A stretch of 61,884 nt of DNA, filler included, from Planctomycetota bacterium (GTDB lineage Bacteria; Planctomycetota; Planctomycetia; JALXBF01), in NCBI GenBank assembly GCA_026991575.1. It is 5 parts of 5 records of this genome, joined end to end, with 100 filler letters (N's around TTAATTAATTAA, not from the genome) between each part and the next. Parts side by side here need not be neighbours in the genome. Positions count along the whole stretch, not along the records: positions 17,619 to 34,871 come from JALXBF010000108.1; 4 more parts are not named here. The stretch is one strand, 5' to 3'. Positions 1 through 61,884 of this stretch are shown in pieces. The translations under genes were made by a program, and so were the position numbers. The notes under the pieces were generated by a model, which had not been told where the DNA came from, did no database searches, and saw only the letters and a list, made by a program, of their open reading frames with translations. Positions within the stretch are counted from its first letter, which is position 1. Every line of letters begins with the position of its first letter.

Positions 1-111
1 TAGAATCACGCTGGCGCGTTTGGCCTTGACAGCGTTCCCTCTGGCACGTTTCATTGAACGGAGTCGCCTTCGCTCAGGCGGGGCCAAGCGACGAACACGA
101 ACTCTGTCCAT
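1..111 (-). CDS. IS630-family transposase, N-terminal fragment (runs off window start)
   Basis: Not in ORF track. ATG at 111 (minus) follows GGAGG and translates MDRVRVRRLAPPERRRLRSMKRARGNAVKAKRASVIL, resembling IS630 transposase N-termini (RVRxL..E...L.......RA..IL). Confidence 0.6.
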   Translation of the reverse strand, partial: MDRVRVRRLAPPERRRLRSMKRARGNAVKAKRASVIL

Positions 112-248
112 CCTTGGAGCCTCCACGCTTTCTCCCTTTGACACCCACTGTGGAGGCTCCTTTTTACGTCATAACCTCCGTGTCCCGCAAGCGCGGTTGC
201 CCGCTGCCCCGCCCCGCGAGGGAAACTTCTCGTGTTGAAACGGCACTA
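1..248 (-). mobile_element. Left end of an IS630-family insertion sequence
   Basis: Minus strand reads C-TA-GTGCCGTTTCAAC at 249-234 (TA target inside CTAG, typical of IS630), then an inverted repeat (116-126/150-160) covering the SD, then the transposase start. Confidence 0.5.
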
Positions 249-635
249 GCGCAGCACCTCAGGGATCCGTTGCACGTTGCCGTTGCGGTCCACGCAGGCC
301 AGCGTCGTGTCACCCTCGGCAAGCAGCTCGTCGCCTCGGTACAGCTCGTAATGATGGTCGATGCGCGCAGCCGTTGCGCGCGTAACCGTTGTGCGCAACC
401 GCAACAGGTCATCGTAGCGTGCCGGTTTCACGTAGCGTATCCGGGCTTTGACCACCACCAGCAGGTAGCCGGCCTCTTCCAGGTCGCGGTAGCTGAGGCC
501 ACGCGCACGGAGCAGCTCAACCCGGCCCATCTCAAAGTAGACCAGGTAGTTCGCGTGGTGGACGAAGCCCATCTGGTCCGTTTCTGCATAGCGGACGCGG
601 AATTCGATTTCACCGGAGATGGTCTCGGGCTCCAT
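246..635 (-). CDS. Acyl-CoA thioesterase, YbgC/FadM (4HBT hotdog) family
   Basis: [26 protein letters not shown] signature. Confidence 0.9.
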
Positions 636-970
636 AGCTTCCTCCTCGTACGCCGAAGCGTCGCGAATACCCCGCCGCGCGGCGGCACGTCGCGGCGCAG
701 CGAACCGGGCCGCGGATCGGCCTATCCGTTTACCGTTTGCCAGGCCCGTAACCGTGCATGGTACTGCGCCCGACTCCGGCCCCGTGAGCTGTCGCTCTTA
801 GTATTCCATGGAACGGGGTTCGGAGGTGCTTGCCCTAGGCCGTGGTGGGCATGCATGAAGCGGGCGAGCCGAGTCGACGGTGATCGGGCCGGACGGGAAC
901 GATCGGCTGTCTGCAGCGGTCGGCGGACGGTGTGGTTGGCGACTCGTTCAGCCACGCGATAGGAGCAGCC

Positions 971-2863
971 ATGTCGCAGCTTGTGTACCACTTTGACATC
1001 GTCGTGGTCGGTGCCGGGCATGCTGGCTGCGAAGCCGCTCTGGCTGCAGCCAGGCTAGGGTTCCGTACCGCGCTGCTGACCATGAATCTGGACACGGTCG
1101 CTCAGATGAGTTGCAACCCGGCCATCGGCGGGATAGCGAAAGGACAGCTTGTGCGCGAAATCGACGCGTTGGGCGGCGAGATGGCTCGGGTCATCGATGC
1201 CACGGGCATCCAGTTCCGTTTGTTGAATCGCCGCAAAGGGCCAGCGATGTGGAGCCCGCGGGCGCAGGCGGACAAGAAGGCATATCAGTTCGAGATGAAG
1301 TACCGGGTGGAGAGTGAACCGAACCTGGTTCTCCGCCAGGAGATCGTCGAGGAGATCCTTGTCGAGTGGCTCACGGCCGACCCGGACCAGCCGCTTCCTG
1401 CCGGCAGCTACGCGGCTCGGGTTACTGGCGTCCGCTGTCGGGGCGACACGATCTACCGTGCTCGCGCGGTGGTCCTGACAACGGGCACGTTCATGCAAGC
1501 GCTCATGCATACCGGCGAGGCGAAAACGCCCGGCGGACGAGCCGGCGAGGGCACGACGGCAGGCCTGTCACGGTGCCTCCGCCGGCTGGGCTTCGAACTG
1601 GCCAGATTCAAGACCGGGACGCCCCCTCGACTGAACGGCCGCACGATCGATTTTGCACGGCTTGAACCGCAGCACGGCGATCCGGAACCGCAGCCGTTCT
1701 CTTTCAGCACCGACCGGATCACGCAGCCGCAGCTGCCGTGTTATGTCACGTACACAACCCCCCGCGTGCACGAGATCATCCGCGCGAACCTACACCGGGC
1801 CCCGATGTACTCGGGCCAGATCAAGAGCCGTGGACCACGGTACTGTCCATCGATTGAGGACAAGGTGGTGCGGTTCGCGGATAAGGACCGGCACCTGATC
1901 TTCCTGGAGCCAGAGGGGCGGCGCACCGCCGAGTACTACTGCAACGGGATTTCGACCAGCCTCCCGAAGGACGTACAACAGGAGATCATCCGCCTGATTC
2001 CCGGTCTGGAACGGGCTGAGGTGATGCGCTTCGGCTATGCGGTCGAATATGACTACGCGCCGCCCACGCAGTTGTATGCCACGCTGGAGACCAAGCGTGT
2101 GGAGGGCCTGTACTTTGCGGGCCAGATCAACGGCACAACCGGCTATGAGGAAGCCGCTGCTCAGGGTTTGATGGCCGGGATCAATGCGGCACTGAAACTC
2201 CGTGGCGATGAGCCACTGGTGCTGGAGCGATCGCAAGCGTACATCGGGGTCTTGATCGACGATCTGGTTACCAGGGGCACGGATGAGCCATATCGGATGT
2301 TCACCTCACGGGCCGAGTATCGGCTGTTGCTGCGGCAGGACAACGCCGATCGTCGGCTGACGCCGTTGGGGCGGAAGATCGGGCTGGTGCGCGATGAGGA
2401 CTGGCGGAGGCTGCAGCGCAAGGAGGAAGAGATTGCTCGGCTGCAGCGCTACCTGGACAGTCACCGGCACGAGGGGACGTTGTTGAGCCACTGGTTGCGG
2501 CGGCCCGACGTGGACTGGAACGTGCTGCTGCGGCTCCATCCTCCCCTTGCCGAGTTGGCCGTGTCGCCAGCAGCGATCGAGCAGGTGGTGTTGGAGACGA
2601 AGTATGCTGGCTATATCGAACGTGAGCTGATTCAGGTCGAGCGGCTGCGGCGTCAGGAAGAGCGGCGGATCCCGGACGGTTTTGATTACGACGCGATTCC
2701 GACGCTTCGCTTTGAAGCCCGCGAGAAATTCAAGCGGGTGCGGCCTCGGACGCTGGGCCAGGCGCTGCGGATCCCCGGCATTACCCCGGCTGACATCGCC
2801 GTACTCATGCTCCGTCTGGATGGCGGTTCGCGCCGTCGGGAGGCACATCAGGAATCCGCCTGA
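971..2863 (+). CDS. mnmG: tRNA uridine-5-carboxymethylaminomethyl modification enzyme MnmG (GidA)
   Basis: [32 protein letters not shown] and [18 protein letters not shown] motifs; AGGAG at 961-965 before ATG 971. Confidence 0.97.
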
Positions 2864-2934
2864 GCTGTTGCGTCGGCAGCGCGCCCGGGGGGGAGAGGGG
2901 GATCGGAGCGGCCAGGACAGGAGGCTCGACCGGA

Positions 2935-3576
2935 TCAGGCGGACGTCGCCTTGGTGCGTCTAGAGCGGCGCCTGCGCGTGCCGGTGCGGGCTGTGGTCAC
3001 CGCCGGCGCCTCCACGTCGACCAGCTTGCAAATCCGGGCCACCAGTTCCTCGATGTCGAACGGCTTCGCCAGGAAATCATTGGCACCAGCCTTCTTCAGC
3101 TCGCCCACCTTGCGCCGCTCGACCATGCCGCTTATGCAGAGGATCTTGACCCCCTTGAGCTTTTCGTCGCTACGCAACCGCCGGCACACTTCCTTGCCGT
3201 TGATGTCTGGCAGCATCACGTCGAGGACAACGACGTGGGGTTGGAAATCACGGACCAGCATGCCCGCGTCGAAGCCGGTGCTGGCCGACCGTACCAGAAA
3301 TCGCCCGTCACGTTCGAGGACTTCGGTGATCAGTTCCAGCAGGTCGGTGTCGTCATCGACGACGAGCACCTTGATCCGCCCCTCCTCCTCCAGCGCATCC
3401 ATCGGGATATTGTGCTCCTTCATGAAGCGGATCAGTTCCTCACGGGGGATGCGGCGGAAGCGGGAGCCGGGCACGCGGAAGCCGCGGAGTTGGCCGGAGT
3501 CAAAGCAGCGGATGATCGTCTGCTGGCTGACCTTGCAAATCCTTGCAGCCTCACCGGTGGTGTAGACTTCTTTCAT
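2935..3576 (-). CDS. Response regulator with N-terminal excisionase-like HTH and C-terminal receiver domain
   Basis: YTTGEAARICKVSQQTIIRCFD HTH; VLVVDDD...VVLDVMLP...FLAKPF receiver; GGGAG upstream of ATG 3576. Confidence 0.9.
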   Translation of the reverse strand: MKEVYTTGEAARICKVSQQTIIRCFDSGQLRGFRVPGSRFRRIPREELIRFMKEHNIPMDALEEEGRIKVLVVDDDTDLLELITEVLERDGRFLVRSASTGFDAGMLVRDFQPHVVVLDVMLPDINGKEVCRRLRSDEKLKGVKILCISGMVERRKVGELKKAGANDFLAKPFDIEELVARICKLVDVEAPAVTTARTGTRRRRSRRTKATSA

Positions 3577-3921
3577 GGCTCCCATCCACGAGCGGTCCTG
3601 TCAGTGGGGGAACCTCCCCCGGCCAGGTGGTCCAGACACGGCACGGTCCGGTCAGATCTGCCCAAATCCGACACAGGCCGATTCTAGAAACCGCCCCTCT
3701 TGCTGTCAAGCTCGGCTTTGCCCAGGATAACCTGCTTCTGCATCTTGCCCAGTTGCCGAGCTGGTGTGCTCCGGCCCCAGCGGCCCTCGCGGACAAGCTC
3801 GTCGCGTCACGAGCCCTTCACCGACGCTACGATGAAAGGGGACATCGCCTCACGAGGGTCGCTGTCGGCATTGCCCCGAGCCGGGCGGACCGGCGCGGGA
3901 AGCAGAGAGGAGTGGCGATGC

Positions 3922-5232
3922 ATGAGCGAACCACATCATTCACCGCGTCCGCGGACGCAAGGACAAGCGATCGATGAACTGGCGCTGGCTCGCCTCCTGG
4001 TGGAACGCAAGCTTATCACCAAGGAGGACGCCGAGCGTTGTCTAAAGTTGGTCCGTGAGGACCCGAACGCTTCAGGTAACGGCGCTGCGGCGTTGCTCCG
4101 CATACTGCACCGCGAGAAGCTGCTCTCAGCCAGCCACGTGCAACGACTGGCCAAAGAACTGCTCGACAAGCCAGTGGGCGTGCCGCGGAAACTGCCCGGC
4201 TACGAACTGCTCGAACTAATCGGCCGCGGCTCAATGGGCGTCGTCTTCAAGGCACGCCAGCTCAGCATGGACCGCATCGTCGCCGTCAAGATCCTGCGCC
4301 GCGAACTGGCCTCGAACCGGGAGTTCATCGAGCGGTTCCACCGCGAAGCGAAAATCGCCGCCAAGCTGTCGCACAACAACATCGTCCAGGCGATCGACTC
4401 CGGCGAGTACCAGGGTTACCACTACTTCGTCATGGAGTACGTGGATGGAACGAACATCAAGGCCGAACTGGATTCGGGCAAGGTGTACAGCGAAAAGGAG
4501 GCCCTGGAAATCATCCTTCAGGTTGCCCATGCCCTCGCACACGCTCACAGCCGCGGTCTGGTGCACCGCGACATCAAACCGGAAAACATCATGCTCACCC
4601 GCGAACGCGTGCCCAAGCTCGCCGACCTCGGTCTAGCCCGCCTCAGCCACGGTGACCCGATGGCACAGGCCGAGAAAGGCATCGCCATCGGTACGCCCTA
4701 CTACATCTCGCCCGAACAGATCCGCGGCCAGGTCGACATCGACATCCGGGCCGACATCTACGCGCTGGGCGCGACGCTGTACCACATGGTCACCGGCCGA
4801 GTCCCCTTCCCCGGTACGAACCCGGTGGAAGTCATGAAGAAACACCTGCACCAGCCCCTCGTCCCCCCTGACCACATCAACCAGAACCTCTCCAGCGGAC
4901 TGGGCGAGGTGGTTGAGAAGGCTATGGCCAAGCGACGGGAGGACCGCTACCAGAGTCCGCAGGAACTGATCACCGACCTAGAACGATTGCTTGCCGGACA
5001 GCCCCCGTTGCTGGCGCGGGAGCAGTACAACGTGACCGCTCTGGCAGAGCTCGAGCAACAGGGCGTGGCCGTTGACGAAGCTACCGTACCCAATGGGGCC
5101 GCCACTGCCCGTCGGCTCGCCCGACTGCAGCAGCTCGAGCAGCAGCTAACCTTCTGGCGCACGCTTGCCCTGCTCGCCGGTGCCCTCTTCCTGGGCTCGC
5201 TGCTGCTGAACATCCTCCTGCTGCTCCGGTAG
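3922..5232 (+). CDS. Hanks-type Ser/Thr protein kinase with C-terminal TM helix
   Basis: IGRGSMGVV, VAVK, HRDIKPEN, DLG, GTPYYISPE; hydrophobic C-terminus; GAGGAG before ATG 3922 (upstream in-frame starts exist). Confidence 0.93.
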   Translation: MSEPHHSPRPRTQGQAIDELALARLLVERKLITKEDAERCLKLVREDPNASGNGAAALLRILHREKLLSASHVQRLAKELLDKPVGVPRKLPGYELLELIGRGSMGVVFKARQLSMDRIVAVKILRRELASNREFIERFHREAKIAAKLSHNNIVQAIDSGEYQGYHYFVMEYVDGTNIKAELDSGKVYSEKEALEIILQVAHALAHAHSRGLVHRDIKPENIMLTRERVPKLADLGLARLSHGDPMAQAEKGIAIGTPYYISPEQIRGQVDIDIRADIYALGATLYHMVTGRVPFPGTNPVEVMKKHLHQPLVPPDHINQNLSSGLGEVVEKAMAKRREDRYQSPQELITDLERLLAGQPPLLAREQYNVTALAELEQQGVAVDEATVPNGAATARRLARLQQLEQQLTFWRTLALLAGALFLGSLLLNILLLLR

Positions 5233-5243
5233 CGAATGGACTA

Positions 5244-5281
5244 TCGCATTTTGCAACACCTGCGTAGCGGAATGAAACAGT
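5244..5281 (+). promoter_or_regulatory. Putative enhancer-binding-protein UAS, tandem boxes (copy 1)
   Basis: GCATTTTGCAACACC (5246-5260) and TGAAACA (5273-5279), 21 bp apart; matched by the boxes at 42502-42537. Confidence 0.55.
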
Positions 5282-5355
5282 TGGCCACTAGCAGGAGCCA
5301 GCGATTTTTTCCGTAACGCTTTTACGTTGCAGTGCTTAAGAAAATTGCCCTTTTT

Positions 5356-5371
5356 TGGCACGAGGATTGCA
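5356..5371 (+). promoter_or_regulatory. Sigma-54 (-24/-12) promoter
   Basis: TGGCACG-AGGA-TTGCA, exact TGGCACG-N4-TTGCW consensus in an intergenic region. Confidence 0.85.
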
Positions 5372-5381
5372 GTAGCCTTCT

Positions 5382-5455
5382 AGTGCCGCGGAACCCAGCG
5401 ACAGCGACCCCATGCCGCTCAGGCCCGTGCCCCCTCCACGGGCCTGAGTTTTTTT
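5382..5455 (+). ncRNA. Candidate sigma-54-dependent small RNA, copy 1 (~74 nt)
   Basis: Begins 12 nt after the -12 GC; near-identical to 42308-42380 (minus); ends in a terminator hairpin plus T7. Confidence 0.7.
5418..5455 (+). terminator. Intrinsic terminator
   Basis: CTCAGGCCCGTG-CCCCCTC-CACGGGCCTGAG (12-bp stem) followed by TTTTTTT. Confidence 0.85.
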
Positions 5456-5594
5456 ACCCCTCCAACTCCCCGTGCCCTAACCCGCCTGTCCAGATCCCAG
5501 CCGCGGTCGACCTTCACGGCAGCCAGCCGGCTTGCTACGCTGCGACACGATCGATCCGCCCATGTTGCCGAGGAGAGCCGTCCTGGAGGTTGCC

Positions 5595-6998
5595 GTGCAG
5601 GAAACACGACGTGCTCTGGCACGCCGCGGGCTGCTGCTAGGCACTGCCCTAGGGTTGCTTGCGGCCCTCTACCTGGGCATCGTGCCGAAGCTTCCCGACA
5701 GCTCACCACTGCGCCGCTACCTGGCAAACCACCCGATCGAGCAGTGGACGGTGGCGTTGTTCCTGATCGGCGTCGCGATGCTCGTTGATCGTGCCCTCCA
5801 GACGTTCAGCGAACGAAAAGCCCTGCGTTGGCTGCGTCGCAACGGCGTCGGGTCGGACCGTGGCAGCAACGGCCTCGTTGAGCAGGTGCGTCGCGGATTA
5901 CCGCCGTCGGTTGCCCGGTCGCTGGCCGGCAGACGGGCCGCCGAATTGCTGCGGGCCGACGGTAGCCCGCGTGCCCGCGACGAGTACCTGGAACTCGTAC
6001 GCGACCTGGCCGAGCTGGATGCCCAGGCGCTGGAGCGACGTGGTACGGGACTAAGGTTCATCACCTGGGCGATCCCCATCTTCGGCTTCCTCGGCACCGT
6101 GCTCGGCATCACCGCAGCCATCGCGCACGTCACCCCCGAGCAGCTGCAGCGATCCCTGAGCGAAGTGACCGGTGGCCTTGCGGTCGCGTTCGACACGACC
6201 GCCTTGGCGCTGGCCCTGTCCGTGGTGCTGATGGCAGGCAACTTCGCGGTGGACCGTTTCGAACGCGCGACCCTGGCCGAAGCGGACGGCTTTGCCCGTT
6301 TCCAGCTCGCAGGTCTTCTTAGTGATCCACGTGGTTCAGACCCGGTCGTGCACCGAGTCGAACAGGTGACTGCTGCCGTGATGGAGGCGACCCAGAGGGC
6401 CTGGGACCAACAGCGACAAGCCTGGAGCGAGACGGTCCAGCACGTTGCCGAGGCCCAGGTGCGCATGCTCCAAGAGGCTGTCAGCCGCACTCTCGAACAG
6501 CTTCGCCTGCACGCCGTCCGCCAGCAGGAGCAGTGGGGGCAAGCTGTGGAGGCCGGTTGCAACCAGCTCGGCGCGCAGATCGCTCAGGCCACCAACGCGC
6601 TGAGCAGCCAGCTTCAGCGCACGGCCCAGTCGCTTGCCGACGCGTTGCACGGTGCGACGCAACAGAGCCAGCAGCAGCTTGGCCTGCTCCATGATGCGCT
6701 GGCTGCTCATGCCGAGCGGCTCAACAGCTACATCGGCCAGCTACAGGCTGCCGGCGCAACGGCGCGTGACGTGATGCAACGGCTCGAGCAGGTGGCGCGC
6801 AGCTTCGTGGCGATGACCGACAAGGCCGAACAGCTCTCCCAGCTCCAGCGTACGCTGGCCCAAAACATCGAGTTCCTGGTCCAGAGTGGCAAGCTCGACG
6901 AGACGCTCAACACGCTCACGGCCGCCGTGCATCTGCTGACGGCCCGGACCGCTTCGACCGGCATCGGGCCGGGCACACCGCACAGGGAGGCAGCTTGA
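5595..6998 (+). CDS. MotA/TolQ/ExbB proton-channel family protein with long C-terminal helical tail
   Basis: ITWAIPIFGFLGTVLGIT...GGLAVAFDTTALAL channel motifs; Gln/Ala-rich tail. Start GTG 5595 after GGAGG (alternative ATG 5562). Confidence 0.85.
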   Translation: MQETRRALARRGLLLGTALGLLAALYLGIVPKLPDSSPLRRYLANHPIEQWTVALFLIGVAMLVDRALQTFSERKALRWLRRNGVGSDRGSNGLVEQVRRGLPPSVARSLAGRRAAELLRADGSPRARDEYLELVRDLAELDAQALERRGTGLRFITWAIPIFGFLGTVLGITAAIAHVTPEQLQRSLSEVTGGLAVAFDTTALALALSVVLMAGNFAVDRFERATLAEADGFARFQLAGLLSDPRGSDPVVHRVEQVTAAVMEATQRAWDQQRQAWSETVQHVAEAQVRMLQEAVSRTLEQLRLHAVRQQEQWGQAVEAGCNQLGAQIAQATNALSSQLQRTAQSLADALHGATQQSQQQLGLLHDALAAHAERLNSYIGQLQAAGATARDVMQRLEQVARSFVAMTDKAEQLSQLQRTLAQNIEFLVQSGKLDETLNTLTAAVHLLTARTASTGIGPGTPHREAA

Positions 6999-8653
6999 GG
7001 CGGAGACGGCCCGCGTACCACAACCACTCGGAAGCGGGTATCCCGCTGTTCCCCGTGCTGACCGTTCTGCTGGCCGCGGTCGGCGTGCTCTGTTTCTTGC
7101 TGCTGGTTGTGCTTCGGCAGGCAATGCTCTCGGCCCGCGCCGACGACCGCAGCCGGACGCTCAAGATACGTGCCGCTGAGCTTGACCGGCAGCTTCAAGC
7201 TGTCCTGAGCGAAACCGACCGGCTGTGCCAGCAAGAGGCAGCGTTGCACACGCGGCTGGAGGCACTTGCCAACAGAGTGCGTCAGTTAGAGCGTGCGATC
7301 AGGGCCGATCGGCAACAGATCCTGCGCCGCCACAACCTGCTCGCACAGCTCGATCGGGAAGCCACGCAGCTGCAGAAGCGGATCGGCCGCCTGACGGCTC
7401 AGCTTGACGCTGCCCAACCACCGCCCCCCTCACCCCCTCAGGCCTCCACCGCGCCAGAGATGCAATGGAAGGTGGTCCTTGCTGAAAGCCCACATGGAGC
7501 CTCCTACAGCCCGATCTTCCTGGAGTGCCTGGACGATGCGGTTGTGTTTCAGCCGTACGGGCTGGCACTGTCCCCGGTGGACTTCAAGCCGGACTCGCAC
7601 GGTACGTCCACGTTTCAGCGGACGGTCCATCGACTAGTCGAAAGGATGGAACGATCCGCGGGGGCGCGAGCGTACCCGGTGCTAATCGTGCGGCCCGCCG
7701 GACTGCATGCCTTTTACGTGGCGGCGGACCAGCTTGCACGTGCCGGCATTCGCTTCGGCTACGAGCTGGTCGACGCAGACCAGAAGCTGACGTTCGAGCA
7801 GCTACCCGGTCTTCCGGCCGAGACGCTGCAGGAGCTGATAGCCGCCGCACGTGCCGGCTCCGGCCCGGCTCTGCCCGGGCTAGCAGGCATTAACCTGCTG
7901 GCGGGCGACGCAAACGGCAGCCTCGGACCAGACCAACTGGAAAAGCATCCGGTGCCACCGGGGTCCGCAACGCCGAACAGTCCTGCCTCGGTGTCACAGC
8001 CGCCCTTGCCAGCTGGCCAGTCGCGTCCGTCACCTGGCAGCGTCGCGGACCGCCGGACAGCTGGCCAGGGCAGTGAGCCGGCCGGCGGTGCCGGACCACG
8101 ACACCGCCAGGGGGCACTTCTGGTTGCCGAGCTGTTGCCGCAGCCTCGACTTCGGGTTCCCCGGGTGCCGGGGGCGGGCCGTAGCACGGCCATGGCCAAT
8201 GCTGGCGGGGTCCGACCACGTCGCGATCTGCTCAGCGTCGCGCCGGCGCGAACCGGCGTGTGGGAACGACCGGTCCATGCGTTTCTAGACGACCAACAGG
8301 TGCTGCTGCCTGGCGAGCCGCCGCTTGGCTGGCCACCGTCACGGTCGTCCGCAGAGATTGCTTCCTACGTTCTCTGGTCTGCCATGAACCACGCTCGCCT
8401 GGACCGTACCGCCAGGATGCTGGTCTTGGAAGTCCGCCCCGTGCTGCTGGTGCACGTGAGCCCAGGCGGCGTGGAACGCTACTGGGCGCTGCGGTTTCAG
8501 CTAGCCCGCGCCGGCGTCCGCACCGTGTTCCTACCGGTCGGCGCGTGGGTCGCCGCCGAACTGCGGACCGCTCTGGGCGAACGCATTCCGGTGCCGCATT
8601 GGGAGCTGCCGGTGACGGAGCAGGCCGTGCGGCAGAGGTCTTCAGGGGGTTAA
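6995..8653 (+). CDS. Single-TM coiled-coil protein, ExbD/TolR-like partner lacking the TM Asp
   Basis: Overlaps the upstream stop; N-terminal TM PLFPVLTVLLAAVGVLCFLLLVV, coiled coil, then YPVLIVRPAG...FGYELV domain, repeated degenerately at the C-terminus (PVLLVHVSPGG). Confidence 0.6.
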   Translation: MRRRRPAYHNHSEAGIPLFPVLTVLLAAVGVLCFLLLVVLRQAMLSARADDRSRTLKIRAAELDRQLQAVLSETDRLCQQEAALHTRLEALANRVRQLERAIRADRQQILRRHNLLAQLDREATQLQKRIGRLTAQLDAAQPPPPSPPQASTAPEMQWKVVLAESPHGASYSPIFLECLDDAVVFQPYGLALSPVDFKPDSHGTSTFQRTVHRLVERMERSAGARAYPVLIVRPAGLHAFYVAADQLARAGIRFGYELVDADQKLTFEQLPGLPAETLQELIAAARAGSGPALPGLAGINLLAGDANGSLGPDQLEKHPVPPGSATPNSPASVSQPPLPAGQSRPSPGSVADRRTAGQGSEPAGGAGPRHRQGALLVAELLPQPRLRVPRVPGAGRSTAMANAGGVRPRRDLLSVAPARTGVWERPVHAFLDDQQVLLPGEPPLGWPPSRSSAEIASYVLWSAMNHARLDRTARMLVLEVRPVLLVHVSPGGVERYWALRFQLARAGVRTVFLPVGAWVAAELRTALGERIPVPHWELPVTEQAVRQRSSGG

Positions 8654-8656
8654 GCG

Positions 8657-9664
8657 GTGCAAGGATCCAGCGTCGGCTCGGAATCGTTCGTCGACGTGAT
8701 GGCCAACCTGGTCGGTATCCTCGTCGTGCTGCTTGCGCTGGTTGGCCTTGGCGTGCGCCGCGAGCAGCTCAGGCTACAGTCTCCGGAGCGGCTTCAGCAG
8801 CGGATCGTTGAGCTGCAGCAGCGGCTGCAGGCTGCCACGGCTGCAAGGGAAGCAGCGGCTGAGCGTATCGAGCGGATCGAGACGGCAGTTCGGGACAGGG
8901 CTAAGTTGGCCGAGCAACTGGAGGCCGATCGGATCAGACAGCTCCGTCTGTTGGCGGCGCTGGAAGCGAGAGCCGATCAGCTCCGGCGGCAGCTCGAGCA
9001 GCTCGCCGACCGGCACGACGCGCTGGAAGCGCTGCTGCAGCAGCGAGAGCGGCAACGGCACGGCCCGGCACCCGCACCGGCGAACGAAACGCGCGGACCG
9101 GTAGAGCCAGTCGTGGTTGAGTTGAAGGTTCCGATCAGCAGACCGGTACCACAGGATGCGGAGGAGATCCATTTCGAGCTGCGGGGGGGCCGCGTGACGT
9201 ACATTCCACTTGAGCGGCTGCTTGCCCAGGCCCGACAACGGGTGCGTGAGGCAGAAGCGCACGGGCGACCGCAAGAACTGTCCGGTGTCGTGGGACCGGT
9301 GGGTGCCTTTTCGCTCCGCTTCCGCGCCGTCCGTCCGGGCGGCGGCCTGCAGGAGCGAGTACTTACCGGATCGTTTCGGCCACGGCTTCGGCTGGTCGCA
9401 TGGCATCTAATTCCGGCCCAACGTGATCGCGGGGAAGTGATCGAACGTGCCATGGCGGACGGGTCACGTTTTTGGGCGGCGTTGGCGGGCCGCACGGCCG
9501 AACGAACCTACGTGACGTTCTGGGTGTACGAGGACAGCTTTCGGGCCTTTCGCACGTTGAGAGCCGCGCTGTACGAACGCGGTTACTTCGTGGCCGCCCG
9601 TCCACTGTTCCTTGACGATCCGATCGCCGGAGCAGCGCACGGCACCCCGAGCTATGCCCAGTAG
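8657..9664 (+). CDS. Single-TM coiled-coil protein, ExbD/MotB-like partner with TM Asp
   Basis: SFVDVMANLVGILVVLLALVG TM with Asp; coiled coil; C-terminal VTFWVYEDSF domain. Confidence 0.65.
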   Translation: MQGSSVGSESFVDVMANLVGILVVLLALVGLGVRREQLRLQSPERLQQRIVELQQRLQAATAAREAAAERIERIETAVRDRAKLAEQLEADRIRQLRLLAALEARADQLRRQLEQLADRHDALEALLQQRERQRHGPAPAPANETRGPVEPVVVELKVPISRPVPQDAEEIHFELRGGRVTYIPLERLLAQARQRVREAEAHGRPQELSGVVGPVGAFSLRFRAVRPGGGLQERVLTGSFRPRLRLVAWHLIPAQRDRGEVIERAMADGSRFWAALAGRTAERTYVTFWVYEDSFRAFRTLRAALYERGYFVAARPLFLDDPIAGAAHGTPSYAQ

Positions 9665-9953
9665 CCGGTGCGGCCGCGCAGGTGCCTACTCCCCGGTCGT
9701 GGTTCGTCACCGGCTGCCGGCACGGGGACTCCAGGTGGCGGTCTCTGGCGGCGCCTCGCGCGCTTTCGCACCGGGCCGATCGGGCCGGGTACGGGTCGGC
9801 CCGCTCGGTCCGCGGCCGGCGCAAAGCGATGCTGTTCGTCGTCGTGCTCACGTCTGTTGCCGCCGCGGCTGTCAGCGGCGCCGTTTGGACCCGGCAGGCC
9901 AAGGTATGTGCAATAATGGATAGGTCAGACCGGTCAGTCCTGGAGGTGGGCGC

Positions 9954-12197
9954 GTGCACGGTTTGCTGGCGACAGTGATAGCACTTTTCGTTGGGCAGGC
10001 TGGGGCTGAGTCGGCGGATCTGTCTCCGGAAGAGATTCAGTTCTTTGAGCGGTCGATCCGTCCGATCCTGGTCAACCGCTGCTACGAGTGCCATTCGTAC
10101 CGGACCAGCAGCCCGCGCGGTGGCCTGCGGCTTGACACGCGCGAGGGCTGGCAGCGGGGTGGCCGCCGCGGCCCGGCAATCGTGCCTGGCAGGCCGCAGG
10201 ACAGCTTGCTGATTCAGGCCGTCAGCGGGCGTCATCCGCAGCTGACGATGCCGCCCTCTGATCCGCTCACCGCCGATGAGATTCGGCTGCTTACCAAGTG
10301 GGTGGCCATGGGGGCTCCGGATCCCCGATCGGACGCCGCACCGCCTGAAGTCCGGCGGGTGGCTGATCTGCGTGCGGCTCGCAACTGGTGGGCTTTTCGC
10401 CCGCTTGGTCGGCCCGTGCCACCGTCGCTGCCGGAAGGGAACTCCCCGGAGCCTCTGGCAGCCTGGTGTCGCAATCCGGTCGATCGGTTCGTGCTCAGCC
10501 GTATGCAGGCTCATGACCTGTGGCCTAATCCCCCCGCAGACCGCCGCACCCTGGTTCGTCGCCTGTACCTGGATCTCATCGGGCTGCCTCCGACGGAGGC
10601 GGAAGTGGCCGCGTTTGTGTCCGAGGACAGGCCCGATGCGGTCGAGCGGCTGGTGGATCGGCTGCTGGCGTCGCCGCACTTTGGTGAGCGCTGGGCCCGA
10701 CACTGGATGGATGTAGCTCGCTTCGCGGAGTCGCATGGTTACGAGCAAGACTACGATCGTCCGCACGCTTACCACTACCGCGATTTCCTGATCCGGGCCT
10801 TTAACCGCGACCTGCCGTTTGACCGGTTTGTCCGCTGGCAGATTGCTGGCGACGAGTTGGCCCCGGACGTTCCGGAGGCGATGATCGCCACGGGCTTTCT
10901 AGGTGCCGGCTCCTTCCCGACGCAGCTTACGGAGGCGGAGTTTGAGAAGGCACGGTACGACGAGCTGGACGACATGGTCAACACGACCGGCGTGGCGTTC
11001 CTGGGGTTATCGCTTGGCTGTGCCCGCTGCCACGATCATCCGTACGATCCGATCGACACGGTGGACTACTACCGGGTCGTCGCGGTGTTCACGAAAACGA
11101 TCCGGACGGAGATCGAGCTGCCAGTTGGTGAGGGGGGGAAGCCGGTAAAGGTACAAGTCACGACGGAAGGATACAAACCGATGAAGCATCACGCCGACGG
11201 GCGTGGGTTTCCGCATTTCTACCCGAAGACGTACGTGTTGCGCCGCGGCGATCCGAATCAGAAGCTCACCGAAGCGCACCCGGGTGTGCTTCCGGTATTG
11301 ACGGCTGAAGGCTACGATGAGAGCCACTGGCGGGTGGAGCCACCGCCGGGGTGGACACGCACCCCGATGACGCGTGCGATGTTGGCTCGCTGGCTTACGG
11401 ACTTGGAGCACGGGCCGGGTGCACTGGTAGCTCGCGTTGCTGCGAACCGTCTGTGGCACTACCACTTCGGGCGCGGCATCGTGGCGACGCCGAACGACTT
11501 TGGTCACAAGGGCGAGCCGCCCACTCACCCCGAGTTGCTGGAGTGGCTTGCGCGCTACCTAACCGAACACGGCTGGAGTCTGAAGCGACTTCACCGCGAG
11601 ATTGTCACCTCTGCGACGTATCGCCAGTCGGCGGCGACCGACCGGGAACGCCTGGCACGCGATCGTGCGAACCGCTGGCTCTGGCGTTGGCGCCCCCGCC
11701 GGGCCGAAGCTGAGGTGATCCGAGACAGCCTGCTGGCCGTTTCAGGTGTGCTGGATTGGCGCATGTATGGTCCTGGTTCGCTTGATCCTATGCGGCGGCG
11801 CCGGGCCGTGTACACGTTCATCAAGCGGAGCAAGCCGAGCCCGTTCCTGTTGTTGTTCGACTGGCCGGAGCATCTGGTCAGCATCGGACGTCGTGCGTCG
11901 ACCACGACAGCCACCCAGTCACTCGCGCTGTTGAACCATCCGATCGTGCGGCTCTGCGCCGAGACCCTGGCGCGCGAACTGATGGCCCTACCGGACGAGC
12001 AGGCTGCCGTGAGCGTGCTCTACGAGCGGCTTTTCGCCCGGCCCCCTGCCGATGCGGAACGGCAGCGTGCCGTGGCGTTTCTGTACGAGCAGACCCGTTT
12101 GTACGAGGCTGAGGGGGCTGCGATGCCGCGGCACCGTGCCTGGACAGACCTCTGTCAGGCGCTCATGGTGTCCAACGAGTTCGTCTACATCGACTGA
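9954..12197 (+). CDS. Planctomycete cytochrome c / DUF1549 / DUF1553 (PSD1) protein
   Basis: Signal peptide; FFERSIRPILVNRCYECH; HFGERWARHWMDVARFAES; CARCHDH; ARVAANRLWHYHFGRGIV; PTHPELLEWLA. Confidence 0.92.
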   Translation: MHGLLATVIALFVGQAGAESADLSPEEIQFFERSIRPILVNRCYECHSYRTSSPRGGLRLDTREGWQRGGRRGPAIVPGRPQDSLLIQAVSGRHPQLTMPPSDPLTADEIRLLTKWVAMGAPDPRSDAAPPEVRRVADLRAARNWWAFRPLGRPVPPSLPEGNSPEPLAAWCRNPVDRFVLSRMQAHDLWPNPPADRRTLVRRLYLDLIGLPPTEAEVAAFVSEDRPDAVERLVDRLLASPHFGERWARHWMDVARFAESHGYEQDYDRPHAYHYRDFLIRAFNRDLPFDRFVRWQIAGDELAPDVPEAMIATGFLGAGSFPTQLTEAEFEKARYDELDDMVNTTGVAFLGLSLGCARCHDHPYDPIDTVDYYRVVAVFTKTIRTEIELPVGEGGKPVKVQVTTEGYKPMKHHADGRGFPHFYPKTYVLRRGDPNQKLTEAHPGVLPVLTAEGYDESHWRVEPPPGWTRTPMTRAMLARWLTDLEHGPGALVARVAANRLWHYHFGRGIVATPNDFGHKGEPPTHPELLEWLARYLTEHGWSLKRLHREIVTSATYRQSAATDRERLARDRANRWLWRWRPRRAEAEVIRDSLLAVSGVLDWRMYGPGSLDPMRRRRAVYTFIKRSKPSPFLLLFDWPEHLVSIGRRASTTTATQSLALLNHPIVRLCAETLARELMALPDEQAAVSVLYERLFARPPADAERQRAVAFLYEQTRLYEAEGAAMPRHRAWTDLCQALMVSNEFVYID

Positions 12198-12359
12198 TCC
12201 GGCCGCGGTTCCAACTCGGGGACGGGTACCATCTGACGCACCGCTCGGGTCATGTCCGTCTGTGGTGGGCTGCGCACGTGCGATGGGCATTCGACACGGC
12301 GTTCAGCAGGGACGGTGGCCGAAGCCGGTGAGGGCAGAACCCTCGGGGGAGGCGGCCGT

Positions 12360-12989
12360 TCAGGCCGGGTCGGTGAGCTGTTGCCAGAGCCGCCGGGCAG
12401 CCTGGCGGAGCGATTCGATCGGACCGTCGTTGACGATGACGAAGTCGGCAGCAGCTTTCTTGCTAGCCTCCGGCAGCATCGCCTGCTCGCGCCGCCTCAG
12501 CTCGTGCTCATCCCAGCCTCGGGCGCTGGCCCACCGCAGCCGTCGTTGCCACGGGGCTTCGACCCAGACGAGTCGATCTACCCAATGGCGTCGGCCCGCT
12601 TCCAGCAGCGTCGGTGCGTCGAGGATCAGGAGGTCGCCAGGGCGGGCGGTGCGGCGAAACGCTTCGATCGCTTCCTGCAGTCGTTGGCCGGTTCTGGGCC
12701 AGATGATTCGCTGGGTCAGTTGCTCCAACAGACTGCGGTCTGAAAAGACGCGCTCGGCAATCCGGCTGCGGTCCACTGCGCCATCAGGCCGCAGCACATC
12801 CGCACCGAACAGCTCGACCACCTCCGCACGCACGTCAGCATCCGAGTACAGTGAGCGGACGATTTGGTCGGCATCGATTGCGCGCGCGCCGAGTTCCTCC
12901 AGCATGCGGCGCAAGGTGCTCTTGCCGCTGCATGGCTGGCCGATCAAGCCAACCACCACGCCGGTCGGTTTGGCAGTTCCCGGGCTCAT
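12360..12989 (-). CDS. coaE: Dephospho-CoA kinase
   Basis: VGLIGQPCSGKST P-loop, IDADQIVR, LDAPTLLE; coupled downstream of polA. Confidence 0.88.
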   Translation of the reverse strand: MSPGTAKPTGVVVGLIGQPCSGKSTLRRMLEELGARAIDADQIVRSLYSDADVRAEVVELFGADVLRPDGAVDRSRIAERVFSDRSLLEQLTQRIIWPRTGQRLQEAIEAFRRTARPGDLLILDAPTLLEAGRRHWVDRLVWVEAPWQRRLRWASARGWDEHELRRREQAMLPEASKKAAADFVIVNDGPIESLRQAARRLWQQLTDPA

Positions 12990-15679
12990 GCGTGTTCCTT
13001 GGTCGCGTTCGCCAGTAGTGGTTGTTGGTCGAGCCAGTTAGGGCCGGCTGACAGGTCCACCACGAGCGGGACAGCGAGAGCCATCGCACGTTCCATGGCG
13101 CCACGTACGATGCTGGCTGCTTCGCTCAGCCGCCGTGCGGGCAGGTCCAGAAGCAACTCGTCGTGGACCTGCAGCACGATACCCCCCTCGATGCCAGCTT
13201 CCTCCAGTCCACGCTCCACCCGGATCATGGCCAATTTGATCAGATCTGCCGCCGAACCCTGGACGACCGTGTTGATTGCCTCACGCTCCGGTTGCAGGTA
13301 CGGGCGGTGAGGGCTGGTCCGCACACCGGAGATGCGTCGTTTCCGTCCCAGGATCGTGCGCACTTCACGGCGGGTCGCCGCCTCATGGAGGACCCGTTCG
13401 ATGAACTGTTCGACGCCCGGGTGGCGAGCGAAGTAGCGTTCGATGTACTGTGCTGCCTCGTCTTCCGGCATGCCCGTGCGTGCCGCGAGTCCAGCGGGGC
13501 TCATGCCGTAGATGATGCCGAAGTTGATCGCCTTGGCCCGCGCTCGCATGTCGGCCGTGACGGCCTCCTCGGAACAGCCGGCCAGTTCCGCGGCCACGAC
13601 CCGGTGGATGTCCTTGCCTGAGGCGAATGCGTCGCGGAGGGCGTCGTCACCGGAAAGGTGAGCCAGGATGCGGAGTTCGATTTGCGAATAGTCCGCGTCG
13701 AGCAAGAGCCAGTCGGGACCGGAGGCCACGAACGCTCGGCGGATCCGACGCCCTTCGTCGCTGCGGATCGGGATGTTTTGCAAGTTTGGCTCGCTGCTGA
13801 TGAGCCGGCCGGTGGCGGCCACCGTCTGTTCGAGTCGTGTGTGAATCCGGCCGGTGCGAGGATCCACTGCTTCGGGCAGCGCCTGCAGGTAGCCCTGCAG
13901 CTTCATGAGGTGCCGATGCTGCAGGATCAGGCGGGGTACTTCGTGCTCTTGCGCGAGCCGCTCGAGCACCTCCTGGTCGGTGCTCGGTCCGGTCTGGCCC
14001 CGTCGCAGCACAGGCAGCCCCAGTTCCTCGAAGAGCACCCGGCGGAGCTGCTTTGGTGATGTCAGCAGGAAACGGTGGCCTACGATCTGGTAGATCCGCT
14101 CGGCCAACTGATCGGCTCGTCGCGCGAGCTCCTGTTGTTGCGTGCGCAGCGCGGCGATGTCCAGCCGGATGCCACGCTGCTGGACCCGGGCAAGCACGCG
14201 GATCAGAGGGTCCTCGACCGTTTCGTACAGTTGCAAGAGATCCTCGCGGTCGAGCTGCTCACGCAGCACCCGGGCCAACCGACGGATGGCGACCGCGCGG
14301 CGGGCCAGCGAGTCGGCATGGTCTTCCTGCCAGAGCATGCGGGGGGGGCGGCGTGCGGCGGGTTGTTCCGTATCCAGTCGCATGCGAAGGTGGCGCAGGG
14401 CGAGCTGGCCGAGTGCGTGCGCGCGGCTGCCGGGGTCGAGCAGGTAGTCGGCCACCATGGGATCGAAGGTGGGGCTGGCCAGATCGAGGCCGGCGGACCA
14501 AAGGGCCAGGTAACCGCTCTTCAGATCGTAGACGGCCTTGCACGGTCCGGCGCGCGACAGCTCACCCCGCAGCGCTTCGGCAGACCGCTCCGACCAGGGC
14601 ACGTACCAGGCGTCGTGGTCCGACACCGCCAGGGCTAGCCCTTTCAGCTCCCCATGTGCCACGTCAAGGGCAACCCCGATTGTGTCGGCACCGGCCAGAC
14701 GCTCAACGCACCGCTTCAACTCGGGGCTACGCTCCGCGTAGTGGAGCTGCACGGTCCAATCGGTCGCTGCTTCCGCGATCGCCCGCTCGCTCCACTGTCG
14801 CTCCAGCCGGCGGAACCCCCACTCACGGAACAGTTCCGCCAGACGCGCGGCATCCGGCGTGCGCACACGACAGTCGCGCCAGCCGAGCGGCAGGGGCACG
14901 TCGGTGCGTAGGCGGATGAGTTCGCGAAACTCCGGTAGCTTCTCTGCCCACTCGCGCAGCGCTGCGCCCCGTTTGCCCGGCACTTCGTGCACGTGCCGCA
15001 GCAGTTCGTCCAGACTGCCATAGCGGTTCAGCAACTCGGCCGCTGTCTTCGGGCCGATGCCGGGCACGCCGGGGACGTTGTCGACCGGGTCACCCACTAG
15101 CGTGAGAAAATCGACCACTTGTTCCGGACGGATGCCCCAGGTCTCGCGTAGCGCCTGCTCGTCCATGTATCGGTCGGTGCGGATGTCGTAGAGCGTGATC
15201 AGTGGGTTGATCAGCTGGCGAGCGTCTTTGTCGTTCGTGCAGATCACGACGGGTTGGCCGTCAGCTTCGGCCTGGCGTGCCAGCGTGGCGGCGATATCGT
15301 CGGCTTCGTACCCGGGTAGTTCGATGTCGGCGACGTTCAGGGCATCGAGCAGCTGATGGATCATGGCCCACTGGGGTTCGAGGTCCTCAGGCATCGCGGG
15401 CCGGTTGGCTTTGTAGTCGGCGAAGAGCTCGTCGCGGAACGTTGGCCCGGCAGCGTCGAAGACGCAGGCCAGGTAGGCCGGGCGTTTCTTTTCCAGCAGG
15501 AAGAGCATGTCCTGGGCAAAGCCGTAGACGGCGCCGCACGGGCGACCGTCCGGGGTGGTCAGCGACCGGGCCATGCCGGCGTCGCGGCGGCGCGACCCGC
15601 GCACCCGAATAGCAAAAAAGACCTGGAAGATCAGGCTCGGGGCATCAACGATGTAGAACGATCGGTTGCCGGATGCCAT
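12986..15679 (-). CDS. polA: DNA polymerase I
   Basis: 5'-3' exonuclease (YKANR, GYEADD, GDPVDNVPGVPGIGPKTA) and polymerase motifs (TGRLISSEPNLQNIP, DYSQIELR, AKAINFGIIYG, QVHDELL); start MASGN at 15679. Confidence 0.96.
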   Translation of the reverse strand: MASGNRSFYIVDAPSLIFQVFFAIRVRGSRRRDAGMARSLTTPDGRPCGAVYGFAQDMLFLLEKKRPAYLACVFDAAGPTFRDELFADYKANRPAMPEDLEPQWAMIHQLLDALNVADIELPGYEADDIAATLARQAEADGQPVVICTNDKDARQLINPLITLYDIRTDRYMDEQALRETWGIRPEQVVDFLTLVGDPVDNVPGVPGIGPKTAAELLNRYGSLDELLRHVHEVPGKRGAALREWAEKLPEFRELIRLRTDVPLPLGWRDCRVRTPDAARLAELFREWGFRRLERQWSERAIAEAATDWTVQLHYAERSPELKRCVERLAGADTIGVALDVAHGELKGLALAVSDHDAWYVPWSERSAEALRGELSRAGPCKAVYDLKSGYLALWSAGLDLASPTFDPMVADYLLDPGSRAHALGQLALRHLRMRLDTEQPAARRPPRMLWQEDHADSLARRAVAIRRLARVLREQLDREDLLQLYETVEDPLIRVLARVQQRGIRLDIAALRTQQQELARRADQLAERIYQIVGHRFLLTSPKQLRRVLFEELGLPVLRRGQTGPSTDQEVLERLAQEHEVPRLILQHRHLMKLQGYLQALPEAVDPRTGRIHTRLEQTVAATGRLISSEPNLQNIPIRSDEGRRIRRAFVASGPDWLLLDADYSQIELRILAHLSGDDALRDAFASGKDIHRVVAAELAGCSEEAVTADMRARAKAINFGIIYGMSPAGLAARTGMPEDEAAQYIERYFARHPGVEQFIERVLHEAATRREVRTILGRKRRISGVRTSPHRPYLQPEREAINTVVQGSAADLIKLAMIRVERGLEEAGIEGGIVLQVHDELLLDLPARRLSEAASIVRGAMERAMALAVPLVVDLSAGPNWLDQQPLLANATKEHA

Positions 15680-16160
15680 GGGGCCTGCTGCTACGGTCGC
15701 ATCGTGTTCGCAAATGGAACCGACGGTTCCCAAGTGTAGCGGTTCGGGCGCGGTGGCGGCGACCGCTCGAGGGCGCCGGTGTGCGGCCGAGCTTGCGACG
15801 AGGCGCGCGTGAGCAGCCGAGTGGCTCGGGTCGCGTCTTGGGGTTCCGTCACGCGATCGTCCTCGATCTTCTGAGTCGGCCGAACGACACGATCGGGCGT
15901 ACTGTGGTCGACCGCGCTCAGCCGCAGTTGGGCTGATGCGGGATCGATCGTGCCGTCCGGATCGGGCCGGGCGGTCGGAAGGGTTGGCCGTGGTGGTGTT
16001 GGCGGGCCGCAAGAGCGGGCGCCGTCGCTCGGAAGCGCGTTGCCTGGGAGCGACAGTGGCGTGGCGGGGTCAGCGAGCCTGTTAAAATCGGTAAGATAAG
16101 CAGGCAGGAGAAGATCTGCCCGGAACAGCGGCATTAAGTCGCTGGTTGGCCGGGAACTTG

Positions 16161-16190
16161 TTGACAGCCTGCGCGTCATCGGTACACTAT
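16161..16190 (+). promoter_or_regulatory. Possible sigma-70-type promoter
   Basis: TTGACA-N16-TACACT. Confidence 0.45.
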
Positions 16191-16232
16191 GAGACTGTCG
16201 GTTGGTCCGTCGGTCTGCGCCGGGTGAGATCT

Positions 16233-16247
16233 TGGCACAAGGCTTGC
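16233..16247 (+). promoter_or_regulatory. Sigma-54 (-24/-12) promoter
   Basis: TGGCAC-AAGGC-TTGC, correct spacing, ~80 nt upstream of ATG 16326. Confidence 0.65.
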
Positions 16248-16325
16248 CGCGTAACACTCCTGGCCAGAGAGCCGAGCCGCGCAGGGACTCGATTCAGGTA
16301 AGGTTCGATCCGGAGGTATCACCTC

Positions 16326-17518
16326 ATGGCTGACCAGCAAGGCCATGGCCTGCAGATAGCGCTGGTGGTCACCATTGTCCTGCTCATCGGGATGATGGTC
16401 CTGGCCGGTATCCTGTACCAGAACTTCACCAAGTGCCGGTCGGATGTTGAGACGCTGATGGGCAAGCTTCAGCAGGCGCGCCAGACGGAACAGTTGATGA
16501 CCGATCAAATCCAGAGCCTGATCACGCTCATCGGCTTGCCCAACCCGGAGCAGTGGGTAGACAAAGTGGGCCAGCCTTCCGACGAACCGAACGAAGCGGG
16601 AACGACGGTTTGGTCCAGGGCTAACGCGGTCCTGGCGAAGCACAAGGACGAGCTTAACGACCAGAATCTCAACAGTCTTCTGGCCTTGACTGAGCGGTTG
16701 GATGGTGAGTTGCGGAAGGCGCGCCAAAACTACGACCAGCTCGTGGAGGAGATCCATCCTCTGTTGGACCTGATCCGCAAGCAGCTGGAGGCGGAGAAGA
16801 ACGAGCTGGAGACAAAAACTGGGAGGCGGCTCGCGGAGCTGGAAGAGGAACTGCGTAACGTGGAGAGCCAGCTGGATCAGAAGCTGGCCGAGATTGAGGC
16901 CCAGAGCCGGCAGTATCGCGAGCGGGCTCAGCAGGCCATGATGGACAAGCAGCAGCTGCAAAAGGACAAGGCGGCGCTGGAGCAGGAGTACCAGCAGAAG
17001 GTCTCGCAGCTTGCTGCCCAAGTGCGTCAGTTGCGGCGGCTCACCGAGACGAAGGCCTATCTGGCCAAGCCCGATGGCGATGTGCTTAGCTCACACGCTG
17101 CAGACGGTTACGTGATCATCTCCGTTGGCTATGCCGACAACCTCAAGCCGATGACCCGCTTCTCGGTTTGGGGGGCGAACCAGGTGGTGACCCCGTACTG
17201 GCGGTCGCTCAACGAAGAGGCGAAGCAGGATGCGGTTGAGACACTGGGCGAGCTGAAGAAACAAGACATCGAAGTGAAGCCGCTCCAGGGGCCGAAGGCG
17301 GCCATCGAGGTGATTGAGATCCTGGGGGACCACGAAGCGATGGCTCGCGTGGTCTGGTTCGACAAGGCTCGGCCACTGGCCGCGGGCGACAAGATCTTTA
17401 ACCCGGTCTGGTCTCCAGGGCGGAAGCACCGCGTCGCGCTGGTGGGCTTCTTTGATCTGGATGGCGACAAGGAGGATGACCGAGCCCTGCTCAAGCACAT
17501 GTTAGCTCAGCATGGTTG
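16326..17518 (+). CDS. Membrane-anchored coiled-coil hypothetical protein (3'-truncated at contig end)
   Basis: GGAGGT SD; N-terminal TM; long coiled coil; beta domain (PDGDV...ISVGYADNLKP) and C-terminal ALVGFFDLDGD. Confidence 0.75.
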
Positions 17519-17618
17519 NNNNNNNNNNNNNNNNNNNNNNNNNNNNNNNNNNNNNNNNNNNNTTAATTAATTAANNNNNNNNNNNNNNNNNNNNNNNNNN
17601 NNNNNNNNNNNNNNNNNN
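17519..17618. other. Artificial contig linker
   Basis: 100 nt of N with a central TTAATTAATTAA (stops in all six frames). Confidence 0.99.
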
Positions 17619-17829
17619 TACGGCAGCGGCCACCAGGCCTCCCAACCTGCCTGCTTGCCACTCCATCTGACTACTATCGGCCCAAAAACGTTCCCACTCC
17701 ACACACCAACCACCACCTCCCAGCCCCCACCAGCTGCCTGCGGCCCCTTCCTAATCAAGCGGGCCAGCGGCCGGCACCCCCGGTCACCAGGCTGCCCACT
17801 GGGCAAGGCAGCACAAGTCGCCACCCCCG

Positions 17830-19362
17830 CTAGCGGCGTGTGTTGGCCGCGGCAGCATTGATCGCGGCGGCAAACCGCGCCAACAACGCCTCGCCCGACC
17901 TGCCTTCTAGCATCCGCCTCAGCCGATCCTGCTGCGTCACCAACTCAACCAGCGAACGCAACTCGCGGCTCGAGCGACCACGCCCTAACGCCTCCAATAA
18001 CAGGTAGCCGACCAGCCTAGCTCGCAAGTACTCCATGCCACCGGTCAACAACGTCCGCACGTCCTGCGGTGAGACCGGCAGCTCCTCGGCGGCCAGACTC
18101 TGCAAGGACAGCACGTAGTGTGAGCCGCGTGCTAACCGAGCGGCAAGCTTCAACGCCACGGCCCCCCGCAGCCATGCCGGACAACCCTCAAAGGCCCGCA
18201 TCATGTACGCGTCCGCAATCGCCTGCGCCACGGCTACCACCGCGTCCACCTGTTCCGTCTCGCTCGGCACGTACAACGCCGCATACGGCAGCTCGACCGC
18301 GGGCCGGAAGTGGCCGTAGACCAGCCCGGGCATCTCGCGCCGCTCCACCATCCGGGTGTGCTCCAGGTAGTAGTACCTGCTGTTGTACACGAACACGGTC
18401 AGCTTCCCGCGCCACAGCTCCGCCGACTTGCGCCGGAACCACGCCTGCAGCGCCCTCAGCGCCCCTTCAGCCTGCTTCAGGACCTGCCTCAACGTCCCCG
18501 GGGGAACGTTTCCGTATGCCCTGAAATGAGCTGACTCGGCCACAACCGGCTCCTGGCCGGGCACGGTCATCTGCCAGTAGCGGCGGGCGACCCGATCGTA
18601 GTAGTCTGCAAGCTCCGCAGCACTGAGCCCCGCCAGTTTGCGCCGCAGCCTCTCTTCCTCGGACGGTACCAACTCCGTCAGCGTCGTGTCCGGGCTGTAG
18701 TTTGGAGCTCCGTCAAAGCGGGCGCCCTCCTTGATCCAGGTCTCGAACAGCTTGACCAGGTCCGGGCGGAGAGCTCGGTTCGGCGGCATACGCGGTTCCT
18801 CCTTGCCCTGCAGCAGCAACACCAACAGGCTCTCCTCCGGTTTGCCAGGTACGATGTCATCACCACGATCACCTCCCTGGAGCAGCCTGTTGTACGTCTC
18901 CACGCTGAAGCCGCTGCGTGGTCTGTTGCCGCTGTGGCACCGCACGCAGTTACGCTGTAGTAGCGGTGCGATGTCACGCACAAAACTGACTGTGCCCCTC
19001 GGTGGCTTGGCCTCAGACGCTTCGGTCGACGGCGCTGTCCCCGCCCCTGCACCCAACTGCATGGCATAGCGTTCCCGCATTCGCTCGACGTAGCTCAGTG
19101 CAGCACGTGCCCGCCGCTTAAGTACCGGGCTGACCTTTTCGGCCGCCAACACATCACGGGCAAGCTTCTCGAGATGGTTCAGCGCTTCGGCGGCCACAGT
19201 GTACTGGCGCTTCTGCAGCGCGTGGGCTGCCTGCCGCTGCGCACGCTGCAACTCCGCTGCGCTTGGGGGTTTGTCCGCCAAGGCAGACGCGGAGCAGAAA
19301 TAGAGCAATGCACACGGGACGATGAGCGGCGCAGTCACTCGCAACATGGTAGCCAGGCGCAT
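17830..19362 (-). CDS. Secreted planctomycete cytochrome c domain protein with degenerate peptidase-like C-terminal domain
   Basis: Signal peptide; VSFVRDIAPLLQRNCVRCH...IVPGKPEESLL...MPP...WIKEGA; GGGAG before ATG 19362. Confidence 0.8.
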   Translation of the reverse strand: MRLATMLRVTAPLIVPCALLYFCSASALADKPPSAAELQRAQRQAAHALQKRQYTVAAEALNHLEKLARDVLAAEKVSPVLKRRARAALSYVERMRERYAMQLGAGAGTAPSTEASEAKPPRGTVSFVRDIAPLLQRNCVRCHSGNRPRSGFSVETYNRLLQGGDRGDDIVPGKPEESLLVLLLQGKEEPRMPPNRALRPDLVKLFETWIKEGARFDGAPNYSPDTTLTELVPSEEERLRRKLAGLSAAELADYYDRVARRYWQMTVPGQEPVVAESAHFRAYGNVPPGTLRQVLKQAEGALRALQAWFRRKSAELWRGKLTVFVYNSRYYYLEHTRMVERREMPGLVYGHFRPAVELPYAALYVPSETEQVDAVVAVAQAIADAYMMRAFEGCPAWLRGAVALKLAARLARGSHYVLSLQSLAAEELPVSPQDVRTLLTGGMEYLRARLVGYLLLEALGRGRSSRELRSLVELVTQQDRLRRMLEGRSGEALLARFAAAINAAAANTRR

Positions 19363-19524
19363 AATCACTCCCGCGACAAGACCGGGCAGGGGCTTCCGTA
19401 GAGCCACAACCCCGCAACGCACTTTGGGCAAGTTGATTGGCCTCCGCCGGTTGTGACAGCCTCCCGGCGCGACCGTGCCCTCGCCGGCGGAGAGCTTCGG
19501 GCCGGTCCAACGTCCGCGGCCTGC

Positions 19525-20880
19525 CTAGCCGACACCGGCGAAATGGCCTTTCAAGGGTAGTTCATCGCCCCAGCCGTCCGCAATACGGAGAAGTTCGTTG
19601 TACTTGGCCAAGCGTTCGGAGCGGGTCACCGAGCCGATTTTGATCTGACCGGCTCCGGTGCCTACGGCCAGGTGAGCGATCGTGATATCCTCGGTCTCGC
19701 CACTACGAGCCGACACGACGCAATGATAGCCCGCTTGGCGGGCGACGGCCATAACCTCCAGCGTCTCGCTCAACGTGCCCACCTGGTTCGGCTTGATCAG
19801 CACCGTATTGGCAATCCCCGCCTCGATCGCCTGCCGCAGCCGAGCCAGGTTCGTGACGAAGAGGTCGTCGCCAACGAGCTGCAGGGTCCGTCCGAAGCAC
19901 AGACTGGCTTTGCGCCACCCGTCCCAGTCGTCCTCCGCACAGACGTCTTCCAGAGACATGATCGGAAAATGCGAGGTCCAGGCTCGCAGGACCGACAGGA
20001 ATTCGTCGGCCGTTGCCGGGCCTCCCCCCAGCTCAGCGATCACATAGCCGCCGTCGCGGTAAAAGTGGCTTGCGGCCACGTCCAAAGCGAGCGCAACCTG
20101 GGCACCCGGTTCCAGACCGGCACGTTCGATTGCTTCGGTTACCAGTCCGAGCGCTTCATCGACCGTGTCCACGTTCGGCCCAAAGCCACCTTCGTCCGCG
20201 ACCAATGCCCACGTGAGCCCACGTTCGCGCAACAGTTCGCGGAGCCGACGGTAGATCCGCACCGCCCAGGACAGACACTCGCGGACGCTCCGAGCCGCCC
20301 ACGGCACGATCATGATGTCCTGTATTTCCATCTGTTGGCCTGCGTGCAGTCCCCCGGAGATCATGTTGATCATCGGCACTGGCAACACGGGCTCACCCCA
20401 CGACGGCGGCGCCTGGCCGTCTGTGTCTGGCGGTGTAGCACGCTGGCACGCAGCCTGCCACAGTTGGGCGATGTGCCGGAAAAGAGGGCAGCGCTGAGCC
20501 TGGGCAGCAGCATGGGCACAGGCAAGCGAAACGGGCAGGATGGCGTTTGCCCCGAGCCGCTGCTTATTGGGGGTTCCATCGAGCTCGCACAGAAGTCGGT
20601 CGATCGTGAACTGGTCGGTTACGTTCAGCCCTGCTAAAGCCGGCCCGATGACTTCGTGCACGGCCTGGACCGCAACCGTTACGCCGTCGCCGTCGAACCA
20701 GTCGCGGTCCCCATCCCGCCGCTCAACGGCCTCGTGCCGCCCGGTACTTGCACCGGATGGAGCAATCGCTCTGCCCCAGGCAGCTCCGTGCGTTGCCTGG
20801 CAGTGCACTTCGACCTCGACCGTGGGCCTGCCTCGGCTATCGAGCACTTCGCGCGCGTGGACGGTTTCGATGCGAGCCAT
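19525..20880 (-). CDS. eno: Enolase (divergent)
   Basis: AREVLDSRGRPTVEV, APSGASTG, DEGGF, VGDDLFVTN, LIKPNQVGT, QIKIGS, RSERLAKYN. Confidence 0.92.
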   Translation of the reverse strand: MARIETVHAREVLDSRGRPTVEVEVHCQATHGAAWGRAIAPSGASTGRHEAVERRDGDRDWFDGDGVTVAVQAVHEVIGPALAGLNVTDQFTIDRLLCELDGTPNKQRLGANAILPVSLACAHAAAQAQRCPLFRHIAQLWQAACQRATPPDTDGQAPPSWGEPVLPVPMINMISGGLHAGQQMEIQDIMIVPWAARSVRECLSWAVRIYRRLRELLRERGLTWALVADEGGFGPNVDTVDEALGLVTEAIERAGLEPGAQVALALDVAASHFYRDGGYVIAELGGGPATADEFLSVLRAWTSHFPIMSLEDVCAEDDWDGWRKASLCFGRTLQLVGDDLFVTNLARLRQAIEAGIANTVLIKPNQVGTLSETLEVMAVARQAGYHCVVSARSGETEDITIAHLAVGTGAGQIKIGSVTRSERLAKYNELLRIADGWGDELPLKGHFAGVG

Positions 20881-20891
20881 CGCGGCAACGC

Positions 20892-22217
20892 TCACAACTC
20901 TGCGGTGTAGACGGGCCGAGCGGTCGGCACGGGAAACTGCTGGCACAGCTCGTGGACTTCGCCGCGGACGCGCGTCAGCGTCGCTTCGTCGTCTGGCCTG
21001 GCCAGCACCTCACAGATCCACCGGCCGATCCGCTTCATTTCGTCGGCCTTCATGCCACGGGTGGTCACGGCAGGTGTGCCGATGCGAATGCCGGATGGGT
21101 CCAGCGGCTTGCGACTGTCGAAGGGGATCATGTTCTTGTTGACGGTGATGCCTGCCCGGTCCAGAGCTTGCTCGGCAATCTTGCCGGTCAGGCCGCGGGA
21201 GGTTACGTCGACGCACATCAAGTGATTGTCCGTGCCGCCGGTCACCAGGCGGAAGCCACCACGAGCAAGCTCCTCGGCTAGCGTGCGAGCGTTTTCGACC
21301 ACTTGACGCGCATAGTCGGCAAACTCCGGCTGGAGCGCCTCCCGGAAACAGACCGCTTTGGCCGCGATCACGTGCATCAGTGGCCCCCCCTGGCTGCCGG
21401 GGAACACGGCCGCATCCAGCCGGCGGGCCAGCCAGCGTGCCCGCTTCTCAGGGGCAAGCTCGGGAGCAAACACGTCCGCCAACTCATCCGCCAATGCCTT
21501 ACGGCAGAGCACAAAGCCGGCACGCGGCCCACGCAACGTCTTGTGCGTCGTCGAGCTCACAAAGTCAGCGTACGGCACCGGGCTCGGATGAACCCCGCCG
21601 GCGACCAGTCCGGCAAAATGGGCCATGTCCACAAGCAGGAGTGCCTTGACCGAACGGGCTATCTCCGCAAAGCGTGCGAAGTCGAGCACGCGGGGGTATG
21701 AGCTATGGCCTGCGACGATCAGCTTCGGCCGATGCTCGCGCGCCAGCCGGGCCAATTCGTCGTAATCGATCCGCTCGTCCTGCTGCGAAACGCCATACGA
21801 GACGACGTTGTACAGCTTGCCCGAAGCGTTGACCGGTGATCCGTGGCTGAGGTGTCCGCCGTGGGCTAGATTCATCGCAAGGATCGTGTCGCCCGGTTTG
21901 AGCACGGCGAGGTACACGGCCAGGTTAGCCTGCGTGCCCGAGTGTGGCTGCACGTTGGCGTGCTCGGCACCGAAGAGCTGCTTGGCCCGCTCGATCGCCA
22001 ACCGCTCCACTTGATCCACCCACTCGCAGCCCCCGTAGTATCGCCGCCCAGGGTAGCCTTCTGCGTACTTGTTCGTCAGCACGGAACCCATGGCCGCCAA
22101 GACCGCCGGGCTGGTGTAGTTCTCCGAGGCGATCAACTCGAGCGTGTCCCGTTGGCGGGTCGCCTCGCCGAGCATCGCCTGCCACAGTTCCGGGTCGAAC
22201 GATTCAAGCGGGTTCAT
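20892..22217 (-). CDS. glyA: Serine hydroxymethyltransferase
   Basis: [41 protein letters not shown]. Confidence 0.97.
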
Positions 22218-22377
22218 CAGCAACTCTCCACCTCTACTGGAAAGACGCCGTCTCTAAAGTCTAGATGACCGGGCAGGTACCGAACCGGCCACCAGGCCGG
22301 CCGCCCGCGCATGCATCAGGTCGTGACGCGGTAGAATCGCTAGGAGTTCTGCGTAACGATGCCGAGGAGGCAAGGCC

Positions 22378-22851
22378 ATGAGCGGTGCGGAAGCAGGCAG
22401 GCGGCCCAAGATCCTGATCGCCGACGATAATGTCCAGAACGTCGAGCTGCTGGAGGTCTATCTCGAGGAGCTGGACGCCGAGGTTGTCAAGGCGTACGAC
22501 GGCGAGGAGACCCTGGACGTAATCGAGAAGGAAAAACCCGACCTGGTGTTGCTCGACATCATGATGCCGAAGATCTCCGGCTACGAGATCTGCCGGAAGC
22601 TGAAAGAGAATCCCGCTACGCGCACGCTTCCGATCCTCATGGTCACCGCGTTGAACGAAAGCAGCGACGTGGAACGGGCCGTCCAAGCCGGCGCTGATGA
22701 CTTCGTCTCCAAGCCCATCCACAAGGACGATCTGCTCCATCGCGTGCGCGCGCTGCTGAAGATCCGCGACCGAGCCGACGACCTGGAACGGACTCTCGAG
22801 TACATCAGCGAAATCGACCGCCGCCCGGAAAACCCGGCCCAAGGCAGCTAG
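22378..22851 (+). CDS. Single-domain response regulator with C-terminal extension
   Basis: ILIADD, LLDIMMP, MVTA, FVSKP. Confidence 0.9.
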   Translation: MSGAEAGRRPKILIADDNVQNVELLEVYLEELDAEVVKAYDGEETLDVIEKEKPDLVLLDIMMPKISGYEICRKLKENPATRTLPILMVTALNESSDVERAVQAGADDFVSKPIHKDDLLHRVRALLKIRDRADDLERTLEYISEIDRRPENPAQGS

Positions 22852-22886
22852 CCTTACCGGCCATCCAACGCCGCGGGGACATTAGC

Positions 22887-24695
22887 ATGGATCTGGCAGG
22901 CACCGCGCTACGTCGGCCATTGCCGAGCCTGTCATACGTGCTGCTGATACCTTTGCTCTGGCTGACCACTTCGCTTGCCGCCGATTCGCCTGGGCGCGAG
23001 GCTCGGCCCAACATTCTCCTGATCGTCACTGATGACCAGGGCTGGGGCGACCTGAGCAGTCATGGGAACCCGTACGTGCAGACGCCAGTCCTGGACGGCC
23101 TTCGCCGTGCCGGCGCAACGCTCGAGCGGTTCTTTGTTCAGCCGGTCTGCGCTCCGACGCGAGCCGAACTGCTCACGGGACGCTACTACCTGCGAACCGG
23201 CGTCCACGGCGTCACCCGCGGCTATGAACGGATGCGGGCAAGCGAAGTGACGCTGGCCGAAGTGCTGCAGGCACACGGCTACGCCACCGGCTGCTTTGGC
23301 AAGTGGCACAACGGTGCCCAGTACCCGCATCACCCGAACGGGCAAGGGTTCGATGAATTCGTTGGTTTCTGCGGCGGGCACCTGAACAACTACTTCAGCC
23401 CGCTTCTGGAACACAACGGTGTACTCATTCGAGCCGACGGCTACGTTGCGGACGCACTTACCGATCACGCCATCGCCTTCATCCGCCAAAACCGTGACCG
23501 GCCCTTCTTCTGCTACCTGCCGTACAACACGCCACACAGCCCGTTCCAGGTGCCGGACCGCTTCTTCGGACGCTACCGTCAGCTCGGACTCGACCCAACC
23601 CTCGCTACCATTTACGCCATGTGCGCCAATCTTGATGCCAATATCGGGCGACTGTTGCAGACGCTGCGCGACCTTGGGCTGGAGCGGCGGACGCTGGTCA
23701 TCTTTCTCAGCGACAACGGACCCAACACGCGGCGGTACAACGGCGGCATGCTTGGCCGGAAGGGAAGCGTTGACGAGGGCGGGGTGCGTGTGCCCTGCTT
23801 CATGGCATGGCCCGGCGTGATTCGCCCGGGCACGATCGTCCGCAGGATTGCCTCTGCGATTGACGTCATGCCCACGGTCCTGGACTTTGCAGGCATTGAT
23901 CCTCCTGCCGGAGTACGACTTGACGGTCTCAGCTTGCGGCCTCTGCTGGAAGGAACCGCGCGGCACTGGCCCGACCGGTTCCTCTTCCAGCACTGGTCCG
24001 GCGCACGCGTCCGCCCAGATCGAGGTGCAGTACGGACGGAGCGCTACCGCGCCGTGTTTCGACGCGGTCGCTGGCAGCTGTACGACCTGGTGCAGGATCC
24101 GTCGCAGACCATCGATCTGGCCGAGACCAAGCCGGATCTGCTGCGCAGGCTGCGCGAGGCGTACCGCGAGTGGTTTCACGACGTGACAACGAAGGGGTTT
24201 GACCCGATTCCGGTGCACCTTGGCCATCCCGGATGGGACACGGTTCATCTGCCGGCGCATGAGGCAACGTTAGAGCCGGCCGGCAGAGGCATCCGATACG
24301 TCATGCGACAAGGGTGGGCGAACGACTGGATCGCGGAATGGACCGATACCAACGCCTATGCCTGGTGGCCGGTGCGAGTTGTCCGAGGCGGGACGTACGA
24401 GTTCGCGCTGCAGTACGCTTGCTCAGCCGACGACGTCGGAGCGAAGCTTGCAGTGCGTGTGGGCGAGAAAGAGATCACGGCGAGGTTAACGCGGCCATTT
24501 GAGGCCCGCCGTGTACCGAGTCCCGACCGCGTCCCGCGCAGGGAGGTGTATGAGCGCGTCTGGGGACAATGGACCGTCGGACAACTCCGCCTGGAACCAG
24601 GCACCTATCGGCTCGAGCTCCGTGCCTTGCATATTCCGGGCCGCAGCGTCGGTGAGATCAAGGCGGTGATCGTGCGTCGGGTCGAGCTCCCGTAG
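22887..24695 (+). CDS. Formylglycine-dependent (S1) arylsulfatase with C-terminal beta-sandwich domain
   Basis: Signal peptide, PNILLIVTDDQG, CAPTRAELLTG, GKWH, SDNG. Confidence 0.93.
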   Translation: MDLAGTALRRPLPSLSYVLLIPLLWLTTSLAADSPGREARPNILLIVTDDQGWGDLSSHGNPYVQTPVLDGLRRAGATLERFFVQPVCAPTRAELLTGRYYLRTGVHGVTRGYERMRASEVTLAEVLQAHGYATGCFGKWHNGAQYPHHPNGQGFDEFVGFCGGHLNNYFSPLLEHNGVLIRADGYVADALTDHAIAFIRQNRDRPFFCYLPYNTPHSPFQVPDRFFGRYRQLGLDPTLATIYAMCANLDANIGRLLQTLRDLGLERRTLVIFLSDNGPNTRRYNGGMLGRKGSVDEGGVRVPCFMAWPGVIRPGTIVRRIASAIDVMPTVLDFAGIDPPAGVRLDGLSLRPLLEGTARHWPDRFLFQHWSGARVRPDRGAVRTERYRAVFRRGRWQLYDLVQDPSQTIDLAETKPDLLRRLREAYREWFHDVTTKGFDPIPVHLGHPGWDTVHLPAHEATLEPAGRGIRYVMRQGWANDWIAEWTDTNAYAWWPVRVVRGGTYEFALQYACSADDVGAKLAVRVGEKEITARLTRPFEARRVPSPDRVPRREVYERVWGQWTVGQLRLEPGTYRLELRALHIPGRSVGEIKAVIVRRVELP

Positions 24696-25148
24696 ACGGT
24701 GGTACCCCCCCGGCTGGGTTAGCCTTTACGCCCGGTCCAGTCACCTGATTCTGGACTGTGTCCTGGTGACGCCCCGGAGACCCTGGCATGGTGCGCATCT
24801 CAGTACCGGCCGCATCCATCGGTCGGCTCTCGTCACAGCGCGCACTTCTTGTTGGGAGTCAGCTTGCGGGGTGGGGTTGGCCGAGCTGGCAGGCCGCCCC
24901 CCGAGAACTGAGCTCAGCGTGCCCGAGGAGCCCGCTGACCGCCGCTGTCCCGGCAGTGGCACGACGCTGACCGCGGCGCAGGTCCGACCCAAGTTCATTG
25001 AGGCGACGGACAGCGTCAGGCCGGCGGCATGGCCCGTGGATCGCACCACCGCGGCAGGAGAACGGCTGCAATGCTGCGGTCCTGTAGGTGGCCGCAAGAG
25101 CCCCCGGGCGGGTGCCGTCGAACTCGGCTTCACTTGAACGCGCGGCAC

Positions 25149-25991
25149 TTACCGTGGACCCGGTTCGGCTGAGGTGTTGCCGAAGCGCTCCAGCTGCTGT
25201 TGGAGTGCTCGGGGTGAAGGTGCGTTCTCGGGCAGACGCGGCGCGAATGGCCCCGTAAGCGGGGGTTCTTGGTGTTTCACTGCGGTCTTGCCCGCGACAT
25301 TGGTGCCGGACACGGGCCGGGCGCCCCGTGCCGTTGGCCCAAGCCCGAAGCGTACCTGCCAACCGCCCGGTTCAGGCGGTGGCACGCAGTCGAGGTTATG
25401 AACCAGGACGGACGGCTGTCCCCCAATGGCCAGATAGTACGTGTGTGCCACTTCGACCACCAGGTTGTAAACATCCACCCCTTCCGGCCGCTCGATTCGC
25501 TCGTTCAAGGTCACCACGTAAATTGCCCTGCCCGGTGCTTCCAGAATCGTTCCGGGTCGCAACTCAGCTGCCGGAACCCAGCGGTGTGCTTTTGTCCAGA
25601 ACGGGTGATCGTCCGTCGTGTAGATCTCCACACTTCGGTGCCCCCGCTCTGACTGCAGCTTCAGCCGGCGGAGATGCTGCACGCGACGTCGCGTGACCGC
25701 CTTGACGCGCGCTACGATCTCTCGTTCCTGCCGCGGGTCATAAGCAAGGACCCGGTCACCGGGAACCACTTGCTCGATCGGCTTGACCTTGATTGCCACC
25801 TTTGGCGCTGGCCGGTCCGGCTTAGGCTGCGCCCGTTGCCTCGGCGCGGTCCGACTCGTTAGCCCACGGATGACAAGAAACGCCAGGAGGATCACAAGGT
25901 AGACGCCCCACGGGGCGCTACCGTACCCACCACCCTCCGCCGGTTCCCACAGCCATCGCCACCAGCCAGGTCGCCTTCGTTTCGATCCCAT
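25149..25991 (-). CDS. Membrane-anchored protein carrying the C-terminal bulk of a polymorphic-toxin-type Hint domain plus an 81-aa tail
   Basis: GGAGA before ATG 25991; KRRR then TM WGVYLVILLAFLVI; PIEQVVPGDRVLAYD, TTDDHPFW, WVPAAELRPG, VYNLVVEVAHTYY, VLVHN; no block-A Cys. Confidence 0.8.
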   Translation of the reverse strand: MGSKRRRPGWWRWLWEPAEGGGYGSAPWGVYLVILLAFLVIRGLTSRTAPRQRAQPKPDRPAPKVAIKVKPIEQVVPGDRVLAYDPRQEREIVARVKAVTRRRVQHLRRLKLQSERGHRSVEIYTTDDHPFWTKAHRWVPAAELRPGTILEAPGRAIYVVTLNERIERPEGVDVYNLVVEVAHTYYLAIGGQPSVLVHNLDCVPPPEPGGWQVRFGLGPTARGARPVSGTNVAGKTAVKHQEPPLTGPFAPRLPENAPSPRALQQQLERFGNTSAEPGPR

Positions 25992-26593
25992 GCCATGATC
26001 TCCGCCGCGGTGTACCCATCGTGCCGGACAGTTGACTTTCCGCGTGAAGAAGGTCCGGGCCCCCCAGACCACCCGAGGGCCGATTCCCGCAACCAAGGCA
26101 CGCCTCGACATTGGGGGGCCTCGAACCAGTCCTGGGCTCATTCTCCAAGTGAACCTCCTCTTGGCGGTCACCACACCCTGTAGCGCATCGCGTGCCGAAA
26201 ACGTTGGGGACTCGTCCCCCGGGGCAATGGCCGTAACGTCCGTCTGGGAAACTGGTTGCGCGTCGGTGACACTCCCGGTCGTTGCTGCCACTTCCAAGCT
26301 ACGTACCCGGACCTGTCGCGCGACCGGACAACGCTGTCACTATGGCGGACAGCCGTCGTGCACTTCGAGCTTGCTCTCTGACGCGTTGAAGCATCACCCG
26401 CTGGTCCGTCTTCCGATGGCATACTCATCGAGGCACCACGCGTGGGGGGCTCGACCCGGGTAGCGACTCAATACGCGTGACCGTCCCGGGTCACACGCTT
26501 TCGGCCGATCAGCCGGAGCTGAGGCTCTGCCCGATCGGGGCAACAGGGCGTGTGGGCCGGTTGGGACTGTCGCCAATCGAGGGGGGATCTGGG

Positions 26594-29500
26594 CTAATGA
26601 CGGGTACCCGATTGCGGGCGGTGGCGTGGCTGGATCCGCCGCATGCTGCGGCGTACGCGGTCGCGGTTGCCACGGCGCAACAGCCACAGCGGCAAGCCAG
26701 CGACCGCCACATCGGCCAACCACGCCAGAATGCGGGAGAGGGCAGTTGCGCCTGCGGTGCGGTCCACGGTGCCGGTTTGGAAACCGGGCAGCGTTGACGG
26801 CAACGCTAGCGACAGTTGAGCTTCGCGGTCGTGGCTGTCAGGGGAGGTGTCTGTCTCTACCACGACCACTGGTGTTCCCGCTACGAAACAGGCCGGCTCA
26901 CCGGGTGCAGGACGGCCATCCGGGCGCTGAGTGCCCGGGCTTCCGCCGTCGTCCGACGCTGTGGCCGTCCATTCCTGGATTGCTGAGATCGTACCCATGC
27001 CCTGAGCAATTGCCCTACCCACGCCAGGCACGAATTCCCGCGCCGAGCGCGCAATGAGGTCTACGGCGGCTCCGTGCATATCGCCATGCACGATGGTGAC
27101 AGCAAAGTGCACCGCTCCGCCCAGTGTGCCCACATACCCGGGCACGAGCGCCGCCAGTGACGTGATGCGCTGCACGTCGGCAAGCGCCTGATCCTTTGCC
27201 TTATCCAGCGCCTCCAGCCACGCATCGGGCCGCCGTTGAGCCTCTTCGTCGCGTGCTGCGAGGAGCTGTCGGCGACTTGCGTCGTGATCAAGCTGTTCGG
27301 CTTGCGCCGCAGCCAGCGACCGCGATACGAAGCGATCCAATGCCGCGACTGCCTCCTTCCGGCGCGTGCGGTTTCGATCGAGCTCGGTAGCTACTGCCTT
27401 TCTGGCGGCGTCGGCTTCGTCCAGCAACTGCTGCAGCGCCGCGTCGCGCAGCGTTCGAGCGTGCCGAACGGCATCGGCGGCCGCCCGCCGCCGTGCTGCC
27501 GCCGCATCGTAGGCGGCCGTCCGCCGACGCTTTCCTTCAAGTACAGCCGCCTCGCGGGCTGCCGCCACGCGCCGGGCAACCTCACTGCGCCACCGGCGTA
27601 CCTCGTTGGAAAACGCATCGACCTCTCGCCGGAACGCATCCCGAAGCGCGAATGCTTGTTGCTGCTCTTGAAGCAGGCTACGGCGCAGGGCCAGAAGTGC
27701 CTCGTCGACCAGCTGTGGCCGTGGCGGAGGCGCTTCGGCGGCGAGTTGCTCATCGAACGGTACGACCTGTCCAATCCGCGGCGCGAATAGATCTGCTTCG
27801 ATAGCACCACCAGCTCTCAGTTCGCCGATCGCTTCGGCCGCCACCAGCACGCCACCAAGGTTGCCTCGTGCGCGCAGGCTTTCGATGTAGCCGCAGGGGT
27901 GCGGCCCGGTGTCGCCGGCGGGTAGAGCTGGCTGATTGTCACACGCGCGCGCACGCAGGTTTGCATCGAGCGAACCGTATGAGCGTACCTCCTGAATGTA
28001 ATCCGCTTGAGCCGCGACAGCCATGTCCCCGACGCTCCAGAGCCGCTCGGCCACGCCCGCATCAACGATCCCGATGGTTGCTTCTGCCCAGGCCTCTGCC
28101 CGGACCCGCTCGGCTGCCACCTGAGCCGCCAACTCACCCCCGGCAACAAGCGTGACCTGGCGGGCAGCTTCTACCGCCGCGTGCAGTGCACCGCCTGCGA
28201 GGGCATCCACAACGAGGGCCTGGTCAACCCGTAGCAGGCCGCGCTGTGCATACCGTGCGACGACTTCCCCGGCTCTGCGCACCACCAGCGCGCCGTCAGT
28301 CAGGGCGGTCAGACGCACCGATGAGTCGGAGGAAACGGCCAGCGAGCCGGGTTCGACGAACAGTCCTATCACGCGGCCGCCGGCGGTAACGTCGGCCACG
28401 CCACCCGCTACGGCCGTGACGGCAACTTCCCCGTTCGCTTCGATGGCTACGTTGTCCAGTGCGCCCCACGTTGACAGCCGCACCTGCCTGCCCGCGGTGA
28501 GTGTGCCGGCCACGTCGCCGACGGTTGCAACCGTCATGTTCCCGGCCACGCGAGCTTCGAGCACCGTGTCACCCAGCACTACGATGTCAGCATCGCCGTA
28601 GGCACGCAACTTCCCTGACAAACCGCCGAAGCCGGCCCTGAGCAGGACGCTTTCGTTTGCTTGCCATGCAAGGGTCAGCGACGATAGAGACGTCGCGGAC
28701 AGTGGCCCGTTAGAGCGGCCGTCCAAGGTGAGCGGGCCGCCAGAGAACACCTCAGCTGCCGCGCCCGACTCGACGCTAACGGTGACCGATTCGGCAAGCG
28801 AAAGCAGCCGGAACGCACCATCGGTGTTGACTTGCAAATGGCCCCCTGCAGCAGTCCAGGCCGACACGTCTCTTGCGCGGATCTCAAGCGAGACAGGTTC
28901 CAGGGCGCGGACGTCGACCGTGCCGTCAGCTTCGATCCGACCGGTGATAGTGGAAGCGGTTGCCGCAAGCACATTGCCGCCTGCAGCCAGTTGCAGTGCC
29001 GCTGGCCCGTCGCTGAGCACCGTGGCGTTTCCGTCTGTAGCCAGTGTGCCCCTCAATGCGTTACCAGTGGCCACGTGTATGGGTCCCCCCGAGTGGAGCC
29101 GGCCCACAAAGCTGCCCATCGCTCGGACATCCAGAACCCCGCCTGATGACAGCTCACCGCGAACATCCCCACCGGCCCGTATCGTCAGGGTCGCAGCTGT
29201 CCGGTACGTGCCAAGCACGTCGCTCAGCGAGACCACCTCCATCGCGTGCGGTGAGCGGAACTGCCCGTGCACGGCGCCGGCGGCATAAACGGCAAGGGCA
29301 TCTCCGGCCGCCACATCGCCGAGCACCGATCCGGCTGCAGCAACCAGTGCACTCCCACCCACGGTCAGCTCACCACGAATTGTTCCACCGGCTGTGACCA
29401 GCGCGTCCCCCTCCGCCCGCCACGTGCCGGCTGCGTCAGAGAGCGTCTCCAGGGTCAGCCACCGGGAACTGTCGACGTCGGCAGCCACTGGGCCGTTTGT

Positions 29501-32500
29501 GCGGAGCGTGACCGGTTGTCCAATCAGTTGACCCGAGATGCCATTCGCCGTCACAACCAGTAGCGCCCCGCTACTGGTGGCCACGCCATCAAAGGCACCG
29601 TCGGCGGCGGTTACCGTCAGCGGACCGCCGCTGAAGAGGTTACCGGCGACGCCGTCGGCAGCATGCAGCTGCAGTGTCCCGCCAGAACGGAATTCTCCGA
29701 CCGCGTCACCACCAGAGGCGATCTCCAGCGTTCTGCCTGCCAAGTACGTGCCGGTGACCGAACCGTGGGCAAGGATTCGCAACGAGCCGGTAACCGCAGC
29801 ACGCCCTGCCACGGTGCTCAATGCATCGATCAGTCCGTCGGCGGCTTCTAGGTCAAGGAGGACGGAGCCTGCGGCGATGACTTCCACCGCAGCTGGGCTT
29901 GTTACCTCGAGCTGTAGGTCTCCCCATGAGCGGGCGTTGACCGAACTGCCGGCGGTGGCACTCATTGCCAGTGGGCCGTACGCGGCCGCGGAGATCGAAC
30001 CGTCTGCGCGCACCTTCGCAGCAAGTGCTCCCCCGGACGCTAGCGTCACGTCGCCTCCCGCCTCAACCGCTGCGTCCAGCTTTTCCAGGGCGCGCATCTG
30101 GACATCGCGCTGAACCGACGCGCTAACGTCAGCCCTGCCGGCTGAGGCCAAAGTCACGCTCTTGGCCGCGTCAATGACGGCCGTGACGTCCGCATAGCCG
30201 TTCACGATCACCCGTCCGCCCGCATGCACGCTCAGGTCGATTGTCCCGGCAGCTGCAGCACGCACTGCATTGCGGGCCGTCACGGCCGCGTCCAGCATCT
30301 GACCACTGACGACGGTCACCGTATCGCCCGCCGAGCTGAACGATCCGCTTATGCCGCCGAGCCCGGTGATCGTTATCGAGCCGTCGGCCTGCAAGTGGCC
30401 GTCCACACGGCCGTAGACGTACAGCGATGCCTGAGGGCTAGCTGTCCCTTCGGCACCAGCTTCCTCTGGTCCCACACTGGTGGCAACCAGCGAACCCGTC
30501 CAGGAACCCCCCACCACCGCGTGCACGTCGCCGGTGGTCTGGACCGTTGCCGTGAGGTCCCCGTGCACTTCCGCATCGAGCGGCCCGAGAATGCGCCAGT
30601 CCCCGGTGGCCTCGCCCCAGACCTCCAGCCTCGCTCCGGCCCCGACACGGAGTGTTGCCGACAAGTCTTCGTGGACGACGGCGACCAGTGACGAGTCGGT
30701 CGTGACCGAACCAAGTAAGCTACCGACATCAAGAACGACCGGCCCGGCAGCCGTCACCGTTGCGGTGAGCGGCCCGGATGTGTCCAGCTGGGTTGGGCCG
30801 GCTGTATTCTGGACCTTGCCGGCCAGAAAGCCGTGCACGTAACCGCGGAGTTCGCCTGCGGCCTGAAAGAGCCCGCTCGCCGAATCGAAGATTTCGAACG
30901 AGAGCGTGCCGTAGCTCCTCAAGCTCCCCGTGTGCGAACCAGCTTCATAGATAACCTCCTCACCGGCGGCAACGTCGAGCCGTGCTTGGCCGAGCACGTA
31001 CACCTCGGCGGTCGTTGCCGCGGCGATCGACCCGCTGGCCTGCGCCCATGATGTCGCTCGGACCCGCTGACCGTGTGCCTGCCAGCGGGCATCACCCCAA
31101 CTGTACAGGTAAATGGTTCCATCAGGAGCAGCCAGGTCCACAGATAGCGACTCATGCGCGACGAAGATCGACTCTCCCTTGCCGGACACTTCGCCGGAAG
31201 CAACCAGCTGCTCGTAGGCCACTGCCTGCACGCTGCCGCCGGTGAACAGCTCCATCGCAGCCGACGCAAACCATGTGGCTGTGACGTTGCCAAGAGCTGT
31301 CACGACCATCGTGGCGTCGTACCACGACCACGCTCGGACATCGCCCCGAGCGTTCGCGCTCAAACGAAGCGATGCCCAGGACCCGGCGTCCAGCAGAGCA
31401 CCGACCTGACGAACGTTCAGTTCAAGATTGCCGAAGGCTGTCACGTCCGCAGTCCCGTTCGTTGCCAGCTCCACGACTGCGTCCCCCCATGCATCTACCG
31501 CGACCGGTTGGTCGGAGCTCAGTTCCAGCTGCGCCTGCATATCCCCCCCTGCATACAGCCACTGCAACGCCTCGGCCTGAATCGTGCCCGACAGGTTGCC
31601 CGCGGCGAGCAAATACTGCACCGGCCCCGACGCATTCAGTGTGATGGAGGCGTTGCCAAGGTGACCGCGGGCTGGTCGAACCGGACGCACGGGCTTGACC
31701 AGTTGGACAGAGTTTCGAACCAGAGCGGACTGCGGAAGCGTGCTGTCTGTGGCCTCCTCAACGGTGGTAAACCGGCGATCTGGCGGAAGTTCGTCCCAGA
31801 CCACAATGGAGCCTACAGGCCCGCCGACGGTGAGCCAACCGCTTAGCGACCCTCCACCACTTGTGCCAACTAGCAGCTCGCCGAGCCCACCGCCGACGTC
31901 GGCTCCAACGGTGGCGTCAGCTCCGGCCACGATGGCGTCGATTCTCCCGGAGACCTCAGCCTCAAGCGTCAGCGATCCGCCCTGGGCATGGACTCGGGCA
32001 ACGTTACCGGCTACCCGGATGCTCGCGTCCAGGTCCCCGCCGCTTCGAACGGCAGCGACGTCCCCTGCGGAACGTAGCTCCAGCGTCAGGCTCCCCTGGC
32101 TAACGACCTCGCCCAGGCCACCGCCGACGTCAAGAGTTACCGTGGACCGGTCGAAAGAGCTCCCGCCCACGGCAAGCTTGTTCGCCGTTCCGGAAACGCG
32201 GATCGTGCCTGTGAATGCCGTGTCGATCCGGATCGCGCCGGCTGAACCGTCCACCTGTACCATGGCCGTGCTGGTTTCGGGTTGAGCGGCCGATCCGCGA
32301 AACACCTGTAGCGACTTTAGGTCCCCACCCACGTCGATCAGCGCCCCGTCCAGCGTGCCGGCAGCACGCTGTTGCCGGTCGAAGTCCCAACCGACAGTGA
32401 CAGCATCGATGTCAGCACGACTGCGAAGCGTGCCGCCGAGCCGCCTGCCGACTCTTATCTCACCGATCGCCGCCGCGCTCATCGTGCCGGTTGCCGCGTC

Positions 32501-34075
32501 CCGGACGCGTACGGACGTGATGGTTCCCTGCGCGGCAACCCGGCCGACGATGTCCGCTCCGATTGTCAGCTCTACGATGCTTCCGCCTGCGACGACCTGC
32601 CCGGAAAGGGTTCCTGCGATGCTGAGCGTTCCAATGTTCGTACCAACGTCCAGCTCACCGCTTACGTTGCCACCTACCTTCACTGTGACCACGTCGCGCA
32701 GCGACCGGATCTGCCCCGCGAAGTCACCGTCAATGCGGACCGCTGTGGTCGCGCCGCTGGTAATGGTTCCCAGCAGGCTGCCTGCCACCGAGATTTGCTG
32801 GATCAAACTTGTGGTCTCAACCGTAGCGTTCAAGTCGCCGGCAACGGTCAGGTGAGTGATGGCGTCTGCGGACAACGCGCCAAGCAAGTCACCGCCGGCT
32901 TGGACGGCGTTAACGGTCCCGGCCACGTCCAGCGCCAGGGTGAGTTGGCCCGCGGACGCGATCTGGGTCACCGGCCCTCCGATGCTGCCGCTCAAATCGC
33001 CCGAGCCCTTTTGGGCTGTAATGCTTCCCACCGGGCCGCTAATGGCCAGCGTGACGGTGAGCGGGCCGTTGCTTGCCAGTTCGCCGAGCCCGGTGGCCCG
33101 GACCGCGCCGGCATAGCCACCGGCGCGGCTCCGGATCGTTCCGACCGGGCCTGCCGTGAGGACGTCCAGCTGCGCCGCGGCCCCCAGCAAGATCGAATCG
33201 ATTGCTTCCGCTACTTCAATGGTGCCCGCCGCCGTTCCGTCCACGACCAGCTCACCAAGCATGCCGTCCACGGCCAGGCCTGCGCGGAAATCCCCCGTAG
33301 CGCGAACGGTTTCAAGATCGGCTCCCACGGAGATGGTCGTGGCGATGGATCGCGCGGTAATCGGACCTGATGAACCCCCTACGGTGACTGCGGCGGATAG
33401 GTCCGAGCGCACTATAAGCGCGGCCAGATCCCCCCCAATGTTGATGGCACCGGCCTGGCCGGCGGTCACCGGACCCGCGTCCCCACCAACGGTCAGCGAC
33501 GCAAGCCGCTCGGAGACAGCGATCGTTCCGGCGCCCTGGCGGACGTGCACCGCCCCCGCTTCGGTTGCATACAGGCTAACAAGTCGGCCAACCTGGACGG
33601 CGCCAACCGCGTCACCCGCTGACAGCGCGGCTTGGGCAGCTGAGACGGCTTCGATATCTTTTCCAGCAGTTAGGAACGCACTGCCACTGATGCTGACGGG
33701 TCCGATGGAGCCGGTAGCGGTCAACACCAGTTCGGTGGCGTCTCCCTGCCAGAGAGCATCCCCGCGCGCACCCGATCGGCCCGTAACGCTCAGTCGAAAC
33801 CGGTCACCTTCGGCAGGCCACAGCGTGGCTTCGTCCGAGGCGATCTCGACCCACACCGTGCCCGGGCCGTCGTTGGTCACGCACACGGTTGCTTCGGATT
33901 CGCTGGACCGGGGCACGTCGTTCGGGTGGAACGCATCACCGCATAGCGACCATCCTGGTTCGAGCAGAACGCGCGCCAGCAGAAAGCGACTCTCGAGCTG
34001 CTCCAGTCGAAGGGGACGACGTGGCAACCGCGGTCGCCTGCGATGCGGGCGTGAGAAAGTGCTCGGCTTTTTCAT
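26594..34075 (-). CDS. Giant secreted beta-helical protein (2493 aa) with LEPRxLL-type motif, coiled coil, PT-TG-like segment, Hint N-terminal fragment and C-terminal TM
   Basis: RRPLRLEQLESRFLLA; ~2000 aa of Gly/Ala/Val/Thr-rich repeats; ALVPGYVGTLGGAVHFAVTIVHGD; CFVAGTPVVV at residue 2396; ILAWLADVAVAGLPLWLL-RRGNRDRVRR. Confidence 0.85.
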   Translation of the reverse strand: MKKPSTFSRPHRRRPRLPRRPLRLEQLESRFLLARVLLEPGWSLCGDAFHPNDVPRSSESEATVCVTNDGPGTVWVEIASDEATLWPAEGDRFRLSVTGRSGARGDALWQGDATELVLTATGSIGPVSISGSAFLTAGKDIEAVSAAQAALSAGDAVGAVQVGRLVSLYATEAGAVHVRQGAGTIAVSERLASLTVGGDAGPVTAGQAGAINIGGDLAALIVRSDLSAAVTVGGSSGPITARSIATTISVGADLETVRATGDFRAGLAVDGMLGELVVDGTAAGTIEVAEAIDSILLGAAAQLDVLTAGPVGTIRSRAGGYAGAVRATGLGELASNGPLTVTLAISGPVGSITAQKGSGDLSGSIGGPVTQIASAGQLTLALDVAGTVNAVQAGGDLLGALSADAITHLTVAGDLNATVETTSLIQQISVAGSLLGTITSGATTAVRIDGDFAGQIRSLRDVVTVKVGGNVSGELDVGTNIGTLSIAGTLSGQVVAGGSIVELTIGADIVGRVAAQGTITSVRVRDAATGTMSAAAIGEIRVGRRLGGTLRSRADIDAVTVGWDFDRQQRAAGTLDGALIDVGGDLKSLQVFRGSAAQPETSTAMVQVDGSAGAIRIDTAFTGTIRVSGTANKLAVGGSSFDRSTVTLDVGGGLGEVVSQGSLTLELRSAGDVAAVRSGGDLDASIRVAGNVARVHAQGGSLTLEAEVSGRIDAIVAGADATVGADVGGGLGELLVGTSGGGSLSGWLTVGGPVGSIVVWDELPPDRRFTTVEEATDSTLPQSALVRNSVQLVKPVRPVRPARGHLGNASITLNASGPVQYLLAAGNLSGTIQAEALQWLYAGGDMQAQLELSSDQPVAVDAWGDAVVELATNGTADVTAFGNLELNVRQVGALLDAGSWASLRLSANARGDVRAWSWYDATMVVTALGNVTATWFASAAMELFTGGSVQAVAYEQLVASGEVSGKGESIFVAHESLSVDLAAPDGTIYLYSWGDARWQAHGQRVRATSWAQASGSIAAATTAEVYVLGQARLDVAAGEEVIYEAGSHTGSLRSYGTLSFEIFDSASGLFQAAGELRGYVHGFLAGKVQNTAGPTQLDTSGPLTATVTAAGPVVLDVGSLLGSVTTDSSLVAVVHEDLSATLRVGAGARLEVWGEATGDWRILGPLDAEVHGDLTATVQTTGDVHAVVGGSWTGSLVATSVGPEEAGAEGTASPQASLYVYGRVDGHLQADGSITITGLGGISGSFSSAGDTVTVVSGQMLDAAVTARNAVRAAAAGTIDLSVHAGGRVIVNGYADVTAVIDAAKSVTLASAGRADVSASVQRDVQMRALEKLDAAVEAGGDVTLASGGALAAKVRADGSISAAAYGPLAMSATAGSSVNARSWGDLQLEVTSPAAVEVIAAGSVLLDLEAADGLIDALSTVAGRAAVTGSLRILAHGSVTGTYLAGRTLEIASGGDAVGEFRSGGTLQLHAADGVAGNLFSGGPLTVTAADGAFDGVATSSGALLVVTANGISGQLIGQPVTLRTNGPVAADVDSSRWLTLETLSDAAGTWRAEGDALVTAGGTIRGELTVGGSALVAAAGSVLGDVAAGDALAVYAAGAVHGQFRSPHAMEVVSLSDVLGTYRTAATLTIRAGGDVRGELSSGGVLDVRAMGSFVGRLHSGGPIHVATGNALRGTLATDGNATVLSDGPAALQLAAGGNVLAATASTITGRIEADGTVDVRALEPVSLEIRARDVSAWTAAGGHLQVNTDGAFRLLSLAESVTVSVESGAAAEVFSGGPLTLDGRSNGPLSATSLSSLTLAWQANESVLLRAGFGGLSGKLRAYGDADIVVLGDTVLEARVAGNMTVATVGDVAGTLTAGRQVRLSTWGALDNVAIEANGEVAVTAVAGGVADVTAGGRVIGLFVEPGSLAVSSDSSVRLTALTDGALVVRRAGEVVARYAQRGLLRVDQALVVDALAGGALHAAVEAARQVTLVAGGELAAQVAAERVRAEAWAEATIGIVDAGVAERLWSVGDMAVAAQADYIQEVRSYGSLDANLRARACDNQPALPAGDTGPHPCGYIESLRARGNLGGVLVAAEAIGELRAGGAIEADLFAPRIGQVVPFDEQLAAEAPPPRPQLVDEALLALRRSLLQEQQQAFALRDAFRREVDAFSNEVRRWRSEVARRVAAAREAAVLEGKRRRTAAYDAAAARRRAAADAVRHARTLRDAALQQLLDEADAARKAVATELDRNRTRRKEAVAALDRFVSRSLAAAQAEQLDHDASRRQLLAARDEEAQRRPDAWLEALDKAKDQALADVQRITSLAALVPGYVGTLGGAVHFAVTIVHGDMHGAAVDLIARSAREFVPGVGRAIAQGMGTISAIQEWTATASDDGGSPGTQRPDGRPAPGEPACFVAGTPVVVVETDTSPDSHDREAQLSLALPSTLPGFQTGTVDRTAGATALSRILAWLADVAVAGLPLWLLRRGNRDRVRRSMRRIQPRHRPQSGTRH

Positions 34076-34405
34076 CCCGCGCTTCTCCAGACTGCCTGAA
34101 GCGCGGGAACAGTCGCGGTCGCGTAAGCGTCATTGAAATTCTTACGCCTTGTCCACGCTCCCGGCAAGCCCCCCCGCCTGCAGGGAACGTCTCAGCTCTT
34201 TACCGCACAGCCGGGAAGCCGTGCCGGTTCGTTGGCGTCGCATCAGCGGTGTAACCATCCACGGTCTGCTACAGCTTAGCGCGGAAGAGCTGGAGCCTAT
34301 CGCTGAAGGGATCTTGGACAACAGGCGCCCGCATGCCACAGCTTAGGAAAACAAGGCCACAGGCGCGGAGGCAGCCAATGAGCCGAGAAGACTGGAAATC
34401 TTCGG

Positions 34406-34871
34406 ATGTCGGCTGTGAGCCATTGCGGACAGTTCGCGGCGGACCTGGCAAGGCCAATTGTGAGGGACGAGGCACGTTGGCTGGTAGCGAACTTGATGGT
34501 CGCGTTTGGCGCGGCCGGTGCCCTTCACGTGACGCGTGCGTTGCGTACGCACGCTCCGTTGGGCCATGAGGAGTTCATGCAGTTGGAGAACCGAGCCTCT
34601 CGTCTGCTCCGTCAGCAGGCAAGTGATCGGGTGCCGGAGCCGCACATCGACCTGGTGATTGATCGTTACAAGAAGCGGGTGCTGAAGCACTTACGTGAGC
34701 AGGTGCTGGTGGCGGTGGATGAGACGGATCTGTCGAAGCCGTGGGCGAGGCGTCTGGAGGGGTTGGGTCGGGTGAAGGATCATAGTGATCCGGCAGGGGT
34801 GCTGCGTCCTGGGTACATGGCAGTGCTGGCAACGGCCGTGGAGCATGGTCGTCTGACGCCGCTGGATCTGG
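34406..34871 (+). mobile_element. IS4-superfamily DDE transposase fragment (truncated at contig end)
   Basis: LENRASR...VLVAVDETDLSKPWARRLEGLGRVKDHS...PGY resembles the first-Asp region of IS4-like transposases; lies at a contig break. Confidence 0.65.
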
Positions 34872-34971
34872 NNNNNNNNNNNNNNNNNNNNNNNNNNNNN
34901 NNNNNNNNNNNNNNNTTAATTAATTAANNNNNNNNNNNNNNNNNNNNNNNNNNNNNNNNNNNNNNNNNNNN
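34872..34971. other. Artificial contig linker
   Basis: N-run with TTAATTAATTAA. Confidence 0.99.
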
Positions 34972-35809
<838 letters not shown>

Positions 35810-35813
<4 letters not shown>

Positions 35814-36502
35814 AGGGAACCACCGCCGCTGCCGACGGCAGCATCAATCGAGTAGGCCAACAGCAGCTTCATTTCCAGGCCCTGCAGTCGTCGGGCCAAT
35901 AAGATCGCGTCACTGCCCGCTGGTTCGTCAGACCGCGCCCGATCGCCTAGCTGCTCGCAGACGCGCACGAATGCGAACGCATCCCAACGGCCCTGACGAT
36001 CGATCGGTTCGACCGGCAAGCGGCTGGCCGCGTCGGCCAGCACCCGACGGGCTGCCTCACCGAGAGGTCCAAACAGCGGATGGTCCCCCACGCGCCGGAA
36101 CCAATAACGCGCGTTGTCATAGTCCGGCTCACGCCGGTGCATAATCCCGTGCCAGTAGGCAGCGGTCCGGTTGTCCGCCTCTTGAGCCAACCGGTGGGCG
36201 TCGTCGAGGAAATCGTGGATCAAGTACAGGCCGCTCACCACGGCCATCGCATCGGCCGCACGACGATGGCCTGGCAAAAGCTCGTCCGGACCGAACGCGG
36301 CCAACAACTGCTTCAGCTCTGGACGCACCACTCCAGCCGGCACCAACGCACGTTCGGGCAGCCAGCCTTCAACCGGCGGAAGGGCTTCTGCCTCCGGCGG
36401 CGTCGGCGGGTCGCCTGGCCGCCAGCCCGGCGCACCCAGGGCGAGCCAGTAAAGCAACCGGTGCTGCTGCAGCGTTAGCGTCCAGCGATCAGTTCCGGCC
36501 AA
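35810..36502 (-). CDS. Conserved hypothetical protein
   Basis: AYWHGIMHRREPDYDNARYWFRRVG motif; overlaps the 3' end of thrC. Confidence 0.75.
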
Positions 36503-37737
36503 TCGTCTGCCTCCGGGTCAAGCACCTTTGGTTCGGTAGCCCGGTCCAGATGGTGGTACTTCAGACCGGTGCCCGTGTGGAAAAGGACGACACGCTCATT
36601 GTGCGCAAGCCAGCCATCGGCGATCAACCGTTTGCACCCTGCCCACGTCGCTGCCGACTCGGGGCTGAAGTCCAGCCCTCCGCGCCGAGCCAGCTCGTCC
36701 CGCGCGGCCAGAATTTCCTCATCGCTCACCGCCACCGCCGTACCGCCACTTTCGCGCAGGGTGCGCAACATCAGGAAATCCCCGACGGCCGCCGGCACCC
36801 TTAACCCCGACGCTACGGTGACCGGATCCTGCCACGGCTCCGCCCGCTCTCGACCGCTGTGAAACGCCCGCACGATCGGACAGCAACCGGCCGGCTGCAC
36901 CGCCACCATCCGCGGCAGCTTCTCGCCGCCGAGCCACCCCAGCGCCACCAGCTCGTGAAACGCCTTCCACAGCCCGATGAGCCCGGTGCCGCCGCCGGTG
37001 GGGTAGATGATCGCATCGGGCAATTCATGCCCAGCCGCTAGCTCGCGCCACTGGACGAAGAGCTCATAGCCCATTGTCTTCTTGCCTTCGAGCCGGTACG
37101 GTTCTTTGAGCGTGGAGACGTCGTAGAGCCCGTGGCGCTCGCGCAGCCTGGCAGCCGCTTTGCCAGCATCGACGATGCTGCCCGGCACCTGGGCAACCGT
37201 GGCACCGTAGCGGACGCACTCGGCAACGTTCGCTCGGGGGGTGTCCTCCGGCACAATCACCACGCAGCTCATCCCCAGTCGGGCTGCGTAGGCCGCTGCA
37301 GCACCGGCCGCGTTCCCCGCCGATGGCACCACAACGCGGCGCACGCCGAGCTCGCGTGCCCGGTGCAGCGCCAGCGCCATGCCCCGGGCCTTGAAAGTGC
37401 CCGTGGGATTGACCGACTCATCCTTGACCCACACCTCCGGCCCCCCCTCTGGCTGCAGCTGTCGCGGCAACCGATACAGCGGCGTCACCTGCTCGCCCAA
37501 CCGCACCACCCGCTCGGGTTCGGCCAGCGGCAGCACGGGCCAGAAGTCATAGAGGCTGCGTGGCCAGCCCGGTTGCCCGCTGCGCAGCTCGGCCAACAGC
37601 CTCCTGGCGACCGCCAGGTCGTAGCGCACCAGGATTGGGCTATTGCATGCGGGGCACAGGCCGACGAGCTCGTCGGGCTCGAACTGTCGGTCGCAACGCG
37701 AACAGCTAAGGTGCCAGTTCTTCGCTCTCACGGTCAT
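36475..37737 (-). CDS. thrC: Threonine synthase (PLP, fold-type II) with N-terminal Zn-ribbon
   Basis: KDESVNPTGTFKARG, PSAGNA, EGKKTMGYE, PTGGGTG, TGTGLKY; CSRC/CPAC. Confidence 0.85.
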   Translation of the reverse strand: MTVRAKNWHLSCSRCDRQFEPDELVGLCPACNSPILVRYDLAVARRLLAELRSGQPGWPRSLYDFWPVLPLAEPERVVRLGEQVTPLYRLPRQLQPEGGPEVWVKDESVNPTGTFKARGMALALHRARELGVRRVVVPSAGNAAGAAAAYAARLGMSCVVIVPEDTPRANVAECVRYGATVAQVPGSIVDAGKAAARLRERHGLYDVSTLKEPYRLEGKKTMGYELFVQWRELAAGHELPDAIIYPTGGGTGLIGLWKAFHELVALGWLGGEKLPRMVAVQPAGCCPIVRAFHSGRERAEPWQDPVTVASGLRVPAAVGDFLMLRTLRESGGTAVAVSDEEILAARDELARRGGLDFSPESAATWAGCKRLIADGWLAHNERVVLFHTGTGLKYHHLDRATEPKVLDPEADDWPELIAGR

Positions 37738-39799
37738 GCTCCTCTCTGACGCCGTGCCGTCGTCTTCGTCGGCGCGTCACCACTGAAATGACCAGCAGGG
37801 CTACGTCCGCAAGACCGACCAGCACGGCCAGTGCCAGACCCGGCCACAGCCACGTGGGTCGATAGCGCCACAGCACCCGGTGCTCGCCCGCCGGCACTCG
37901 AACCGCCCGGAACATCGACGCAGCCAACGGCTGGGCAGGGCAACCGTCGACTAGCACAGTCCAGCCGGGATAGAACAGGTCGGTGAGCACCACCAGCGAC
38001 GGTTCGGCCACGTCCACAACGATCTCCACCTCGTTCGCGCGCACGTCGATCCAGCGAACGGGCTGGATCCGATCCGGCCGCTTCGCGTACGGCTTGAGCC
38101 GTTCCAGCGGTGTATCGGCGGGCACAGTATAGGCCCGGCCGCGGGACTGCTTGAGGCGATACACCCGCAGCGGCTGCTGGCGCGCCGCGCCCAGTAACTG
38201 GGCGACGAATGGATCAGGCGCGTGCCAGACGATCTCGACCGGCCAGCGCGATAGAAACGGCAGTGTGTCCGCCGTCACGATGTAGCGGACACCAGCCCAG
38301 TCCAGCCAGCGGAGTACGCGCTCCGTCGGCGGCTTGTTCCACCGGAAAGGGATCGCACCCGGGCCGTCCAGATACTCCCGGGGCGACAGTCCGATGTATG
38401 CAGGCAGCTGCGAGACGCCTAGTAGCGTGAGCGCGTTTTCGCTCTTGCCGAGGACCCGCGCCGTGGCGGGCAGCACGTTCTGCAGCGGCGACAGTCCGCG
38501 GCTCAAGTACTCGATCGGGGGATCGAACGTGATACCCGCGATTTGAACCAGCGCCGCAACCCAGGTGTACTCAAACCAGGCAGCCCCAAAGAGCGCCGCC
38601 AGCGTGGCGGCCCGCGCCAAGCAGCGTCTCATCATGCCCACAAGCGCATCCAGCTGGCGGCCGGCCACCAGCGCAACGCCCACCTGCGCCAGCAGCCCGT
38701 AGCGGCCCGGCCCGGTGAAGTAGCCAAAGCCGGGCAAAGCCTTCAGCACCGGCACCAGCACGCCCGTAGCGAGCACCACTCCAGCGGCGGTCAGGACCAC
38801 GCCCAGCACGGCGAGCCTCCGCTCCCGGCGGCGAACCAGCAGACCCAGCGCCAACAGCATGGCCGGGTAACCGAAGTACAGATGGGCCTCGGCCTGGTTC
38901 GTGTAGTACCTGCCGAAGAACTGGCTGCGCCACAGCGGGTCGGTCATCTTCGGATAGAAGTGCCACGGCAGCAACAGTTGCGCCAGGTAGGGCACCGGAA
39001 CGGCGCCATAGGTGATTTCCCGTTCCAAGAAAACCGGCTCCGCGCGGTGGCTCCGCTGCTTCAGCTCCCAGGTGCTCAGTAGTTGCACCGAAGCGACCAG
39101 CACACCCGCTACCAGCGCGGCCGCCACCGCCGCGACGCGGCGCAGCTGGTGGCCTTGCCACCAGCGGAAGCGGATCAATACGACGGCTGCCAGAGCCAGC
39201 CAGGTAATGAAGGCCAAGTGGTAGTGGCCGGCAAGAAGCTGAAGCGCAACGGCCGCCTGCAGCAGAAACCAGAACCGCGGCTGACCGGTTTGTAAGTAGC
39301 GGCTGGCGGCCCAGAGAATCGCCGGCAGCCACGCCCCCGTCACCGCCGCCCACTCCAGGCAGCTTCGCGCCGGAAACCAGCCGTAAACAACGACCAGCGC
39401 CGCGAAGCAAGCCCCCCACCGCCCCAGACCCATCGCGGCCGCAAACAGGCACGTGAATCCGAACGCCAGCACGTAATGTGCGATGTGGCTGATGTTATAC
39501 GCCATGTTCACGGACAGGAACCGGTACAGGATCAGATTTGACGGGTAGAAGATCGCTGTCTGGCTTTCGCCCAGTGTCGGGAACCCGTGTCCGACCAGCG
39601 CGTTCCAAAACGGGATCGTACCCCGCTTGACCCACCACGCGTACCAGAGCTTGAGCGGGAAGAAGTACGTGTAGATGTCTCCGCCGATCAAGCCGGCGCC
39701 GCGCAGCAACGGCCACCAGGCGAGGATTGCCAGAGCGACGGCGGCACCCCACCAGAGGATCAGATCCGCCCAGCGTCTTCGGGCCGTGTCAGTGGCCAT
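37706..39799 (-). CDS. YfhO-like polytopic membrane protein (GT-C-like)
   Basis: GDIYTYFFP, IPFWN...GFP...FYP, many TMs, C-terminal DLFYPGWTVLVDG...RAVRVPAGEHRVLWRYRP. Confidence 0.8.
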   Translation of the reverse strand: MATDTARRRWADLILWWGAAVALAILAWWPLLRGAGLIGGDIYTYFFPLKLWYAWWVKRGTIPFWNALVGHGFPTLGESQTAIFYPSNLILYRFLSVNMAYNISHIAHYVLAFGFTCLFAAAMGLGRWGACFAALVVVYGWFPARSCLEWAAVTGAWLPAILWAASRYLQTGQPRFWFLLQAAVALQLLAGHYHLAFITWLALAAVVLIRFRWWQGHQLRRVAAVAAALVAGVLVASVQLLSTWELKQRSHRAEPVFLEREITYGAVPVPYLAQLLLPWHFYPKMTDPLWRSQFFGRYYTNQAEAHLYFGYPAMLLALGLLVRRRERRLAVLGVVLTAAGVVLATGVLVPVLKALPGFGYFTGPGRYGLLAQVGVALVAGRQLDALVGMMRRCLARAATLAALFGAAWFEYTWVAALVQIAGITFDPPIEYLSRGLSPLQNVLPATARVLGKSENALTLLGVSQLPAYIGLSPREYLDGPGAIPFRWNKPPTERVLRWLDWAGVRYIVTADTLPFLSRWPVEIVWHAPDPFVAQLLGAARQQPLRVYRLKQSRGRAYTVPADTPLERLKPYAKRPDRIQPVRWIDVRANEVEIVVDVAEPSLVVLTDLFYPGWTVLVDGCPAQPLAASMFRAVRVPAGEHRVLWRYRPTWLWPGLALAVLVGLADVALLVISVVTRRRRRRHGVREEHDRESEELAP

Positions 39800-40104
39800 T
39801 GCCTTCGTCTGCTAGCGTTCACGCTCGTCGTGCCGGTGACCGGCTGTGCCTGATGAAGCGGGCAAAGATTATCGTACGTGGGCTATGGGCCTAAGATTCG
39901 TGATGGGTCGCGCCGCGCGCCGATCGAGCAAGGTCCGCGCTGTTGCTATTGCCCCGTGTGCACTCGGGGAATGGCGGCAGGCCGTGGTGCCGCGTCGGCG
40001 CAAGCCCGAAGAGAGGCTGGAAGGCGTCATGGAGCAAGCCACCGAGCAGCACTGGGAACGCGTTCGAGAACGTGCATATCGGCTACGACTGCCGGAGCTG
40101 ACCG

Positions 40105-40204
40105 NNNNNNNNNNNNNNNNNNNNNNNNNNNNNNNNNNNNNNNNNNNNTTAATTAATTAANNNNNNNNNNNNNNNNNNNNNNNNNNNNNNNNNNNNNNNN
40201 NNNN
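40105..40204. other. Artificial contig linker
   Basis: N-run with TTAATTAATTAA. Confidence 0.99.
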
Positions 40205-40846
40205 GCGCCGCCAAGCCAGGAGCATGTCTCCGTCATTGTGCTCGACATCGAACCGGAGCTGGTCGCTTCTATCCAGGGACCACCGGGCTGGATCACGATT
40301 GCCACTCGCGCTCCGATAAGACCAGACCACCCGTTCTTCGCCGAGTCCATGGCAGATGTCATCACGCGTCCCTCTTTCTTCGATCCCGGGGTGAACGCTC
40401 CGATTGTTGCCCTGCAGACGTCCGTTGAGCAAGCGATTCGCGACGGGTTGGGTGCAGACGCAGATCCTGCCCTGTCCCTACAGATCCCCACCATCGACGT
40501 CGTAGTCCGCACGCGGGGCCCCGTGCTGATGGGAAGCATCACCGTCTGGGCTGGCGGCAGTCGCCAGAGCGTTCCGGGACCCGTTCCGACGCCCGCGCCT
40601 GCAACGGCGTTTCTGTGTCTGGTAGCTTCCGGCTTGCTAACCGGTGTCGCAAGACGGTTGAAACGGATAGCAGTGGCCGCAAGTCGCCGTCCGAACCCGT
40701 GCGCCTCTGCTATTCGCATAGCGGCTTGCGATCAACTCGGCAAAGTCCGCCGCGGGCCTCTTCAGGCAACCGCCGGACGTGATCGTGCACATCGTGGGAC
40801 GGCGCCGGTAGAGGCGTTCTGGGTTCGTGCTTCAGGAAGCGCGTGA
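40205..40846 (+). CDS. 3' fragment of a hypothetical protein with PEP-CTERM-like sorting segment
   Basis: VPGPVPTPAPAT-AFLCLVASGLLTGVA-RRLKR; 5' end lost at the linker. Confidence 0.4.
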   Translation, partial: APPSQEHVSVIVLDIEPELVASIQGPPGWITIATRAPIRPDHPFFAESMADVITRPSFFDPGVNAPIVALQTSVEQAIRDGLGADADPALSLQIPTIDVVVRTRGPVLMGSITVWAGGSRQSVPGPVPTPAPATAFLCLVASGLLTGVARRLKRIAVAASRRPNPCASAIRIAACDQLGKVRRGPLQATAGRDRAHRGTAPVEAFWVRASGSA

Positions 40847-40973
40847 GCCGTCCACGGCTGGCAGACATCCTGCCTGGTTCGCCGGCTCTGCGCAGAAGAA
40901 CTTGGCCGACACCTTGCGTGGCTCGTGCCAGGTTCGTCGCGAGCATTCTGCATCGCTGAGCGATGGTCGCAAA

Positions 40974-42131
40974 CTACTGGCTGCGGCCCAGACCAACGAC
41001 GGCCGCGGCCGGCACGCGCGTGAATGCAATCGTCTCATATGGATGGCTTTTGCCGGCTTCCCAGAGTACGCCCACCGCACCGTGTTCCAGGAGAACAAGG
41101 TTGGAGTACGCAGCGGGTCCCCTACCCACGAGCAGCTCGCCCCGAAACGACCGGCACTGGTCCGTACTTACCCGAAGAATCAGATCACGCCGGCCCGGGC
41201 CCCGCGGACCGGACCAGACGTACCAGCTGCCGGCCCCCTTCGGCGTCGGGTAGCGCAACAGTCCGGTGCAGACCGGCGTCACGGTCAGCCCGGGTCGCGG
41301 ATCTTGCCAGTGAATCCCGCCGTCGGGACTTTCCGCCAGCCATCGATGCGGCGTACCACCCTCCTGACGCGCATCGACGAGGATGTGGCCGTTGTCGAGC
41401 TCGACCATTTGATTCTCGTTGCAGTTGACCGCCAGCCACTCGCCACGCTGCCAACTCTTGCCACCGTCGTCGCTGATCAGCGCAAAAGCGGCTCGCCAGA
41501 TCGGATGGGACCGGGGTCGCTGCCCGTAGGCGGGCACAATCAGTCGCCCGGAGCTGGCTTGAATGCCTGAGCCTGGTCCGAAAACGACGTTGTGCCAGTG
41601 AGCCACGTCCCTGGCGACTGTGGTGATGTCAATCGGATCGGACCAGCTCAAGCCGTTGTCGTCGCTGTAGCGGAAGTACGCCTCATTGTCACGCGTTCCG
41701 ACCCGGCTATTGCTGGCCCCCTTGCCCGGGCGCCACCGATTGAAGAAGACGAACACACGACCGGTCCGCTGATCGACGACGGCGGTCGGATTGGAAGCGG
41801 CCCATCCTTCGTGCGACCGGTCCACATAGCGCAACGAGCTCCAGCTCTTGCCACCGTCACGACTGAGTTTGTACACCAGATTGATGTGACCCCCACCGGG
41901 ATCGTGCAGATTGTCGCGGCGTCCTTCGGCAAAGGCCAGCAGCGTGCCGTCGGCGGTGCGGACGATCGCCGGGATCCGGTACGCGAAATGGCCTTCCGTT
42001 CCGGAACGGAACACAACGATGCGCTCCGTAACCGTCTGGCCGAGTGCGTCGGGCGCGGCGGGGGCACTCAGCAAGCAGGCCGCAAGCGCCAGGATGGTGA
42101 TCACGTGTGTGCTGAAACTCAGATGACGCAT
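40974..42131 (-). CDS. Secreted sialidase-family (GH33, BNR/Asp-box) protein
   Basis: YRIP motif; Asp-boxes SRDGGKSW, SDDNGLSW, SDDGGKSW, SPDGGIHW; NENQ, AAYS; signal peptide. Confidence 0.9.
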   Translation of the reverse strand: MRHLSFSTHVITILALAACLLSAPAAPDALGQTVTERIVVFRSGTEGHFAYRIPAIVRTADGTLLAFAEGRRDNLHDPGGGHINLVYKLSRDGGKSWSSLRYVDRSHEGWAASNPTAVVDQRTGRVFVFFNRWRPGKGASNSRVGTRDNEAYFRYSDDNGLSWSDPIDITTVARDVAHWHNVVFGPGSGIQASSGRLIVPAYGQRPRSHPIWRAAFALISDDGGKSWQRGEWLAVNCNENQMVELDNGHILVDARQEGGTPHRWLAESPDGGIHWQDPRPGLTVTPVCTGLLRYPTPKGAGSWYVWSGPRGPGRRDLILRVSTDQCRSFRGELLVGRGPAAYSNLVLLEHGAVGVLWEAGKSHPYETIAFTRVPAAAVVGLGRSQ

Positions 42132-42307
42132 CGGTGCAGCTCCTGGTGGCATCTGCCGGTGGCAGAACCGGGCCAATTCGTCAGCAGGGCAACCGGCTGG
42201 TTAGTCTAGCTGCTGGACGGGCCTCTGTGGCATCCGATGGGCAGCGGTCTTGGTAGGGCCACTCTGGGGGTAAGGTTGAGGTGGCAGATGGGGGCTGGCT
42301 GGAGCAT

Positions 42308-42348
42308 AAAAAAAGCTCAGGCCCGTGGAGGGGGCACGGGCCTGAAGC
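42308..42348 (-). terminator. Intrinsic terminator
   Basis: Minus strand GCTTCAGGCCCGTG-CCCCCTC-CACGGGCCTGAGC-TTTTTTT. Confidence 0.85.
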
Positions 42349-42380
42349 ATCGGGTCGCTGTCGCTGGGTTCCGCGGCACT
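42308..42380 (-). ncRNA. Candidate sigma-54-dependent small RNA, copy 2 (~73 nt)
   Basis: Near-identical to 5382-5455; starts 11 nt after the -12 GC; ends in hairpin plus T7. Confidence 0.7.
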
Positions 42381-42389
42381 TGGGACTAG

Positions 42390-42405
42390 TGCAAACGCCG
42401 TGCCA
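42390..42405 (-). promoter_or_regulatory. Sigma-54 (-24/-12) promoter
   Basis: Minus strand TGGCACG-GCGT-TTGCA, exact consensus. Confidence 0.85.
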
Positions 42406-42500
42406 ACGAGGGGGGCGCCCGGGCAGCTTGCGCAACAACTGGTATTGCAATGTCTTGTGTGTGCGATCGGCTCAGCAGGCGTGCGAGCACTTAGGTTCTG

Positions 42501-42539
42501 TGGTGTTCAATAATGGAGCAGCGGTGTTTCAAAATGCTG
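42501..42539 (-). promoter_or_regulatory. Putative enhancer-binding-protein UAS, tandem boxes (copy 2)
   Basis: Minus strand GCATTTTGAAACACC (42537-42523) and CCATTATTGAACACC (42516-42502), 21 bp apart. Confidence 0.55.
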
Positions 42540-42738
42540 CGCTTTGGCTGCCTCGGCCGGCTTCGCCCGGCGAGGGCATCAGGACCGAGGGGGTAGGCGG
42601 GCAGAGTCTGCGGCCAGGTCTGGCCGTCGGTGGCGGGCCTAGAATTGGTCGCGTACCGTCCGTTGCGCAGCGGCCCGCCGAGCAGTCAACCGCGGCGCGC
42701 TGGCGGCCGTGCTGGCTTAGGCTCTGGAGGACCTCCCC

Positions 42739-44517
42739 GTGCGCTGGTCCAAGGCGTTTGTTCCTACGTTGAAGGAAGTTCCGGCTGAGGCTGAGATCGC
42801 AAGCCACCAGCTCATGCTGCGTGCCGGCCTGATCCGCAAGCTTTCCGCCGGTGCCTACACCTACCTACCCCTCGGGTTCCGCTCGTTGCTGAAGACCGTG
42901 GAGATCATCCGGGACGAAATGAACGCGACCGGGGCCCAGGAGATCCTGATGCCTGCCATTCAGCCGGCGGAGCTTTGGGAAGAAAGTGGCCGGATGAAGG
43001 ATTATGGCCCGCTGTTGATGCAGTTCAAGGACCGTGCTGGCCGACACACGGTCCTGGGGCCGACGCACGAGGAGGTCGTCACGGACCTGGTCCGCAACCA
43101 TGTCAGCAGCTACCGGCAGCTACCGCTGATCCTGTACCAGATCCAGACCAAGTTTCGCGACGAGATCCGGCCGCGATTCGGCGTGCTCCGCAGCCGCGAG
43201 TTCTTGATGAAGGATGCCTACAGCTTCGACGTCGACCTGGACGGCCTGAATCGCAGCTACGAGGCCATGTACCGCGCGTATTGCCGGATCTTTGAGCGGT
43301 GCGGACTGGACTTCGTTGTGGTGGAAGCGGAGAGTGGGCCCATTGGAGGCGACGTGTCGCACGAGTTCATGGTGCCCAGCGATGCTGGCGAAGACATCCT
43401 GCTGCAATGTAGTGCCTGTTCCTATGCGGCCAATGCCGAACGAGCCGAAGTGGGACTGCCCGAGCAGCTCAAGCAGCGGCTGCACCAGCCCCGTACTGTT
43501 TCCGACGTGCCGGCCGTGCAGAAGGTTGACACGCCGGGGCGTACGACGATCGAGCAGGTCAGTGCCTTCTTGAACTGCCGGCCTGAACAAATGATCAAGA
43601 CGCTGATCTACCTGGCTGACGGGCAGCCTGTTGCAGTCTTGATCCGCGGTGACCACGAGGCGAACGAGGCGAAGATCCGCCGTGCGTTGGGGGTGAGCGA
43701 GTTGTCGTTGGCCGATGCGGAGACGATCGAGCGGGTGACCGGTGCTCCGGTGGGCTTTGCCGGGCCAGTTGGCCTGAGCTGTCGCATCGTGGCGGACCGG
43801 GCGATTGCCGAGATCGAGGACGGCGTTACCGGAGCCAATGAAGCGGATGCTCACCTGGTGCACGTTGTGCCCGGCCGCGACTTCCCGTGGCCGGAGTTCC
43901 ACGACCTGCGAGTGGCGGTGCATGGGGACCCGTGCCCGCGCTGTGGCGCCGCGTTGCGTCAGCGGCGGGGCATTGAGGTTGGCCATGTTTTCAAGCTTGG
44001 CACGAAGTACTCTGAGGCGCTGGGGGCCTATTTCCTTGATGCCCATGAGCAGCGGCGGCCCGTGATTATGGGCTGCTACGGTATCGGTGTGAACCGGATC
44101 CTGGCCGCGCGCATCGAGACGCACCATGACGAGCATGGCATCATCTGGTCGACCACCATTGCACCGTACCGTGTGCTCGTGCTGCCGCTGGCTATGCAAA
44201 AGGAGCAGATCGTCCAGACGGCGGAGCGGATCTACGAAGAGTTGCGCCGCCGGGGCGTTGACGTGATCCTTGACGACCGCGACGCTCGCGCGGGTTTCAA
44301 GTTCAAGGACGCCGATCTGATCGGCTTCCCGCTTCGCATCGCCGTCGGGGAACGGGGCCTGAAGGAGGGGGTGGTTGAGTTGAAGTGGCGCGGCAGCGAC
44401 CAGGTCCAGAAGGTCCCCGTTGGCGAGGCGGTCGAGCGGGTGTTGGCCGAGCTCGACCGCGACGAGGCGGAGACGCAACGGCGCGTGGATCGTCACGGGC
44501 CTCCAATTGTGCGCTGA
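42739..44517 (+). CDS. proS: Proline--tRNA ligase (with editing domain)
   Basis: [52 protein letters not shown] before GTG. Confidence 0.97.
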
Positions 44518-44521
44518 GCGC

Positions 44522-46255
44522 TCAAGCAGCCCTGCGGTCGGCCCGTGGTACGGGAAGGTCAAACAGCCGAAGCAGCTCCTCTTCGGTCCACTGTGACCCG
44601 ATGGGCTGATCGGAGCTCAGCGGAACGACCTTGGCCATCAAGTGCCGCTTTTCGGCCAGAATCTGCGCGATCCGCTCCTCGACCGTGCCCTTCACCACAT
44701 ACTGCGTCACGATGACCCGATGTTTCTGCCCGATGCGATGGACGCGGTTGATGGCCTGGTCTTCAACGGCCGGATTCCACCAACGGTCGAACAGGAAGGC
44801 ATACTGGGCGAACTGCAAGTTCAGACCGACGCTGCCTGCGCCGTAGCTGATTAACAGCACGGTGTGATTGCCGTCGCGGAACCGGACCAGGTTTTTCTGA
44901 CGCTGGCTGGCCGACAGGCCGCCGTGAAATTCCACTGGCCGGAACTCGGCCAGTTCATCCCGAAGCCGTTGGAGGGTGCGAACCCACTGCGAGAAGACGA
45001 TTGCCTTGCGATTCGACGCGGCGACCTCTTCGAGGTCCTGGCGGAGCTGCTCGAGTTTGCAGCTTTCGCCTGTGGTCGGGTCGAAATTGCAGATCTGCTT
45101 CAGCCGCAGCACCAGCTCGAAGACGTTCTGGATTCGCAGGGCAGCACCCATCCGGTTCAGGCGCAGCACCCCTTCTTTTTCGGCCTGGACGTAGCTGCGA
45201 CGTTGAGCGGGCGAGAGGTCGAGGTGCGTCTCGCGCACGATCTTCTCCGGGATGTCATCGAGCACCTGCTCCTTGACGCGACGCAGGATGTAGGGTTCAG
45301 TGATAGCCCGGAGCTGGGCAGGGGCCACGCCGGGCTTGACCAGTCCGGGGTGCAGGAATTCGAAGATCGAGACCAGGTCGTCGGGCCGGTTCTCGACCGG
45401 GGTACCGGTCAGAGCCCAGCTGCGCTGGCGGCGGAGGCGGCGCACAGCCTGGGCCGTACGGGAGGACGGGTTCTTGATTCGTTGGGCTTCATCGAGCACG
45501 ACGAGGTCGAAGCTGGTGCCGGCCTGCTCGATGTACTGGATGTCGCGTATGAGCAGCTCGTAGTTGGCGATCCGCACCGGCGCGTCGCGCAGCTGCCAGA
45601 TGCTGCGCCGCCGAGCGCCGCTACCTTCGACCACCACGACCGGCAGGTCGGGTGCCCAGATCCCGAATTCACGCACCCAGTTGGGCACCAGCGGTTTGGG
45701 ACACACCAGGAGCACAGTACGGACCAGGCCGATGGCCATGGCTAGGCGGATCGAGACGATGGCCTGCATCGTCTTGCCCAGGCCCATCTCGTCGGCCAGC
45801 AGGGCTGCCCGTCGTGGTACCAGGAACGCGATGCCCGCGTGCTGATACGGAAACGGCTTGTGCGGCAACCGAACCTTGCGATGCTGCAGCCAGAGATCTA
45901 CCGGGGGCAGCAGCGAGAAGAACAGCCGGTCCCGCCAGTTCAGCAGGTCTGCAGGGGGGGTAATTGCGACATGGCCTCCACCTTTCCCCGTCCGCTCCGG
46001 TGGCAGGGCGCATGGCCTGCTGTGCACAGGCTGCTCCGCTGCCGGTTCAACGGCCGGTCCTTGAAAGTCCACGCTACGCACCGGACAGCACAGCCGCTCG
46101 CTGCGCCAGCCCCGGACCGACGGTGCCGCCAGTGGGGGCAGCGATCGAATCGGCGGTGGGCCAAGGTCAATCGGGGCCTGCTGGGACCGGACCGCAAGTT
46201 CGGGCAGCTGAACCGAGCGGATTGCCACCGGCCGCCGGCTGTGCGATCCGCTCAT
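44522..46255 (-). CDS. SNF2-family helicase/ATPase
   Basis: LADEMGLGKT, LDEAQRIKN, ALTGTPVEN, GLNLQ, FDRWWNPAVEDQAINRVHRIGQ. Confidence 0.93.
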   Translation of the reverse strand: MSGSHSRRPVAIRSVQLPELAVRSQQAPIDLGPPPIRSLPPLAAPSVRGWRSERLCCPVRSVDFQGPAVEPAAEQPVHSRPCALPPERTGKGGGHVAITPPADLLNWRDRLFFSLLPPVDLWLQHRKVRLPHKPFPYQHAGIAFLVPRRAALLADEMGLGKTMQAIVSIRLAMAIGLVRTVLLVCPKPLVPNWVREFGIWAPDLPVVVVEGSGARRRSIWQLRDAPVRIANYELLIRDIQYIEQAGTSFDLVVLDEAQRIKNPSSRTAQAVRRLRRQRSWALTGTPVENRPDDLVSIFEFLHPGLVKPGVAPAQLRAITEPYILRRVKEQVLDDIPEKIVRETHLDLSPAQRRSYVQAEKEGVLRLNRMGAALRIQNVFELVLRLKQICNFDPTTGESCKLEQLRQDLEEVAASNRKAIVFSQWVRTLQRLRDELAEFRPVEFHGGLSASQRQKNLVRFRDGNHTVLLISYGAGSVGLNLQFAQYAFLFDRWWNPAVEDQAINRVHRIGQKHRVIVTQYVVKGTVEERIAQILAEKRHLMAKVVPLSSDQPIGSQWTEEELLRLFDLPVPRADRRAA

Positions 46256-46842
46256 GCCACCTCTGCCCCCCGTTCGCTGCCAATGAGCCGCTCCAGCGCA
46301 GCCCGCACCCGCCCGAACGGTTCAATCAGCACTTCCACGCCGCCGACGGCCTCGAGCTGATCGGCCAGCAGTCGCCGCACGTGCTCGCCCTCTCGGCCGT
46401 GTATCAGCCACTTCGTGCCGGCTACCGTCACCACCGCGCAGTCGGGCGGCGCAGGCAACGACTCATCGAACGGAGCGGCTGTTGGCACACCAAATGTCGG
46501 CTGAAGCGAGACCAGCAGGCCGTCGGAAACCAGCAGCAGTTTCGGCCGATGTCGGCAGGCCCGCAACAGACTGCATGCGATCAGGTGACCGCGTACGAAA
46601 CTTTCCAGGCTGGCGCCGTAAAGGATCCGGTGCATCTCCGTCGGTTTCACGGGCTGCTGCGTGTAGTGGAACGCAACGGGTCGGCCGGCGGACGTGATGA
46701 TCAGCAGCCCGCCGAAATAGCCGGTCGCAGGGGTCTCATCCGTTAGCAGGTAGCCAAGCCATGCCTCTTGCTCCGGTCGATGGGATTGCTGTGTCGCAGA
46801 TGCTGCCGTGCCGGTAGCGACGGTTCTCAGCGGTACGCGCAT
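46252..46842 (-). CDS. Conserved hypothetical protein translationally coupled to the SNF2 gene
   Basis: GYFGGLLII...GRPVAFHY...PVKP...ILYGASL; ATGA overlap with SNF2; GAGGAGG SD. Confidence 0.75.
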   Translation of the reverse strand: MRVPLRTVATGTAASATQQSHRPEQEAWLGYLLTDETPATGYFGGLLIITSAGRPVAFHYTQQPVKPTEMHRILYGASLESFVRGHLIACSLLRACRHRPKLLLVSDGLLVSLQPTFGVPTAAPFDESLPAPPDCAVVTVAGTKWLIHGREGEHVRRLLADQLEAVGGVEVLIEPFGRVRAALERLIGSERGAEVA

Positions 46843-46965
46843 TGCCTCCTCAAGGTTGCACGGTTAGCGAAATGCCAGCGGGGACTTGAGGCAGACGGGC
46901 AGCGGCACGTTGACACGCGCACTGCCCAGTGAGACTATCGGCAGCGGACGACGGTGCGGTTGAAC

Positions 46966-47826
46966 CTAATGCGCCCGCGTCAGACGCTCGAAGCGAGCAC
47001 GCAACTCGCGCGTGACCGGTCCGGGCTTGCCGTCGCCGATGACCCTACCATCGCACTCGACCACAGGGACAATCTCCGCGGCTGTTCCGGTCAGGAAACA
47101 CTCGTCTGCGGTATAGATGTCATGTCGTACGAGCGTGGTCTCATAGACCTCGTGCCCGGCCTGTCGCGCCAGCTTCATCACCAGATTCCGGGTGATGCCC
47201 ACCAGAATCCCCGCCGTCTTGGGGGGGGTATACAGCGCACCATCCTTGACGATGAAGATGTTATCTCCTGAGCACTCCGCGACCTCACCCAGGTGATTCA
47301 GCATCAGCGCCTCGGCAGCCCCGGCATCGGTTGCCTCCATCTGCGCGAGGATGTTGTTCAAATAGTTCAACGACTTGATCCGCGGACTCAACGCGTTCGG
47401 GTGGTTACGCACCGTGCTCACGGTGACGATGCGCAGCCCCTTTTCGTAGAGCTCCTCAGGGTACAGCTGGATGTGATCCGCAATGATGATGACCTGCGGA
47501 TTGGCCGTCTTGTTCGGGTCCAGCCCCAGATCACCGATGCCCCGAGTCACCAGGACTCGGATGTAGCCGTCCTGAATGCCGTTGATCCGGACGGTTTCCC
47601 GGATCGCCTCGGCAAGCTCTTGCCGCGACATCGGGATCTGCAATCGGATGGCACGCGCAGAATCGTAGAGCCGGTCCAGGTGTTCTTCCAGGCAGAACGG
47701 CTTCCCGCCGTAGCTGCGAATGCCCTCGAAGACACCGTCTCCGTAGAGCAGCCCGTGGTCGAAGACCGAGATCTTGGCATCCTCTTTGTCGTAGAACTTC
47801 CCGGAGATAAAAACCTTCAGGCTCAT
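46966..47826 (-). CDS. ilvE: Branched-chain amino acid aminotransferase (class IV)
   Basis: DHGLLYGDGVFEGIR, IKSLNYLNN, ECSGDNIF, ILVGITR, ECFLTGTAAE. Confidence 0.95.
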   Translation of the reverse strand: MSLKVFISGKFYDKEDAKISVFDHGLLYGDGVFEGIRSYGGKPFCLEEHLDRLYDSARAIRLQIPMSRQELAEAIRETVRINGIQDGYIRVLVTRGIGDLGLDPNKTANPQVIIIADHIQLYPEELYEKGLRIVTVSTVRNHPNALSPRIKSLNYLNNILAQMEATDAGAAEALMLNHLGEVAECSGDNIFIVKDGALYTPPKTAGILVGITRNLVMKLARQAGHEVYETTLVRHDIYTADECFLTGTAAEIVPVVECDGRVIGDGKPGPVTRELRARFERLTRAH

Positions 47827-47962
47827 CGACTCCACCCTGGCCAGTTGCCGCCGTTTCCGCTCCGCTAGCGGGCACAGCGCATTATTGGCCCCGAGTCAAC
47901 GTAAACGTAAGCATGGTGGCACGGCGGGTGCAACCGACAACGGCAGGCAAGCGGCGGGACGA

Positions 47963-50191
47963 CTAGCTGTCGCCGGCAGGCTGGCGGGGACGCTGACGCG
48001 CAGGCTCGCTGCGTTGTCTCTGTGCTCGCCACAGCGCCGCTATCCGCTCACAGTCCTTCAACAAAGCGGCGATGGCCTTGGTGCGTACCCATGCCAGCCG
48101 AGGCCAAAGATCGCCGGCGTACTCCATGAGCTTCAGCAGGTCGTCGCTGTCCAGTCGATCCGGATCCTGCGGCACGGGATACGGGCCGATCGGGTCAGCT
48201 GCCAGCGCCGACAGCCTCGTGCCAGCAGAAATGTTTGCCATCTCCGGTACAGCTGTCTGGTGCAGGCTCATACACAGCTTCTCCAGCCCACGCTGAAGCT
48301 CCTGGTACGACGGTACCAGCTTCTGGAGCAGCTTCTCGGGCTTCTTGTGGGGCGCGGCTCTGACCGTTTCGGCCGCATCTGCCAGCAGCTCAAGATAGCG
48401 GACCTCCAGCTCCTCTGCCTCGGCCACCAGTCGGTCGATAAGCTGCTGGAATCGCAAGCGTGCCAGGAGCTTTTCCAGCCAGTGGGCTTGCTGGTCGAGT
48501 TGACGGGCAAGGCAGACATGGACGTGCAAGAACGTAGTGTCCTTGCGGTGCAAGACCGTCTCCGCGGCGCGCATCCGCGCAGCGCACTCCTCCAGCTGCT
48601 GCTTAGCCTCCTTGAGCGGGATCGACTCGGTGCCAATCTCCACTTGCTTCGACCCGGCCAGACGGGCATGAGCCAGTGCTTGCCGGAGCATCCGGTAGCG
48701 CTCGTGAGCGGTGTGGTAGCGCTTCGCAGCCGATATTGCGTCCTCGTCGGGCCAGCTGTCGAGGAAGGCGCCGATAGCCTCCTCTGACAGGTCGGCCACC
48801 CTGGGCAGCTCGTCGAGCGCAACGGGGAAATGGATTCGGTCATCGTAGACTCCCTCGTAACGCTCCAGCGTTTCCAGTGCTACCAGCTCCGCCTCGAGAA
48901 GCCGTTGGACTTCGCGGGCGGGCTTGACCTGCTGCGGCGGTCGCTTCAACAACTCCCGGTAGAAGGCCATGGTCACCTGGGTCCGGACCGTTTCGGCCCG
49001 ATCGAACAGCAGCCAGGCCGATCGCCGGTCGATCGGACACCGCACATAGAACCGCTTCGCGTTCAGCTCGCGTTGATAGTGGGACGGGTGGGTGCTGTAC
49101 GGGTCAGTGTCTGTCTTCTCATCCGGCTCAAACACTTGCACCGTGCGCGTGGGGTCGTCGGGCAGCTCGGGCGGTAGCCCCAACCTGGGGTTCCCACTGC
49201 GCAGCCGCAGCCGGTCGGCCATCTTCGTCTGGTGGTAAAACAGGTCGTCGGTGAACACACCCTGCTCGGCTGCTCGGCCCAGCAGCGCGACGGCTTGCTC
49301 CAGACAGCTCTCTGCGAACTCGAGCTTGTACAGCCCGAAGATGATCGCGTCCGACCCGGCCGCCACCACAGCGGCGTCGTCGGCGTTGAATTCCATCTGC
49401 CGCATCAGCGACCGATGTGCCCGCAGGATCACGCGGTAGACCAGTGCCAGCAGCCCTCGGCTTAACCTCAGCGCCAGCATGAGAATGAGCGCCGGGAACG
49501 ACAAGCGGAGATCGGCCGAGCCCCACGCCTCCAGCAGTTCATCCAGCTTGTCGCGGCCATACAGCAGGTCGTAGATGACGCGGTGAGCCACGTACACGTA
49601 GCTGTCCAGCCCGGTGCTCTTCTGCGAGAAGTGGCCGAACTCGTGGGCAAGCACTGCCTTGAACTCGGACAGATTCAGCACGTTCACGAGCCCGAGGCCA
49701 ATCAGCAGCTTCTTTTTCGGCGGCACGATGAGGTTGATTAAGCTGGTGTCGTAGACCAGAGCAGCGTTGACGTCGGGACTGAGGATGATCTGCTGCGGGC
49801 GGGGAGCACCGAGTTCGTCGCAGAGTCTGTGGACGAAGGCGTGCAAGCTGGGTGCCTGCTCTGGTCGCAGTTCTACCCAGCCTTCCTCCTGCACGCGGTG
49901 GCGTTTGACCAGACCACGGATCAGGAAGGCCACGAACAACCCGGTGGCGAGCAAGCCGCCGTATTTTGCGATCAGGTACAGCAGCACCCCTCGTCCCTCG
50001 ACCTCCATGTCCCAGTTCCAAAGCCAGACAGCCACGATCCAGGCGAGGTAGAAGAGCGCCGCGTAGACGGCCAGGAAGAAGATGAGGCTGACAATGGTGA
50101 GCAGGACACGCAGTCGATACCCCGGCGTTACCGTCGTCAATTGCGGGGGCACATTCGTCGGCGATGGCGGATAGAGCGTTTCGGGTGTCAT
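47963..50191 (-). CDS. M48-family membrane zinc metallopeptidase with helical C-terminal extension
   Basis: N-terminal TMs, VNAA, AVLAHEFGH, RQMEFNAD, STHPS. Confidence 0.88.
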   Translation of the reverse strand: MTPETLYPPSPTNVPPQLTTVTPGYRLRVLLTIVSLIFFLAVYAALFYLAWIVAVWLWNWDMEVEGRGVLLYLIAKYGGLLATGLFVAFLIRGLVKRHRVQEEGWVELRPEQAPSLHAFVHRLCDELGAPRPQQIILSPDVNAALVYDTSLINLIVPPKKKLLIGLGLVNVLNLSEFKAVLAHEFGHFSQKSTGLDSYVYVAHRVIYDLLYGRDKLDELLEAWGSADLRLSFPALILMLALRLSRGLLALVYRVILRAHRSLMRQMEFNADDAAVVAAGSDAIIFGLYKLEFAESCLEQAVALLGRAAEQGVFTDDLFYHQTKMADRLRLRSGNPRLGLPPELPDDPTRTVQVFEPDEKTDTDPYSTHPSHYQRELNAKRFYVRCPIDRRSAWLLFDRAETVRTQVTMAFYRELLKRPPQQVKPAREVQRLLEAELVALETLERYEGVYDDRIHFPVALDELPRVADLSEEAIGAFLDSWPDEDAISAAKRYHTAHERYRMLRQALAHARLAGSKQVEIGTESIPLKEAKQQLEECAARMRAAETVLHRKDTTFLHVHVCLARQLDQQAHWLEKLLARLRFQQLIDRLVAEAEELEVRYLELLADAAETVRAAPHKKPEKLLQKLVPSYQELQRGLEKLCMSLHQTAVPEMANISAGTRLSALAADPIGPYPVPQDPDRLDSDDLLKLMEYAGDLWPRLAWVRTKAIAALLKDCERIAALWRAQRQRSEPARQRPRQPAGDS

Positions 50192-50365
50192 GGTAACGTG
50201 CCACCCTCCGGCGCGCCACAGTGAGAGTATAGCGAAGGAGGAAACGCGCCCGCGGCTCGCCGAAAGCACTCCGACCAGGCCGATCCAGCTTGTCGCTGGG
50301 CCAGCTTTCGGCTATCCATACTTGCCAAGCACCGTGGCACGGTCGGCTTCACGGACGACGCACCG

Positions 50366-51901
50366 ATGTACAAGCTGCTACTCGTGTACAAGTACCTGCT
50401 CAGCCGGCGGATCGCCCTGGCATCCGTGCTCAGCGTCACGCTGGGCGTGGCCACGCTCGTCGTGGTCAACGCGGTCATGACCGGCTTCGCCACCGAGATG
50501 CGCGAGCGGATCCGGGGGATCCTGTCGGACATTGTGGTCGAAGGTGGGGGCATCGACGGGTTCCCGGACGTCGCTGGGCACATGGCTCGGATCGAACGGG
50601 CTGTCGGTGACAAGATCGCTGCGATGACCCCGGTGGTCGAAACCTTCGGCCTGCTCAGCATCGACTACATGAACCAAACGCAGACGATCTGGGTGAAGAT
50701 CATCGGCGTCGATCCGGTTGGCAAGACCAGGGTGGGCGAGTTCGCCGAGCACCTGCTCTATCACCGGGGACCCCAGCCGCCGTCGTTCGACGTGCCGGCT
50801 CCGCTACGTGAGATCGAGCGGGTGTTTCTGCAGCGCGAGGGGCTGGTGCCTGACGACTGGGACTCCCCCTCCGCACGGTTGTTGCCGCCACAGCCTGTCA
50901 CCTCGCCCAGTGCTGTACGCGGCGGTGTAGCGCCGGCCGAGCATCAGCAGCAGACGGACGGCTACCTGGACCCGAATCCCTTCGATGATGGTCCCGAGAC
51001 CGAGCCGGCCGGCGCGGCAGCGACCGACGCACCGCTCGACTTCGACCACGCTCCGGCCGACGCCTCCATGGGCATCGTCGTGCCTTACCTGGCCGTGGCC
51101 TATCGCGATCCGGTAACCAAGCAGGACCGCATCCTGCTGCCACGCGGATGTCCTGTGCGGCTGGTCGTGCCGGGCAGCGGCAAACGGCCCCGACCCCGCT
51201 TTGCCCGGTTCGTGATCGTGGACTACTTCAAGAGCGGAATGAGCGAGTATGACCAGACGAACTGCTACGTGCACATCGACGACCTGCGACGGCTCCGCGG
51301 TATGGGCGACCGAGCCACCTCGATCCAGATCAAGCTGAAAGACTATGCCGACGCGCCATACGTGGTGCGCACGTTGCGGCAGATTTTCCCCCCTGGGCTT
51401 TACCGGATTGCGACCTGGGAGGAGTTGCAGGGGCCGCTGCTGGCGGCCGTCGACACGGAGCGGCGGATCCTGACGCTGCTGCTATTCTTGATCATCGCCG
51501 TGGCCGGCTTCGGTATCCTGGCGATCTTTTCGCTGATTGTTGTCGAGAAGACCCGCGACATCGGGATCCTGAAGGCGCTGGGGGCGTCGGACGCAGGGAT
51601 TCAGGGCATCTTCCTGGGCTATGGCCTGGCGCTGGGAGCCGTGGGCTCGGCGGTCGGGACATTTCTTGGCTTGCAGATCGTCTGGAACATCGATCGGATC
51701 GAGCACTGGATGAGCGTCTGGACGGGCCGGGAAATCTTCGACCGGAATCTGTACTATTTCGACCGGATTCCCACGGTGGTTGAGCCGCAGACGGTGGCGC
51801 TGGTCGCGTTCGGAGCGACGATGATCGCGCTGCTGGCCAGCGTTTGGCCCGCGCGGCGCGCGGCTCGGCTTCGTACGGTAGAGGCCTTGCGACATGAGTG
51901 A
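50366..51901 (+). CDS. LolC/E-family ABC transporter permease
   Basis: LGVATLVVVNAVMTGF; VEKTRDIGILKALGAS; PARRAARL. Confidence 0.9.
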   Translation: MYKLLLVYKYLLSRRIALASVLSVTLGVATLVVVNAVMTGFATEMRERIRGILSDIVVEGGGIDGFPDVAGHMARIERAVGDKIAAMTPVVETFGLLSIDYMNQTQTIWVKIIGVDPVGKTRVGEFAEHLLYHRGPQPPSFDVPAPLREIERVFLQREGLVPDDWDSPSARLLPPQPVTSPSAVRGGVAPAEHQQQTDGYLDPNPFDDGPETEPAGAAATDAPLDFDHAPADASMGIVVPYLAVAYRDPVTKQDRILLPRGCPVRLVVPGSGKRPRPRFARFVIVDYFKSGMSEYDQTNCYVHIDDLRRLRGMGDRATSIQIKLKDYADAPYVVRTLRQIFPPGLYRIATWEELQGPLLAAVDTERRILTLLLFLIIAVAGFGILAIFSLIVVEKTRDIGILKALGASDAGIQGIFLGYGLALGAVGSAVGTFLGLQIVWNIDRIEHWMSVWTGREIFDRNLYYFDRIPTVVEPQTVALVAFGATMIALLASVWPARRAARLRTVEALRHE

Positions 51902-52766
51902 AGCGGCACTGCGATGGCAAGCGGTTCCGTCGGCCCCGGCGACGGCAGCCGAACCGCTGCTGCGCGCCATCGGGCTGGTCAAGTCCTATCGCCAGGGAGC
52001 CTGGCCGACGCGCCGGCGCAGCCTGCTGCGGCGAGGCCTCGATCTGCTTGGCCGGCTCCGCGACGGAGCCGACGGTATCGAGGTACCCGTACTGCTTGGT
52101 GTCGACCTGGAGGTTCAGCCGGGAGAGTTCCTCTGCATCGTCGGCCAGTCCGGCTCCGGCAAAAGCACCCTCCTGCACCTGCTCGGCACCCTGGACCAGC
52201 CGGACACCGGTGAGATCTGGTTCGAGGGGAGGCGGATTGACCGGATGCCGCCCCGAGCACGCGATCGGCTGCGGAACGAAGCCTTCGGCTTCGTCTTCCA
52301 GCTCTACCACCTCCTGCCCGAACTCACTGTGCTCGAAAACGTCGTCCTGCCGCTGTACGTACGCTACGGGCTGCTGCAGTACTGGCGCTACCGACGCGTC
52401 TGGTATCAGCATGCCAGGGTGCTGCTGGAGCGGGTGGGACTGGAGCACCGCCTGCACCACAAGCCACGGCAGCTTTCCGGGGGCGAGATGCAGCGTGCTG
52501 CGATTGCGCGCGCGTTGATTGCCGATCCAACACTGCTGTTTGCCGACGAACCTACCGGGAACCTCGACCCAGCCACCGGCCTTGAGATCCTCGAGCTGCT
52601 GCTGGCGCTGAACCGCGAGCAGGGGCTGACCGTGATCATGGTCACGCACGATCGCGAACTGGCGGCACTGGCCGATCGCCGCCTCAGGCTCCACGCCGGA
52701 CGATTGGTGCCGGAGCCGGATGGCCCCCAGCTGGGCGTCGCGTCGCCAGCGCAGCCGACCGGCTAG
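51894..52766 (+). CDS. lolD: LolD-like ABC transporter ATP-binding protein
   Basis: GQSGSGKST, GFVFQLYHLLPE, LSGGEMQR, FADEPTGNLD, VTHD. Confidence 0.85.
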   Translation: MSEAALRWQAVPSAPATAAEPLLRAIGLVKSYRQGAWPTRRRSLLRRGLDLLGRLRDGADGIEVPVLLGVDLEVQPGEFLCIVGQSGSGKSTLLHLLGTLDQPDTGEIWFEGRRIDRMPPRARDRLRNEAFGFVFQLYHLLPELTVLENVVLPLYVRYGLLQYWRYRRVWYQHARVLLERVGLEHRLHHKPRQLSGGEMQRAAIARALIADPTLLFADEPTGNLDPATGLEILELLLALNREQGLTVIMVTHDRELAALADRRLRLHAGRLVPEPDGPQLGVASPAQPTG

Positions 52767-54328
52767 CTACCGCCATGCCGCTCGGCCCGCTGCTCCGACC
52801 TCTCCTCCGCGACCTGGCCGACGGTCGAGACGTCGTATTGCAGCCGGCGCGGCCGCAAGAGCGGAAACAGGATCACGTCACGGATGCTCGGTTGGTTGAG
52901 CAGCACCATCACCAGACGATCGATACCGATACCGAGGCCACCGGCCGGCGGCATGCCGGTTTTCAAGGCGAGCACGAAGTCCTCATCCATGCGCGCCATC
53001 GATTCCTCCTCGGGCAGGCCTTCCAGCTGCTTGCGGAACAGCTCCTCCTGCAGCAGCGGGTCGTTCAGCTCACTGTACGCATTGGCAATCTCCATCCCGG
53101 CCAAGAACAGCTCGAACCGTTCAGCCCACCGAGGGTTGGTCCGTTTCCGCCGCGTCAGCGGACAGAGCGACGCCGGATAGTCGACGACGAAAACCGGACC
53201 GGTCAGCTTCGGCTCCACCAACTCCTCGAACAGTTCGTTGACGATCACATCCGGATGCTTGCCCTCCGGATCGAAATCGATTTCCCGAGCCTTTCGTTTC
53301 AGCGCCGCCACATCATCCACATTCACCCCCACGTGTTCCCGGAACAGATCCGCATACGGGCGCCGCGGCCATGGCCGGGTCATGTCAAGCTGCAGATCAC
53401 CGAAGCGCAAGAGCCAGCCGCCGCGCGCGGACCGCTCCAGCGGCAGACCATCTTCAGCAAGCATGTCGAGCAACGCGCAGATCAGACTCTCCGTCAGCTC
53501 CATCATGTCCGTGTAGTCGGCATACGCCTGGTACACCTCCAGCATCGTGAACTCCGGGTTGTGTTTCGTGCTGATTCCTTCGTTGCGAAACACGCGACCC
53601 AGTTCGTAGACGCGTTCGATGCCTCCGACCAGCAGCCGCTTCAGGTGTAGCTCCAGAGCAATCCTCAGGTACAGGTCGATATCCAGCGCGTTGTGGTGCG
53701 TGATGAACGGTCGGGCGGCTGCGCCGCCGGCAATCGTGTGCAGCGTCGGTGTCTCCACCTCCACAAACCCGCGCTCCGCCAGGAACTCGCGGATCTTCGT
53801 CACGATCCGCGTGCGTCGCAGGGCGGTCCGCAGCGACTCGGGGTTGTAGATCAAGTCCAGGTAACGCTGCCGATAGCGGAGCTCCACGTCCCTGAGGCCG
53901 TGCCACTTGGCCGGCGGTGTCCGCAGGGACTTGGTCAGGAAATGCAGTGCGGTGGCGAAGACCGTAAGCTCACCGGTCTTCGTCTTGCCAAGCCGGCCGT
54001 CGCAGCCGAGAAAATCGCCCAGGTCGACCAGCTTCGCGATCGCCCAGCCTTGCTCCCCCACCTGCTTCTTGCCCACAAACAGCTGGATCCGGCCCGTCCA
54101 GTCCTGGATGTCGAAGAACGTCACACGGCCCATATCGCGCCGGGCCATCACCCGGCCCGCGACACGCACCGCCGGACCCTCCTCCCCATACTCGTCTTTC
54201 CACAACGCCCGGACCTGGCCGATGTACTGCCGGTCCGGGAACCGCTGGCCGAATGGATCGATTCCCAACTCGGCCAGCTTTGCCATCTTTGCCCGTCGAT
54301 CCTGTTCGTACTTGTCCACCGGTTGCAT
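52763..54328 (-). CDS. lysS: Lysine--tRNA ligase (class II)
   Basis: RYRQRYLDL, GGAAARPFITHHN, FRNEGIS..HNPEF, GMPPAGGLGIGIDRL. Confidence 0.97.
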   Translation of the reverse strand: MQPVDKYEQDRRAKMAKLAELGIDPFGQRFPDRQYIGQVRALWKDEYGEEGPAVRVAGRVMARRDMGRVTFFDIQDWTGRIQLFVGKKQVGEQGWAIAKLVDLGDFLGCDGRLGKTKTGELTVFATALHFLTKSLRTPPAKWHGLRDVELRYRQRYLDLIYNPESLRTALRRTRIVTKIREFLAERGFVEVETPTLHTIAGGAAARPFITHHNALDIDLYLRIALELHLKRLLVGGIERVYELGRVFRNEGISTKHNPEFTMLEVYQAYADYTDMMELTESLICALLDMLAEDGLPLERSARGGWLLRFGDLQLDMTRPWPRRPYADLFREHVGVNVDDVAALKRKAREIDFDPEGKHPDVIVNELFEELVEPKLTGPVFVVDYPASLCPLTRRKRTNPRWAERFELFLAGMEIANAYSELNDPLLQEELFRKQLEGLPEEESMARMDEDFVLALKTGMPPAGGLGIGIDRLVMVLLNQPSIRDVILFPLLRPRRLQYDVSTVGQVAEERSEQRAERHGGS

Positions 54329-54534
54329 TTGTCATTCCACCTCTAGACTGGAGGGCAGCGTTGACAGGGGGCAATTGACTAAATGGTACGCAGCGTCTGC
54401 GCACGGCTTATCGGCTGGTACAACCGCCTCAGACCCGCTATCCGGTGACTCGGTGCCGCTTCGACGCTGTCCGTCGCCGGCGTACCATTGGCTGGAGAAC
54501 GAACCGCCAGCTTGTCGTACCATCAACGTGTCCC

Positions 54535-56055
54535 ATGACCACGATCAACACACCGGCGGCGAAAAGCTATCGATACACGTCGGCTTGGGGAGCGGCGGCC
54601 GTTCTGATGGTCTTGTTTGCTGTGGTCGGGGCCGTGCGTTCCGGTGCGGCGACCGGCCAGCGGGGGCCTGCCTCCGAGGCGCTCTGGCAACGCTACCGCC
54701 AAATCGTGACCGATTTTGCCGCTGTGGGCCGCGCGCTTGCCGAACAGGCGGCTGATCGGGAGCGGCGTGTAGCGATGGAGCGGGTGGTCGAGCTGGTGCA
54801 GGGGCCCCCACGGCTGTTTCCACGCCGAGCGGTCGAGCCGGAGCCGTGCCCGGCGCTGGAGGGCGACTCGGCCTGGCACCGGTTGCGCCGTCAGACGGCC
54901 GAGCGACTGTACCGGGTGGCTGCTGAAGCGTACCGCGTCGGCGATCTGCACTTGTGTTACGAAGCTCTCTGCCAGGTCCTGGTGGTCGACCCGGACCATG
55001 AGCCAACACGACGGTTGCTCGGCTACCGGTGTCGCAACGGGAAGTGGCACACGGGATTCACCCAGTACAAAGCAAGGCTGGGCTTGAGGTGGCACCCGCG
55101 TTGGGGCTGGGTCACCGAGCCCATGGTGGCTCGGCTTGAGCAAGGTTTCAGACTGGTGCGCGGGCGGTGGGTGGACCGTGCCAGGGCACAGGTGCTGTTG
55201 AGCAGCCGGGCGAACGCTTACACGGTCGAAACGGAGCACTACCGGATCCAGTCGACGGCGCCTCTGGAAGAGACTGTCCGGCTAGCTGTGCACCTGGAGC
55301 AGGTTCACGCCGTTTTCTTCCGCCTGTTCGCCGATTACCTGCCGCCAGACGACCAGCTTCGCGCCGTCTTTGGCCGGTCCCTGTCGCGCGAGTTGCGGAG
55401 ACGGGCGGGCCGCGTCAAACGCCGGCCGCTGCTGGTGTCGTGCTATCGCAGCAGGGACCAGTTTCAGCGGGCCATTGCGCGGTTCCCGGTGCCGGGCAAG
55501 AACGTGGCGACCGGGCTGTACGTGCCGAGCCAGCGACGGATTTATTGTTATGCGGACGACAGCATCGAGGGGGGCTGGATCCCGGCCACGCTGCATGAGG
55601 CGACCCACCAGCTGTTTGTCGAGAGTCGTTCGCAGGTGTCGCTGGCGGGTACAAGGGGCAATTACTGGGTGATCGAAGGGCTGGCCTCGTACATGGAGTC
55701 GCTGGAGCTGTTGCCGGATCGAGTGCGGCTGGGGCGGTGGGAGACGTTGCGATTGAAGCTAGCGCGCGAGCGACTCGTGTTGCATCACCGCTACGTGAAG
55801 CTGGCGAAGCTGGTCGCATTGGACGAGGCGGCGTTTAGCCGCGGCGACACGGCGCTGTTGTATGGTCAGGCGGCCCTCGTGACCCATTTCTTCCTGCACG
55901 GCGCCGGAGGCAAGTATCGCAACGCGTTTGTGGAGTATGTGGCCCGCGTTTTTTCCGGCCAGGCGACCGAACAGACCCTGGCGGAGCTGACCGGCCGCAG
56001 CTACGAGGAGTTAGACCGCGAGATCGTTGTGCACGCGGCTCGCCGCCAGTGGTAG
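54535..56055 (+). CDS. DUF1570-like secreted zincin (HExxH) protein
   Basis: Signal peptide; ETEHYRI; TLHEATHQL; WVIEGLASYME; YGQAALVTHF. Confidence 0.8.
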   Translation: MTTINTPAAKSYRYTSAWGAAAVLMVLFAVVGAVRSGAATGQRGPASEALWQRYRQIVTDFAAVGRALAEQAADRERRVAMERVVELVQGPPRLFPRRAVEPEPCPALEGDSAWHRLRRQTAERLYRVAAEAYRVGDLHLCYEALCQVLVVDPDHEPTRRLLGYRCRNGKWHTGFTQYKARLGLRWHPRWGWVTEPMVARLEQGFRLVRGRWVDRARAQVLLSSRANAYTVETEHYRIQSTAPLEETVRLAVHLEQVHAVFFRLFADYLPPDDQLRAVFGRSLSRELRRRAGRVKRRPLLVSCYRSRDQFQRAIARFPVPGKNVATGLYVPSQRRIYCYADDSIEGGWIPATLHEATHQLFVESRSQVSLAGTRGNYWVIEGLASYMESLELLPDRVRLGRWETLRLKLARERLVLHHRYVKLAKLVALDEAAFSRGDTALLYGQAALVTHFFLHGAGGKYRNAFVEYVARVFSGQATEQTLAELTGRSYEELDREIVVHAARRQW

Positions 56056-56992
56056 CCGTGGACCGTGCGCCTGACGGAAGAGCACACCATCCACGCAGGA
56101 TCGGTACGGGCAGTTCGCTAGGGGGGGCCGGCCACCGGGGCGGTTCGTGGCAGTGGGCGGAATTCGGGCAGGGTGCCGGCTGCCACCAGTGTGGTGGCTG
56201 TGGCCGGTGAGCGTTGCTGCTGCGGGCGGCCACGGAGCTCCGCAGCATCGTCGCTTTGCTTGACCGCGACGCTCCCGGCTGTGGTCACTTCGGCACCAGG
56301 CTCGCGCGGTGGCAGCCGAGGCGCGACGTGGTCAGGCCAGCCGGGGACGCACAGGTACACCGCCTGTTTCTTACAGGTGGCCACCACCCGGGTACCGGGC
56401 CGGTATGGGCCGCTGCGCGTACCCCAAGTGCCCTCGCCATGCCGCCTTGGCCACCGGCCGCTGCCCGCAGCCGCCCAACCCGCCGCGGCTCAATCCGGCC
56501 GTCTGGCATTGGTCCGGCGTTTGGTAACAGGTTGCCAGCGCCGCTGGCCACGGCCAGCAAGAGTCGGACACATTCCCACGCACTCTTCAACCGACGCGTT
56601 CGCCCGCCAGGCCCATTAGCGGCCCAACGTCGTGCAGCTTTCCGACGGGTGCTCTTGTCTGGAACCAACGCGCTGTTGCGGCGTGGCGAATTGCCCAAAC
56701 GCCGCCGGGTTGGCCGCGTTTGCGAGCATGAACGTTGAGCGAGATATCCGGCTGCGGGCGGCGGCCACCCCGCTGGAGCCACCCGTACATCCCGGGGGCT
56801 TTGCCGTCTGCGTCGAACTACAGCGTCGGCCGGCGTAGCTGGACGCAGGCGCGTGGGCCGTTTGTCTGCACCGGTGTGTCCGCGACCAAGCTATTCACGG
56901 CGCTCGTGTCAGAAATGGCTCCGCCCGCGCGTTGTAGTAGCAGAGGATGCTGCCCCGCACACCGCAGACGGTCCTCAGAGCCGGAGGATTGG

Positions 56993-57092
56993 NNNNNNNN
57001 NNNNNNNNNNNNNNNNNNNNNNNNNNNNNNNNNNNNTTAATTAATTAANNNNNNNNNNNNNNNNNNNNNNNNNNNNNNNNNNNNNNNNNNNN
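56993..57092. other. Artificial contig linker
   Basis: N-run with TTAATTAATTAA. Confidence 0.99.
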
Positions 57093-57193
57093 GCGGACCG
57101 TGGTCCGCGGCGTCGGCGCGGTGGCATAGCGCTGCTGCCGCGACGACGGCGCAATCACTCTGTGCACAGCGCCCGGCCAAGGGAATCCCACCA

Positions 57194-57309
57194 GCCGGGC
57201 CGCGGGCGGGATCGACCCGCCCGCGGCCCGGCGGGAAAAGAACCCTTCGGAGATGCGCCCGCGCTATCCATCAACGTTGCGGGCGGGGGACATAAAGCCC
57301 CCCGCCCGC
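57194..57309. repeat. Two GC-rich inverted repeats (17-bp and 11-bp stems)
   Basis: GCCGGGCCGCGGGCGGG-ATCGA-CCCGCCCGCGGCCCGGC (57194-57232); GCGGGCGGGGG-N9-CCCCCGCCCGC (57279-57309). Confidence 0.8.
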
Positions 57310-57459
57310 CGATTGAAGCAGGCTGCCGGGTTGATTCGCCCATCCTCTCGGCAGAGGGGCTGCTCTCCACACCCCGTCGCGAGAGCGTAGTTACCTTCGG
57401 CTAAAGGGTCCAGACCAAACCCTCGCTAGGACTTGCGTCTCGCTGAACGGGCGCGCGGG

Positions 57460-59919
57460 TTAAAACGGCCGGCCCAAGCGGAACACGTGGAGCCAAGAGC
57501 TTGCTCTTGCAACTATCGTCGGCGTTGTTCCACCGACGGCTAAACCATACACAGGGAAGTCCACTAAGGCGCGGAGCACCCGGACGCGCCGGCGCACGTC
57601 CCATAGTTGGATCGAGTAGTCCTCGCCGCCCGATACCACATAATCTGTCCCAGGCACGGAGGCAAGACCGGTCACCATCGCCCGGTGTCTACCAAGCACG
57701 AATGCCCGGCTGCCTGCTTGCACTGGCCACACGCGCACAAAACCGTCAAGATCACCCGTCACGACGTGTTTGCCGTCATCCGCCCAACAGATTGCCGTAA
57801 CGGCTGCCGGCTGCTTGCCCAGTACTTGCCACGTCTCTCTCTCATGCGGGTCCCAAACCATCACTTCACCGCTGCTAGCCCCGGCAGCAATGAGCCCACG
57901 CGCCACAGACAATCGGTTGCTTCCTGTGTTGGCGGGCTGGGTGGAGACCATGCGAATGCAGCGACGTTCTCGCACTGCCCACAACCGGACCGTCCCGTTT
58001 CCGGAGGCCACAGCTAGTGTGCTTTCGTCCAGAAATGCCAGGTCTGCCACGCCGCCACGGTGACCATACAGGATGCTCACTTGCTTCGCATCGTCGATCC
58101 CGCGGACCACGACTGCCCCGGCAGGGCTGCCGACCGCAACCACGGTGCCACCGGGCGACAGGGCTAATGCCGTTGGGGAGAACGAAGTGTCGATTTCCCG
58201 CATTGGCGATTGGGCAAGCGGCGACTGCCACACCTTTAGTTTTCGATCGCGGCCAATCGTTACCAAGCGATCCGAGCGCTTGGCCAGATCGACGGCCTTA
58301 ATCGTGGACCTGTGCCGGGGCGCTACCCCGGGATACCGCATGGGCCCGCTCTGTGCATCCCAACCCCAGACTCGAATCTCCTCCCCACTCCAACTTACCA
58401 GTTTCTCGTTAGTACCGCTCGCCCATGCCAAGAGTCCTCCAAGCAATCCCACCACGTGGGCGTGGCGCAGTTTCACCACAGGTGCATGCCTGCGAGCGTC
58501 CCACAGCCACAGACTTCCGTTCCAGTGACCTGACACGAAGCGGCTGTTGTCAAGGAAGGATATCTCCAGCGCGGGAGAGGGAAGACGCCGACTCCACAAC
58601 TCTCGCCAGGTTGGCAGAGTCCAAACGGTCAGGCGGCCATCAGCGGTTGCGGCAGCTGCAGCCGTATTGTCGGGGCTCACTGCCACGGCCCACAGACGAG
58701 CGCCTAGCCGTGCGAGTCGCTTCGGGGTACGCGACTCGGTTCCCACAAACCATAGAAAGCCATCCATTGTGCCGACGATGAAGCCCTTTCGGGCTGGCCA
58801 GGCCGACGCAACAACAACAGGGTCAGGGGAAGAGTCGGGGGACTCAAAGCGGTGCGAGCTGACGAGAGCCTTGGAGTTCAAATCCCGTACCTCCAGGTAC
58901 GTGCCGTGAGTCAGGAGGGCAAACGCTTGATTCACTGTCGAGATAAACGCCACGACGTCGGGTACTCCGGCCCAGCTCTTCGGTTGCCGTGGGCCCATCA
59001 GCTCAGTTTGCACCAAACGGCCATCAGCTGTCACTCGAAGACGAACGACCGCTCCGGTAGACGTCCCGACCAGGAACGTTCCCGCGTGCGTGGCAGCAAT
59101 CGCAGTCGCACCGCCGTATCCGCTTCTCAACCGCGTCTCGGCCAGCTGACGCGGTACTGTCCGGCCCATCTGCCAGAATTCGAGCCCGCCACCTGCGTAA
59201 CCAATTGCGAGGATATTAGCCTCACGGGAGATCGCTGCGCATTTGGCCTGATCGTTCACCAGCAAGATGTGCTGAAGCGGCCCGCCGGCTTGTGCAAGAG
59301 ACGGCGTTAACGGGACTAATCCAAGTCCTTCTCGTCTTAATCGCGCTAGGAAGGGTTCCAGCCCCAGCCGTTCCTCCACCGCCAGGAGGCGTGCATACAA
59401 CTGAAAACGCCACTCCTCCGGATCGCCGCCTAGCGTGCCGGGCCATATGTTGAGCGCTTGCCTCATGAGGCGGAGCGTCGGCGAATGGCCGTCTAGCAAA
59501 CGCTGCAGAGCCGGCGCACGGGCCCCGGCTCGGTGAGCGCGCAGCAGTGCCAGCCAGGCAGCCTCCATTTCCTGGGCTGCAGCTGAAGAGATGCGCGGAC
59601 CGGTGTTTTCCGCCTTTGTACTCTCTGGCCGTGTCGGCTGCTCAGCCTTCCGTGCCGTGCAGGATGCGCATACGAGCACCATGCTGCAGAGAACAGCGCA
59701 CTTCACTGTCTCTCGCAACCGCCCCTGCCACACGCCTGCACCGTCCCCACCTTTGCCCCGAGCTGGACCCACTCTAGGCCCGTCAACGACCGTCCGCGGG
59801 TCCACTTCACGCGCCTGCCCCGTGCGGATCGCCTGGCAACGGTACCTATAGCTCCCCTGACAGATGAAGCAGTGGCCTGTGGCAAAGCCGGTCTGCGGGT
59901 CTGCGTATTCAACGCTCAT
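57460..59919 (-). CDS. WD40-repeat beta-propeller protein (start uncertain; possible lipoprotein)
   Basis: Repeats such as GHRGGVADLAF...SGNGTVRLW and HRAMVTGLASV...SGGEDYSIQLWD; hydrophobic AVLCSMVLVCASC near the N-terminus. Confidence 0.85.
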   Translation of the reverse strand: MSVEYADPQTGFATGHCFICQGSYRYRCQAIRTGQAREVDPRTVVDGPRVGPARGKGGDGAGVWQGRLRETVKCAVLCSMVLVCASCTARKAEQPTRPESTKAENTGPRISSAAAQEMEAAWLALLRAHRAGARAPALQRLLDGHSPTLRLMRQALNIWPGTLGGDPEEWRFQLYARLLAVEERLGLEPFLARLRREGLGLVPLTPSLAQAGGPLQHILLVNDQAKCAAISREANILAIGYAGGGLEFWQMGRTVPRQLAETRLRSGYGGATAIAATHAGTFLVGTSTGAVVRLRVTADGRLVQTELMGPRQPKSWAGVPDVVAFISTVNQAFALLTHGTYLEVRDLNSKALVSSHRFESPDSSPDPVVVASAWPARKGFIVGTMDGFLWFVGTESRTPKRLARLGARLWAVAVSPDNTAAAAATADGRLTVWTLPTWRELWSRRLPSPALEISFLDNSRFVSGHWNGSLWLWDARRHAPVVKLRHAHVVGLLGGLLAWASGTNEKLVSWSGEEIRVWGWDAQSGPMRYPGVAPRHRSTIKAVDLAKRSDRLVTIGRDRKLKVWQSPLAQSPMREIDTSFSPTALALSPGGTVVAVGSPAGAVVVRGIDDAKQVSILYGHRGGVADLAFLDESTLAVASGNGTVRLWAVRERRCIRMVSTQPANTGSNRLSVARGLIAAGASSGEVMVWDPHERETWQVLGKQPAAVTAICWADDGKHVVTGDLDGFVRVWPVQAGSRAFVLGRHRAMVTGLASVPGTDYVVSGGEDYSIQLWDVRRRVRVLRALVDFPVYGLAVGGTTPTIVARASSWLHVFRLGRPF

Positions 59920-61884
59920 GGCGGATCTCGCGCGCCTTCTCCACGACCTTACACATTAGGTGGTCTGCGTAGGCATACGGATGGGGTTTACATGTGTCCC
60001 CCTTGTGCATGGCGCAGGCCGTCGGCAGGCAAAGCAGGGGCTGCCCTCCGATCGTTATCGCGGCTTGGTCCTCCACTGGGGTTTCGACAGTCCATGGAGC
60101 GACGCCGGCTTCGTTTGCAACGTGAAGTGCCTCGTTGCACAGTAACCCCGCGAACTCTGCGGGCCCCCACCATTGGATCTTGACATCACTCGGTGGTACA
60201 TCCTTGCGAGGAGGGATTACGGTTACTCCCACGACGTCCCCCCGCTTATCCTTTTCCACTTCCCAAGCGCTGAAGCAGTAGCTCAAGTAGAGAGACGTCT
60301 CCGGGCTGGGCCCCGCGCTGGCCTGAGCCCCAGGAACATGAGGGTGCCGGCGGCCGTAGTAGGCGTATATCTTCATCTTGGGGAGCGTACGCCGGACATG
60401 GTCGAAAATCTCCTTCTCGTGCTCGCTTATCCGGCCTTTCATTTCCGCCTCGAGCGCATCGAGGGCGCGCATTGCCAGTTGACGTGCCTCGGCGATGATG
60501 TCAAGCACGGTCTTGCCCTCTACCCACGTCTTCTGCCACACGTCGGACTCCGGATTGCCTACCCAAGGTGGATGTCCCTGCAGCCCTAGCAGGTCGACGA
60601 ACGTGGCCGGGTCGTTACGGGCGTAGCAATAGCCGTTGGGATCGTCGCGCGCGGGATCGGGGTTGAGGAAACGACCGATAGTGCGTGCATAAGGGCGTGC
60701 CCGCAAATAGCTTGTGTCGGGAGACGCGGCGCGCCCTATGAAGGTGAAGCGCGAGCTAGCGGGCCAGCCCGAGACGGGAGGACCGTAGGTCTCATAGGCA
60801 AGGCTCTCCAGGATCGCGCCTGAGGAATCGCTCCACGCGCGTACGCTGCCCAGGTAGTCGGTGAGGGCGAAGGTGATGTCGCCGAGGGCGTCTTCGCGGG
60901 CAAGGAGGGAGTCGATGGCAGCGGCGTAGAGGCGGCGCTCGGTGAGCTGCGGGGTGATGCCATCGGAAGTGTCCGCGTCCGTGAAGTCGGCAATCGGGTT
61001 CGCCGCAAAGATCGCGCTCGCGTAGATGCCATCGACGTACGGGGCGAGCCCGCCCTGGGCGATCTGCTCGGCCGTCGGCGGCTGGGCCAGGTCATGGAGC
61101 ACAAACGTGAACCGCTCCGGCTCAGGGCCGGTCGGGCCGTCTGGGGCCTCGTAGAACGCAATCCGGCGGTTGAACGCATCGTAGACGTACGTCTCACTCC
61201 ACAGCACATTGCCCTGGCCATCCTTGTGCACCACCGCCGTCAGCCGGTTGCGGTAGTCCCAGCTGTGCTCCGTCACCTCGCCGGTCACCGTGTTCGTCTT
61301 GCGAATCAGGTTCCCTTCGTTGTCGTACTCGTAATCATTGGTTCCATCCGAAAGCAACCGGTTGTCCGCACCGGTCACGTAGCCGCTGCCGTGCAGGTGC
61401 GACTCCGTTCGATTGCCATTGGGCGTGTAGCGGTAGTACTCGATCAGGTTCCCTTGGCCATCCCACACGTCCGTCAGCTGACCCTGCGGGTCGTACGCAT
61501 ACGTGCGCGTTCCCTCCGGGCCGCTGTACGCCACAATCTGACCGGCCGCATCCCAGGTGTAGGCGAAATCCGCCAGCGGCGTCGCATTGCCCTGCGAATC
61601 CACGTAGTCGTGGTCAATGAGCGTCAGCCGCGAGGCGGCATCGTAGCTGTAGTTGGTGACGATCTGTGGATCCTGCTGGCCGGTGCCACCGGAGCCGGGC
61701 TCGAACCGGACCATCCGCACCAGCCGGCTGGCCGCATCGTAGGCGAACTGCGCGGTGGCCTTCGGCGTGCCGCTGACGACCAACTCCGCCTGCGTCATCC
61801 GCGACAGCTTGTCATACTGGTACCGCCACTCGGTGCCGTAGTTGTCGGTGAGGCGGATGCGGTTGCCGGCATCGTCGTAGGTGT
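59909..61884 (-). CDS. Rhs/YD-repeat protein, 5'-truncated, with 223-aa C-terminal tip
   Basis: YD repeats open to the window end; TDYLGSV, YETYG, YLRARPY...GRFLNPDP...Y.Y..NDPATFVDLLGL core end. Confidence 0.93.
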   Translation of the reverse strand, partial: TYDDAGNRIRLTDNYGTEWRYQYDKLSRMTQAELVVSGTPKATAQFAYDAASRLVRMVRFEPGSGGTGQQDPQIVTNYSYDAASRLTLIDHDYVDSQGNATPLADFAYTWDAAGQIVAYSGPEGTRTYAYDPQGQLTDVWDGQGNLIEYYRYTPNGNRTESHLHGSGYVTGADNRLLSDGTNDYEYDNEGNLIRKTNTVTGEVTEHSWDYRNRLTAVVHKDGQGNVLWSETYVYDAFNRRIAFYEAPDGPTGPEPERFTFVLHDLAQPPTAEQIAQGGLAPYVDGIYASAIFAANPIADFTDADTSDGITPQLTERRLYAAAIDSLLAREDALGDITFALTDYLGSVRAWSDSSGAILESLAYETYGPPVSGWPASSRFTFIGRAASPDTSYLRARPYARTIGRFLNPDPARDDPNGYCYARNDPATFVDLLGLQGHPPWVGNPESDVWQKTWVEGKTVLDIIAEARQLAMRALDALEAEMKGRISEHEKEIFDHVRRTLPKMKIYAYYGRRHPHVPGAQASAGPSPETSLYLSYCFSAWEVEKDKRGDVVGVTVIPPRKDVPPSDVKIQWWGPAEFAGLLCNEALHVANEAGVAPWTVETPVEDQAAITIGGQPLLCLPTACAMHKGDTCKPHPYAYADHLMCKVVEKAREIRHER

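Follow-up and report, generated by a model that had tools for sequence, protein, structure and literature searches.

The window, that is the whole stretch of DNA analysed here (61,884 nt), derives from the genome of an uncultured planctomycete (G000; 4.96 Mb, 64% GC) and carries two copies of a short intergenic element, copy 1 on contig C103 and copy 2 on contig C113. Cytochrome domains of planctomycete type encoded in the window place it in Planctomycetia. Copy 1 is flanked by genes for a Ser/Thr protein kinase and a MotA/TolQ/ExbB-domain protein, copy 2 by genes for a BNR-repeat sialidase-like protein and a proline-tRNA ligase (Table 1). Divergently from the kinase gene, a response regulator with HTH and receiver domains is encoded (2938-3585, minus strand).

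Table 1. Features of the two element copies and their surroundings (positions in the window)
Feature	Position	Strand	Remarks
Ser/Thr protein kinase gene	3700..5232	+	context; upstream of copy 1
Enhancer-like 17-bp palindrome, distal, copy 1	5242..5258		score 9.9; matrix trained on non-G000 copies
Enhancer-like 17-bp palindrome, proximal, copy 1	5263..5279		score 16.5; 21 bp from distal site
Sigma-54 -24/-12 box, copy 1	5356-5371	+	TGGCACG-N4-TTGCA, perfect
Predicted 74-nt RNA, copy 1	5382..5455	+	putative transcript
5' core, 24 nt, copy 1	5387..5410	+	invariant in 7/7 short copies
AGCGACCC(C/G)(G/A)U motif, copy 1	5403..5413	+	common to short and long forms
Intrinsic terminator, copy 1	5417..5455	+	found by terminator scan at 5417-5449; CCCCCUC loop 5430-5436 conserved; U-tract
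MotA/TolQ/ExbB-domain protein gene	5595..6998	+	context; downstream of copy 1
BNR-repeat sialidase-like protein gene	40974..42131	-	context; downstream of copy 2
Predicted 72-73-nt RNA, copy 2	42308..42380	-	putative transcript; terminator 42346-42316
Sigma-54 -24/-12 box, copy 2	42405-42390	-	TGGCACG-N4-TTGCA, perfect
Enhancer-like palindrome, proximal, copy 2	42504..42520		score 7.1
Enhancer-like palindrome, distal, copy 2	42525..42541		score 16.1; 21 bp from proximal site
Proline-tRNA ligase gene	42739..44517	+	context; divergent, upstream of copy 2

Predicted promoters, RNAs and terminators of the two window copies

A first-pass annotation of the window had described a repeat of about 74 nt with identical blocks of 29 and 30 nt on two contigs, and we could reproduce its coordinates (5382-5410 matching 42380-42352, and 5419-5448 matching 42345-42316). 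Its observation that identity begins at the +1 of a perfect sigma-54 promoter also held: when the C of TTGC is taken as position -12, transcription is predicted to start at 5382 in copy 1 and at 42379 in copy 2. Perfect boxes of this type occur 16 times in G000, as compared to 2.6 expected. The annotation let the element end in a terminator with U7. Both terminators were indeed found, each consisting of a hairpin of 12-13 bp and U7, but in copy 2 an additional C separates the stem from the U-tract. The predicted RNAs fold more stably than expected (z = -3.55 for copy 1 and -2.52 for copy 2); this stability resides wholly in the terminator, the 5' half by itself yielding a z of 0.23. The 5' core is laid out as a 3-bp hairpin with GGAACCCA loop, followed by two AGCGAC motifs.

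Comparison with Rfam, proposed in the first-pass annotation, yielded no match to a known family: nothing reached the gathering score within the window, where seven sub-threshold matches fell on copy 1, and there was none on the RNAs of 11 loci. BLASTN searches of G000 with copy 1 retrieved copy 2 (E 3e-27) and a third copy (E 1.6e-5). Short matches in RHS-repeat and Ser/Asp-repeat coding DNA were dismissed as same-sense chance hits. As a separate observation, G000 contains ten near-identical RHS/YD-repeat gene fragments, many of them at contig ends (C16, C21, C26, C44, C77, C86, C92, C118, C173 and C179).

A family of predicted short and long RNAs found in a single order

The third G000 copy lies behind a perfect sigma-54 box of its own and is extended in its 5' part, giving a predicted RNA of about 110 nt. 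Thus, there are three copies in G000, and the copy-number survey suggested in the first-pass annotation could be extended to the other genomes of the order: G001, which represents a different genus and is the only other genome of the taxonomic family, has six (five short, one long), and G002 and G003, the latter genome being 80% complete, have one long copy each. Short forms measure about 74 nt and long forms 110-130 nt. Two of the short copies in G001 are arranged in tandem, 420 nt apart (L034:2585-3106), and both have a promoter and palindromes of their own. In G000-G003, as well as at two metagenome loci (L142, L155), the long copy and uvrB are arranged divergently, with a comEA-like gene in between in G000 and G003, both genomes in which this was tested. 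In 26 other Planctomycetia, the uvrB locus showed no long copy.

Among 50 metagenome loci matching the family pattern, ten were real, six of them repeats of copies already known; the additions are two complete members (L142, L155), one that is cut off (L112) and a distant one (L128), whose RNA would be 334 nt long if a distant box is its promoter. The latter (L128:1501-1860, minus strand) carries a second AGCGACCC motif, and its neighbouring gene looks comEA-like by eye. In a species-wide genome collection, 7 of 26 pattern loci were real and all repeated known copies. The remaining 40 metagenome and 19 genome loci, together with all four viral ones, were dropped for lack of either a hairpin with open C-loop or a promoter. 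A search of 150 genomes of the class with model R3 matched six, comprising the four of the order (E < 1e-12) and two that proved to be generic terminators. Matches of model R1 in 15 genomes outside the order, and a weak second match in G003, turned out on inspection to lie in coding DNA or to be generic terminators. The exact pattern, searched in 401 genomes of the phylum drawn without G001-G003, matched in G000 only. Within the genomes searched, members of the family were hence found in no other order.

Conserved single strands and covarying stems

A GG-N10-GC sigma-54 box with no more than two mismatches precedes each of the 13 complete copies, although spacers vary, and all 13 end in an intrinsic terminator. 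AGCGACCC and CCCCUC are retained in short and long forms alike. In the terminator stem, 9 of 14 pairs are changed on both sides and 92% of cells pair; slid alignments reached no more than 54%, and none of 500 shuffles attained 92%, a result that is not to be taken as a probability since the set comprises 11-13 related sequences. The C-loop is predicted to be unpaired (p >= 0.8 at every position) in 13 of 14 members, whereas accessibility of AGCGACCC differs among them. One strong hairpin is predicted for the short form. A CCCUC/CCUCC loop is found in only three of the 62 strong terminator-like sites of G000, namely the family members. A look at covariation, as recommended in the first-pass annotation, thus reveals covarying terminator stems next to a fixed single-stranded 5' core and CCCCUC loop; because unpaired sequence is fixed while paired sequence varies, this is the pattern to be expected of a functional RNA.

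A predicted shared upstream enhancer and its occurrence in a phage contig

According to the first-pass annotation, promoter spacers and flanks differ between the copies. Spacers do vary and flanks are unalignable, but the latter have short enhancer-like palindromes in common. The 12-mer ATTTTG(A/C)AACAC occurs three times in G000 (0.07 expected), once ahead of each of the three promoters at a distance of 96-118 nt. Since it had been chosen from those same three copies, the motif was relearned from outside G000: from 10 upstream regions of non-G000 copies, a palindromic sampler derived TGTATCA-N3-TGATACA with a score of 155.5, as compared to at most 124.4 for 15 shuffled and at most 130.0 for 15 intergenic sets, motif width and palindromic form having been picked after viewing all upstream regions including those of G000. 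The resulting matrix ranks the window copies 3rd and 4th among 117 sigma-54-like sites of G000, with a background probability of 0.0004 for a best score of at least 16.1; the long G000 copy ranks 18th (background P 0.04). Tandem palindrome pairs spaced by 21 bp occur three times in G000, that is at copy 1, at copy 2 and on contig C9.

The gene for sigma-54, rpoN, was found in three of the four genomes, the exception being the 80% complete one. In G000, rpoN is convergent with a csrA gene about 250 bp away (C36; L159:4290-6353). This genome encodes 16 strong activator-domain proteins, among which no single candidate stood out, and PF00158 matches were absent from every contig bearing a copy.

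The C9 site (G000:C9:20336-20536; L158:8337-8537) consists of a pair of TTGCA-N3-TGCAA palindromes, spaced by 21 bp and flanked by two perfect sigma-54 boxes in divergent orientation; the palindromes are the two best matches of the enhancer matrix in the whole of G000. The 30-kb contig carries phage head, tail and replication genes, and its left promoter points to a small HTH ORF and the replication side. One could imagine a hitherto undescribed Qrr-like circuit of planctomycetes, with one enhancer-binding protein that acts on hardly anything but these RNAs and a resident phage that has captured its enhancer, so that the host signal inducing the sRNAs would also drive the phage's early decision. 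We regard this as a rather doubtful scenario; alternatively, a phage protein may use the palindromes as its operators. Relatives of the 351-aa phage protein were not found among viral contigs, and our literature search returned no report of a phage exploiting a host sigma-54 enhancer in this manner. Six viral matches to the tandem palindrome were rejected as iteron-like repeats lacking sigma-54 boxes; they are 21-bp TGTTTCA-N3-TGAAACA repeats on six contigs (L214-L219), apparently within coding DNA.

A probable free-standing RNA gene rather than a leader, a mobile repeat or a small ORF

Whatever its mechanism, the element is very probably a sigma-54-transcribed small RNA gene; transcription of the family members is predicted from their promoters and terminators. 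The first-pass annotation had likewise proposed a sigma-54-driven, self-terminating, multicopy sRNA, and the comparative data across the order support it. It had also offered a cis-acting attenuator of the downstream gene as an alternative and suggested looking at whether gene orientation is fixed, as for a leader, or random. All three copies in G000 and one in G001 are indeed co-oriented with the next protein gene, a consensus scan of the stretch from terminator to gene detected no sigma-70 promoter at either window copy, and the weakly similar atoC RNA (see below) is classed as cis-regulatory. However, a fixed orientation was not seen: among the 13 complete copies, five face a convergent gene, one of them ending 7 nt from its stop codon, as compared to four with a co-oriented protein gene, while one precedes a tRNA and one another copy, two cases being unresolved. 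The four co-oriented genes belong to four unrelated families, and the G001 orthologues of both window copies' neighbours lack the element. A leader function thus appears highly unlikely.

We hold it to be just as improbable that the element is a selfish or passively dispersed repeat (a MITE, a REP-like sequence or a mobile promoter-terminator cassette) with no function at the RNA level. The short copies do occupy genus-specific, non-orthologous sites in G000 and G001, and the three G001 sites that were checked are all empty in G000, two of them lying between genes that are adjacent there; with two genomes compared, this may reflect either separate gain or differential loss. Against this stand the low number of 3-6 copies per genome, flanks without alignable sequence (local scores of at most 25 over 300 nt), the retention of GG/GC, +1 spacing and enhancer sites despite freely varying spacers, the covariation of the stems and the persistence of one copy next to uvrB across two taxonomic families. 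Terminal inverted repeats are not visible in the copy alignment, in line with the initial description. The least credible option is an mRNA for a short peptide. Copy 1 contains an 11-codon ORF (ATG at 5412), but this ATG is not preceded by a ribosome-binding site, start codons in copy 2 are in other frames, and the five short copies of G001 have no complete ORF, which agrees with the first-pass statement that the copies share none. Because orientations vary, sites are genus-specific and flanks are unalignable, the data speak against leaders and block duplication; they favour free-standing genes that spread and were then retained by selection.

Possible pairing with mRNAs or titration of a protein

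How the RNAs act is a matter of prediction. We give about an even chance to trans-acting sibling sRNAs, governed by one enhancer-binding protein and pairing through C-rich segments without a chaperone. In this model, a single bacterial enhancer-binding protein would bind the tandem 17-bp palindromes (TGTWKCA-N3-TGMWACA) 100-200 bp upstream of every copy and activate sigma-54 RNA polymerase there, and transcription would stop at the terminator belonging to that copy. The single copy of 110-130 nt beside comEA-uvrB is the probable ancestor, from which a 5'-shortened 74-nt form may have spread to new sites in one taxonomic family, thereby increasing dosage. The RNAs would pair in trans without Hfq, presumably through exposed C-rich segments (AGCGACCCCGU and the CCCCUC terminator loop) contacting G-rich stretches of mRNAs, and block translation. 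Promoter, terminator covariation, copy number, synteny, the common palindrome and the lack of a shared ORF can be read from the sequences, whereas transcription, a single activator, the direction of evolution, and base-pairing with its targets are inferred.

Hfq (PF17209) was found in none of the four genomes of the order, the positive control matching in 5 of 14, and ProQ likewise in none of the four. The CCCCUC loop is complementary to GGAGG-type ribosome-binding sites, which are indicated by the 16S tail and by start-site hexamers; the hexamer counts are partly circular since such sites were scored in gene calling, but the 16S tail points the same way. The best duplexes with 3,317 start regions and with 4,058 candidate starts had energies inside the range obtained for shuffled cores, and the geometry of combined anti-SD and anti-start-codon pairing was not enriched. 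The top duplex match lies within the coding sequence of an ABC permease, in a leucine-rich part. GGAGGGG is the rarest of the 16 GGAGGNN heptamers at start sites (14/727), an effect that becomes marginal once genome frequency is counted. When 49 G001 loci (of 118 matches) were tested for conserved G-rich starts, none of the six mappable ORFs with a GGAGGGG start kept the motif in G000.

The main rival to mRNA pairing is titration of CsrA. In this case, the same genes under the same transcriptional control would produce RNAs whose GGA, placed in the 5' hairpin loop of the short form, sequesters CsrA, or whose AGCGAC sequesters another RNA-binding protein; additional copies would increase sponge capacity. 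Recognition of GGA hairpins by CsrA is stated in PMC13443453. The four genomes carry 2, 2, 3 and 6 CsrA genes, the GGA-loop hairpin is invariant in all seven short copies, AGCGAC is doubled in the short form, and the mRNA target search came back empty. FliW, the protein antagonist of CsrA, was found in G002 but in neither G000 nor G001, the two genomes that have flagellin and an expanded short form; this pattern rests on two lineages, G003 being incomplete. Each of G000 and G001 has two csrA genes alongside flagellin, and in G002 fliW lies beside csrA (G002:C65:2688-3332), flagellin not having been found there. Sponges of the CsrB/RsmZ type carry many GGA motifs, and CsrA prefers ANGGA. Here, GGA occurs just once in six of the seven short copies and ANGGA is absent from all seven; one GGA not preceded by A would make a poor sponge. 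The GGA hairpin is missing from the long forms, and a sigma-54 box was not seen ahead of either csrA gene of G000. On the other hand, csrA is enriched among predicted sigma-54 targets in Planctomycetia, according to PMC12316311. Titration is a tentative alternative. Pairing with mRNAs is favoured because the open C-loop is complementary to the ribosome-binding site, and because precedents exist both for chaperone-free C-loops and in the form of the Pxr RNA.

Relation to known sRNA systems

The first-pass annotation had pointed to the Vibrio Qrr sRNAs, and this analogy is strengthened by the shared upstream enhancer. As for Qrr1-5, which are controlled by LuxO and sigma-54, there are dispersed siblings, each with sigma-54 box, own terminator and upstream palindromes, and the G000 palindromes resemble the LuxO consensus TTGCA-W3-TGCAA given in PMC11443567 and PMC10328515, the distal site of copy 1 (TCGCA-TTT-TGCAA) being one base apart from it. 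However, the matrix of the relatives reads TGTATCA-N3-TGATACA, and the LuxO-box likeness may merely reflect a common Fis-type DNA-binding geometry. Moreover, neither sequence nor structure matches the Qrr model of Rfam and no activator gene is present on any copy's contig. Qrr requires Hfq, which was not found in these four genomes, so the RNAs cannot work exactly as Qrr does.

Pxr of Myxococcus and Cystobacter, as described in PMC5568312, is similar in its sigma-54 promoter, its GC-rich host without Hfq, its lineage-specific paralogues and its length of about 110 nt. In contrast to Pxr, which lies directly downstream of its activator gene nla19 and forms three stem-loops, the copies described here are dispersed, have comEA-uvrB or varied neighbours rather than an adjacent activator, form one strong hairpin in the short version and match no Rfam model. 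Pairing of C-rich loops with G-rich start regions in the absence of a chaperone is reported, in the respective abstracts, for actinobacterial 6C RNA (PMC6486639), Listeria LhrC (PMC4132741) and Xanthomonas sX13 (PMC3771888). These share C-rich single-stranded segments with our family, and LhrC in addition is multicopy under one regulator; yet those abstracts make no mention of sigma-54 control, the Rfam models do not match, and pairing is a prediction in our case. The nearest relevant sub-threshold match is the deltaproteobacterial atoC RNA (RF01733), which has a terminator hairpin with CCCUCC loop and an upstream TTGC, but with 15.5 bits (E 5) stays below the gathering score of 50, belongs to a cis-regulatory class and lacks the AGCGACCC core. 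CsrB, RsmY and RsmZ resemble the family in being multicopy, in the presence of CsrA and in a GGA within a hairpin loop; the long copies here have 1-5 GGA. From MITE and REP elements, it differs in copy number, variable spacers and unalignable flanks. Thus, the family resembles Qrr, Pxr and LhrC in its working, but is a member of none of them, failing on model match in each case, and also on Hfq or on the adjacent activator.

Taken together, the element represents an undescribed RNA family in one uncultured planctomycete group, an sRNA of an already known kind with a predicted shared enhancer. No planctomycete sigma-54 sRNA was found in the literature searched, including passages of PMC12316311, PMC9029176 and PMC2864571, although motif lists outside Rfam may hold this RNA. 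The planctomycetes are nearly blank for regulatory RNAs, and a review of 2022 counts eight annotated sRNA families for the whole PVC group (PMC9029176). The present family would provide a complete predicted module of enhancer, promoter, RNA and terminator in genomes in which Hfq and ProQ were not found. If a single-copy sRNA indeed expanded into dispersed, shortened siblings under the same control sites, this would be an independent parallel to Qrr. The phage promoters may connect a host signal with phage gene expression, and knowledge of the enhancer sequence makes the activator findable.

Follow-up and report, generated by a model that had tools for sequence, protein, structure and literature searches.

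A Hint domain in this planctomycete genome is encoded in two pieces: the first strand and catalytic cysteine (block A) stand near the C-terminus of a 2493-aa protein, and the remainder of the fold is carried by a separate 280-aa protein encoded downstream (ORF2; Table 1). We judge the odds to be slightly better than even that this pair is a naturally split, non-intein autoprocessing Hint of the PT-HINT or BIL type, which would reassemble at the membrane and whose ancestor would be a contiguous "hairpin-Hint", i.e., a Hint domain interrupted by a transmembrane (TM) hairpin. No published case of such a split Hint was found in the literature. The window, which is the whole stretch of DNA analyzed here, comprises 61,884 nt including filler.

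Anatomy of the two halves

Table 1. Features of the split Hint locus, in positions of the window.
Feature	Position	Strand	Details
Giant ORF (P0001), 2493 aa	26594-34075	minus	Translation; stop codon 26594-26596
Hint block A, Cys2396-FVAGTPVVVV	26858-26890	minus	Translation; strand beta1 and catalytic Cys1
Weak hydrophobic helix "TM1", ILAWLADVAVAGLPLWLL, residues ~2449-2466	26678-26731	minus	Hydropathy
Arg-rich tail, RRGNRDRVRRSMRRIQPRHRPQSGTRH	26597-26677	minus	Translation
Spacer between giant ORF and ORF2, 602 nt	25992-26593	minus	Stops in all three frames; no detectable relative
ORF2 (P0003), 280 aa	25149-25991	minus	ATG 25991; stop codon 25149-25151
ORF2 TM helix, residues 28-45	25857-25910	minus	AF2 helix 28-45; hydropathy 1.99
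Hint body, residues 69-199	25395-25787	minus	PT-HINT profile positions 8-136 of 137
TTDDH, T125-H129	25605-25619	minus	Inside ORF2 Hint body
Terminal His198-Asn199	25395-25400	minus	Inside ORF2 Hint body
ORF2 C-terminal tail, 81 aa, LDCVPPPEPGGWQVRFGLGPTARGARPVSG...	25152-25394	minus	Predicted disordered except short helix 260-272

From N- to C-terminus, the giant protein consists of a motif resembling those of planctomycete extracellular proteins ("LRLEQLESRFLLA"), long beta-helical repeats (with a Bactofilin-like Pfam match, PF04519, of 36.6 bits), a coiled coil, a pre-Hint region, Hint block A, a weak helix, and an Arg-rich tail. The translated C-terminus (...GEPACFVAGTPVVVVETD...ILAWLADVAVAGLPLWLLRRGNRDRVRRSMRRIQPRHRPQSGTRH*) agrees with an earlier note on this DNA, which had the protein end in block A, a hydrophobic helix and an Arg-rich tail, and it places Cys1 of the Hint domain at residue 2396. 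Block A is the entire Hint content of this protein, which has neither a Hint body nor a toxin. Searching the genome for the block A motif gave two regular-expression matches; that of the giant is the single true block A motif, the other being a frame of a PilT-like ATPase. The best 19-residue Kyte-Doolittle mean in TM1 is 1.64, and the Asp previously pointed out within this helix is present. At the N-terminus, the match to PF07595 scores 18.6 bits, under the cut-off of 25.5, and as the export signal is this sub-threshold match, the outside topology of the giant is one that we infer.

ORF2 reads as the earlier note had described it: a GGAGA Shine-Dalgarno sequence lies 7 nt upstream of the ATG, the N-terminus (MGSKRRRPGWW...) includes KRRR, and a TM helix and Pro-rich linker are followed by the resumed Hint fold (VKPIEQVVPGDRVLAYD, TTDDHPFW, VYNLVVEVAHTYY, VHN). 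Its parts are thus a short basic stub (probably cytoplasmic), the TM helix, the linker, a Hint body without block A, and a tail of 81 aa. The PT-HINT family (PF07591) matches residues 69-199 with 46.8 bits (E 4.5e-12; Pfam cut-off 27.7), and given the profile positions matched (Table 1), it is exactly the block A positions that are absent. The AF2 model of the Hint body has pLDDT values mostly of 80-97, and Foldseek ranks 2LWY, a BIL domain from Clostridium thermocellum, first among its PDB matches (E 1.4e-7, 30% identity), followed by BIL2 from Tetrahymena (6Y75, E 2.9e-6). Cys1, TxxH and His-Asn are all intact, as had been claimed, on two chains: TxxH and His-Asn are on ORF2, Cys1 is only on the giant, and the catalytic set is complete across both together. 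The TxxH and His-Asn residues are among those invariant in 21/21 aligned Hint bodies (D79, T125, T126, H129, F131, G147, N176, H183, Y185, H198, and N199).

The split Hint is flanked on its N-terminal side by the 2395-aa repeat protein and on its C-terminal side by the disordered ORF2 tail, for which Pfam gave no family; no Pfam toxin domain was found in ORF2 as a whole. Residues 201-254 have pLDDT < 50, and in the AF2 model of ORF2 alone the tail does not occupy the vacant beta1 slot. The residue at +1 after VHN is Leu200 in ORF2, with Cys occurring only at +3. Downstream of ORF2 there is no immunity-like gene; the ORF found there (24741-25148) matches no Pfam family, and its codon score is negative. 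The only other PT-HINT in this genome is an ordinary AHH toxin on contig C18.

The claim that the spacer is closed in every minus-strand frame is borne out by counts of 3, 4, and 3 stops, and the codon-usage score is positive in no frame from about 26620 to 26300. On the minus strand of the spacer, neither an Rfam match nor a promoter or terminator consensus was found. Around the split there are no repeats hinting at a mobile element, the longest direct repeat within 24600-27200 being 26 nt. The source genome is a metagenome-assembled genome (MAG) of 191 contigs. Neither a difference nor an indel occurs across 24700-27400 in the Logan contigs of run X1, which is probably the source sample and has a depth of 32-41. 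The stop codon of the giant lies within a 151-nt piece from X2 (26533-26678) that likewise has 0 differences, and two pieces from X3, a different study, carry 4 substitutions each and 0 indels (26277-26421 and 26441-26588). Because an independent assembly at 32-41x has no indel here, the split is not an assembly error.

Contiguous relatives and recurrence of the split

The earlier note had allowed that the ancestor may have been a single polypeptide whose Hint domain contained a TM-loop-TM insertion, and five other planctomycete genomes (G300, G022, G147, G260, and G130) do have such contiguous forms, in six main genes where a hairpin of TM1, basic loop and TM2 follows block A of a giant PT-HINT protein. 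G300 contributes two of these main genes plus an orphan copy that retains block A, giving seven contiguous sequences. In all seven, Cys1 is 27-39 aa from TM1, the loop is 84-148 aa long with Arg/Lys clusters at both ends (including the basic cluster after TM1), and TM2 is 79-87 aa from TxxH; the corresponding TM-to-TxxH distance in ORF2 is ~80 aa. TM1 hydropathy in these relatives is 1.52-2.24. The AF2 model of one G300 protein (G300a) has block A at pLDDT 96 and the Hint core above 90, with helices at 40-57 and 143-161 and a loop that stays below 50; the tail of this protein matches the AHH nuclease family (PF14412, E 9e-16). Additionally, G300 and G022 harbor arrays of 1-4 small ORFs whose starts fall within TM1 or the loop; each combines TM2 and a Hint body with a different toxin and is accompanied by an immunity-like ORF. 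Similar orphan-cassette arrays occur in G216 and L079/L082, and G179 has a version of the break made by one frameshift. With their AHH tips, immunity-like ORFs and orphan cassettes, the contiguous relatives are bona fide polymorphic toxins. The weak helix of the giant is the counterpart of hairpin TM1, its Arg-rich tail is the beginning of the former cytoplasmic loop, and the ORF2 helix is the equivalent of TM2, so that the window locus reads, at the level of sequence, as a hairpin-Hint architecture broken inside the loop.

Planctomycete genomes were found to hold split pairs as well as these fused versions, both of which the earlier note had named as forms to look for. The same split occurs in G001, from another genus of the same family, and in the ENA proteins P0005 and P0004. 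The G001 giant (contig C400) is an open frame over 2104 aa with 31% identity across query residues 2-317, and ends 67 residues past ...EEPACFVAGTLVAVV; the ORF2 homologue is on a different contig (C291), flanked by a DUF1559 gene and a DUF1552 gene, and has 42% identity over residues 35-275 and 42.8 bits against PT-HINT. P0005 (2347 aa, 55% identity to the giant) ends 67 residues past SEPACFVAGTPIVVV, and P0004 (275 aa, 57% identity to ORF2) is alike in start and tail. Because these two are known only as ENA proteins from different contigs (8421 and 24687 nt), their co-occurrence in one genome is assumed. Both standalone homologues keep the ORF2 start. The residue at +1 is Leu in G001 and Val in P0004, and the motif WQ[VI]RFGLGPTA.GARPV.G, right after His-Asn, is common to ORF2 and P0004 and missing in G001.

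Aligned over their last 700 residues, the three giants have no run of invariant columns longer than EPACFVAGT, past which their sequences diverge, with 98 (window), 67, and 67 residues following Cys1. In a tree of 21 Hint bodies, the three ORF2s fall into one clade (support 100/99) on a long branch (1.92), which indicates a single old split. Judged from these sequences, the split appears to be old and kept in three taxa of one clade, and not a fresh decay.

Of the claim that each half has its own membrane anchor, the ORF2 part stands (hydropathy 1.99, and 2.41 and 2.43 in P0004 and G001), but the helix of the giant is marginal (1.64, and 1.33 and 1.56 in the other two taxa). Since TM1 is marginal, contains Asp or Glu, and is followed by tails that are poorly conserved among the three giants, co-localisation via two anchors is doubtful. 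Basic residues mark the cytoplasmic side of a membrane helix (the positive-inside rule), and those flanking both helices fit a cytoplasmic loop, consistent with the proposal that both halves would lie on the same extracytoplasmic face.

Proposed reassembly and known systems

A complex model of the block A partner with ORF2 has an ipSAE of 0.79 (runs 0.80, 0.76, and 0.79; best control 0.02), a mark reached in the calibration of the tool by 116/157 solved complexes and 2/215 mismatched pairs; as solved inteins and split inteins exist, this value speaks for likeness to inteins and not for binding of the pair. The runs share at least 54% of contacts, and the pLDDT of the partner is low (44-45). 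Partner residues 9-23 (PACFVAGTPVVVVET), including block A, form the modelled interface with ORF2 residues 64-73, 79-82, 123-130 (TTDDHP), 172-177, 185-189, and 197-199 (VHN). Block A is thereby predicted to sit in the Hint fold, as the earlier note had expected of such a model, beside TxxH and His-Asn.

The ancestor, of a kind seen in many planctomycete polymorphic toxins, would have carried on one polypeptide a giant secreted passenger, block A, a linker of ~30 aa, TM1, a basic cytoplasmic loop of 84-148 aa, TM2, the remaining Hint fold, His-Asn, and the toxin. In the lineage of the window's genome, the gene would have broken inside the cytoplasmic loop and lost the toxin, leaving a passenger that stops after block A, a degenerated TM1 and a basic stub, and a separate gene whose product, a type-II membrane protein, consists of a basic stub, TM2 and the Hint body. 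Both products would arrive at the outer side of the cytoplasmic membrane, where the block A strand of the giant may fill the vacant slot in the ORF2 Hint body and bring Cys2396 beside TxxH and His-Asn. Cys2396 could then undergo an N-S acyl shift, after which either hydrolysis or a second nucleophile would free the ~2395-aa passenger from the membrane-bound complex. Both this cleavage and the "proteolytic switch" built on it by the earlier note are steps that we infer purely from the arrangement. The conserved block A could alternatively be part of a pre-Hint region kept for another reason.

BIL domains have a Hint fold with Cys1, a C-terminal His-Asn and no +1 nucleophile, and are found in variable secreted proteins. 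The split Hint resembles them in the best structural matches of the ORF2 model and in the Leu or Val at +1; because the +1 nucleophile is absent, a cleavage domain of BIL/PT-HINT type is expected and not a splicing element, and it is on this residue that the earlier comparison with inteins fails. Solved BIL domains differ in being single-chain and soluble, and we know of no split or membrane-hairpin BIL domain. Orphan toxin/immunity cassettes occur downstream of cdiA and rhs genes, and the G300 and G022 arrays of 5'-truncated cassettes, which begin in the pre-toxin part (TM1 or loop), are similar to these; ORF2 differs in having no toxin, no immunity gene and no full-length upstream tip, and in being conserved as a stand-alone gene. 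In polymorphic toxins, PT-HINT is a "releasing peptidase" just before the toxin domain, and every description of HINT in the available part of that source is of a contiguous peptidase (Zhang et al., 2012; PMC3482391). The pair is PT-HINT-like in the above-threshold family score of ORF2 and in having Cys1, TxxH and His-Asn between its two chains; in contrast, its domain is interrupted after block A by the TM-loop-TM hairpin and divided between two genes with no toxin behind, and no immunity gene adjoins ORF2, whereas the G300a relative has an AHH tip. Atypical naturally split inteins have short N-fragments (IntN of 25 aa in AceL-TerL and 37 aa in GOS-TerL; PMC11766414) and share with the present pair a Hint fold built from two genes, a break shortly past the first strand, and a small N-piece filling the cavity of a near-complete body. 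These TerL-type inteins are described there as soluble mobile elements that ligate phage terminase halves and need Cys, Ser or Thr at +1 (PMC11766414). The split Hint described here has Leu or Val at +1 in its clade, "exteins" that are probably unrelated, with nothing marking them as halves of one host protein, hydrophobic helices on both pieces, and a break in an inserted cytoplasmic loop and not in the fold itself.

Alternative explanations and significance

Rather than a working pair, the two genes may be an ancient relic, in which a toxin gene broke once in an ancestor, the giant persisted as a surface protein or adhesin with a passive block A, and ORF2 took an unrelated role or decays slowly, the halves never meeting. 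We regard this as fairly unlikely. The vanished toxin, with only a tail predicted to be disordered and without Pfam family in its place, the weakened TM1 (1.33-1.64), the giant tails differing in length and sequence, the unlinked genes in G001, and the long branch of the split clade all fit a relic; yet nothing else in the final 700 residues of these giants is as conserved as block A, with flanking sequence down to 31-55% identity, and ORF2 keeps all its catalytic residues and its start codon at 42-57% identity. Moreover, a Hint body without its first strand has, from intein biochemistry, no obvious stand-alone activity. It is improbable that ORF2 acts alone, as a membrane-anchored Hint body whose C-terminal (Asn) cleavage frees the 81-aa tail, or as a non-catalytic binding module, with block A irrelevant. 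Standalone homologues with their own start, unrelated neighbors in G001, and the motif shared after His-Asn with P0004 are in keeping with such a role, but the motif is missing from G001, the poorly modelled tail lies outside the beta1 slot, and an invariant block A on giants without a Hint body is left unexplained.

Given how common arrays are in G300 and G022 (and similar ones in G216 and L079/L082), ORF2 might instead be a displaced toxin cassette serving as recombination stock, and the end of the giant the scar of a tip exchange. This is very improbable, since ORF2 lacks a toxin domain and the ORF downstream of it has the negative codon score noted above, the giant offers neither a Hint body nor a toxin for replacement, no repeat joins the 5' part of ORF2 to the giant, and the two-part form recurs in three taxa. 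Least credible is a single polypeptide, whether through assembly or sequencing error, very recent pseudogene formation, or recoding at the RNA or ribosome level across the spacer. The fragmented MAG and the one-frameshift break in G179 lend it some color, but it is largely refuted by the indel-free Logan contigs and the agreeing pieces from two other samples, by at least 3 stops in each frame of a spacer without an Rfam family, and by a stop after block A in three independent assemblies, with the halves on different contigs in G001.

Hint domains power protein splicing, the maturation of Hedgehog and the release of toxins, and to our knowledge natural Hint splits have so far been found only for inteins, tied to a mobile-element lifestyle. 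We give about an even chance to a wider, two-part reading: that hairpin-Hints form a PT-HINT class with a TM hairpin and cytoplasmic loop after the first strand, in which the domain itself anchors a giant toxin until it cuts itself; and that one planctomycete clade has a two-gene version, the first natural split of a non-intein Hint, in which the block A tag of a 2400-aa surface protein is completed in trans by a small membrane protein bearing the catalytic body, as a docking-and-release device or, if another nucleophile resolves the thioester, a sortase-like attachment device. A conserved split of a cleavage-type Hint would, if true, mean that trans-complementation of the fold has been adopted for cellular protein processing. 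Planctomycete secretion biology is poorly known, and a membrane hairpin threaded through a Hint domain would be a new coupling of export, anchoring and release for very large planctomycete surface proteins and toxins. As a natural tool, the split pair is predicted to offer an 11-15-residue tag together with a membrane-bound catalytic body.

The split Hint domain and its spacer

Contig C108 (window 17619-34871), which carries the finding, belongs to a planctomycete-like metagenome-assembled genome (4.96 Mb, 191 contigs, 97.8% complete). Because the window consists of five separate contigs, joined by paired runs of 44 N at 17519-17618, 34872-34971, 40105-40204, and 56993-57092, neighbourhood arguments are valid only within 17619-34871. 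Run X1, a sequencing run that contains the entire stretch, is labeled as a hydrothermal vent metagenome.

Features of the split locus
Feature	Position (nt)	Strand	Content
Giant ORF, 2493 aa	26594-34075	-	Translation
Spacer, 602 nt	Between giant and ORF2	-	Stops in the three frames: 3, 4, 3
ORF2	ATG 25991 to 25149	-	MGSKRRRPGWW..., TM helix, Pro-rich linker, Hint body

The giant protein ends with Hint block A (...GEPA-C2396-FVAGTPVVVV), a 42-residue linker, ILAWLADVAVAGLPLWLL, and then RRGNRDRVRRSMRRIQPRHRPQSGTRH before its stop; by motif search, block A is present as a single copy in this genome. The remainder of the domain is found in ORF2, in which residues 69-199 correspond to positions 8-136 of the 137 in the PT-HINT profile (Pfam, 46.8 bits, cut-off 27.7), and the seven profile positions that are absent are exactly block A. 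The closest solved folds to the ORF2 model are the bacterial intein-like (BIL) domains 2LWY and 6Y75, followed by inteins. The +1 position after the Asn is Leu or Val, and therefore splicing is not expected; judged from its sequence, the Hint of the giant and ORF2 belongs to the cleavage type (BIL/PT-HINT) and not to the inteins.

The earlier note gave each half its own membrane anchor. This holds for ORF2 (helix hydropathy 1.99-2.43) and is uncertain for the giant, where the helix after block A (TM1) has low hydropathy (1.64, 1.33, and 1.56 in three split taxa) and acidic residues inside it. The export signal of the giant is a sub-threshold match only.

All three minus-strand frames of the spacer contain stops, as had been claimed, and coding-like codon usage is absent from about 26620 to 26300. 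No Rfam match to an RNA element or intron occurs on the minus strand, and the sole match, a chance snoRNA on the other strand (E 0.72), was discarded. Scans of 24600-26900 and 24600-27200 found no promoter-like sites, no repeats longer than 30 nt, and terminator-like sites on the plus strand only, so that nothing indicates a mobile element. The spacer has no similarity to the loops of contiguous relatives, to the flanks in G001 (another genus of the same family), or to the remainder of its own genome. In a related strain from run X3 (low depth), two ∼145-nt pieces of the spacer (within 26277-26588) differ at 4 positions each (∼97% identity), and a giant coding piece (27217-27367) is 92% identical, with 12 of 151 positions changed and codon position 3 affected in five of the seven listed changes; the spacer may be under constraint, but so small a sample allows no firm statement.

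Contiguous relatives and the membrane hairpin

ORF2 matches occur in 145 of the 401 genomes sampled from the class. Uninterrupted giants in G300 (two loci), G022, G147, G260, and G130 carry block A and then, past a short linker, two helices (TM1 and TM2) with a basic loop between them; the remaining Hint domain, His-Asn, and a toxin complete the protein. This agrees with a caveat of the earlier note that the ancestor may be one polypeptide with a TM-loop-TM insertion inside the Hint domain. Across the seven contiguous sequences measured, Cys1 and TM1 are 27-39 aa apart, 79-87 aa separate TM2 from TxxH, and the loop, of 84-148 aa, has Arg/Lys clusters at its ends that adjoin both helices. For the G300a protein, whose tip is an AHH nuclease, AlphaFold2 (AF2) gives block A a pLDDT of 96 and places helices at 40-57 and 143-161; confidence is high in the Hint core and low in the loop. 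Because the contiguous relatives share this layout, a TM hairpin threaded through PT-HINT after the first strand is a feature of the family. By the positive-inside rule, the loop would be cytoplasmic and both Hint parts would face outward.

The contiguous giant genes are followed by immunity-like ORFs and arrays of orphan cassettes, which start upstream of block A, within TM1, or in the loop, and bear TM2, the Hint body, and a different toxin.

Several other arrangements were observed. At L042 (G179:C2:1855000-1863500, nt ∼4087-5432), a giant runs through block A, TM1, and a basic cluster and then stops at nt 4422 in the loop, and TM2, Hint body, and toxin resume in another frame from MNRTETAPKGPRFW; this one-frameshift version of the break may reflect a sequencing error or fresh decay, or may be a split that arose independently. 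In a sister family, L045 (G002:C7:40500-52000) has a Ser/Thr/Asn/Gly-rich giant (3597-11045, minus strand) in which block A is not recognizable, and, 4 nt past its end, a second ORF (2589-3593, minus strand) that starts MISRNRIPRASRR, joins a TM helix to a Hint without block A and a toxin-like tail, and is followed by a small ORF. This is another way to pair a giant with a truncated TM-Hint protein. Proteins of ∼600-800 aa whose N-terminal part has helical repeats and whose C-terminal Hint is uninterrupted (L028, L034, L099, and L127; e.g., SCFVAGTPVWTERGPQPIEQLRVGD) are very common across the class, with four in G001 alone. Elsewhere in the genome of the window, L002 (G000:C18:1-1900) encodes an ordinary polymorphic toxin tip (2-754, plus strand), with a PT-HINT of a different subtype from that of ORF2, cut by the contig start, and an AHH nuclease (PF14412, E 3.8e-11). 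The DMP19-like ORF after it (789-1898, plus strand; PF14300) is likely an immunity gene.

Conservation of the split

Compared with these relatives, the gene pair in the window has the same hairpin-Hint architecture, broken inside the loop. Further split forms, a search for which the earlier note had proposed, were found in addition to contiguous homologues. In G001, the one other species of this family in the genome sample, the homologous giant is 31% identical over the last 317 aligned residues, with an open frame over 2104 aa and a stop 67 residues past ...EEPACFVAGTLVAVV, after a weak hydrophobic stretch. A separate contig of G001 carries the ORF2 homologue (42% identity over residues 35-275), flanked by a divergent DUF1559 gene and a DUF1552 gene. 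Downstream of the G001 giant stop, L047 (G001:C400) 1-2572 is rich in GC and contains two long tandem-like repeats, which show up as recurring peptide strings in several frames; no ORF2 homologue is found there. An exhaustive HMMER search with the last 210 residues of the giant returned one further giant, the ENA protein P0005 (2347 aa, 55% identity), which ends 67 residues past SEPACFVAGTPIVVV; a word-index search with ORF2 returned P0004 (275 aa, 57% identity), which starts at the same point as ORF2 (MAKRSCC..RWLWQPVAGGGYGS) and shares its post-Asn motif. These two are known only as proteins on different contigs (24687 and 8421 nt).

Within the last 700 residues of the three aligned giants, no invariant run is longer than EPACFVAGT, and everything after it diverges. 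The three ORF2s form one clade (100/99 support) in a tree of 21 Hint bodies, in all of which T125, T126, H129, H198, and N199 are invariant. The giant's pre-Hint region, searched as a profile, matches 2 of the 401 class genomes, namely G001 and the genome of the window.

Further searches for family members added little: in a DNA search of 41 genomes, matches outside the giant's own contig were short and at chance level; a scan of metagenome contigs gave G001's own contig and 24 generic PT-HINT loci; 59 loci from genome contigs included no new close ORF2 homologue; and a homologous-protein search with the giant C-terminus found itself only among 8000 scored candidates. No fused ORF2 form of 491-2000 aa was found at E 0.001 or better, in a search that is weak evidence. 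Regex sorting of 75 Hint cores mislabels actinobacterial block A variants, and its counts were not used. In the openly accessible literature searched, no account was found of a PT-HINT or BIL domain that has a TM insertion or is naturally split; the available text of Zhang et al. 2012 (PMC3482391) and of a 2025 split-intein review (PMC11766414) mentions no TM hairpin inside PT-HINT and no natural non-intein Hint split.

Complex model and alternative explanations

We modeled a complex of ORF2 and the giant, using residues 55-215 and a 21-row alignment for the former and residues 2386-2449 and a 10-row alignment for the latter; the earlier note had suggested a prediction of this kind. The complex has an ipSAE of 0.79 (runs 0.80, 0.76, and 0.79; best control 0.02), a mark that 116 of 157 solved complexes attained in calibration of the tool, as did 2 of 215 mismatched pairs; because many inteins and split inteins have been solved, this pass shows likeness to inteins and not binding of this pair. 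The runs share at least 54% of contacts (partner pLDDT 44-45), and partner residues 9-23 (PACFVAGTPVVVVET) touch ORF2 at 64-73, 79-82, 123-130 (TTDDHP), 172-177, 185-189, and 197-199 (VHN), so that in the model block A docks at the Hint active site.

On balance, we lean toward a naturally split hairpin-Hint, in which the halves are predicted to come together at the membrane's outer face and the reassembled domain would process the giant at Cys2396. A single old break that has lasted through divergence to 31-57% identity, with both catalytic halves intact and the genes even unlinked, speaks for a function rather than for recent decay. That the pair is instead an inert relic seems unlikely. ORF2 acting alone is improbable; AF2 of ORF2 alone gives a helix at 28-45, a confident Hint core, and a disordered tail (pLDDT < 50 at residues 201-254), so the proposal that this tail fills the missing strand in cis is unsupported and the strand position is left vacant. 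An orphan toxin cassette, with which ORF2 would share TM2 and the Hint body, is a poor prospect, and ORF2 has neither a toxin nor an immunity neighbour.

Least credible is that the split is an artefact or recoding. The Hint domain is confirmed as divided over two ORFs by the independent Logan assembly: 24700-27400 has 0 differences from the Logan contigs of the probable source run (depth 32-41), and short Logan pieces from two other samples, one spanning the giant's stop codon, contain no indel, which rules out assembly error as the cause. At window 25666-25695, within the ORF2 Hint body, the X1 Logan assembly breaks into two contigs that overlap by 30 nt, and a 44-nt side branch of depth 7.6 there points to a minor variant or a k-mer palindrome.
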